From assembly GCA_017612675.1 (NCBI GenBank), contig JAGAFI010000032.1:1-40362 (forward strand): a DNA stretch of 40,362 bases. The letters are read 5' to 3'. Origin of the DNA: Bacteroidales bacterium (lineage in GTDB: Bacteria; Bacteroidota; Bacteroidia; Bacteroidales; UBA932). Both the position numbers and the translations under genes were made by a program. The notes under the pieces are model-generated. The model ran no database searches and was not told the origin of the DNA. It saw nothing but the letters and a program-made list of their open reading frames with translations. Shown here piece by piece: positions 1-40,362 of the stretch. Each line of letters begins with the position of its first letter. Within the stretch, counting starts at the first letter, position 1.

Positions 1-95
1 ACACCTCCGGCCCCTCGCTGAACATCCTCATCAAACTGATGTCGATGGTTTCCATCGTCATGGCCGGCCTGACGGTCAGCGCCCATTTGCTGTAA
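1..95 (+). CDS. hppA: Membrane-bound Na+/H+-translocating pyrophosphatase, C-terminal end (partial; gene begins before the window)
   Basis: Frame from nt 3 reads TSGPSLNILIKLMSMVSIVMAGLTVSAHLL*, matching the conserved (KD)TSGPSLNILIK C-terminal motif of HppA; TAA at 93-95. Confidence 0.9.
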   Translation, partial: TSGPSLNILIKLMSMVSIVMAGLTVSAHLL

Positions 96-112
96 GGCAG
101 GTGCGCGTGCAA

Positions 113-149
113 GGAGAAATGGGAGGGCCCGCGCCTTCCCATTTTCTTA
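113..149 (+). terminator. Intrinsic terminator after hppA
   Basis: AAATGGGAGGGC(117-128)-CCGC-GCCTTCCCATTT(133-144) hairpin followed by TCTT, just downstream of the hppA stop. Confidence 0.75.
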
Positions 150-294
150 TGCTTCCGCCGGAGATGGCATTTGCGGATTAACGATTTTTTCGATAACTTG
201 CCATTTTATTGGCGAGCAAGGTGGCGATTGTATGGCATGAAGCTGCGGAACAAGACAATAAAAGGAAGCATATTAACGGATTAAGGATACGGGT

Positions 295-1407
295 ATGGAG
301 AAGCGGGTGCTGGCTATCATTGGCGCCGGAGAAGGGGCACTGCCGATTATCGAGAAAGCAAAAGTGATGGGCGTGACCACCGTTGCCTTTGGCCGGAATG
401 ATTCCCTGGCCAAAGATATGGTGGATGTTTTCGTGGAAGAAAACAGCTTTGATGTCGGTTTCATGGCGGATACTTGCCGGAAACTGCACGTCAATGGCGT
501 CATGGCATCAAGCGAGTTGTCAACGGAAGTGGCGGCGCGGGTTGCGCATGAAGCCGGGCTTTTGGGAAACGATGTGACGCAGGGCTTTGGCGGCAAGAGC
601 AAATATGTCATGCGGACGAAGGTGTCGCAGTTGCGCACGGTCCGGCAACCGGGATTCCGTCTCTATGAGGAGGGCCAGGACGTCGTCTTTCCCGTGGTGG
701 TGAAAGCCGTGGATGCGTGTGGAAAAAGGGGCGTCAGCATTGCGTATGATGCGGAGGGCCTGGAACAGGCCGTCCGGCAGGCAAGGGAGAACTCTTCCGA
801 CGGAACCGCGCTTGTGGAAGAATACCTCAAAGGCGGACAGGAGTATTCCATAGAATGCCTTTCTTATGGCAAGGGAAAACACCAGATTGTGCAATACACG
901 GAAAAAGAATCTGCCGGCCCGCCCCATTTCGTGGAGATTGCCCACCACCAGCCCGCCAACCTGTCGGACGGAATGAAGGCAAAAATCGACCGGGCGGCAT
1001 GGGATATCCTGGAAGTGCTGGGCCTGAATTGCGGCATGGCCCATTTGGAAATCAAGATTATCGACGGAGAAATCTATTTCATCGAGGTTGGCGCCCGTGG
1101 CGGCGGAGACCACATTTCTGATACGCTGACCCCGTTAAGTACCGGATTTGATTATTACAAGGCTGCCATAGAATGTCATCTGGGCATTTATCAGCCCGTC
1201 CCGGTGACCAGCAAGGCCTATGCGGGCATTTATTTCCACAGCAAGCAGAATGAGCGCCTGAAACCCTTGTTCGAGCAGGCCCGGACGGCCCGGTGGTGCG
1301 TCAGGAATACTGTCGTGAAAGAAGAATTTGATGAAGCGACGGGCAATGTCGGAGCGACCAATTCCGGTTATATCATCTATTGTGCCGACCATCGGATAGC
1401 TATTTGA
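295..1407 (+). CDS. ATP-grasp domain protein (amino-acid/amine ligase-like)
   Basis: N-terminal IIGAG pre-grasp motif, PVVVKAVDACGKRGV, VEEYL, HLEIK and IEVGARGGGD ATP-grasp motifs; 370 aa. Confidence 0.85.
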   Translation: MEKRVLAIIGAGEGALPIIEKAKVMGVTTVAFGRNDSLAKDMVDVFVEENSFDVGFMADTCRKLHVNGVMASSELSTEVAARVAHEAGLLGNDVTQGFGGKSKYVMRTKVSQLRTVRQPGFRLYEEGQDVVFPVVVKAVDACGKRGVSIAYDAEGLEQAVRQARENSSDGTALVEEYLKGGQEYSIECLSYGKGKHQIVQYTEKESAGPPHFVEIAHHQPANLSDGMKAKIDRAAWDILEVLGLNCGMAHLEIKIIDGEIYFIEVGARGGGDHISDTLTPLSTGFDYYKAAIECHLGIYQPVPVTSKAYAGIYFHSKQNERLKPLFEQARTARWCVRNTVVKEEFDEATGNVGATNSGYIIYCADHRIAI

Positions 1408-1414
1408 ATACCGT

Positions 1415-2692
1415 ATGAAAGACATCAGGGGAAAACGCCTGTTGCTCCTGGGGAGCAGCGTGTGGAAAGATTTGATCAAGTCTTTTGCCGATTATTATGG
1501 GGTGAGGCTCTTTTTTGCCGGCTTGTATCCCGCCCCTTTGGACGATATCGTGGAAGCGTATTACCGGATAGATACGACCGATCCCGCCGTTATGATTCCT
1601 TTTGTGCAGGAGCACAAGTTTGACGGAATCTATATGGGCGGCAGCGAGTTCATCGTATCGCACGCATGCAGCTGGATTAACCGCCTGGGCCTGCCCTGTT
1701 ATTGCAGCAAGGAGCAGTGGGAGCTTTTGCAGGACAAAAGCCGCTTCAAAGATCTGTGTATCGCGCATGGACTGCCCGTCGTATCGAAATATGCCCTTGA
1801 TCCTGCCGATGTGGCCGGCTCCGTTCCGGAAACCGCCTATCCGGTCATCACCAAGCCGACCGACGGCAGCGGCAGCAACGGTTTCTCCGTTTGCCGCAAT
1901 GCCGAAGAATTGAAAAAAGGCTATCAGCTTGCTGCCGCCTGCTCGCCGACGGAGTCCGTGATTTGCGAAAAGTTTGTCAACAACCACGGATTGGTCGTGT
2001 TTTTCTCTTTCAGCAACGGACAGATGCATTTCGTGCTGTCGGAGGATAAGGTTCCGGTCAAGTATGAGAAGCAGGGCTCTTATGTGGCCGGCCTTTTTAC
2101 TTGCCCGAGCCGCTCGGAAAAACGTTTCCTGGAATTGTATGAAGGGAAGTTGCGGGCCTTGTTCGCGGAAATAGGCATCCGGGAGGGAACCATTTGGATT
2201 GAAATCTTCCAGGATGGCGACCAGTTCTATTTCAATGAAGTAGGCTATCGGTATGGCGGCTCTTTTTCTTTCTATTCTGTAGATTACCTGAGCGGCATCA
2301 ACCAGTTCTTTGCTGATTTGTATTTTGCGACGACAGGCGACAGCCTCCTGCACGGCTTCAAGTCGTTGATTCCGGATACGGTGCCCCGGGGAAAGCATTA
2401 TTGCATTTATCCGGTACACTGCAATCCGGGGAAGGTGTGCCGGGAAGAAGGGCTGGAGGCCATCCGGGAGAAATATGGGCGCAACCTTGTCGTCGTCCCG
2501 TACCAGAAAGCCGTCGGGGACGTCATTGCCGACACGGGGTCTTTCGGGCAGGTCTTCTGCCTGTTCCATTTCGTGTATGAAGGAAAGGAAGAGATGCGCG
2601 AAATCCTCCGCTTCATCCAGGCGACATATCAAGTACTCGATGCGTGCGGGAACAACCTTGTTTCCAATAAATTGCGCGTGCAGGAACTGTAA
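1415..2692 (+). CDS. ATP-grasp domain protein
   Basis: DKSRFKDLC, YPVITKPTDGSGSNG, CEKFV and NEVGYRYGG motifs; 425 aa; 7 nt after the previous stop. Confidence 0.85.
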   Translation: MKDIRGKRLLLLGSSVWKDLIKSFADYYGVRLFFAGLYPAPLDDIVEAYYRIDTTDPAVMIPFVQEHKFDGIYMGGSEFIVSHACSWINRLGLPCYCSKEQWELLQDKSRFKDLCIAHGLPVVSKYALDPADVAGSVPETAYPVITKPTDGSGSNGFSVCRNAEELKKGYQLAAACSPTESVICEKFVNNHGLVVFFSFSNGQMHFVLSEDKVPVKYEKQGSYVAGLFTCPSRSEKRFLELYEGKLRALFAEIGIREGTIWIEIFQDGDQFYFNEVGYRYGGSFSFYSVDYLSGINQFFADLYFATTGDSLLHGFKSLIPDTVPRGKHYCIYPVHCNPGKVCREEGLEAIREKYGRNLVVVPYQKAVGDVIADTGSFGQVFCLFHFVYEGKEEMREILRFIQATYQVLDACGNNLVSNKLRVQEL

Positions 2693-2702
2693 TTTCCGGA
2701 GA

Positions 2703-3794
2703 ATGGCAAACAAATACATCATCAGGCTGTTGTGCAAGCTTCCTCCCAGGCAGAAGCGGCGTTTTATGCTGCTGCTGGAAGGAGACAGGGTTTGGGTACA
2801 CGGAGGCGGCTCTTTCGGCGCCGCCCTGAAAACGGCTGTCGGGCGCTTTGTGCCGGCGGACCGCCAGCAGGACAAGGCCGGTATGCGGCGGCTGGTATCG
2901 GATATCAGGCGCTGTTATGTGCGGTATGATCTCCTGCCTGCGGAGTATTTCTATTTCGGGTTTGCCGGGAAGAATTGGGCGCAGCGGGACGCATATTTGA
3001 CGGATTCGGAGGAAGATGCGGTCCTGGTGAGCCGCATTGGCTACGACAAGTATCTGCAGGACCTTTCGGATAAGTATCACTTCTATGAACTGGCCCGTCC
3101 TTTTTTCCACCGGGCAATCATGCTTTTTGACGGGCATACCGAAAAAGAGGCCTTCCGGACCTTCTGCCTGCAGGTGCAGCATCTTTTCGTGAAACCGCTG
3201 GCCGGGTCGGAGGGAGACGGCTCATTCATATATGAGGCCGGTGACGACCATGCGGCGGACAGCCTTTTCGACAGGCTCTTCGTGTCCGGGAAGAAATGGA
3301 TGCTGGAAGAGCGCATCCGGCAAAGTGCGGAAATGGCCGTCTGGAATGCGTCTTCGGTGAACACGGTCAGGCTGCCGACATTCCTTACCCGGCAGGGTTT
3401 CTTTGTGCTGGCGCCCATTTTCCGGACGGGCCGGGCGGGCAGGACCGTTGACAACACGTCCGCCGGCGGGGTGTTTGCCCTGATTGATGCCCGGAGCGGC
3501 CGGATTTGTTCCGAAGGCTATGATATTTACAGCCATGTCTATGCGGCGCATCCCGATTCCGGCAAGACTTTCATGGGCGCACAGATTCCGCAGTGGGAAG
3601 CGCTTTTGAAGACGGCGGAAGCGGCGCACCGTTCTTTCCGGGGACATCCGTATATCGCCTGGGATTTCGCCCTTACCGAACAGGGGTGGGAACTGATTGA
3701 AGGCAATTGGGGACGGTTCCGCGGTGCGCAGATAGCGGGCAAGAAAGGCCTGCGGGAGCAATTCCTTCAGTATATGGACAAGTCGTCTCTTTAA
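2703..3794 (+). CDS. Sugar-transfer-associated ATP-grasp protein (ATPgrasp_ST-like)
   Basis: FVKPLAGSEGDG, LEERIRQ, SSVNTVRL, VDNTSAGG, HPDSG, IAWDFA and IEGN motifs. Start moved to ATG 2703 because the ORF-track start 2475 overlaps the previous gene; ATG 2766 is an alternative. Confidence 0.8.
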   Translation: MANKYIIRLLCKLPPRQKRRFMLLLEGDRVWVHGGGSFGAALKTAVGRFVPADRQQDKAGMRRLVSDIRRCYVRYDLLPAEYFYFGFAGKNWAQRDAYLTDSEEDAVLVSRIGYDKYLQDLSDKYHFYELARPFFHRAIMLFDGHTEKEAFRTFCLQVQHLFVKPLAGSEGDGSFIYEAGDDHAADSLFDRLFVSGKKWMLEERIRQSAEMAVWNASSVNTVRLPTFLTRQGFFVLAPIFRTGRAGRTVDNTSAGGVFALIDARSGRICSEGYDIYSHVYAAHPDSGKTFMGAQIPQWEALLKTAEAAHRSFRGHPYIAWDFALTEQGWELIEGNWGRFRGAQIAGKKGLREQFLQYMDKSSL

Positions 3795-3806
3795 TCATCA
3801 TAAACC

Positions 3807-4841
3807 ATGCGTGGAATAACCATCAGAATCATCAGCCAGGAAGAAGTGGCGGAGATTTTCAAGGGGAATGCCGATGCCATATTCGGTATCGTGGAAGATG
3901 CATTCCGAAAGTATCTGGCCGGAGCGACCCTGATGCCGGATAAAATTTCCCAGATTTTCGACGAGCAGTCGCAGAATCGCATCAATTGTATGCCGGCCAC
4001 CCTGATGGATGAAAAGGTGTGCGGAATGAAATGGGTGTCCGTCTTTCCCTCAAACGCACCGAAAGGTATCCAGAATGTCACGGGAGTCATGCTGCTTTCC
4101 GAGTTGGAAACGGGATTCCCCGTCGCCGTCATTGACGGGACGCTTTCCACCAAGATGCGCACGGCGGCGGTAGGCTGTGTGGCGGCCAGGTATCTGGCGC
4201 CCTCAAAAGTGGAGGTGGTCGGCATCATCGGTGCCGGGGAAGAGGCGCGTATGCATTTTGCCCTGCTCAAACACATGTTCCCGACCATCAAAGAGTGCCG
4301 GGTATCCTCCCGGAGCGCACAGAGTGAACAGCGTTTTGCCGAGGCGTTTCGTTCCATTGTGCCGGATGTGTCCTTCGTTACCTGCGGCAATGATTCCCAT
4401 GCCTGCGCGGGCGGGGCGGACATTATCGTCACGGCCATCAGCGGCCAGAGTCCCGTGCTGAAAGCCGCGGACATTACCAAAGGCGGCCTGTATATCCATG
4501 TGGGCGGCTGGGAAGACGAGTACGGCGTCGCGTTGAAGGCGGATAAGATTGTGGTGGATAATTGGGAGGCCTCCAAACACCGGACACAGACCATCTGCCG
4601 GATGTATAAGGAAGGACTGTTGCAAGACAGTGACATCTATGCCAATCTGTCGGATTTGGTCGGCGGGCTCCGGAAGGGCCGGGAAAACGATGCGGAATTC
4701 ATTTATTTCAATTCGGTCGGCCTGTCATACATCGACACCAATTTCGCCCATTATATCTTCCGGGAGGCAAGAAAGCGGGGGCTTGGCCGGGATGTGGTCC
4801 TGGCTGCCGGCAGCGGGGTGCATTACGAGGATTTGATATAG
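3807..4841 (+). CDS. Ornithine cyclodeaminase / mu-crystallin family protein
   Basis: CMPA, GMKWVSVFPSN, MRTAAV, NAD-binding GIIGAGEEA, ADIIVTA and FNSVGL motifs; 344 aa. Confidence 0.88.
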   Translation: MRGITIRIISQEEVAEIFKGNADAIFGIVEDAFRKYLAGATLMPDKISQIFDEQSQNRINCMPATLMDEKVCGMKWVSVFPSNAPKGIQNVTGVMLLSELETGFPVAVIDGTLSTKMRTAAVGCVAARYLAPSKVEVVGIIGAGEEARMHFALLKHMFPTIKECRVSSRSAQSEQRFAEAFRSIVPDVSFVTCGNDSHACAGGADIIVTAISGQSPVLKAADITKGGLYIHVGGWEDEYGVALKADKIVVDNWEASKHRTQTICRMYKEGLLQDSDIYANLSDLVGGLRKGRENDAEFIYFNSVGLSYIDTNFAHYIFREARKRGLGRDVVLAAGSGVHYEDLI

Positions 4842-4898
4842 GTTCAGCATCATGCAAGGCGGCTTCCGGGCCGTTTGGGCGATAAGACGTACAGGGGC

Positions 4899-6371
4899 AT
4901 GGCAGATACAAATCTAAAGCAAAAAGCGGTTTCCGGTGTCGTATGGACATCGATACAGCGATTCTCCCGGATATTCGTGAGTTTTGTCTCCAGCATTGTC
5001 CTTGCCCGTTTGCTGGAGCCGGAAGACTATGGCTGCATCGGTTTGCTGGCGATATTCATGTTGCTTGCCGATGCTTTCATCGACGGCGGATTCGGGTCGG
5101 CGCTTATCCAGAAGAAGCGCCCCACGCAGGAGGATTACTCGACCGTGTTCTTCTGGAACCTGGGCGTGTCCATTGTCATTTACCTGATATTGTTCTTTTG
5201 CGCCCCCGTTATCGCACGTTTCTATAAGATGCCCTTGTTGAGCGATGTCTTGCGGGTGCAGGGCGTCGTGCTGATTATTAACGCCCTGCAAACCGTCCAG
5301 GCCAATCAGCTGAACAAGCAGTTCCGCTTCAAGAAAATCGCGATTACCCTGACCGGGACGTCCGTGCTGACGTTGGGCATTACCATCTGGCTGGCCTACA
5401 AAGGCTGGGGCGTGTGGGCACTGGTGGCCCAGAACATCCTGTTGGTAGCTATCCCGACGCTGGTGTATTGGGCCACCAACAAGTGGTTCCCCAAGCTGGT
5501 CTTCTCCATCCGGTCGTTCAAAGAACTGTTTGGCTTCGGCGTGTATATGTTGCTGACATCGCTGGTGTCCACGGCTGTCAACAATATCCAGGGCCTGTTC
5601 ATCGGGCGGCTGTATAATCCGGCGATGATGGGCTATTATTCAAAGGCCCATTCAACGGAACGGCTGGCCTCCAATACGCTTTCGCAAGTCGTGTCCCAGG
5701 TCACGTATCCGGTGTATTCCGAACTGCAGGACGACAAGGTGCGCATCATCTTGGCCATCAAGAAGATTACTGCCGCCATCGCGTTTCTGGTGTTTCCCCT
5801 GATGTTCCTGCTGGTATTGCTGGCGCGGCCGCTCTTTATCCTGCTGTATTCCGAAAAATGGGTCGAGAGCATCCCGTATTTCCAGATGCTGTGCCTGGCC
5901 GGCCTGGCGATTTGCCTGCAGGCGGCCAATTCCCAGACCATTGCCGCCATCGGGAAGAGCAAGGAGATGTTCAAATGGGGCCTTGTCAAGCAACTCGTGG
6001 GAGTCGTGTTCGTCATTGCGGGTTTGTGGCTGTTCGGCATCAAGGGGATGCTGGCGGGCATGGTGATGAAATCGTGGCTGATTTATTTCGTCAATGCCTC
6101 CCTGGTTTCCGTGTATATCGGGTATAATATCTGGACCCAGCTGCGGGATTTGCTGCCCATATTGGTGACGGCGCTCGTTTCTTTTGCGCTCGCGTACCTT
6201 GCCGGGCGTTTCTGCGGTCTCGGCATGTACCTGAAAGGCGGCGTTGAACTGGCCGTGTTCCTCGTCCTGTATGTCGGCATCGCCTATGTTTTCAAGCTGG
6301 CCGGGATGCGGGATGTCGGCGGCATCGTGCGGCCATATATGCAGAAGTTTTTCGTAAGAGGCAAAAAATAG
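4899..6371 (+). CDS. wzx: Wzx-type polysaccharide flippase (PST/MOP family)
   Basis: LKQKAVSGVVWT, LARLLEPEDYG and GFGSALIQKK motifs with many hydrophobic segments; ATG 4899 chosen as start. Confidence 0.88.
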   Translation: MADTNLKQKAVSGVVWTSIQRFSRIFVSFVSSIVLARLLEPEDYGCIGLLAIFMLLADAFIDGGFGSALIQKKRPTQEDYSTVFFWNLGVSIVIYLILFFCAPVIARFYKMPLLSDVLRVQGVVLIINALQTVQANQLNKQFRFKKIAITLTGTSVLTLGITIWLAYKGWGVWALVAQNILLVAIPTLVYWATNKWFPKLVFSIRSFKELFGFGVYMLLTSLVSTAVNNIQGLFIGRLYNPAMMGYYSKAHSTERLASNTLSQVVSQVTYPVYSELQDDKVRIILAIKKITAAIAFLVFPLMFLLVLLARPLFILLYSEKWVESIPYFQMLCLAGLAICLQAANSQTIAAIGKSKEMFKWGLVKQLVGVVFVIAGLWLFGIKGMLAGMVMKSWLIYFVNASLVSVYIGYNIWTQLRDLLPILVTALVSFALAYLAGRFCGLGMYLKGGVELAVFLVLYVGIAYVFKLAGMRDVGGIVRPYMQKFFVRGKK

Positions 6372-6372
6372 G

Positions 6373-7527
6373 ATGGCGGGGAAAAAGGATTCAATCAGCT
6401 TGCTGTGCGTCGGCGATATCATGCCGGGCGGTGTCTTGCCGTACCAGGACCGGTACATGGCCGGGGATGTCCTGGATTATATGCGGCAATTTGATTTGCG
6501 GATAGGCACGCTGGAGTGCGGTGTCGGTACGGATTTGCCTTTCGATGAGGTGAAGTTCCGGGATGACATGAGCAATATCTATGTGCGGAACGAAGACCTT
6601 TTCCGGTTGCAGGAATTGGATATCAATGTCGTTACGCTGGCCAACAACCATGCATTCGACCTCGGGCTGGCGGGATACGAAAACGCCGTCCGGCAGCTGG
6701 ACCAGCTGGGCATCCAATACTGCGGGGCCGGGCATAACCGGGAAGAAGCGGGGCGTCCGGCTGTCGTGCGGATAAAAGGGAAAACCCTGGCTTTCCTGGG
6801 CTGCATGATAGACCCGCCCTGTGTCCGGATGTATCATGTCGCCTCCGAGACGGATTTCGGCGTATTCCAGGTGGGCATAGAAGAACTGGTGAAAACGGTT
6901 GCGGAACTGAAGACGCAATATGACTATGTGTTCGTGCTGCCCCACTGGGGGGTTGAACATACGTATTATCCTCCCGTTGATTGCAAGCAGCAGGCGATGC
7001 GGCTGATTGATGCGGGGGCGGATGCCGTTATCGGAAGCCATCCGCATCTGGTCAATCCGGTCGTGCGTTACAAGGGGAAATACATTTATTACAGCATGGG
7101 GAATTTCCTGTTCCCCGACAAATGCATACAGGCGCCCCGTCCCATGTATTATCCGGCCAGTGCGGAAGAATGCCATGCCCTGAAACGGGTGTGGACCTAT
7201 CCCTATCGGGTTCAGGGGCCGGTCGTGGCGGTCTGGCGCGGGCGGAACCGGATTGGCATGATGGTGGAACTGCAGCTGGGGCGGCGTAAAAGGATTGCCA
7301 GCCGGTACAGATTGACGCAATTGACGGCGGAAAACGTGCTGATGGCGTATTCCAGTTGTTTGTTCCGTCTTCGGATGCGTGTGCTGGGCGTCCTGATGAA
7401 ACTGCCCCGCTATTATATTGTGCGGCGGCTTCTCATTTCAAAGTATAACCTGTTTTCCGGCGTGCTGGACAAGAGCAAGGCCTGTAACATCGCCGTTGAG
7501 GCGGAAGATTATGAACATATCGGATGA
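6373..7527 (+). CDS. CapA/PGA_cap-family metallophosphatase-like protein
   Basis: VGDIM, LANNHAFD, PHWG, GSHPH and YSMGNF metal-binding motifs. Confidence 0.85.
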   Translation: MAGKKDSISLLCVGDIMPGGVLPYQDRYMAGDVLDYMRQFDLRIGTLECGVGTDLPFDEVKFRDDMSNIYVRNEDLFRLQELDINVVTLANNHAFDLGLAGYENAVRQLDQLGIQYCGAGHNREEAGRPAVVRIKGKTLAFLGCMIDPPCVRMYHVASETDFGVFQVGIEELVKTVAELKTQYDYVFVLPHWGVEHTYYPPVDCKQQAMRLIDAGADAVIGSHPHLVNPVVRYKGKYIYYSMGNFLFPDKCIQAPRPMYYPASAEECHALKRVWTYPYRVQGPVVAVWRGRNRIGMMVELQLGRRKRIASRYRLTQLTAENVLMAYSSCLFRLRMRVLGVLMKLPRYYIVRRLLISKYNLFSGVLDKSKACNIAVEAEDYEHIG

Positions 7528-8620
7528 ATCCGGTCAGAAACCGTTAAAGATGATGGGAATGCAAGCGTTTCAGAAAATAAGCCGCCGGACGATTTCGCCG
7601 ACGGTATCGTTGCTCGATGCCATGAAAGTGATGGACGAGCGGAAAGTAAAAATCCTGTTCGTGTGCGAAGGCGGGCACTTTGAGGGATTGTTGACCTTGG
7701 GCGATATCCAGCGGGCCATCATTAAGAATGTCTCGCTGAAAGAACCGGTGAGCGGCATCCTGAACAAAAACAAGGTATATGGATACCTGTCCGAAGGGAA
7801 AGAGGCTGTCCGGGAAAAGATGCGCAAGATGCGCGCGGAAGTGATGCCGGTGCTGGACGGAGCGGGGGAACTGGTGGATGTCTGGTTCTGGAATGATTTG
7901 TTCAAGGCAGCGGAACTGCAGGAGCGGGAAAAGATTGATTTGCCGGTGGTCATCATGGCGGGAGGCAAGGGGACCCGGTTGAAACCGATTACCAACGTGA
8001 TTCCCAAGCCGCTTGTGCCCATCGGCGAAAAAACCATTCTGGAAACCATTCTGGACCAGTTTGAAGGAATCGGCTGCCACAAGTTCTATATGTCGGTCAA
8101 TTATAAGGCGGACATGATGAAATACTATCTGGGCCAACTCGACCACAAGTATGACATCGAGTTTTTCCAGGAGGACAAGCCTTTGGGGACGATTGGCAGC
8201 GTGGCCCTGCTGAAAGGCCGGATTACGACCCCGTTCTTCGTGTCCAACTGCGACAGCATCAATGAACAGGACTACCGTGACGTGTATGATTACCATGTGG
8301 GCAATCACAACGACCTGACGATTGTGACCATGGTCAAAAGTTTCAAGATACCTTACGGCGTCATCGAGACCGGGGAGGATGGCCTGATGGTGGCCTTGAG
8401 CGAGAAGCCGGAATTGACCTATCAGGTAAACACCGGCGTGTATATCCTGAATCCGGCGTGCATGGAGGAAATTCCGGAGGGTGAGTTTTTCCATATCACG
8501 CACCTGATGGAAAAAATCAAGGCGCGCGGCGGTCGTGTGGGATGCTTTCCCGTGAGTGAACATGCCTGGAAAGACATGGGCGAGTGGCCGGAGTATCTGA
8601 AAATGATACAGGTTCTGTAA
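7511..8620 (+). CDS. CBS-domain sugar-phosphate nucleotidyltransferase (LegX/PtmE-like architecture)
   Basis: N-terminal CBS pair (GLLTLGDIQRAI), then IMAGGKGTRLKPIT, PKPL, PLGTIG, EKP and WKDMG. Start uncertain (7511, 7550 or 7559). Confidence 0.85.
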   Translation: MNISDESGQKPLKMMGMQAFQKISRRTISPTVSLLDAMKVMDERKVKILFVCEGGHFEGLLTLGDIQRAIIKNVSLKEPVSGILNKNKVYGYLSEGKEAVREKMRKMRAEVMPVLDGAGELVDVWFWNDLFKAAELQEREKIDLPVVIMAGGKGTRLKPITNVIPKPLVPIGEKTILETILDQFEGIGCHKFYMSVNYKADMMKYYLGQLDHKYDIEFFQEDKPLGTIGSVALLKGRITTPFFVSNCDSINEQDYRDVYDYHVGNHNDLTIVTMVKSFKIPYGVIETGEDGLMVALSEKPELTYQVNTGVYILNPACMEEIPEGEFFHITHLMEKIKARGGRVGCFPVSEHAWKDMGEWPEYLKMIQVL

Positions 8621-8632
8621 TACGGAGAAGCG

Positions 8633-9787
8633 ATGCTCAATTTGCTTTTGGTGGCGAGTTCTGCCGGGGATACCTTCATCTACAACTACGCGAAGTGGCT
8701 GAAGGCCAGTATGGATATTCACATCGACGTCTTCGAATTCTTTCCGGCGGACAAGCAGGAATACGACAGGGCGTATTATGACAGCGTCGCCCGGGCGGGC
8801 GCTTGTCCGGTCCCCAAGGTGCGGGCGCTGGTCGATCCCCTTGTGAAAGGGCGTGCGCTCCGGCGTTACCTGAAGGGGAAGCACTATGACATCATCCATT
8901 GCCAGTGGGTGACGGCGCCGATGGTCTTGCAGAAGGATATCAAGCGGCATTGCCGGAAACTGGTGCTGTCTTTCTGGGGCGGGGAGTTCAAGAAGCAGCG
9001 GGTGCTGGGCTCGAACCGGCTGTACCTGCGCGCTCTGGACCGCTTGACCCGGCAGGCGGACGGCATCATCAACGGGGTGGTCGGCAAGGACAAGCTGCTG
9101 GCAAAAATCCCCGGTTTCAAGGGGCGGTATTACCGGGGCTATCTGGGCTCTGCCCCGCTCGAAGCGCTGTTTGACCTGATGAAAGTGGAAAGCCGGGAGG
9201 CGTCCAAACAGAAATTGGGCATTCCTGCCGGCAAGACGACCGTGCTCATCGGGTACAGCGGGAAATCCATCCACCAGCATATTCCGATTATCCGGGCGCT
9301 GAAAGCGCAGGGGCAGCTACAGGCGCGCATACATCTCATCGCGCCGATGACGCGGGGGGGCGTCGGGGAGTATGTCCGGCAGGTGGAGGAGGAACTGAAG
9401 GCCTCCGGATTTTCCTATTCATTTTTCAGCGGTCGTTTCCTGTCCGACGAAGAAATCGGTCGTATCCGGAATGCGACGGACATCGCCCTGCAGCTGTCCA
9501 CTTTCGACGGTTTCTCGCGCAGTATCCTCGAATGCCTGTGTGCCAAATCCGTGCTGGTCTATGGAGACTGGCTTCCTTATGTGACCATTATGAAAGCCTA
9601 TGGCTTCGAGGGTGGCATCGCGGTCTCGGGCATAGAAGACTGTGCGGCCCGCCTGGGTGGGATTGCCGCCAAACTGGATGATTTCAAGGAGATTGCGGAG
9701 AGGGATTCGGAAAACGGGCGTCACCAGGCCATCTGGTCGGAATGTATCAAAGACTGGGTGGCGGCATACAACGATTTGTTGGCGTAA
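8633..9787 (+). CDS. GT-B glycosyltransferase, WecF/GT56-like
   Basis: YDIIHCQW and LSFWGGE, plus VLIGYSG..HQH..II and LIAPM..G..EY segments that recall the ILVGNSG..N.H and IVPMGY segments of WecF; last gene of the polysaccharide cluster. Confidence 0.65.
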   Translation: MLNLLLVASSAGDTFIYNYAKWLKASMDIHIDVFEFFPADKQEYDRAYYDSVARAGACPVPKVRALVDPLVKGRALRRYLKGKHYDIIHCQWVTAPMVLQKDIKRHCRKLVLSFWGGEFKKQRVLGSNRLYLRALDRLTRQADGIINGVVGKDKLLAKIPGFKGRYYRGYLGSAPLEALFDLMKVESREASKQKLGIPAGKTTVLIGYSGKSIHQHIPIIRALKAQGQLQARIHLIAPMTRGGVGEYVRQVEEELKASGFSYSFFSGRFLSDEEIGRIRNATDIALQLSTFDGFSRSILECLCAKSVLVYGDWLPYVTIMKAYGFEGGIAVSGIEDCAARLGGIAAKLDDFKEIAERDSENGRHQAIWSECIKDWVAAYNDLLA

Positions 9788-9808
9788 GAAGCCGGAAAGG
9801 GCCGCCCT

Positions 9809-10606
9809 TCAGTTTTCCACCCAGTGTATGACAATCCCGGCGCGTTCCATGCCGCGGAACCAGGTCATCTGGCGCTTGGCGAACTGGTGGATGGCGGTGG
9901 CGAGCTGCTCCCGCATCTGGCCGTAGTCCAGCTCACCCAGCACATACCGGGTCACGAATTTGTATTCCAATCCGTAGGAAATCAGGACTTCGGCGCTGAC
10001 CCCGGATGCGAGCAGGCCGCGGATTTCTTCCACCATCCCTTCCTGCAGCCGCTCGTCCAGACGCCTGTCGATGCGCGCATTGCGTTCTTCCCGGGAGACC
10101 CGGGTTCCGATGACGAAAGGCCGCAGGCCGGAGGGGTCCTCCGAGGCCATCGCGCTGCTCAGCGGTTTCTTCCCGGCAAAGTCGTACCCGGACAGGACGG
10201 CGTTGATATACAGGCCGGTGCCGCCGCAGAGGATGGGGGCGGCGCCCCGTTTCCGGATATCTGCATACACGCGGCGGAAGTCTTCCGTGAAGTCGTGGAC
10301 ATTGTATTGCTGTCCGGCATCCAGGATGTCTATCAGGTGGTAGGGGATGCCGGCATAATCGGACAAATCTTTGCCCGTGCCGATGTCCATCCCGCGATAG
10401 ACCTGCCGGGAATCCGCGGAAATGATTTCGGCGGGACATGCCAGTGCCTGTGCCAGCCGTACGGCCAGGCGGGTCTTGCCGGAAGCGGTGGGGCCGAGGA
10501 TGACGAAAAGCCCGGTCTCACCGCGCTGCCACAACGCTGCCAGCGCCCGGAAATCAAGGGTTTCTGCAGGAGGCATTTTTGCCATGATGGGTTTACGCGC
10601 CGGCAT
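9809..10606 (-). CDS. miaA: tRNA dimethylallyltransferase-family (MiaA/IPT) protein, shortened
   Basis: GPTASGKT P-loop, IISADSRQVYRGMDIGTGK, CGGTGLY, GLEY and FAKRQMTWFR motifs; the central insertion domain is largely missing. Confidence 0.8.
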   Translation of the reverse strand: MPARKPIMAKMPPAETLDFRALAALWQRGETGLFVILGPTASGKTRLAVRLAQALACPAEIISADSRQVYRGMDIGTGKDLSDYAGIPYHLIDILDAGQQYNVHDFTEDFRRVYADIRKRGAAPILCGGTGLYINAVLSGYDFAGKKPLSSAMASEDPSGLRPFVIGTRVSREERNARIDRRLDERLQEGMVEEIRGLLASGVSAEVLISYGLEYKFVTRYVLGELDYGQMREQLATAIHQFAKRQMTWFRGMERAGIVIHWVEN

Positions 10607-10610
10607 GTCG

Positions 10611-11063
10611 TCAGCTTCGCTCCATTTCGCGCCGGATATCCTTTTCCTTGATGGTGGCGCGTTTGTCGTACTCCTTCTTGCCCCGGCAAAGGGCGATGTG
10701 CAACTTGGCGTAGCCGTTGTCGGCGATATAGGCGCGCGTGGCGACGATGGTCAGCCCCTTGGTCTTGACCGCCTGGGCGAGGTGGCGCAGTTCGCGCTTG
10801 GTCAGCAGGAGCTTGCGGTCCCGTGCCGGTTCGTGGCTGCCCCAGCGGGAGGCCCAGAAATAGGTGGCGATGTTCATGCCGCGCACATACAGTTCCCCGC
10901 CGGAGAAATAGCACCAGGCATCCTGCAGGGAGGCTTTTCCCGCCCGCAGGCTCTTGATTTCCGTGCCCACGAGCACGATGCCGGCATCATATTGTTCGAT
11001 AAATTCGTAATCGAAAGATGCCCGGCGGTTGGTTATCTGGATTTTGCTCTTGGCTTTCGGCAT
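10611..11063 (-). CDS. smpB: SsrA-binding protein SmpB
   Basis: NRRASFDY, AGIVLVGTEIKSLR, RKLLL and GKKEYDKR motifs; true start ATG 11063 (MPKAKSKIQI). Confidence 0.95.
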   Translation of the reverse strand: MPKAKSKIQITNRRASFDYEFIEQYDAGIVLVGTEIKSLRAGKASLQDAWCYFSGGELYVRGMNIATYFWASRWGSHEPARDRKLLLTKRELRHLAQAVKTKGLTIVATRAYIADNGYAKLHIALCRGKKEYDKRATIKEKDIRREMERS

Positions 11064-11076
11064 GGGTGGCAAGGGA

Positions 11077-12336
11077 TTATAGGCCGAAACGCCGGCGGAG
11101 TTCCGGGACGGCATCCAGCCGCTCCCAGCCGAAGAACCAGACTTCGCGGGTGCTGCCGTCAGCAAAACGGACAGGGGCCGTATAAGGCTTGCGTCCCATG
11201 TGCCCGTAGGAAGCCGTCGGCAGGAAAATCGGGTTCTTCAAGCCGAAACGCTCCACGATGGCCGCGGGGCGCAGGTCGAAGCAGTCGCGCACCACATCGG
11301 CGATGGCTGCGTCCGGGGTTCCGGCGCCGGGGAGATGGGCGCTGCCGTAACTGTTGACATAGACGCTGACCGGTTCGGCGACCCCGATGGCATAGGCCAG
11401 CTGTACCAGGCATTCATCCGCGACGCCTGCGGCCACGAGGTTCTTGGCGATGTGGCGGGCGGCATACGCGGCGCTGCGGTCCACTTTGGAGGCGTCTTTG
11501 CCGGAAAACGCCCCGCCGCCGTGCGCCCCTTTTCCGCCGTAGGTATCGACGATGATTTTGCGTCCCGTCAGGCCCGTGTCGCCCGCGGGGCCGCCAATCA
11601 CGAACTTGCCGGTGGGGTTCACGTGCAGGATGAAGTTCCCGTCGAAGAGGGCCGCCGTCTGCGGGGGCAGGGAAGCGACCATGCGCGGGATGAGAATCTC
11701 CCGGACATCCCGTTCAATCCGTGCGTGCATGCGTGCATCGCTGTCGAAGGAATCGTGCTGCGTGCTCAAGACAATGGTGTGTATCCGCAGGGGGATGTTC
11801 CCTTCCGCATATTCGACGGTGAACTGGGATTTGGCGTCAGGCCGCAGGTACGGCATCAGCTCCGGGTGGTTGTGGCGGATGTCGGACAGCGTCAGCAGGA
11901 GCCGGTGCGACAGGGACAGCGGCAGCGGCATATAGTCTTCCGTGTCCCGGCAGGCATAGCCGAACATCATCCCCTGGTCGCCGGCACCCTGTGCCATCGC
12001 CTCTTCCCGCACGACGCCCCGGCGGATGTCGGAACTCTGCTCGTGGATGGTGGAGATGATGCCGCAGGAAGCGGCATCGAACAGGTACTCCGAGCGGGTG
12101 TAGCCGATGCGGGCGATGACGCCGCGCACCACTTCCTGGATGTCCACATACGAATGTTCGGAGCGGACTTCCCCGCCCACGATGACCAGCCCCGACGTGC
12201 AAAAGGTTTCGCACGCGACTTTCGATTCCGGGTCCTGGCGGAGGAATTCATCGAGGATGGCGTCTGAAATCTGGTCGGCAACCTTGTCCGGGTGCCCTTC
12301 GGAGACGGACTCCGAGGTAAAAAGATAGGTTTTCAT
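11077..12336 (-). CDS. metK: S-adenosylmethionine synthetase
   Basis: FTSESVSEGHPDK, GAGDQG, GRKIIVDTYGG and GGGAFSGKD motifs; start ATG 12336 (MKTYLF). Confidence 0.97.
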   Translation of the reverse strand: MKTYLFTSESVSEGHPDKVADQISDAILDEFLRQDPESKVACETFCTSGLVIVGGEVRSEHSYVDIQEVVRGVIARIGYTRSEYLFDAASCGIISTIHEQSSDIRRGVVREEAMAQGAGDQGMMFGYACRDTEDYMPLPLSLSHRLLLTLSDIRHNHPELMPYLRPDAKSQFTVEYAEGNIPLRIHTIVLSTQHDSFDSDARMHARIERDVREILIPRMVASLPPQTAALFDGNFILHVNPTGKFVIGGPAGDTGLTGRKIIVDTYGGKGAHGGGAFSGKDASKVDRSAAYAARHIAKNLVAAGVADECLVQLAYAIGVAEPVSVYVNSYGSAHLPGAGTPDAAIADVVRDCFDLRPAAIVERFGLKNPIFLPTASYGHMGRKPYTAPVRFADGSTREVWFFGWERLDAVPELRRRFGL

Positions 12337-12386
12337 TTTTAGCATTTTTTTTCGCGAGGTTGCAAGCATCCAAATCTCTCCTCGCA
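12337..12386 (-). promoter_or_regulatory. SAM-II class riboswitch in the metK leader
   Basis: Minus strand reads UGCGAGG-AGAGAUUUG-GAUGCUUGCAA-CCUCGCG-AAAAAAAAU-GCUAAAA-AUG: P1 stem GCGAGG/CCUCGC, a loop with GAUUU and UUGC, and a 3' GCUAAA pseudoknot strand. These are SAM-II hallmarks, directly upstream of metK. Confidence 0.85.
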
Positions 12387-12398
12387 GGTTTGCAGGGG

Positions 12399-12429
12399 CA
12401 AAGATAAACCAAATTGTGCGTTTTCCAAA
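12399..12429 (-). promoter_or_regulatory. Bacteroidetes primary-sigma promoter for metK
   Basis: Minus strand TTTG (12429-12426), 19-nt spacer, TATCTTTG (12406-12399), just upstream of the riboswitch. Confidence 0.8.
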
Positions 12430-12521
12430 CACCTGCCCGTAATATGGGCCCTTTTCCCGACGGGCGTTTTCCGACAGCCGGTTTTTCGCGCCCGCTTCGT
12501 ATCAGATAGTTCTCGTTTTAT

Positions 12522-12552
12522 TTTGTTATGATGTTTTCTTGTGGTAACTTTG
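12522..12552 (+). promoter_or_regulatory. Bacteroidetes primary-sigma promoter for the TonB receptor operon
   Basis: TTTG (12522-12525), 19-nt spacer, TAACTTTG (12545-12552), 38 nt before ATG 12591. Confidence 0.8.
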
Positions 12553-12590
12553 CCCCACGGAATTTATTTATTAAAACTATCCGACGTTTT

Positions 12591-15500
12591 ATGAAAAAAT
12601 GTATCCATGCCCTGTTGCTGTCTGTAGTGGCAACACTGATGGCCGTACCTGCCATTGCGCAGATTACGACCTCCTCCCTCGGCGGCCGGATTACCGACGC
12701 TGCCGGGGAATCCGTTCCCGGTGCGACCGTCGTGGCGGTCCACACGCCGTCTGGTACGCAGTATTATGCGGTGACGAATGCCGAAGGACGGTATAACATC
12801 ATCGGTATGCGTGCGGGCGGTCCGTACGCGGTCGAGGTTTCCTGTCTCGGTTACCAGAAAGTCACCTACACGGACGTCACGCTCCAGCTTGCGGAAGTGT
12901 ATGCCCTGAACGCCTCGCTGCAGGACGATGCGGAGCGGCTGGCGGAATCCGTCGTGATTTCCACGGCTTCTTCCAAGTTTGCGACCGAGCAGACCGGCGC
13001 TGCGACGAATATCAGCAACCGGGATATCGTCAACCTGCCGACCGTCAACCGCAGCATCACGGATGTGACCCGCCTGTCGCCCTACGGTGGAAACGGAATG
13101 AAATTCGCAGGCACGGATGACCGTACCGCCAACTTTACCGTGGACGGTGCCAATTTCAACAACAACTTCGGCCTGAGCGGCAACCTGCCCGGCGGCGGCA
13201 CCCCGATTTCCATCGATGCCATCGAAGAACTGCAAGTGGTAATTTCCCCGTATGACGTGCGCCAGAACAATTTCATCGGCGGCGGCGTGAACGCCATCAC
13301 GAAGTCCGGTACCAATACCTTCAAGGGCAGTGCCTACATTTATCACCGCAACGAGAACATGCGTGGTGACACCGTGGACGGCGAACAGATTGGCGGCGCC
13401 CGCGACCGGGACCGCAACACGACGTACGGCGTGACCCTCGGAGGCCCCATCATCAAGAACAAACTCTTCTTCTTCGTCAATTTCGAATACGCCAAGTCCC
13501 CGACCGTCGCCAACCGCTGGCGGGCTTCCGAAAACGGTGTGGGCAATGCGGACAAGTACCTGTCCTATGCCTCCGTGGAGGATATGCAGCGCGTATCTGA
13601 TTTTGTCCGGGAGACCTACGGCTACGAGACTGGTTCGTTTACGCAGTTCCCCGCCGACGAGAGCAACATCAAGGCCCTCGCCCGCATCGACTGGAACATC
13701 AATGACCGCAACCACCTCTCCCTGCGCTACAATTATACCAACAACACGGGTTGGAACGCGCCCAACGCTTCGTCCATGGACGGCGGCACCCGTTCCCCGT
13801 ATGCACGTACGTCGCTGTATTCGATGTCCTATGCGAATTCGATGTATTCCATCAACAACCTCGTGCATTCGGCTTCCATCGACCTGAACAGCCGCATCGG
13901 CGACAATGTTTCCAACCAGCTGCTGGCCACGTTCTCCAAGCTCGATGACGTGCGCGGCTCCACTTCCTCCGACTTCCCGTTCATCGACATCCAGGACGGT
14001 ACCGGCACCAACACGCAGTACATGTCGCTGGGTTATGAACTTTTCACCTGGAAGAACGCCGTCCACAACACGGTGGCCAACATCAAGGACGACATCACCT
14101 GGTATGCGGGTGCCCACAAGGTGACCGGCGGCCTGAGCTATGAATACCAGATGGCCGACAACCAGTACATGCGCAACGGAACGGGCTATTACCGTTTCGG
14201 GAGCATCAATGACTTCCTGACCGGCGGCACGCCCGAAATCGTGGCCCTCACCTACGGCTATGACGGCAACCAGACGCCCGCCGCCCGCGTGCAGTTCCAC
14301 AAGGCCGGCCTCTATGCGCAGGACGAGTGGTCCGCCAGCGACAACTTCAAGCTGACCGCCGGCATCCGGCTGGACGGCCTCTTCTTCGACAACGGCGACC
14401 TGATGACCAACAAGGCCATCCAGGACCTGACCTATTATCCCAAGACGTACGGGTACACCGAGCAGCATATCGATACAGGTGCGTGGCCGAATGCCAACAT
14501 CACCGTGTCCCCCCGCATCGGTTTCAACTGGGACGTGTTCGGCAACAGGAGCCTGAAAGTCCGCGGCGGCACCGGCCTCTTCTCCGGCCGTCTCCCGCTC
14601 GTGTTCTTCACGAACATGCCGACTAACAGCGGCATGGTGCAGAACAAGCTCGCCCTCAACGCCAACACCCCGACCTGGGACGGTTATACCGGGGCGGTCG
14701 TCGAGCGTAACGGCAAGCAGTACATCGACATGAGCCAGTTCGCCGGCGGCGTGCTGACCCGCGAGGAGCTTTACAAGAAACTCATCGCCATGGGGTATCC
14801 CGAGACGATTTCCCCGGAAACGGGCACCAAGCCCAGTTCCATCGCCGCCGTGGACCCCAACTTCAAGATGCCGCAGGTGTGGAAGACCTCCCTGGCCGTG
14901 GATTATTCCTTCCCGACCTCCTTCCCGTTCTCCATTACGGCGGAAGGCATTTTCAACAAGACCATCAACGGTGTGACGATTTCTGACTGGAGCCTCAAGC
15001 CGGTCGAGGGCTTTGCCCGCTTCAACGGCGTGGACAACCGTCCCCTCTATCCCGCGGAATTCCGCACCGGCACCAAGGCCTTCGTGTTGAGCAACACCAA
15101 TGAAGGGTACGGTTATACCGCCAACGTGCAGATGAAGATGCAGCCGGTTCCGGAAGTGGACCTCATGGCATCCTACACCCGTACCGTCTCCAAGGAACTG
15201 ACCGGTATGCCGGGTTCCGACGCCGAATCCGCGTTCACCTATGTGCCGACCACGCATGGTCCGAACAACATCAAGCTGCACAATTCGCAGTATGTGACGC
15301 CCGACCGCATCATCGCGGCGGTGAACTACCACAACCACTGCGGCGACCACTTCAGCCTGATTTATGAAAGCTGGCGCGGCGGCTACAACTATTCCTATAT
15401 GCTGGCCAACGACATGAACGGCGACGGCTACCAGTACGATGCCCTCTATATCCCGACGGACAAGCAGGTGGCCGACGGCGAGTTCCGCTTCGTCAGCGAG

Positions 15501-15911
15501 GGCGACCGCGACCGCTTCATGTCCTTTGTACACAATGACAGCTACCTGAGCCGTCACCAGGGACAGTATGCGGAGGCCTACAGCGTCTATTCCCCGTGGG
15601 TACACCGCTTTGACTTCGCGTACAAACATGACTTCCGCATCAAGGTCGGCAGCCAGATGAACACGCTCCAGTTGAGCCTGGACGTCAAGAACCTTGCGAA
15701 CCTCTTCAACAGCAGCTGGGGCGTCTCCAAGCAGATGAACCCGACGCTGAATTCCGGGCGTATCCTCAAATATGAGGGTGCGGATGCGGATGGCTATGCC
15801 ACCTTCTCCACGCCGGCTGCCGTCAGCGGTTCGACGCAGACCTGGACGCTCTACCATACCGTGGGGCAGTGCTGGTACGCTTCCGTCGGTATCAAGTATA
15901 TGTTTAACTAA
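12591..15911 (+). CDS. TonB-dependent receptor, Oar-like (N-terminal carboxypeptidase-regulatory-like domain)
   Basis: Signal peptide MKKCIHALLL..AIAQ, GATVVAVHTPSG, NFTVDGANFNNNFG, INAITKSGTN-like plug motif (VNAITKSGTN), C-terminal GIKYMFN beta-signal; start ATG 12591. Confidence 0.9.
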   Translation: MKKCIHALLLSVVATLMAVPAIAQITTSSLGGRITDAAGESVPGATVVAVHTPSGTQYYAVTNAEGRYNIIGMRAGGPYAVEVSCLGYQKVTYTDVTLQLAEVYALNASLQDDAERLAESVVISTASSKFATEQTGAATNISNRDIVNLPTVNRSITDVTRLSPYGGNGMKFAGTDDRTANFTVDGANFNNNFGLSGNLPGGGTPISIDAIEELQVVISPYDVRQNNFIGGGVNAITKSGTNTFKGSAYIYHRNENMRGDTVDGEQIGGARDRDRNTTYGVTLGGPIIKNKLFFFVNFEYAKSPTVANRWRASENGVGNADKYLSYASVEDMQRVSDFVRETYGYETGSFTQFPADESNIKALARIDWNINDRNHLSLRYNYTNNTGWNAPNASSMDGGTRSPYARTSLYSMSYANSMYSINNLVHSASIDLNSRIGDNVSNQLLATFSKLDDVRGSTSSDFPFIDIQDGTGTNTQYMSLGYELFTWKNAVHNTVANIKDDITWYAGAHKVTGGLSYEYQMADNQYMRNGTGYYRFGSINDFLTGGTPEIVALTYGYDGNQTPAARVQFHKAGLYAQDEWSASDNFKLTAGIRLDGLFFDNGDLMTNKAIQDLTYYPKTYGYTEQHIDTGAWPNANITVSPRIGFNWDVFGNRSLKVRGGTGLFSGRLPLVFFTNMPTNSGMVQNKLALNANTPTWDGYTGAVVERNGKQYIDMSQFAGGVLTREELYKKLIAMGYPETISPETGTKPSSIAAVDPNFKMPQVWKTSLAVDYSFPTSFPFSITAEGIFNKTINGVTISDWSLKPVEGFARFNGVDNRPLYPAEFRTGTKAFVLSNTNEGYGYTANVQMKMQPVPEVDLMASYTRTVSKELTGMPGSDAESAFTYVPTTHGPNNIKLHNSQYVTPDRIIAAVNYHNHCGDHFSLIYESWRGGYNYSYMLANDMNGDGYQYDALYIPTDKQVADGEFRFVSEGDRDRFMSFVHNDSYLSRHQGQYAEAYSVYSPWVHRFDFAYKHDFRIKVGSQMNTLQLSLDVKNLANLFNSSWGVSKQMNPTLNSGRILKYEGADADGYATFSTPAAVSGSTQTWTLYHTVGQCWYASVGIKYMFN

Positions 15912-15928
15912 TTAAGAGGACAGACAAT

Positions 15929-17938
15929 ATGAAAACCAGAATTTTCTTTGTCACACTTGTTTCCTGCGTGTTGCTTGCCTTCGGATGCACCACCAAGGAA
16001 GCCACTTCCCTCCCGAACATCCAGTTGTCCAAGACTTTCCTGGCCATTCCGGCTGGCGGCGGATCGGTCGATGTGACCGTTACGGCGGCAGAGGCGTGGG
16101 CGTTTGCCCAGATTTGCAACATCGGAAAGGATGACAACGGCAGCGCCATCTATGCGGAATTCCCGGCCTGGCTGTCCTGCAACGCTGTTTCCGGCGACGC
16201 AGGGGAAACTGTCCTCACGTTCTCTGCAGCGGCCTGCGACTTCGGCCGTGAGCAGGAACTCCAGATTGTCGCCGGTTCCAACACGCAGTACCTGCAGATA
16301 CGTCAGGGCACCATGTCGGCTGTCAAGGCGACCTGTCAGGAAGTGATTGACGGGGTGGACGGCAAGACTTTCACCGTGAAAGGTGTCTGTACGGCCATCG
16401 CCAACACCAACTATGGCAACTGGTATCTCAAGGACGACACCGGTGAAATCTATATCTACGGAACCGTCGATGCCAACGGCAGTTACAACTGGGCGAGCTT
16501 CAACATCGAAGTGGGCGACGTCGTGGAGGTACAGGGTCCCAAGACCACCTACGGCACGACCGTCGAACTGGTGGACGTGTCGGTCCTCCAGGTGACCAAG
16601 TCCCTGCTGAAGCTGGATACGGATGCGGTGGAATTCCCCAAGGAAGGCGGCGAATTTGTCGTGAAAGCCACGTACAAGGGTGAGGGGGTGTTCCTGACCC
16701 AAGGGGAAGACTGGGTGCTGATTCGGGATATGCAGTGCAAGAAGGGGGTTCCCTCCAAGATTGAAACCAACCCGGCGGATACGGCCTGGATTTCTTTCCG
16801 CGTGCTGCCCAATGTGGATGATGCCCGCAAAGGCGTTTTGACGCTGCGTTCCGCTTCCGGTTCGCAAGCCTCCGAGGTGAGCATTTCCGTTGCCCAGGGC
16901 TCTGGCCTGGCCGCGTATGCGCTTCCGTACGAGGAGACTTTCCTCGGCAGCAAGGGCGCGTGGGAAACGCAGGATATCATTCCTGTCGAAGGCGTGGCCA
17001 GCATCTGGACCAACAGCAAGGATTACGGTATGGTGGCGAAGGCGACCAAGGCCGTCGCATCGCAGGCCGAACTGATAGGCCCGAACATCGACCTCGCCTC
17101 CGTGAGCTCCGCCGTGCTGACCTTTGAGCATGTGCAGCGTTATGCCGCTTCTCCGGCCGGGGAACTGAAACTCTTCGCGAGTACCGACAACGGAACCTCC
17201 TGGACGGAGTTGCAGATTCCGGCCTATTCTTCCGGGAAAAACTGGACGTATGTTTCTTCCGGAAACATCAGTCTCAAGCGTTTTGCCGGCAAGCTGGTCA
17301 TGTTGAAATTCCAGTACAATTCCAGTCCGGATGCCTATGCCACATGGGAAATCAAGAACCTGAAGGTGGTGGAAGGCGACATCGCCCCGGCCAATATCGC
17401 GGAACTGAACAACAGTGCGACCGCGGATGCGGAAGTCTGGAGCGGAACGTTCACGGATGCCGTGGTGACCTATGTGAATGGGAAGAATGCGTTTATTGAA
17501 GATGCTACCGGCGGTATCCAGCTTTATATGCAGGACCACGGCCTGGTGGCGGGCCAGACCATCAATGGTACGGTCTCCGGCAAGGTGACGCTGTACAATG
17601 GGTTTGCCGAACTGACGAGCGTGGACGTGGAGGCTGCTACGGTGACCGACGGAGAAGCGCCCGTCCCGACCGCGATGACGCTTCCTGCCTTGATGGCTGC
17701 ATACCTGCGCTATCAGAACTGCTGGGTGGAACTGTCGGACGTGACTTTCGATACGCCCTTGACGCTCTCCAACCGCAACGGTGTCATCTCTTCGAACGGT
17801 GTGACCGTAGCCGCATACGCCCAGATCAAGAATAAGATTGAGATGGCCGGCACCGGTTCCCTCATCTGCATTCCTTCCCGGTACAACGCAAATCTCCAGG
17901 TAGGCGTGTGGGAAAATGACCACTTCATCACGAAGTAA
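15929..17938 (+). CDS. Surface lipoprotein with BACON-like, OB-fold and jelly-roll (DUF5017-like) domains
   Basis: Lipobox LLAFGC; BACON-like W...SGDAG..R..L; OB-fold YGNWYLKDDTGEIYIYG..VGDVVEVQG; LIGPNIDL..LTFEH..WEIKNLKV; second OB-like AFIEDATGGIQLY. Confidence 0.75.
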   Translation: MKTRIFFVTLVSCVLLAFGCTTKEATSLPNIQLSKTFLAIPAGGGSVDVTVTAAEAWAFAQICNIGKDDNGSAIYAEFPAWLSCNAVSGDAGETVLTFSAAACDFGREQELQIVAGSNTQYLQIRQGTMSAVKATCQEVIDGVDGKTFTVKGVCTAIANTNYGNWYLKDDTGEIYIYGTVDANGSYNWASFNIEVGDVVEVQGPKTTYGTTVELVDVSVLQVTKSLLKLDTDAVEFPKEGGEFVVKATYKGEGVFLTQGEDWVLIRDMQCKKGVPSKIETNPADTAWISFRVLPNVDDARKGVLTLRSASGSQASEVSISVAQGSGLAAYALPYEETFLGSKGAWETQDIIPVEGVASIWTNSKDYGMVAKATKAVASQAELIGPNIDLASVSSAVLTFEHVQRYAASPAGELKLFASTDNGTSWTELQIPAYSSGKNWTYVSSGNISLKRFAGKLVMLKFQYNSSPDAYATWEIKNLKVVEGDIAPANIAELNNSATADAEVWSGTFTDAVVTYVNGKNAFIEDATGGIQLYMQDHGLVAGQTINGTVSGKVTLYNGFAELTSVDVEAATVTDGEAPVPTAMTLPALMAAYLRYQNCWVELSDVTFDTPLTLSNRNGVISSNGVTVAAYAQIKNKIEMAGTGSLICIPSRYNANLQVGVWENDHFITK

Positions 17939-17971
17939 GCGGTTTCCCTGGAAACAAGCATCTTCCTTTTG

Positions 17972-18002
17972 AAGGTCGGCGTAAGCCGGCCTTTTTTGTT
18001 TC
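17972..18002 (+). terminator. Intrinsic terminator
   Basis: AAGGTCGGC-GTAA-GCCGGCCTT stem with GNRA loop, followed by TTTTGTTTC, 33 nt after the stop at 17938. Confidence 0.85.
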
Positions 18003-18024
18003 TTGGGGAAAAACTTTATCTTTG
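17995..18024 (+). promoter_or_regulatory. Bacteroidetes promoter preceding a long non-coding structured region
   Basis: TTTG (17995-17998), 18-nt spacer, TATCTTTG (18017-18024); no credible ORF follows for about 420 nt. Confidence 0.7.
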
Positions 18025-18028
18025 CGAA

Positions 18029-18391
18029 GCCGATTTTCGGCGCACATATTGCGAAAGTGTTTTCGCGTCCCGACTGAAAATCTGGACAATTTTCAAAAGG
18101 AAAAGGGAGCGCGTGAGACACTGCGCCTGTCTATGATATGGCTTGATTGGGGGGCATCCCTCCGGTCTCTTCATAGATGACGGTGTGGTTGTTTCCGGTT
18201 TCTTGCTTCCTTTGCGTTTGTCCAGAACGTTCAGTCGAAAGAGCGGAGGCTCCACACTTTCTTCATTCACCCGTTAACAAAGGGCTCAGGAGCCGCCCTG
18301 CCCGTATTTCGGCCTCTGGCCAGCTGCCAGCAGGAGACTTTTGCGTTTCTTCGAACCTGCGGTGTACGAATGGGTGAGCCTGCTTGTTTTT
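18029..18391 (+). ncRNA. Candidate large structured ncRNA or long structured 5' leader (family not recognised)
   Basis: Two short 5' hairpins (18029-41, 18050-67), a ~167-nt rod (18071-18237) of stacked helices with about ten G-U pairs that form only on the + strand, and a multibranch domain closed by 18266-75/18369-78, followed by a U-run. Preceded by a promoter motif. Confidence 0.6.
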
Positions 18392-18410
18392 AATAACCGA
18401 AATAATTTCG

Positions 18411-18418
18411 TATCTTTG
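18411..18418 (+). promoter_or_regulatory. Putative -7 promoter element for the downstream nuclease operon
   Basis: TATCTTTG 31 nt upstream of ATG 18450 in AT-rich context; no clean -33 TTTG at canonical spacing. Confidence 0.55.
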
Positions 18419-18449
18419 GAAAGTATAGCATCAACTAACAACCATTGAT

Positions 18450-20642
18450 ATGAAACTGAAAAGTATTCTCCTTGCCGCAGCTGCCTGTCTTTTCGTGGCG
18501 GCGTGCGACCAGAAACCCGACGAGCCCGGGCTTCCTTATCTGACCATCGACGAGCAGAGCGACGCTGTGCTTCTCGAGTTCGATTCCGCCCAGGCGGAGA
18601 AGACGGTCATCGTCAAATCCAACCGGGAATGGCAGTTCGAAGCGCTTGCCGACGATGCCGATTGGCTGGACATCGCTCCCGCCGGCAAGCAGGCCGCCGC
18701 TCCCAAGGGCGTGGGCGTGACCGTGACCGTGACGAAGAACACCGGTGCGGACCGCAAGTATGTGGTGAATTGCTCCAACGGCACCAAGACCGTAGCCCTC
18801 ACCGTCAAGCAGAAAGGCGAGCAGGGCCCCAGCGGCGAGATTCTCGAAGAGAGCTTCGAGGAGTCCCTCGGCGAGTTTACCATCGACGACGTGAACAAAC
18901 CTTCCGGCGTGAATTTCATCTGGGCGTATGCCAGCAATTTCAAGTGTGCCAAGGCGAGCGCTTATGTCAACAAGACCAACTACGAGTCCGAGAGCTGGCT
19001 GGTGTCCCCGCTGGTGGATCTGACCGGCGAGACGGCGGCGTACCTGAACTTCGACCACGCCGGCAACGCGTACAACGAGAAAGGCAAGGCCAACACCGTC
19101 TGGGTGCGTGAAGGCACGGACGGCACGTGGACGAAGCTCTCCGTCCCGCAGGACCACCTGTACGATGCCGCATTTACCTTCAAGAACTCCGGCGACATCG
19201 ACCTCAAGGACTATCTGGGCAAGAAAATCCAGATTGGTTTCAAATATACGTCCACCAGTTCCAAGGCCGGTACGTGGGAAGTGAAGAATGTCAAGATTAC
19301 CCGCACCGCCGCGCCGGTCGTCGGACCGACGGTCTGCACCACCATTGCGGAGGTCAAGGCCCTCGGCGCCGGTGCCAACATGCAGCTCCAGAACGCGCTG
19401 GCCGTGCAGGTGAACGCCACGGGCGCCCTGCTCAGCGACGGCACGGACTATATCTATGTGTATGCCGGCGAAACCCCCGCCTTCAAGCTCGGGGACAAGC
19501 TCAACATCACCGCCGCCATCGCGGAATATCCCGCCAACAGCGGCCGCCTGCAGCTGAACCCGAAGGGCGTGGAAGTGCTTTCTTCCGGCAACGCCGTCTC
19601 CTATCCCACCCCGAAGGACATCACGGCGGAATTTGACACCTATGCGCCCGCCGGCATCGAATATGTGAAAGTGCGCGGCACCCTCGTGGTCTCCGGAAAT
19701 TACTACAACCTGAACGTGGACGGCGCCACCGCCAAGACCGGCAGCCTCGTTTCCCCGGCGGACGACCTGTCCACCTTCAACAACATGCTGTGCGAGGTGA
19801 CCGGCTTCTATGTTTACAGCACCGGTTCCGGCAGCAAGTACACGAATATCGCCTATACGGAAATCAAGCCCGCCGGCGGTTTCCTGAGCGCTTCTCCTTC
19901 GACCATCAAGGTGCCGGCGGAAGCGACGACGGCTTCTTTCAACATCAAGTCCGACCAGAGTTGGAACATCGTTTCTTCCACGATGGGCATCGAGATTTCG
20001 CCGATCAGCGGCGACGGGGATGCGGAAGTGTCCCTGAAGTTCCCGTCCAATGCGGCGTTCACCGAAATCAAGACGACGTTCACGATTTCCTGCATCAGCA
20101 GCGAAAGCGTGCCGGCGGTCACGGTGACCCTCGTCCAGGCGGCCATGCCGGATCCCAACGTGACGGTGCTGGAACTGACCAATGCGGAAATCTGCGCTTC
20201 GCTGGAAGCGGCTGTCGCCGGCGGTGCCAACGGATACACCACGGTGGACTTCACCAGCGCTTCCGGTACGTGGTCCGGCCTGGTCAACGCCCAGACCAAT
20301 GCGGACAAGACGCTCAAGACGACCTATGTGCAGATGCGGAACAAGAACGGTTCCCACCTGCTCTCCCCGAAATTCTCCTCTGCGGTCGAGAAAATCGAAT
20401 TCTCCCTCACGGAGGGCATGAATGAAGGCCAGAAGCGTATCCTCTTTGCCATGCCCGCGAATACCGACCTGCCTGCGAGCGCGGCTTATACCGAGGCCCT
20501 TTACAAGAACGAATACGGCTCCGTCGAGACCTCTGGTCCCGGCACGTACACGCTTTCGTTTGCGGCGGACACGGATACGTTCATGCTGATTGTCAAAGGC
20601 GGCGCCACCTACATCGACAACATCAAGGTGTATCTGAAGTAG
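18450..20642 (+). CDS. Surface lipoprotein with BACON, jelly-roll (DUF5017/choice-of-anchor-like) and OB-fold domains
   Basis: Lipobox FVAAC; BACON VKSNREW..W..R; SWLVSPLVDL..LNFDH..IGFKYTS..WEVKNVKI; OB-like TTIAEV..LSDGTDYIYVY..LGDKL; second BACON IKSDQSW. Confidence 0.75.
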   Translation: MKLKSILLAAAACLFVAACDQKPDEPGLPYLTIDEQSDAVLLEFDSAQAEKTVIVKSNREWQFEALADDADWLDIAPAGKQAAAPKGVGVTVTVTKNTGADRKYVVNCSNGTKTVALTVKQKGEQGPSGEILEESFEESLGEFTIDDVNKPSGVNFIWAYASNFKCAKASAYVNKTNYESESWLVSPLVDLTGETAAYLNFDHAGNAYNEKGKANTVWVREGTDGTWTKLSVPQDHLYDAAFTFKNSGDIDLKDYLGKKIQIGFKYTSTSSKAGTWEVKNVKITRTAAPVVGPTVCTTIAEVKALGAGANMQLQNALAVQVNATGALLSDGTDYIYVYAGETPAFKLGDKLNITAAIAEYPANSGRLQLNPKGVEVLSSGNAVSYPTPKDITAEFDTYAPAGIEYVKVRGTLVVSGNYYNLNVDGATAKTGSLVSPADDLSTFNNMLCEVTGFYVYSTGSGSKYTNIAYTEIKPAGGFLSASPSTIKVPAEATTASFNIKSDQSWNIVSSTMGIEISPISGDGDAEVSLKFPSNAAFTEIKTTFTISCISSESVPAVTVTLVQAAMPDPNVTVLELTNAEICASLEAAVAGGANGYTTVDFTSASGTWSGLVNAQTNADKTLKTTYVQMRNKNGSHLLSPKFSSAVEKIEFSLTEGMNEGQKRILFAMPANTDLPASAAYTEALYKNEYGSVETSGPGTYTLSFAADTDTFMLIVKGGATYIDNIKVYLK

Positions 20643-20654
20643 CGCCACTGCCGT

Positions 20655-21803
20655 ATGCAAGCGTTCCGTTCACACCGGATTCTGCTTCCCCTTCTGCTGC
20701 TGACGGGGCTCTTCTCCTGCGAGAAGGCCCCGCAGCCGGATGCGGGGGAGGCTGTGCTGGAAGTCGCGTTGCGGCGCAGCGAGGGGGACAAAGCGGCAGA
20801 TGCCGTGTTCGTCAGCGTGACGGCGACGGGGAACTGGACGCTTTCCCTTGCGTTTGAGGAAGGGGATGGATGGGCGTCCCTGTCGGCCCGGGAGGGAACG
20901 GGGAACAAGAGCAACATCATCCTCGATTATGCGGCCAATGCCACCGGGGAAGACCGCGGCGTGACCATCTGTGCGAAAAGCGGGCTCCTCGAAGCTTCGG
21001 CCTATTTCGTCCAGCGGGGCCGGGCCGCCGACCCGCAGCGGCCGGATGCCGTGGCCGGATGGCTGGAACTGCCGGGTACGTATGACGACGACGGGCTTTC
21101 TTTCTACCACCATGAAATGACCCTCGGCACGGTCAAGACCCGGAATTATTCGTATTATTGGGACAAGCAGGCCCTGGTCGCGCACTGGGTGGCCTATCCG
21201 CTCAACAGCTGGACCATTTCCACCGGCACGCGCACCAATGCCTGGGGCACGCTTGACCCGAAACTCCCGGAATCCCAGCAGCCCATCCTGTACAAGGGTT
21301 TCAGCGGGTATGACCGGGGGCATCAGCTTCCCTCTGCAGACCGCCTGAGCCTGGCGGCCAACGTGCAGACGTTCTACGGGACCAACATTACCCCGCAGCT
21401 GGGGTCCCTGAACCAGAAAATCTGGGCGACGCTGGAGGGGAACGTCCGGGACTGGTGCCGCAAGTTCGACACCCTGTACGTCGTGACGGGCTGTTGCGTC
21501 GAAAAGAGCACGAAGGTGGCTTACGACAATGCCGGAAAGGCCGTCAAAGTGCCCACGGCGTATTACAAGGCCCTGCTCGGCTATTGCCGGAACGGCACTT
21601 TCGGCATCACCCAATCTACAGGCGGTTATTCGGCCATCGGCTTTTATTTCCCCCACGAGGCCTACAACGGCAGCGTGATGGACAAGGCGATGACCGTGGA
21701 CGAACTGGAAAAACTCGTACAAGTCGATTTCTTCGTCAACCTGCCCGCCGACATTGAAACCATCGTAGAATCCACCCGCGACAACGCCTGGTGGAAATTA
21801 TAA
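20655..21803 (+). CDS. Lipoprotein DNA/RNA non-specific endonuclease (NucA/EndoG beta-beta-alpha-Me family) with N-terminal BACON domain
   Basis: Lipobox LFSC; WLELP, RNYS, WVAYPL, catalytic YDRGH (DRGH at 21312-21323), TF..TNITPQ..LNQ.IW..LE and VPTAYYKALL. Confidence 0.92.
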   Translation: MQAFRSHRILLPLLLLTGLFSCEKAPQPDAGEAVLEVALRRSEGDKAADAVFVSVTATGNWTLSLAFEEGDGWASLSAREGTGNKSNIILDYAANATGEDRGVTICAKSGLLEASAYFVQRGRAADPQRPDAVAGWLELPGTYDDDGLSFYHHEMTLGTVKTRNYSYYWDKQALVAHWVAYPLNSWTISTGTRTNAWGTLDPKLPESQQPILYKGFSGYDRGHQLPSADRLSLAANVQTFYGTNITPQLGSLNQKIWATLEGNVRDWCRKFDTLYVVTGCCVEKSTKVAYDNAGKAVKVPTAYYKALLGYCRNGTFGITQSTGGYSAIGFYFPHEAYNGSVMDKAMTVDELEKLVQVDFFVNLPADIETIVESTRDNAWWKL

Positions 21804-21807
21804 CCAC

Positions 21808-22884
21808 ATGTTTATGAAAAAGACCGTCCTTTTGATTGTAGCGGTTTTCGTCTGGGTTGCCGCCGTTGCCCAGGGCAACGGCATGCGCAGCCATGTCATC
21901 GGCTTCTACAATCTTGAAAACCTGTTCGACACCGTCGATGACCCCGCCCACAATGACGAGGAATACCTTCCCGAAGGGGGAAACAAGTGGACCGAGGTGA
22001 AGTACGCGAAGAAAATCCGGAACATGGCCAAGGTCATCCGGGCCATCCGCAACGACAACGGGGTATATCACTCCGTGCTGGGCGTCTGTGAAATCGAAAA
22101 CCGGCGCGTGCTGGAAGATTTGGTGAGCGACCCGCAGATTGCGGACGCCAATTTCCAGATTGTCCACTATGACGGCCCGGACCGGCGCGGCGTGGACGTG
22201 GGGCTGCTGTACCGCCCCGGCAGGTTTACCTTGCTGGACAGCGAATCCATCCCGTTCAAGTTCGAAGGCACGAAAGTGGCCATCACGCTGGATGAAAAGG
22301 CGCAGGAGAATTTCCGCACCCGTGACATCCTGATGGTACACGGGCTGATTGAAGGAGAGCATTTCGCTTTCTACGTGACCCACCTGCCTTCCCGTGTCGG
22401 CGGCAAGGGCGGCGACCTCCGCTGTCTGGGCGCGGAAATCATCTACAAGCATTCCCGCGAAATGGAAGCCCGCTATCCGGGCATTAAAATCGTGGTGATG
22501 GGAGACATGAACGACAACCCCACCGACGACAGCCAGACCGTCTGGCTGCATGGCCGGGAGACCATCGACGAGATGGAGCCCGCCGATTTCTTCAACCCGT
22601 TCATCCGGATGCTCAAGGACGGTTACGGCTCCCTTGCCTACCAGGGGGAATGGAACATCTATGACATCCTGCAAGTGAACTACAACCTGGCGAAGGCACC
22701 CCAGGGGGGATTCAAGATTCGTCCCATTGTCCGGAAGAAGTATTACGGGCGCATTTTCCACAAGCCCTTTATGGTGCAGCAGCGCGGCCAGTACAAAGGC
22801 CAGCCCTTCCGGACGTTCTCGGGAGGCGCCTTCATCGGCGGCTTCTCGGACCACTTTCCGACCTATATCGTGATCAGCAAATGA
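21808..22884 (+). CDS. Secreted endonuclease/exonuclease/phosphatase (EEP, DNase I-like) protein
   Basis: Signal peptide; FYNLENLFD, GVCEIEN, D.RGVDV, HLPSR, MGDMND and GFSDHFP catalytic motifs. Start 21808 or 21814. Confidence 0.9.
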   Translation: MFMKKTVLLIVAVFVWVAAVAQGNGMRSHVIGFYNLENLFDTVDDPAHNDEEYLPEGGNKWTEVKYAKKIRNMAKVIRAIRNDNGVYHSVLGVCEIENRRVLEDLVSDPQIADANFQIVHYDGPDRRGVDVGLLYRPGRFTLLDSESIPFKFEGTKVAITLDEKAQENFRTRDILMVHGLIEGEHFAFYVTHLPSRVGGKGGDLRCLGAEIIYKHSREMEARYPGIKIVVMGDMNDNPTDDSQTVWLHGRETIDEMEPADFFNPFIRMLKDGYGSLAYQGEWNIYDILQVNYNLAKAPQGGFKIRPIVRKKYYGRIFHKPFMVQQRGQYKGQPFRTFSGGAFIGGFSDHFPTYIVISK

Positions 22885-25826
22885 TACCTGCCATGAAAAA
22901 ACTTATTCTTGTATGCAATCTCCTGCTGCTGGCGCTCGCCGCGTCCGCACAGACGGGCGGCATCCGGGCCGGTGTGGTGGACCGCATGGGGCGGACGCCC
23001 ATCGCCGGCGCCTCCGTGGAGTTGTTCCGGGCCGGAGAGAAGATTGCCGGCCAGACGACCGGGGAGGACGGCAGTTTCCTCTTCGAGAAACTGGAAGACG
23101 GCCCTTATACCCTGGAAGTCAAAAACCCGGAATTCAACGATGCCATCCTGCACGTCAACGTGGAGAAGGGAACCATCCGGGACCTGGTCTGCGTGACCAT
23201 GACCCTGCGGAATACGATGGAAGAACCCGATCCGGTCATGTTCGTGGATTTGGACATGACGGATGCCGGTTATTCCGATTCCCCGACCATCCTGTTCGGG
23301 GCGAATGATGTCTATAACAACATCGCCGGATACGGTTTCAGTTCCGTGCGTTTCAAGAACCGGGGCTACAATTCCGAGACCCAGGACGTGTATCTCGCCG
23401 GGGTCAAGATGAATGACGCGCTGACGGGTTACAGCCCGTTCTCCCTGTGGAGCGGCCTCAACGAGGCGATGCGGAGCAAGGAAAGCACCGTGGGGCTGGA
23501 GCCGGCGGATTATGGTGTCGGCGGCTACAACGGCACCACCAACATTGCGGCGCTGCCTTCGAGCGTGCGGCCTGGCTGGCGCTTCAGCGTCCTCACCAAT
23601 TCTGCCCTCTACCGCCTGCGCCTGATGACCAACTATGCCAGCGGCGTGCTGGACAACGGCTGGAGCTTTGCCGTGAACGCCAGCGCCCGGCTCGGCGGGA
23701 ATGACTGGATAAAGGGCGTGTATTACCGTTCTTTCGCCCTGTATGCCGGGGCGGAGAAGCAATTCGGGGATGAGCACCGCCTTGCTTTCTTCGCTTTTGC
23801 CACGCCCGGGGAGCGGGGTGCCCAGAATGCCTCCACCCAGGAAGTGTATGACCTGATGGGAGACAATATGTACAACTCCAACTGGGGCTACCAGAACGGA
23901 AAAGTGCGCAACTCCCGTGTCCGCAAGACTTTCGAACCGGTCGTCGGCCTGAAATATGAGTTTACGCCCTCCACCGATTTGAACGTGGCGGCCACCCTGT
24001 TGTGGCGCACCGGCTGGAACGGCTATACGGCCATCGATTTTTACGACGCGATGGACCCCCGTCCCGACTACTACCGCAACCTCCCGTCCTATTTCTATAT
24101 GGATGATTCCGACTACAACCGCGAGAATCCCGAAAAGGCGGCCTGGGCGACGGAAATGTGGAGCCAGCATATCCCGGCGTACTACAATTACCAGCACCTG
24201 AACTGGGACCGGCTGTACAACGTCAATTACAACAATGCGGACCGGCGCAGCAAGTATGCGCTGGAAGAACGCCATGTGGACCAGAACGACATCAACATGG
24301 CGCTTACCGCCAAATGGCGCATCAACGACCTGATTTCCCTTTCTGGCGGAATGACCGGCAAAATCAACCGGACGGAGAACTACAAGAAAATCGACGACCT
24401 GCTCGGCGGGCAGTATTACCTGAACGTGGACCAGTTCGCAGAACGGGACTTCGCTTCCAACGAGGCCTTCATCCAGAACGATTTGGATTATTTCTTCGCC
24501 AACGGCACCGCCGAAAAAATCCAGACGGGCGGGCGCTACGGCTATGATTATCTCGCGCAGGTGCGCAAACTGGGCGCCTGGGCAAGCGGACGTTTCCAGC
24601 TGGACAACTTTACCGTCACGGCGGCCATGACGGCCGGGTATGAGGCGATGTGGCGGGAAGGCCGCATGCGCAAGGGTCTGTTTGCGGGCCTGGACGACGA
24701 CGGCAATGAAATCTGGTACCAGGGGACCAAGCTGACCGCGTATGACGCCAAGGGGCGTGTCATTTCCTCGAAAGGCAAGTCCGAAGTCGCGCAGTTCTTC
24801 ACCTGTGCGTTCAAGGCCGGTGCCGAATATGCCTGGCGCGGCGGTCACCGCATCGCGGCCAATGTCGGCATCTTCAGCGATGCCCCGACCTTCAAGCAGG
24901 CGTTTATCTCCGCCCGTACCCGCAACACCCTTGTGGACGGGCTCAAGAACACGGAAACGGCTTCCGCCGACCTGACGTACCAGTTCACCCGTTCCGGCTA
25001 CAACGTGCGGTTGACCGGTTTCTATACCGGCATCTGGAACCAGACGGACGTCATCAGTTTCTACGACGACTCGCAGCAGAGTTTCACCAATTTCGCCATG
25101 ACGAACATTAACCAGCGCCACATGGGCATTGAACTGGGCGTGAAGGTGCCGCTGTTCGTGCAGGGGCTGTCCCTGAGCGGGGTGTTGAGTCTGGGCGAAT
25201 ACATCTATACGAGTACGCCTCACGTGGTGCAGACCATCGACAACAGTTCAGAGATTGTCCGGGACGAGGATGTGACCTACTGGCAGCGGACGCCGGTTTT
25301 CAAGAGCTATATCAACGAGAGCGGCCGCAAGGAATACGAGCGGGATCTGGACGGCAATTTCGTCGTGGACCACTACCAGAAGCATTATATTCCGTCCACG
25401 CCGCAGCTGGCTTCTCAAATCGCCCTCAACTACCGTACCCGCAGCTACTGGTTCTTCGAAATCAACGGGCAGTACATGCAGAACTCCTACCTGTCCATGA
25501 ATCCGCTCTACCGGACGGAATCGGCGAACAAGGGAAGCGAAAGCAACCCGGAAATCATCGAGTACATGACGGCGCAGGAGAAATTCGACCCGGCGTTCCT
25601 GCTCAATGCGAGCATGGGCAAGAGCTGGTACATCAAGCGCAAGTACAGCATCGGTTTTTCCATGGAAGTCAAGAACATCCTGAACAACCGTGACGTCAAG
25701 ACGGGCGGCTACGAACAGACCCGCCTCATCAGCAGCGACAAGAAAGACCGCTATTACAAGTTCTACCCCAAGTACTTCTACATGTGCGGCGCCAACTATA
25801 TGTTGAACATCTATTTCAGGTTCTAA
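22881..25826 (+). CDS. TonB-dependent-type outer-membrane beta-barrel receptor
   Basis: Signal peptide, N-terminal carboxypeptidase-regulatory-like domain, plug-like FKNRGYNS..WSGLN, YNSNWGYQNGK.RNSR, DPRPDYYRNLPSY and C-terminal YMLNIYFRF. Start 22881 (ATGA overlap) or 22893. Confidence 0.85.
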   Translation: MIPAMKKLILVCNLLLLALAASAQTGGIRAGVVDRMGRTPIAGASVELFRAGEKIAGQTTGEDGSFLFEKLEDGPYTLEVKNPEFNDAILHVNVEKGTIRDLVCVTMTLRNTMEEPDPVMFVDLDMTDAGYSDSPTILFGANDVYNNIAGYGFSSVRFKNRGYNSETQDVYLAGVKMNDALTGYSPFSLWSGLNEAMRSKESTVGLEPADYGVGGYNGTTNIAALPSSVRPGWRFSVLTNSALYRLRLMTNYASGVLDNGWSFAVNASARLGGNDWIKGVYYRSFALYAGAEKQFGDEHRLAFFAFATPGERGAQNASTQEVYDLMGDNMYNSNWGYQNGKVRNSRVRKTFEPVVGLKYEFTPSTDLNVAATLLWRTGWNGYTAIDFYDAMDPRPDYYRNLPSYFYMDDSDYNRENPEKAAWATEMWSQHIPAYYNYQHLNWDRLYNVNYNNADRRSKYALEERHVDQNDINMALTAKWRINDLISLSGGMTGKINRTENYKKIDDLLGGQYYLNVDQFAERDFASNEAFIQNDLDYFFANGTAEKIQTGGRYGYDYLAQVRKLGAWASGRFQLDNFTVTAAMTAGYEAMWREGRMRKGLFAGLDDDGNEIWYQGTKLTAYDAKGRVISSKGKSEVAQFFTCAFKAGAEYAWRGGHRIAANVGIFSDAPTFKQAFISARTRNTLVDGLKNTETASADLTYQFTRSGYNVRLTGFYTGIWNQTDVISFYDDSQQSFTNFAMTNINQRHMGIELGVKVPLFVQGLSLSGVLSLGEYIYTSTPHVVQTIDNSSEIVRDEDVTYWQRTPVFKSYINESGRKEYERDLDGNFVVDHYQKHYIPSTPQLASQIALNYRTRSYWFFEINGQYMQNSYLSMNPLYRTESANKGSESNPEIIEYMTAQEKFDPAFLLNASMGKSWYIKRKYSIGFSMEVKNILNNRDVKTGGYEQTRLISSDKKDRYYKFYPKYFYMCGANYMLNIYFRF

Positions 25827-25827
25827 T

Positions 25828-26988
25828 ATGAAAAAGGTATTTTTCGCGGGATTATCCCTGCTTCTGCTGGCCGTGTCCTGCCAGTCCCTGAAAGAAGAAT
25901 TCGAACCCGTATTCACGGAGATTTATCCGTCGGCGGAAGCGTACCACCGCTATTCAGAGGCGGAAGCGCTTGCGCAGAGCGGTGCCGCGCGCGTCACGAG
26001 CATCCGGGATTTGGTCGCCCGCTACAACGGGGCATCCTTGAAAATCAACGACAACCTGCTTATCAGCGGCATCGTGTCCTCGACCGACCAGCCCGGCAAT
26101 TTCTACAAGAGTTTCTATATCCAGGACGAGACCGGCGGCATCGAAATCAAAATCGGCAAGAACGGCCTCTACAATGATTATCCGCGCGGCCTGCGTGTCT
26201 ATGTAAGCTGCAAGGGCCTGCAACTGGGGATGTACGGCGGCAAGAATGCCGACGTGGGTATGGTGCAGCTTGGTTTCGTGGACCCCACGGGCGAATACGA
26301 GACTTCCTACATCGAGAGTTCCCTGCTGGTCGATGACCACATCTGGCGGGGCGAGATGGAAGGGGCCGTGCAGCCCGCCGTCCTCGGCGCCAACGACCTG
26401 CCCGGCAGCACCGATACCCAGGCCTCCAACCGGAACGTCGGGCGGCTGGTGACCATCAAGGGCCTCGAATATGGCTGGTACGACACCCGCTACAAAGAGG
26501 ACAACGAAGTGTTCGCCCTGCTGTACCTGTCGCTGACGTCGGACAAGAAAGTCTCCTCCAACCGGCTCTTCATTTCCGATTCCAGCGCCAAGACCCATGT
26601 GACGACCTGGGCGATGTCCAAGACCAAGATGACCTCGCTGCTGCTCGCCGGCTATTGGGACGAGTTCTATATCGGCAACGGAAACGACTACAATTACGGC
26701 CAGGTGGGTGACTGGAAATACAAGGGCTTCCCGGACCGGAAGACCAAGCTGTACAGCTACCCCGGCGTGGACCGGCAGGCGGCATCCGTGAGCCATTATT
26801 TTTCCACCCCGGAGAAGGTGTGCGTGCAAATCCGCACCAGCGGCTATGCCAAGTTCAGCGATACGGAAATCAATCCGGCCATCCTGGCCAAGGAGAAGAC
26901 CATCGATGCGACGGGTATCCTGACGATGTATCAGGGGAAAATTCAGTTGAGTCTCAATTCGTTGGATGATATTGTCGTGAACAAGTGA
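25828..26988 (+). CDS. DUF5689-like OB-fold surface lipoprotein
   Basis: Lipobox LLAVSC; SIRDL, ISGIVSS.D..GNFYKSFYIQDETGGIEI, RTSGYAKF and GILTMY...QL motifs. Confidence 0.75.
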   Translation: MKKVFFAGLSLLLLAVSCQSLKEEFEPVFTEIYPSAEAYHRYSEAEALAQSGAARVTSIRDLVARYNGASLKINDNLLISGIVSSTDQPGNFYKSFYIQDETGGIEIKIGKNGLYNDYPRGLRVYVSCKGLQLGMYGGKNADVGMVQLGFVDPTGEYETSYIESSLLVDDHIWRGEMEGAVQPAVLGANDLPGSTDTQASNRNVGRLVTIKGLEYGWYDTRYKEDNEVFALLYLSLTSDKKVSSNRLFISDSSAKTHVTTWAMSKTKMTSLLLAGYWDEFYIGNGNDYNYGQVGDWKYKGFPDRKTKLYSYPGVDRQAASVSHYFSTPEKVCVQIRTSGYAKFSDTEINPAILAKEKTIDATGILTMYQGKIQLSLNSLDDIVVNK

Positions 26989-28967
26989 TGAGAAAAATCC
27001 TGCTTATGCTCATGACCGCACTGGCCGTGGCATCTTGCCGGCAAAATCCGTTTTTCCTCGAATGGGACACGCCTTACGGGATTCCCCCTTTCGAGGAAAT
27101 CCGTATCGGGGATTACCTGCCGGCCATTCAGAAAGGCATCGAAGAACAGGATGCCGCCGTCAAGGCGATTGCGGAAAACCCGGCGGACCCGACTTTCGAG
27201 AACACCATCGTGGCGTTGGAAGAATCGGGCCGGCTGCTGGCGAAGGTGGAAGGCGTCCTGCTCAACCTGTGTGAAAGTGACAACAGCCCGGAACTGGATT
27301 CCCTCATGGCGCAGGTCCTCCCGCTGTTGAGCGAACATGCCGACAACATTTCCTTCAACAAGACGCTTTACCACCGCATCGCCCTGCTGTACCGGCAGGG
27401 ACAGGAGCCGCTCACGCGTGAGCAGCAGATGGTGCTGAAGCGGCATTTCGAGGATTTCGAGCGCGAGGGCGTCGGGCTCTGTGCCCGCGACCAGCGCGAC
27501 CTCAAGGCGCTCAATGCGGAGCTTTCCACCAAAATCCAGCAAATCGGGAACAATATCCTGGCGGAGAACAATGCGTTCCGGGAGCGCTTCGGCATCAGCG
27601 TGTCGGAATATTCGGACGCGATGACCACGACCGAAGACCGCGCCCTGCGCGAGCAGATGTTCCATGCCTATTCGATGCGCGGGCACAACGGCGGGGAGCA
27701 CGACAATACGCAACTGGTCATCGACGTGATGCGGCTGCGTATCCGCAAGGCACATATCCTCGGATACGACTGCCCCGCCTCCTATATCTTGGAGAACAAG
27801 ATGGCGCACGACCCGCGGACGGTGGACGAGTTCCTGGCAGGCATCATGCCGGCAGCCGTCGCGCAGGCCGGGCGGGAGAAGGCGGAAATAGACCGTTTGG
27901 CCGGTTTCCGCACGGAGCCCTGGGACTGGTGGTATTATGCCGAGAAAGTCCGCAAGGAGAAATACGATTTGGACGATGAGCAGATTCGTCCCTATTTCCG
28001 TTACGAGAATGTCCTGCGGGGCGCGTTCCTGGCTGCCAAGCGGCTCTATGGTATCGAGATGGAGGAGATTCCCGGCGTACCCGTCTATAACCCGGCGGCG
28101 ACGACCTACAAAGTGACGGATGCGGACGGTTCGCTGCTCGGCATTTTCATCACCGACCCGTCCCCGCGTACCAGCAAACGGGGGGGCGCGTGGATGAGCA
28201 ATTTCCGCGAACAGTATGTCGATGCGGACGGGAACGAAATCCGTCCTATCATCGTCAATGTCTGCAACCTGCAGGAAACGCTGACCGTGGACGATGTGCA
28301 GACGGTGTTCCACGAATTCGGCCATGCCCTGCACGGGCTGCTGACCCGTTGCCATTATGCTTCCGTCAGCGGGACAAACGTGACGCGGGATTTCGTGGAG
28401 ATGTTTTCACAGTTCAACGAAAACTGGGCGTTCCAGCCGGACCTGCTCGCCGAATATGCCTATAATGACAAGGGAGAACTGATTCCCGCGGAACTGGTGG
28501 AGAAAATCAACCGGGCGATGACGTTCAACCAGGGCTTCATGACGACCGAACTGTGCGCCGCTTCCATTTTGGACATGCGCTGGCACGAGTTGTCCGGGCT
28601 TCCGGAGGAAATTCCGGATGCGGGGGCGTGGATTGACGCATTCGAGGCGGACTGCTGCCGGGAGGCCGGCCTTCCCGACGCCATCATCCCGCGTTATCGC
28701 ACCACGTATTTCAACCACATTTTCGGCAGCGGATACAATGCCGGATATTATGGATACCTGTGGGCGGAAGTGCTGGACAAGGATGCGTTCAGCGCCTTTG
28801 TCGCGTCTCCTGACGGGCCGTGGGACATGGCGCTTGCCACCCGTTTCCGCAGGACATTCCTCGAAAAAGGCGGCGCCGAAGAGCCGATGACCCTGTACAC
28901 GTCCTTTATGGGACGGGAACCGTTGCCGGATGCCATGCTCCGGGCCCGGGGATTACGAAACTTTTGA
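26988..28967 (+). CDS. M3-family metallopeptidase (peptidyl-dipeptidase Dcp-like) lipoprotein
   Basis: Lipobox AVASC; NPF..W.TPYG.PPF, PWDWWYY, KRGGAWM, zinc motif FHEFGHALH, RDFVE..SQ..E and GY.AGYY.YLWAEVLD. ATG overlaps the upstream TGA (TGATG). Confidence 0.92.
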   Translation: MRKILLMLMTALAVASCRQNPFFLEWDTPYGIPPFEEIRIGDYLPAIQKGIEEQDAAVKAIAENPADPTFENTIVALEESGRLLAKVEGVLLNLCESDNSPELDSLMAQVLPLLSEHADNISFNKTLYHRIALLYRQGQEPLTREQQMVLKRHFEDFEREGVGLCARDQRDLKALNAELSTKIQQIGNNILAENNAFRERFGISVSEYSDAMTTTEDRALREQMFHAYSMRGHNGGEHDNTQLVIDVMRLRIRKAHILGYDCPASYILENKMAHDPRTVDEFLAGIMPAAVAQAGREKAEIDRLAGFRTEPWDWWYYAEKVRKEKYDLDDEQIRPYFRYENVLRGAFLAAKRLYGIEMEEIPGVPVYNPAATTYKVTDADGSLLGIFITDPSPRTSKRGGAWMSNFREQYVDADGNEIRPIIVNVCNLQETLTVDDVQTVFHEFGHALHGLLTRCHYASVSGTNVTRDFVEMFSQFNENWAFQPDLLAEYAYNDKGELIPAELVEKINRAMTFNQGFMTTELCAASILDMRWHELSGLPEEIPDAGAWIDAFEADCCREAGLPDAIIPRYRTTYFNHIFGSGYNAGYYGYLWAEVLDKDAFSAFVASPDGPWDMALATRFRRTFLEKGGAEEPMTLYTSFMGREPLPDAMLRARGLRNF

Positions 28968-28976
28968 CCCATTGCC

Positions 28977-30008
28977 ATGAAGCGTTTCCTATGCTTATCC
29001 GGTGCGGTGTTGTTGCTTGCGCTGTCTTCCTCCGCCTGCCAGCAGGAGAAGCCGGCGCCGGAAAAACCCGCTCCGGTCCAGGCGTCATGTGTGGCGCCTC
29101 CCTTCCTGCAGGAGGGGGATAAAATCGCCATCATCACGCCATCCTATTCCATCAACAACTCCTATATCCAGACCTGTTGCCGTTACCTGCAGAGTTGGGG
29201 CTACCAGACCGTGTATGCCCCGCATGTGGGGGAGACATATCCTGCGACCAAGTCCTATCTGGCAGGCAGTCCGGAGCATCGGGCGGAAGATTTGCGCTGG
29301 GCGCTGGAAAACGATGACATCAAGGCCATCGTGTCCGCGAATGGCGGGTACGGCGCCATCCAGATTCTGGACCTCGTGCCCCTGTCCCTGTACCGGGAAC
29401 ACCCGAAATGGATGCTGGGCTTCAGTGATTTCACGAACCTGTTGTCCGCCAGCGCCGTGGCGGGCGTGATGAGCATCCATGGCCCGACGGCATACCGTTT
29501 CTCGACCTATTTCACCGGGAAGACGGAAACGGAAGTGATGCTGCGGAACATGTTGCGCGGGGATTTGCCGACCTATCACCTCACGCCCAACATCAACAAC
29601 ATCCCCGGGGATGCGGAGGGGATGCTCGTGGGCGGAAACCTCTATACGCTCTGCGCCCTGTGCGGCACCCCTTACGACGTGATGGACCTGAACGGCACCA
29701 TCCTGTTCCTGGAAGAGACGGATGAATCCATGGCCCGTATCGACGAAATGTTCCAGACCCTGATGAAACAGCGCAGGCTGGAAGGGGTCCGGGGCATTAT
29801 TTTCGGGGATTTCGTGTATTATGACAGCGATTTGGAGTTTCAGGATATCAAGGCGGTGTTTGCCCGCTATACGTCCCGGCTCGGCATTCCCGTATGCTTC
29901 GGTTACCGGGGCGGTCATTCGTCCGCAGGCAACAATCCCCTGATTATCGGTGCGAAGGTAAAACTCCATGTCGATGACGATGAAGTGACTATTGAATACC
30001 AGTTATGA
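28977..30008 (+). CDS. S66-family LD-carboxypeptidase lipoprotein, catalytic residues intact
   Basis: Lipobox SSAC; PPFLQEGDKIAI, GGYGA, GFSD (nucleophile Ser), HGP, GGNL, LFLEE (Glu) and GGH (His). Confidence 0.9.
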   Translation: MKRFLCLSGAVLLLALSSSACQQEKPAPEKPAPVQASCVAPPFLQEGDKIAIITPSYSINNSYIQTCCRYLQSWGYQTVYAPHVGETYPATKSYLAGSPEHRAEDLRWALENDDIKAIVSANGGYGAIQILDLVPLSLYREHPKWMLGFSDFTNLLSASAVAGVMSIHGPTAYRFSTYFTGKTETEVMLRNMLRGDLPTYHLTPNINNIPGDAEGMLVGGNLYTLCALCGTPYDVMDLNGTILFLEETDESMARIDEMFQTLMKQRRLEGVRGIIFGDFVYYDSDLEFQDIKAVFARYTSRLGIPVCFGYRGGHSSAGNNPLIIGAKVKLHVDDDEVTIEYQL

Positions 30009-31042
30009 TGAAACACGCCATTTTCCATATACTTGCCTGTGCTTTCGTCCTGACGGCCCTGTCCTGCGACAAGGACACGCCGCAGGCGGGGGAGGACTGT
30101 CCGCTGCCGGAGACATTCACAGCCCCTGCGTTCCTGCAGAAAGGGGACAAGGTCGCCGTCATCGTCCCGTCGTTCTGGATGAACGAAGCCAATGTGGAAC
30201 AGCTTTGCTCCGCTTTGGAGGAGTGGGAACTGGTGCCCGTGCTGGGGGCGCATGTCGGTGAGCGGGAGCCTTATACCAAAGCCGGGTATGCTTACTATGG
30301 CGGTTCGGCGGAAGCGCGGGCGGAAGATTTGCGCTGGGCGCTGGAAGACAAGTCCGTCAAGGCCATCATCGTGGCGACGGGCGGCTATGGCGCCATCCAT
30401 CTGCTCGATATGGTGCCGCAGGCGAGTTACCGGGCCGCGCCGAAGTGGCTGGTCGGTTTCGACGACGCGACGCTGTTGCTGTCCGCGTCGCTGCTGTCCG
30501 GTACGATGTGCCTGCACGGACCGATGGGCGCCGGCATCGCTGTCCGCCGCCTCGGGGAGTCCGAACAGGCGCTGCGCCGCCTGCTTTTCGGGGAAGTGCC
30601 CGAATATGTGCTGAAAGCCCATTCCTGCAACAGTCCGGGGCATGCGGAAGGCCGGCTGGTCGGCGGCGACATCTTCAAGCTGCGCGTCCTCGCCGGAACG
30701 ACGTACGACATCGGGCGGATGGACGATATCATCCTCTTCCTGGAAGGCAGTGGTGCGAGCTATTCCGAACTCAACTGCGCGTTCAATACCTTGATGCGTC
30801 AGGGCAGGATGGACCATGTCAAGGGCATCATCTTCGGCCGGGTTTCCGGCAATTCCGCCAACTTGAACAATTACAGCAGTGCGGAGCAGATGCTCAGTTC
30901 GGAGTACACGTCCAAATTCGGAATTCCGGTCTGCTTCGGATTCGAGGCCGGCGATGGCGTGGTGAACAACCCGCTGGTCTTCGGCGCCCAAGTGACGCTG
31001 GACGTTTCCGCCACCGGCGCATCCCTCCGTTTCCAGTTGTAA
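30005..31042 (+). CDS. S66-family paralogue lipoprotein, probably catalytically inactive
   Basis: Lipobox ALSC; colinear with the upstream paralogue, but GFSD is GFDD and the C-terminal GH is GD. Start overlaps the upstream stop (ATGATG). Confidence 0.85.
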   Translation: MMKHAIFHILACAFVLTALSCDKDTPQAGEDCPLPETFTAPAFLQKGDKVAVIVPSFWMNEANVEQLCSALEEWELVPVLGAHVGEREPYTKAGYAYYGGSAEARAEDLRWALEDKSVKAIIVATGGYGAIHLLDMVPQASYRAAPKWLVGFDDATLLLSASLLSGTMCLHGPMGAGIAVRRLGESEQALRRLLFGEVPEYVLKAHSCNSPGHAEGRLVGGDIFKLRVLAGTTYDIGRMDDIILFLEGSGASYSELNCAFNTLMRQGRMDHVKGIIFGRVSGNSANLNNYSSAEQMLSSEYTSKFGIPVCFGFEAGDGVVNNPLVFGAQVTLDVSATGASLRFQL

Positions 31043-31108
31043 GCGCCCCGGCGTTTCAAGGACTCTTTTCCCGGCCTGTCTGCCTTGCGACCGGTCGGGG
31101 AAATGTTT

Positions 31109-32386
31109 TTACCCGAGCAGGGAAAAGACCCCGAAAGCCATCAGCCAGGCGATGCCGAGGGAATGCAGGACGGAGAAAAGTGACCATTTCCAGCCGATTT
31201 CCTTGTGCAGCGTCCGGACGGTGGCGATGCAGGGGAAATACAGCAACACGAAGATCATGAAGGCCAGGGCGGAAGCCGGTGTAAAGTCCCCGGATACGCG
31301 GAGGGTTTCCGGAAGGGGACGGGATGCTTCTGCCGGGTACAGGATGCCCATGGTGCTGACGATGGCTTCTTTGGCGGGCAGGCCGGTGAGGATGCAGACG
31401 TTCATCTTCCATGTGAAACCGAGCGGCGCCATCACGGGTTCCATGCCGCGTCCGATTTCTGCCAGGCAGGAACGGTCTTGTGCGGCCCTTCCGCCGTTTT
31501 CGTCAAGCGGGAAATACTCAAGGGCCCAGATGATAACCGAGGCGGCCAGGATGACGGTGGTGATTTTTTGCAGGTAATCCTTGGTGCGTGCCCATACGTG
31601 GCCGGCCCACGGACGCCAGGCGGGAACGCGGAATGCCGGCAGTTCGAACACGCTGTCTTCCTTGCCTTTGCGGAACCAGCGGGTGTGTTTCATCACGAAG
31701 GCGAACAGCACGCTGAGCAGGATGCCGGCCACATAGAGCCCAATCATCACCGGCGCCTTGTGGTCCGGGAAGAACGCCGAAACGAGCAGCAGGTACACCG
31801 GAAGCCGTGCCGAGCAGGACATGAACGGAATCATCAGCATCGTCAGGGTGCGGTCTTTTCGGTTTTCGATGTCGCGGGCCGCCATAATCGCCGGGACATT
31901 GCAGCCGAATCCCACAATCATCGGGATGAACGAACTGCCGTGCAGCCCGACTGCATGCATCAGCGTATCCATCAGGTATGCCGCCCGGGCCATGTAGCCG
32001 GAATCTTCCAGCACCGACAGGAAACAGAACAGAATGACGATGTTGGGAAGGAACGAGACCACTGCCCCGCAGCCGCGCAGGACCCCGTCTGCCAGCAGGC
32101 TGCTGAACCATCCGTCCGGCAGGCATTCTCCGAGCCGGAGGGCCATTTTGTCCACCCCGGCATCAATCCATGCCTGCGGATAGGCGCCGAGGGCGAAAGT
32201 CGCTTCGAAAATGAGGAAAAGGAGCAACACGAGGATGGGAAGCCCTATCCATCGGTTCGTCAGCACCCGGTCAATCCTGTGGGCGAAGCGACCGCCCCGG
32301 GGACCCGGGTTGCAATAGGCGCTGCCCCGTGTGTGCGGGCATTGCTCGCAGAGGCCGTTGCAGATATATCGCTTTTTCTCTTCCAT
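31109..32386 (-). CDS. FeoB-like membrane protein (gate and C-terminal domains only, no GTPase domain)
   Basis: IDRVLTNRWIG, LEDSGYMARAA, GFGCNVPA, PFMSCSARLPVY, FELP.FR.P, AKEAIVST and LLYFPCIAT motifs. Start ATG 32386 lies directly after a promoter motif; no G1-G5 motifs upstream. Confidence 0.85.
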   Translation of the reverse strand: MEEKKRYICNGLCEQCPHTRGSAYCNPGPRGGRFAHRIDRVLTNRWIGLPILVLLLFLIFEATFALGAYPQAWIDAGVDKMALRLGECLPDGWFSSLLADGVLRGCGAVVSFLPNIVILFCFLSVLEDSGYMARAAYLMDTLMHAVGLHGSSFIPMIVGFGCNVPAIMAARDIENRKDRTLTMLMIPFMSCSARLPVYLLLVSAFFPDHKAPVMIGLYVAGILLSVLFAFVMKHTRWFRKGKEDSVFELPAFRVPAWRPWAGHVWARTKDYLQKITTVILAASVIIWALEYFPLDENGGRAAQDRSCLAEIGRGMEPVMAPLGFTWKMNVCILTGLPAKEAIVSTMGILYPAEASRPLPETLRVSGDFTPASALAFMIFVLLYFPCIATVRTLHKEIGWKWSLFSVLHSLGIAWLMAFGVFSLLG

Positions 32387-32394
32387 CCGGACTG

Positions 32395-32402
32395 CAAAGA
32401 TA
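32395..32402 (-). promoter_or_regulatory. -7 promoter element of the feoB-like gene (near-leaderless)
   Basis: Minus strand TATCTTTG ends 8 nt before ATG 32386. Confidence 0.6.
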
Positions 32403-32540
32403 GTGCAGACAACGCTTTCCGGCAATCCCCAAAAATGGGGATTACGTGCCTGGGGGCGGGGAACGGAAACCTGATTCGTCCACCAACAGTACAAAGTCGC
32501 CGTCAGGCGCCGAAATACCCCTGACGGGGTTGAAAAGCTT

Positions 32541-32577
32541 AAAAGGGGCTGACTAAAAGCACGTTTTAGTCAGCCCC
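32541..32577 (-). terminator. Intrinsic terminator of the pgk-phosphoesterase operon
   Basis: Perfect 14-bp inverted repeat GGGGCTGACTAAAA-GCACG-TTTTAGTCAGCCCC (32545-32577), followed on the minus strand by TTTT, 18 nt after the stop at 32596. Confidence 0.8.
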
Positions 32578-32595
32578 CTGAAAAGCTCTTGCCGG

Positions 32596-35500
32596 TTACT
32601 TATAGGTGGCCAGTGAGAAGGTCTTGGGCCGCTTCATCGTTTCGGTATAGACCTTGCCCTCATCGTCCGTTACCTTGATATAGACGGTGGAGGAGGCACT
32701 GGATGCCGTGTAGGTAAACATATGCCAGTGGTTGGCCGGCTTGAAGGTCGGTGAGGACGTGGACTTGAAGCGCTGCGCCGTATAGGCAATCAGGTACAGC
32801 GGGTCATACGCCCAGGCGCGGGTACAGGCGACGAAGTTCTTGTTGTCTTCGCAGGCCTCCACCTTCCAGTTCGTGTTGTAGTCCCACACGTTGATGAGGA
32901 CCTGGTTGGCGCTGCTCGCCGTACCGAAGTCACCATATTCCTTCAGGTAGGACGCAAACTGGGTCTTGTAGGTCGTGATGCTGTAGTCCGCCGCCGCAAT
33001 CTTGATTTTGTTGCGGTCGTAGGTGCGGAACTGATAGGACGCCGCACGGCCCGTTCCCTTGTAGTACGAAGTGATGTTCGTTCCCTTGACGGTCATGACG
33101 CGATATCCGCCGGGAGCGCCGTCCTGGGTCACGTTGAGCGTGGAGTTGTAGTAGCCGCCCCACCACCAGGCTGCGCAGACGGCACCGCTGTTGCATTCCT
33201 TGATGTTGGCCTGCTTGAAGACGGTACGGTGCAGGTGCGTGTGGCCGGAGATGAAGCGCACGTTGGTGTGGTTGTTGAAGCACGCCGCAAATTCGTCCGC
33301 GTTATCCAGCTTGTTCTTGCCCGTGGTCGTCCAGACCGGGGAGTGCATCGTCACCACGATAGGCGTGTCTTTCGCCACGTACGCGAGGTCTTTCTTGATC
33401 CAGTCGAGGATGTAATCCACCACTTTCACGTTGTAGGAGCGGAAGCTGGCGTCGGTCTTGCTCGCCGTGGAGTTCGTACACTCGATGTTGTCCACGACCA
33501 TGTAGTGCACCTTGCCGATATTGAAGGAATAATAGTTCGGCGCGATGGTCGTCTTGTAGGCCTTGACCGTGTTCCAGTCGCCCGTCGCGTTCATGTCATG
33601 GTCATGGTTGCCGATGGTGTGGAAAATCTGCAGGCCGGAAATCGCTTTCACGTCCGCGAGGTAGCTGGAGAACGTGTAGCTGTTGGAATACCAGTACTGG
33701 TCCCAGGTCATGTCGCCGAGGGTCAGGGCGTAAATCTTCGCGGAGGAATTGTTCTTGATATAGTTGTTGATTTCCGTCGTGAAGGTCTTGAACTGGGTGC
33801 GGTCGTTGGTGCGGGCGGCGAGGTGGATGTCGCCGAATACCAGCATCGTGTGGTTGGTCTGGTCGCCGTCCGAGGTCAGGGAGAAGTCCAGTTGTTCCTG
33901 TACGGTGGCAGCGGATGCGGTCTTCTTGAAGAACTGCGGCAGCACGGTGGAAGAACTGCTGACCTTGTACCCGCTCGGGATGGAGATGAACACGTAGCCG
34001 TTTTTCTTCTCGGAACTCAGGGAGTACAGGCCGTTTGCATCCGTGGCGGTCACCTGGTAGCCGTCCGACACCACGACACCCTTGAGCGGGGTGGTTCCGC
34101 ATTTCACGTAGCCGTAGATGCTGGCTTTTGTGCCGTACAGGTCGCAGGAGAACTGCTTGCTTCCGCAGGCCGCCACGATTCCCGTCGTGATGTTGTTGTC
34201 CAGCAGGTAGTCGAAGAAACGGGCAGTGCAAAGCAGCTGGCGGTTCATGCTGCACATACCGGAGAGCTTCTTGCTCGTTGCGTCGAAATTATCGTTCGGG
34301 AAGCCGCAGTAATTGGCGAAACGCCCGTTGTTGGTTCCGTAGGTTACTTGCCTGGTAGCAAGGGAATTGAGCGTTTCCAGCGGCAGTTCGCTGGCTGCGA
34401 GTTCCGTGGATTCCAGCCAAGGGTCGGCAGCCATGGCGAAGCTGTCCGCTTCGGGGGCGGCATCTGCCATGCTCCCGCCATTGTACAGCGCTTGCAGCGA
34501 GCGGATGGCGACCGAGAACATCTGCGCCTTGGTCAGCGTTTTTCCGTTGAAGGTAATGGTCGTGGATTCCGGCACATAGTGGACGGCATTGAAAGTCTTG
34601 GACTGCGTCTTGACGGTTCCGATGGAACTGTTCCAGACATCCAGCACTTTGACGAACTGCTGGGCGAAAGCGCCGATGGAAGCGGTGGCCGGCACCGGAG
34701 TCGGCGTGTTGCCTTCGTCGTACAGGGCTGCATTCAACTGCATCGACGCGCAGGCCGTGGCGATGTTGTCGGATATCTCGTTGTCGATAAGGTACTTGTA
34801 GAAGCGGGCCATGATGAGCAGTGAGCGCTCGAGGCTGCAGACGCCCTTGTAGCCGCTTACCTGCGGGGTTCCCTTGGTGGAAACGTTTCCGGAGGCATCG
34901 GTGTACCAGCAGAAATTGCTCCACTTGTTGTTGGATTCCGTCCAGATGATTTCGCGGGAGGCGAAATTGAGCAGGAAGTTCAGGTCCACGGTCGTGTTCT
35001 GGAAAGCTCCGCCGTTGCCCTTGCCCTCGTTGTACGGGTTGTCGCCCCAGGCGTAGCCCCGGGCTGCCGGCAGCGCATCGGCCATCGTTCCGCCATTGTA
35101 CAGGGTATAGAGGCTCTGGATGGCGACGTCATAGGCGTTGGACTTGTTGTAGGACACCGCACCGAGTTTCATGCTCCAGTCAGCGGGAACATAATAGACG
35201 TCCGAGAACGTGTCGCCGCCGCCGACGGTAATGGTGCCGGTATTTGCCTTCCACGTGTCCAGGATGGAAATGAACTGGGAAGCGAAATCGGAAATGCACA
35301 CATGATCGGCTTCGACGCCTGCAAAGCTGACGTTCAGGCGGCACAGGCGGCCCTGCGCAAAGGTGATGCCGTTGCTGTTGGCCGTGATGGCTTTGGTATA
35401 GCTGTTCTTCGTGCCGATGACGCGGACGATGATGCTTTCACCTGCTTCCATTTTCACATCCCACGAGGTGAAATATACCTGTGCCGTACCGGCGGACAGG

Positions 35501-36174
35501 CTGGACTGCACCGTCACAGATTCGCTCGGCTCATATACTTCGACCATTTTGCCCGTCTTCAGGTTGATGGTGGCCTTGCCGGCGAGGTCTTTGCCCGGGC
35601 AGATGATTTCCACGGCCGTGGCATTTTCCGGCAGGTTGGTGAGCGTCAGCTGGTTCAGGGATACGCAACGTTTCCAGTAGGAAGTCAGGCTGGTCGGGAA
35701 TGCGGTGACCGTTTTGGCTTGCATCACCATCAGGTAGGCGGTCGGATCGAACGTGCCGGCGGGTGCCACCTGGGCGGCGGGCAGCGTTACCTTGACCGCT
35801 TCCGGGTTGGTGTTTTCCACACCGGCGACATTGATGTAGCAGGACGCGGGATAGAAACCGCCGATTTCGTAGGAAGACGCGCTGTCATACGTCACGGAGA
35901 AGGTAAAGGAGGCCGTTTTTTGCCCGGAAGCGGCAGACGCGGAGGTCTCGCTGGAGGCGGCGAACTTGTCCTTGCCGTCGTTGTACCAAAGGCGGACATA
36001 TTCATTGTCCCCCCAGATGATTTCCCGGTTGGCATTGATGCTGGTCTTCACGTCGTCGTCACCGGGGATGCACTCGACGGTCAGGACCGCGGGAATGGCT
36101 TTTTCCACCGGGTCTTCCTGCCGGCACGCCGACAGGACCGCGAGGGAAAGCAACAGGTAAAATACTTTTTTCAT
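32596..36174 (-). CDS. Large lipoprotein: fimbrillin-like N-domain, two ~185-aa repeats, calcineurin-like metallophosphoesterase (MetallophosN/Metallophos/MetallophosC)
   Basis: Lipobox LSAC; VKTS..IIWGD..FYPA..LPAAQ fimbrillin-like segment; GVVVSDG..T.TD..G.Y; FGDIH, LGDMTWD, GNHDHD, MHSP, SGHTH; DGAPGGY and YQFRTYD. Confidence 0.85.
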   Translation of the reverse strand: MKKVFYLLLSLAVLSACRQEDPVEKAIPAVLTVECIPGDDDVKTSINANREIIWGDNEYVRLWYNDGKDKFAASSETSASAASGQKTASFTFSVTYDSASSYEIGGFYPASCYINVAGVENTNPEAVKVTLPAAQVAPAGTFDPTAYLMVMQAKTVTAFPTSLTSYWKRCVSLNQLTLTNLPENATAVEIICPGKDLAGKATINLKTGKMVEVYEPSESVTVQSSLSAGTAQVYFTSWDVKMEAGESIIVRVIGTKNSYTKAITANSNGITFAQGRLCRLNVSFAGVEADHVCISDFASQFISILDTWKANTGTITVGGGDTFSDVYYVPADWSMKLGAVSYNKSNAYDVAIQSLYTLYNGGTMADALPAARGYAWGDNPYNEGKGNGGAFQNTTVDLNFLLNFASREIIWTESNNKWSNFCWYTDASGNVSTKGTPQVSGYKGVCSLERSLLIMARFYKYLIDNEISDNIATACASMQLNAALYDEGNTPTPVPATASIGAFAQQFVKVLDVWNSSIGTVKTQSKTFNAVHYVPESTTITFNGKTLTKAQMFSVAIRSLQALYNGGSMADAAPEADSFAMAADPWLESTELAASELPLETLNSLATRQVTYGTNNGRFANYCGFPNDNFDATSKKLSGMCSMNRQLLCTARFFDYLLDNNITTGIVAACGSKQFSCDLYGTKASIYGYVKCGTTPLKGVVVSDGYQVTATDANGLYSLSSEKKNGYVFISIPSGYKVSSSSTVLPQFFKKTASAATVQEQLDFSLTSDGDQTNHTMLVFGDIHLAARTNDRTQFKTFTTEINNYIKNNSSAKIYALTLGDMTWDQYWYSNSYTFSSYLADVKAISGLQIFHTIGNHDHDMNATGDWNTVKAYKTTIAPNYYSFNIGKVHYMVVDNIECTNSTASKTDASFRSYNVKVVDYILDWIKKDLAYVAKDTPIVVTMHSPVWTTTGKNKLDNADEFAACFNNHTNVRFISGHTHLHRTVFKQANIKECNSGAVCAAWWWGGYYNSTLNVTQDGAPGGYRVMTVKGTNITSYYKGTGRAASYQFRTYDRNKIKIAAADYSITTYKTQFASYLKEYGDFGTASSANQVLINVWDYNTNWKVEACEDNKNFVACTRAWAYDPLYLIAYTAQRFKSTSSPTFKPANHWHMFTYTASSASSTVYIKVTDDEGKVYTETMKRPKTFSLATYK
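34132..35298 (-). repeat. Two tandem copies of a ~185-aa protein module (about 35298-34720 and 34683-34132)
   Basis: Both copies begin I..FA.QF...LD.W....GT, contain YVP....(L/F)....K.....VAI.SL..LYNGG.MADA.P.A and end G.CS..R.LL..ARF..YL.DN.I...I..AC......LY. Confidence 0.85.
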
Positions 36175-36196
36175 ATACTTACAAAATTATTGTTTT

Positions 36197-38371
36197 CTAT
36201 TTATATGTGGCCAGTGAGAAAGTCTTCGGCCGCTTCATCATCTCGGTATAGACGCGTCCTTCGTCGTCCGTCACCTTGATGTAGACGGTGGACGACGCGC
36301 TGGATGCTTTGTACGTGAACAGGTGCCAGCAGTTGCCCGGCTTGAACGTCGGGGACGACGTGGACTTGAAGCGCTGGGCGGTGTATGCGATGATATACAG
36401 CGGGTCATAGCCCCAGGCCCGGGTGCAGGCGGTGAAGTGCTGGTTGTCCTCGCTGGCTTCTACCTTCCAGTTGGTGTTGTAGTCCCATACGTTGACCAGT
36501 ACCTGGTTGGCGCTGCTTTCCGTGCCGTAGTTCCCGTAGGTTTTCAGGTATTCGGCGAACTCGGAGGGGTATTTCGTGATGCCGTAGTCTGCTGCCTTGA
36601 TCAAGATGCTGTTGCGGTCATAGGTGCGGAACTGGTATTCCGCCGGACGGCCCGTCCCCTTGTAATACGAATCCATGTCCCTGCCCCGGACGCTGACGAT
36701 GCGGTAGCCGCCGGGAGCCCCGTCCGTCGTCACGTTCAGCGTGGGGTTGTAGTAGCCGCCCCACCACCAGGCCGCGCAGACGGCGCCGCTGTTGGTCTCG
36801 ATGATGTTGTCCCGGACGGAAGAAACGGTGCGGTGTACATGGGTGTGGCCGGAAACGAAGCGCACCCGGGAGTGGTCCTTGAAGCAATCGGCGAACTCGT
36901 CGGCGTTCTGCAGGGAGTTCTTGCCGGTATTCGTCCAGACGGCGGAATGCATCGTCACCACGATGGGGGTGTCCTTGTCCACATAGACGAGGTCGCGGCG
37001 GATCCACTCCAGGATGTCTTCCACCACCCGCGTATTGTAGGTGCGGTGTGCCGGGTCGGTCGTGCTGGCTGCGTCGTTGGTACATTCGATGTTGTCCACG
37101 ACCATATAGTGTATCTTCCCGATATTGAACGAGTAATAGTTCGGGGCGATGATGGTCTTGTACGGAATGGCGGTATCCCAGTCGCCCGTCGCGTTCATGT
37201 CGTGGTCATGGTTGCCGATGGTGTGGAAAACCGGCAGCGGGGCCATGGCATTCGCGGTGGTGGCATAGCTCATCAAATCGAAACTGTTGGTGTACCAGTA
37301 CTGGTCCCACGACATGTCACCGAGGGTCATCGCGTAGATTTTGTCGTCCGGATGCGACTGGACGTACTCGTTGATTTCCGAAGAGAAGGTCCGGAACTGC
37401 GCCTGGTCCTTGGTGCGGGCGGCAAGGTGGATATCCCCGAAAATCAACATCGTGTGGTTCTCCTGACCGGCATCGTCCGTGAGGATGAAATCGATTTCTT
37501 CCCGGACGGTGGGGGCGGAGCCTGTCCGCTTGAAGAACTGCGGGAACACGCCCTTGACGGGCACTTTGTAGCCGCTCGGGACGGAAATGAAGACATAGCC
37601 GTTCTTCTTGGCGGAATGCAGGGCGTAGTAGCCGTCCGCATCCGTGGCGGTCACCTGGTAGCCGTCGGACACCACGACGCCGGGAATCGGCGTGTCGCCG
37701 ACCAGCACGTGGCCGAAGATGCTTGCTTCCATGCCGTACAGGTCGCAGGAGAAGCGCCGGTCGCCGCAGGCGTCGGCGATGCCGTCCACGATGCGCCCGT
37801 CCAGCAGGTGCTGGAAAAAGCGGGCGTAGGTCAGCAGGGCGCGTTCCACGCTGCAGGAACCGCGAACTGCTGTACCCGTGTCTTCCAACGGAAAGTCGCA
37901 GGATTCAGCAAACGCATGGTTTTCACTGACATATGATAGCTGGCGCCCGGCAAGGGCCACAAGGTCGGCCAGCGACAGGCCGTCCGCCTGGAACTCCACG
38001 GCCTCCCGGTACGGGTCTTCCGGGTAGGTGCAGGTCTCCGGGGCCGGGGCTTCGTCGGAGAGGGTGCCGCCGGCTGCGAGCCGCTGCGTGGCTTTCATCG
38101 CCACGGCAAGCATCTCCGCCTTGCCCAGTTCCGCATCCTGGAAACGGATGCTTTGGCCGGCCGGCAGGCAATGGACGGCATGGAACGTCCCCGCCGCCGT
38201 CGTAACGCTGCCGATGGAACTGTTCCAGACATCCAGCACACGGACGAATTGGGTGGCGAATCCCCCGATGGTATTGCCTTCGGGAATGGCCGGACCGGTA
38301 TCCGGCTTTTCGGGCTGGCAGGCCATCAAAGTGACGCTCAGCAACAGGAGGGACAGCAGGGTACGTTTCAT
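36197..38371 (-). CDS. Lipoprotein with one ~185-aa repeat and a calcineurin-like metallophosphoesterase; paralogue of 32596-36174
   Basis: Lipobox LMAC; FGDIH, LGDMSWD, GNHDHD and SGHTH motifs; C-terminus near-identical to the neighbour (KRPKTFSLATYK in both). Confidence 0.88.
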   Translation of the reverse strand: MKRTLLSLLLLSVTLMACQPEKPDTGPAIPEGNTIGGFATQFVRVLDVWNSSIGSVTTAAGTFHAVHCLPAGQSIRFQDAELGKAEMLAVAMKATQRLAAGGTLSDEAPAPETCTYPEDPYREAVEFQADGLSLADLVALAGRQLSYVSENHAFAESCDFPLEDTGTAVRGSCSVERALLTYARFFQHLLDGRIVDGIADACGDRRFSCDLYGMEASIFGHVLVGDTPIPGVVVSDGYQVTATDADGYYALHSAKKNGYVFISVPSGYKVPVKGVFPQFFKRTGSAPTVREEIDFILTDDAGQENHTMLIFGDIHLAARTKDQAQFRTFSSEINEYVQSHPDDKIYAMTLGDMSWDQYWYTNSFDLMSYATTANAMAPLPVFHTIGNHDHDMNATGDWDTAIPYKTIIAPNYYSFNIGKIHYMVVDNIECTNDAASTTDPAHRTYNTRVVEDILEWIRRDLVYVDKDTPIVVTMHSAVWTNTGKNSLQNADEFADCFKDHSRVRFVSGHTHVHRTVSSVRDNIIETNSGAVCAAWWWGGYYNPTLNVTTDGAPGGYRIVSVRGRDMDSYYKGTGRPAEYQFRTYDRNSILIKAADYGITKYPSEFAEYLKTYGNYGTESSANQVLVNVWDYNTNWKVEASEDNQHFTACTRAWGYDPLYIIAYTAQRFKSTSSPTFKPGNCWHLFTYKASSASSTVYIKVTDDEGRVYTEMMKRPKTFSLATYK
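37733..38275 (-). repeat. Third copy of the ~185-aa module
   Basis: TIGGFATQFVRVLDVWNSSIG...GSCSVERALLTYARFFQHLLD...FSCDLYG aligns by eye with copy 2 of the neighbouring gene. Confidence 0.85.
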
Positions 38372-38383
38372 GGAATCTGTATT

Positions 38384-39637
38384 TTATCCGCGGATGGCGG
38401 CGATGCCGGGCAGATCTTTTCCTTCCAGTGCTTCCAGCATGGCGCCGCCGCCGGTGCTTACATAACTGACCTTGTCGGCAAAGCCCATCTTGGTCACGGC
38501 TGCGACGGAGTCGCCGCCGCCCACGAGGGTGTAGGTGCCTGCCGCCGTCGCCTGGGCGAGGAATTCGGCAATCTGGAGCGTCCCTTTCGCGAAAGTGGGC
38601 ATCTCGAACACGCCGACCGGACCGTTCCAGATTACGGTTTTGGAGTTCAGGATGATTTGTTTCCATGCTTCGATGGAAGCGGGGCCGGCATCCATGCCCT
38701 CCCAGCCGTCGGGAATGTCGCTGATGGGCACCACCTGGGTATTGGCATCGTTGTCGAAAGCGTCGGCGCAGACGCACTCGGTGGCGAGGCAGAGGTTCAC
38801 GCCGCGCTCCTTGGCGGTCTTCATGATTTCCAGCGCTTCGCCCATCAGGTCGTCTTCATGCAGGGAATTGCCGATTTTGCCGCCCATGGCCTTGGCAAAG
38901 GTGAAGCCCATGCCGCCGCCGATGATGAGGTTGTCCACTTTCTCGACGAGGTTCATCAGGACGGCCAGCTTGCTGGATACCTTGGAACCGCCGATGATGG
39001 CCGTAAACGGATGCCGGGCGTTCTTGAGCACATAGTCAACGGCTTTGATTTCTCCTTCCATCAGGTAGCCGAACATCTTGTCGTTCGGGAAATAGTCTGC
39101 AATCAGGGCCGTGGAGGCGTGGGCGCGGTGGGCGGTTCCGAATGCATCGTTGATATAGCAGTCGGCATAGGAGGCCAGCGTCTTGACGAATTCCTTCTGG
39201 GAGGCCTTCACGGCGGCCTTGGCCGCTTTCTTTTCTTCGTCCGTCGCGTCTTCCTTCAGGCCGCGGGGTGTGCCTTCTTCCTCGGCATAGATACGCAGGT
39301 TTTCCAGCTACAGCGCCTCGCCGGGTTTGAGGGCGGCGGCCTGCGCGGCGGCTTTCTGGCAGTCTTCCGCAAACTGGACGTCCACGCCGAGCTTTCCGGA
39401 CACATGTGCGAGGATATGCTTCAGGGAGAACTTGGCGTCCACCCCTTTCGGGCGCCCCAGATGGGACATGATAATCAACGAACCTCCCTCGGAAAGCACC
39501 TTCTTGAGGGTCGGCAGGGCCGCCCGGATGCGGGTGTCGTCGGTGATTTCAAATTTTTCGTTGAGGGGAACGTTGAAGTCCACGCGGACAATGGCTTTCT
39601 TGCCCTTGAAATTGTAAGAATCAATGTGCTGTTGCAT
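38384..39637 (-). pseudogene. pgk: Phosphoglycerate kinase, full length but interrupted by an in-frame TAG at codon 110 (39308-39310); either a pseudogene or a sequence error
   Basis: [61 protein letters not shown] and STGGGA all lie in one frame from ATG 39637 to TAA 38384 (418 codons). Confidence 0.9.
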
Positions 39638-39700
39638 AATTTGGAATATGTTTGATGTCTTAAAAAGCTGTTTATCCTGCGAATTTAGCAAAAATCTCCA

Positions 39701-39708
39701 TATCTTTG
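39701..39708 (+). promoter_or_regulatory. -7 promoter element of the methyltransferase gene (near-leaderless)
   Basis: TATCTTTG ends 7 nt before ATG 39716. Confidence 0.6.
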
Positions 39709-39715
39709 CATCATC

Positions 39716-40362
39716 ATGGTCGAATTTCCGAGCGAAAAATGGCAGGATTATGCCTTGCTGGACAGTGGAGACGGGATGAAACTGGAACGTTTCGGGCCGT
39801 ATGTGCTGTCCCGTCCCGAGCCCAAGGCGCTGTGGACACCCTCGCTGCCGTCCCGTGAATGGAAGCGCCTGGCCCATACCCGCTTCGTACCGGGCGCGGG
39901 CTTCGGCAAGGCCGGCAAAGAAGACAGCGGCACGTGGGAGCGGATCCGGGAAATGGCGGACCAATGGGTCGTCCGGTATGCCTGCGGCGGGCCGGCGTTC
40001 CAGCTTAGGCTGGGGCTCACGGCATTCAAGCACGTCGGCGTCTTTCCGGAGCAGGCCGCCAACTGGGAATGGATTTACCGCCATGTCAAAGCCCTTTCCA
40101 CACCCCGTCCCAAAGTGCTGAACCTCTTTGCCTATACGGGTGCGGCATCCCTTGCTGCACGAGCGGCGGGCGCGGAAGTCACCCACCTTGATTCCGTGCG
40201 GCAGGTCGTGACCTGGGCGCGGGGCAACATGGAACGCAGCGGCATGGACGGTATCCGCTGGGTTGTCGAAGACGCCATGAAATTCGCCGTGCGCGAGCAG
40301 CGCCGGGGCAACCGTTACCAGGGCATCATCCTCGACCCGCCCGCATACGGCCACGGGCCGGA
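39716..40362 (+). CDS. Class I SAM-dependent methyltransferase (RlmI/RlmK-related), partial; runs off the window end
   Basis: Absent from the ORF track because it has no stop in the window. Reads [67 protein letters not shown]. Confidence 0.88.

Follow-up and report, generated by a model that had tools for sequence, protein, structure and literature searches.

To our knowledge, few cis-acting RNA switches have been described in gut Bacteroidales. In the pT181/pIP501, CopA-CopT, phage P4 CI and P1 c4 systems, complementary hairpin loops and strand exchange decide termination; in the P4 CI and P1 c4 type, direct-repeat targets flank the antisense segment and icd/kil-antirepressor genes lie downstream. 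The leader described below likewise has complementary loops and strands that exchange partners. A nearer parallel is cATT of the Bacillus subtilis plasmid pLS20, an experimentally tested zipper-type attenuator with the same three-part logic. According to the accessible sections of that report (PMC13401043), cATT, like the predicted folds of the leader, has an upstream hairpin, a central hairpin and a terminator, with complementarity between the outer two extending the central stem into an antiterminator rod. The antiterminator is favored by default in cATT and, by prediction, in the leader, and in both the most conserved bases lie at the 5′ arm of the upstream hairpin. FopS, as far as the available part of its description goes (PMC11697453), resembles the leader as a multi-copy Bacteroidales ncRNA associated with RbpB. 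However, FopS consists of a single-stranded seed and a terminator and acts in trans, whereas the leader is a 200-nt bistable element that would act in cis. According to the same paper, the FopS family was deposited in Rfam, in which the leader has no match; the fold also differs.

The window, the whole 40,362-nt stretch of DNA analyzed here, corresponds to contig C8 in a genome of 1.5 Mb and 65% completeness. An earlier note had read 18029-18391 as a structured RNA of about 360 nt with its own promoter, either a stand-alone ncRNA or a long regulatory leader, tied to nucleic-acid foraging. A search of the contigs reveals that this stretch holds two elements, termed parts A and B, and it is the second option, the long leader, that the evidence supports. 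The segment 18029-18300 belongs to a multi-copy family of Bacteroidales 5′ leader RNAs and, judging from sequence comparison and modeled folds, probably serves as a two-state, zipper-like transcription attenuator of the accessory gene behind it. Across the family, a promoter stands before the element, two exclusive sets of helices covary, a U-tract follows the second hairpin (H2) and a start codon comes ~57 nt later.

Part A (17991-18308; this and all features below are on the + strand unless stated) consists of the promoter, a 210-nt core and one further hairpin. A copy with 94% identity is located after recA on contig C89, where it stops just before a start codon. The duplicated unit shared with C89 begins at 17991, inside the U-tract of the intrinsic terminator (17971-18002) of the upstream lipoprotein gene (15929-17938), and identity breaks off at 18308. 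The earlier note had also seen that terminator, and its stem (17971-17994) and U tail are visible in the sequence, as is the Bacteroidetes housekeeping promoter behind it (17995-18024), with TTTG at 17995-98, an 18-nt spacer and TATCTTTG at 18017-24. The predicted start is ~18029, and both the motif and the family comparison support a structured RNA with its own promoter that starts near this position. Part B (18304-18385), ~80 nt long, is one module of a repeat with mosaic structure that occurs between genes and has its own copies elsewhere.

The folding signal divides in the same manner. The whole 363 nt has a z-score of -5.05, but the signal resides entirely in the core (18053-18262, z = -8.28), whereas the 3′ region taken for a multibranch domain (18266-18391) gives -0.14, no better than chance, and 18304-18391 gives +1.1. 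The stem thought to close this domain (18266-75/18369-78) does form in the predicted fold with a probability of 0.88, but it bridges the end of part A and the separate repeat and is absent from the C89 copy. The hairpins noted at 18029-41, 18051-66 and 18241-52 and the long rod are present in the sequence, although the GCGAAA/TTTCGC hairpin (18051-66) is local to some members and its segment pairs elsewhere family-wide. An AGGGC/GCCCT stem is found at 18281-99 as reported; the CTGGC/GCCAG and AGGAGAC stems also exist as motifs, but they belong to the part B repeat. Thus, 18029-18391 is a composite of a ~280-nt leader and a ~80-nt unrelated repeat, and for this reason a single stand-alone ncRNA of ~360 nt is rejected; the separate copies of the two parts, the end of identity at 18308 and the z-score of the 3′ domain rule it out.

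A profile of part B has 14 matches in the genome including the one in the window, ~10 of which are credible; apart from the window, locations are on C131, C81, C175, C30, C19, C61, C116, C162, C45 and C46. These mosaic intergenic repeats occur in either orientation to genes, often near contig ends, and comprise a variable hairpin and T-run followed by a conserved TTTCTTCGAACC-type segment. No Y1/REP-associated transposase (PF01797) was found in the 65%-complete genome. Part B was also considered as an HDV-like ribozyme and rejected, as the required pairings are missing by eye.

The earlier note saw no signature of a known RNA, and database searches bear this out. ARAGORN detects no tRNA or tmRNA, and Rfam gives no match at gathering score on 18029-18391. 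On the core there is nothing with E ≤ 10, and the seven weak sub-gathering matches all lie at the upstream terminator or at 18355-18465. When Rfam 15, which includes riboswitches, 6S, c4, RAGATH and the Bacteroides/Bacteroidales motifs, was searched with 18029-18391, 20 distant loci and 20 further loci, only sub-gathering matches were returned, none to a plausible family; the element is thus an uncatalogued structured RNA. The reverse-strand open reading frame at 18016-18270 has no Pfam match. Literature searches found no description of the leader family, though the candidates of Fremin and Bhatt 2021 (PMC8040213) may include it.

A search of the window genome with model R1 yields eight full and one or two partial copies. 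By BLAST, matches like part A or part B occur in 13/36 genomes of the same genus and 0/24 genomes of other families. A two-motif pattern applied to GTDB genomes gave at least 120 loci (~840 stretches estimated), and all 120 listed loci also matched the profile. Members come from Alistipes, Rikenella, Cryptobacteroides, Muribaculaceae, Phocaeicola, Bacteroides, Prevotella and other Bacteroidales; nearly all named records are Bacteroidales, the outlying labels being one Eggerthellaceae, one Sphingobacterium and a few unlabelled bins. Sequence-only models detect the leader in 17/150 other genomes across the order, 2/150 across the phylum and 51/80 in the family of genome G448, and five genomes chosen for holding a match have 30, 9, 7, 6 and 2 copies. 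The leader family is a real, uncatalogued, widespread, multi-copy folded RNA of gut Bacteroidales, absent from Rfam.

For comparison, duplicates and sequences more than 90% identical were removed (147 to 137 to 132), leaving 132 non-redundant sequences with a mean identity of 58%, to which 26 model-found members were added for a total of 158. A partial hit (L191) and a viral pattern match without profile support (L041) were left out. For 108/158 members the search pattern had already fixed segments c and d as well as three T's, and the T-run is also part of the models, so that counts for the U-tract and for c·d pairing are biased upward. Certain members are unusual. Four variant leaders of G448 (L236, L237, L240, L241) have no segment a, and the rod state still leaves them a small local hairpin ahead of the U-tract, possibly with inverted logic; the genes behind them are, we presume, reductase-like. 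At L025 (G025:C34) and L247 (G450:C18), copies lie in tandem at a distance of 550-800 nt, with a short gene behind each in cassette-like fashion.

The core is built from four segments that swap partners, with a·b and c·d pairing in the hairpin state and b·c and a·d in the rod state. In the window copy, a variable 5′ hairpin and a conserved ACATAT-type segment come first (18029-18050). Segment a (GAAAGTGT, 18053-18060) partners with b (18118-23) in hairpin H1, which forms the 5′ half (18053-18123); in the rod, its partners are instead d and the first U's. H1 has an apical stem (18075-81/18089-95) and a 7-nt loop, CTGGACA (loop 1, 18082-88). The central variable hairpin P4 (18128-18179) is the predicted zipper seed. 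Hairpin H2, the 3′ half and predicted terminator (18183-18267), contains segment c (18183-90, degenerate in this copy), an apical stem (18215-18/18226-29), loop 2 (TGTCCAG, 18219-25) and segment d (18248-57), with the U-tract at 18258-67. The alternative rod (18053-18261, z = -8.28) is the predicted antiterminator and is made up of a·d, P1 (18071-78/18230-37), P2 (18082-88/18219-25), P3, b·c and P4. Beyond the core, hairpin H3 (18281-18299) presents in its loop segment e (GGAGCC, 18289-94), which is complementary to the 5′ part of d.

Both folds covary across the family, which answers the question of structural conservation in the affirmative. Among the 132 sequences, the top covarying columns belong to rod helices P1 and P2, followed by a pair of a different helix. 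In a 59-sequence alignment, the hairpin state has 87.6% of its cells paired and 25/33 pairs with changes on both sides, and the rod state 81.1% and 33/39; for either state the observed values were reached in 0/500 shuffles, with slid controls 39-55% paired. The weaker helices, P3 and the lower stem of H1, are 45-69% paired and affected by register shifts. In the 50 members recovered independently of the fixed pattern, one letter varies in concert across segments a, b, c and d (T/A/T/A in 26, C/G/C/G in 15, mixed in 9). Changes are again joint on a tree from which the tested positions had been masked: loop position 5 takes 43 and 47 steps, 47 joint, and the c/d position 4, 4 and 5.

The two 7-nt loops are complementary, with at least 6/7 pairs in 150/158 members and a mean of 6.54 versus 5.04 when permuted. 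The conserved bases beside P2 are the apical stems of H1 and H2, which can pair with each other (at least 3/4 pairs) in only 1/158; as they cannot pair mutually, they are features of the hairpin state. Some of the two-state picture is a consequence of the rod by itself, because any sequence that nearly complements a hairpin will form one too. When the halves are folded alone, H1 (a·b in 138/158) and H2 (c·d in 158/158) form with their loops exposed, whereas whole cores fold into the rod in 154/158, with a·d in 140/158 and c·d in only 4. The rod is more stable than the hairpin state by 11.7 kcal/mol on average, and the + strand outfolds the - strand in 150/158 members. The distance from b to c ranges from 12 to 86 nt, the central part being 12-16 nt in the smallest members.

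These properties bear on the comparison with cATT. As in that system, the central stem seeds the antiterminator: P4 is extended by b·c, and the equilibrium snapshots display outward zipping. The differences from the available part of the cATT description (PMC13401043) are several. H1 is strong, with a mean of -17.6 kcal/mol for the 5′ half as opposed to -6.4 for cATT SL-2, and it is complementary to H2 along its whole length, including the 7-nt loops. The central hairpin may be reduced to a minimum, and there is an extra contact between H3/e and d. The two states of cATT lie close in energy, whereas the leader has a gap of ~12 kcal/mol (20.4 in the window copy). Finally, cATT precedes conAn1 on Gram-positive plasmids, whereas the leader is multi-copy in Bacteroidales chromosomes before unrelated genes; in the searchable text of the cATT paper, the string 'Bacteroid-' has no match. 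Because of its strong upstream hairpin, its distant state energies and its other host and gene context, the leader is not filed as a cATT member; by analogy it appears to work like cATT while being set apart as a new attenuator variant by structure, energy, host and gene context. The antisense-controlled attenuators and kissing complexes differ in another way. Both partners of the leader lie in one transcript, there is no conserved antisense promoter (the reverse promoter motif has no positional peak near d) and no Rfam hit, and a and d are complementary rather than direct repeats. Segment a pairs with d, unlike the P4 CI/P1 c4 arrangement, and no icd/kil-antirepressor genes were found among the 101 downstream proteins scanned.

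A Bacteroidetes promoter motif lies upstream of 130/145 members. A start codon follows d by 35-115 nt in 130/149 (median 57 nt; 35/110 on the control side), and at least seven T's occupy the 9 nt after d in 131/158, a T-run partly fixed by the search pattern. H2 is a long, irregular hairpin that a simple terminator scan does not report. Segment e is in a hairpin loop in 69/132 members (17% in controls), covaries with the 5′ part of d (score 11.99, against a permuted mean of 10.89 and maximum of 11.17) and ends a median of 23 nt before the ATG. This arrangement would also suit control of translation or mRNA stability, in which rod or hairpins would decide whether d pairs with the H3 loop and thereby the access to the start region or the protection of the 5′ end. 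We regard this as unlikely, as the conserved U-tract directly follows c·d, the short RNAs of B. thetaiotaomicron end there by the published 3′-end calls discussed next, and e lies farther from the ATG than a Shine-Dalgarno site would.

Members of the family are transcribed in B. thetaiotaomicron. In the accessible dRNA-seq supplements of Ryan et al. 2020 (PMC7366714), BTnc166 (210 nt), BTnc169 (235 nt) and BTnc262 (319 nt) appear as separate entries among the intergenic sRNA candidates. All three show the family segments, as assigned by eye, and are expressed from start site to U-tract, members starting 5-6 nt after TTTG. By our count on the pipeline calls, their 3′ ends fall 8, 7 and 12 nt after d, so that c·d and the U-tract are accompanied by published ends 7-12 nt after d, even though the terminator scan passes over H2. 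According to the same supplements, BT_2997 has its primary start site in common with BTnc166, and BT_3039 with BTnc169, the UTRs being 254 and 278 nt, and a small local hairpin is listed as the terminator of BTnc166. A fourth locus (5436382-5436620) shows the 5′ half of the family, and a divergent look-alike (2954790-2955035) ends ~19 nt after d. One antisense start site, at 3849120, is recorded beside BTnc169 in the available PMC10994844 supplements. A full-text literature search for the three names returned no papers, and for none of them did we find a described family, structure or switch.

These short RNAs could themselves be the product, with a released rod of ~210-320 nt acting in trans or as a sponge for a protein such as RbpB and the gene behind served by leaky read-through. 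The detection of the RNAs, the presence of up to 30 copies per genome and RbpB CLIP peaks overlapping BTnc166 and BTnc262 in the available PMC11697453 supplement would fit this explanation. We nonetheless judge it improbable: RbpB is a global binder and BTnc169 does not appear in that table, the strict start-codon spacing and the covarying H3/e beyond the 3′ end fit a cis role, and P1, P3 and P4 vary freely in sequence, which leaves few conserved single-stranded bases.

The downstream proteins (101, automatic choice of reading frame, first 330 residues) have no common theme. No Pfam match was obtained for 65/101, the others being surface and defence proteins of various kinds, with domains that include BACON, BspA-type LRR, fimbrillin, Fib_succ_major, CsgG, glycosyltransferase, REase-ARP, ResIII and caspase. 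This absence of a shared pathway bears on whether the leader is a ligand-sensing riboswitch of a new class, with conserved internal loops as the aptamer and c·d as the expression platform. Its leader position, its terminator/antiterminator pair and the conserved AAAT, ATTT, GG and CC bases are what such a riboswitch would have, but alternative pairing explains these bases, and together with the diversity of the genes this makes the riboswitch very unlikely. Among the first open reading frames, 9/130 encode a 35-50 residue peptide with a Y..P motif and an acidic, W-containing end that precedes fimbrillin-like lipoprotein genes; it lies just after the leader in L002, L004, L034, L050 and others.

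Upstream genes are unrelated, with a mobile minority (integrases, PriCT-2 primases, IS1595, WYL). Near-identical leaders carry different genes from the ATG on, as in L016/L026, and in L001/L002 identity is confined to the leader (94% over 318 nt). We propose that the leader travels as a portable promoter-plus-switch module. The same copies raise the prospect of a DNA-level element, MITE-like or a cassette recombination site, in which the inverted repeat would be there for mobility or gene capture and the RNA fold would be a by-product. Several observations would suit it: copies that are almost identical and end sharply, exchange of cargo at the ATG, lower GC downstream in 66/90, one tandem pair, and copies next to a WYL gene or inside elements of the integrase-HTH-DUF6291-PriCT-2 type. 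Orientation and spacing are, however, not independent of genes, the order promoter-core-ATG being fixed; folding is G·U-rich and strand-asymmetric, copies are dispersed rather than arrayed, upstream genes are mostly unrelated and transcription proceeds from the element's own start site in the available published data (PMC7366714). We consider such an element highly improbable. The mobile contexts have a recurring composition. A small integrative element at L232 (MT836914.1, 395-8188; integrase, HTH_17, DUF6291 and PriCT-2 primase) has the leader before its cargo, and elements with a PriCT-2 primase at L040, L044 and L093 place it likewise; the cargo is REase-ARP in L232, L040 and L093. At L233, a WYL gene lies upstream and the cargo includes an Mrr-like nuclease.

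For the attenuator, the following mechanism can be envisaged. The 5′ half would fold first, giving H1 (a·b). Should H1 persist, c would remain free and H2 would close (c·d) before the U-tract, stopping transcription. In the default route, P4 would zip outward through b·c and then P3, P2 and P1 into the rod, releasing a to pair with d and the first U's, which would hide d and part of the U-tract and permit read-through. The H3 loop (e) may then pair with the freed 5′ part of d, locking the read-through state beside the translation start. From the folding models we infer which of the two folds is ON. In the equilibrium snapshots, a·b is present in 143/158 members before c exists and b passes to c as c emerges, leaving a·b in 6/158 before loop 2 is made. 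As H1 is gone by then, the zipper would be the default route, and stopping would need H1 to outlast the exchange through kinetics or a bound factor; the ~12 kcal/mol advantage of the rod likewise means that stopping must be kinetic or assisted. Pairing between the loops of H1 and H2 is a second possible route into the rod, though it may be a minor one; loop-loop kissing as the main route was downgraded on the basis of the snapshots. The trigger is the weakest step of the attenuator model. Most likely it would be something that holds H1, either elongation speed and pausing or an RNA-binding protein such as RbpB.

The window copy departs from this scheme. It is one of 19/149 members without an ATG 35-115 nt after d, part B standing where family members have their start codon, and it has a degenerate c and six T's in the 9 nt after d. 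Its 5′ half is at -26.3 kcal/mol and the rod is favored by 20.4 kcal/mol. The gene behind it encodes a BACON-domain lipoprotein (18450-20642), the first of a ddb-like run in which two endonucleases (20655-21803 and 21808-22884), a likely TonB-dependent receptor (22881-25826) and a DUF5689 protein (25828-26988) follow. The gene layout is similar to that of the ddb DNA-utilisation loci (bioRxiv 10.1101/2025.03.18.642099, in the available part), a likeness that lies in layout and in the description of DdbC/DdbD. Model R1 finds the leader at 0/29 loci homologous to the downstream gene, 18 of which include 350 nt or more of sequence ahead of the start codon. The second TATCTTTG reported at 18411-18418 is indeed present, and similar promoter motifs lie close to the ATG in many homologues, so it is likely the gene's original short-UTR promoter. 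Because the leader is at none of these homologues and many have their own promoter near the ATG, the window leader looks like a recent arrival, half-orphaned, its own start codon displaced by part B; the repeat in place of the start codon, the weak predicted terminator and the gene's own promoter are signs of this. This copy is an atypical, probably uncoupled member of the family, and its contribution to the nuclease operon is probably no more than a second transcript that arises mostly by read-through. The suggested tie to DNA foraging is not supported, given the unrelated downstream genes of the family and the 0/29 homologous loci, and the link looks incidental.

Elsewhere in the window, a SAM-II (long loop) riboswitch scores above gathering at 12329-12389 (-), near the 5′ end of the SAM synthetase reading frame (11077-12432, -), and is ordinary. 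Phosphoglycerate kinase is spread over two reading frames (38384-39211 and 39308-40354, -; profile positions 1-106 and 121-379), which points either to an assembly frameshift or to a gene that is split. Tandem paralogue pairs comprise two LD-carboxypeptidases (S66) and two calcineurin-like phosphoesterases (28977-31042 and 32596-38371).

A broader, speculative extension, which we hold to be doubtful, is that the portable promoter-plus-switch cassette sits on newly acquired surface and anti-phage genes and unites up to 30 unrelated operons in one hidden RNA-level regulon. A single trans cue holding H1, be it an RNA chaperone such as RbpB, elongation rate or temperature, would flip all copies; the 7-nt loop pair would be a built-in antisense code, and the shared leader would anchor recombination for cargo swaps at the ATG.

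The leader family is abundant (present in 51 of the 80 genomes sampled from one bacterial family, with 2-30 copies each in the five genomes checked) and stands before the variable surface and defence genes that distinguish strains. Because the model species B. thetaiotaomicron expresses BTnc166, BTnc169 and BTnc262, the genetic tools already available there allow immediate tests of the family. If the attenuator model is true, several listed sRNAs would be reclassified as attenuated leaders, zipper-type attenuation would extend beyond Gram-positive plasmids, and the leader would offer a tunable part for Bacteroides engineering.
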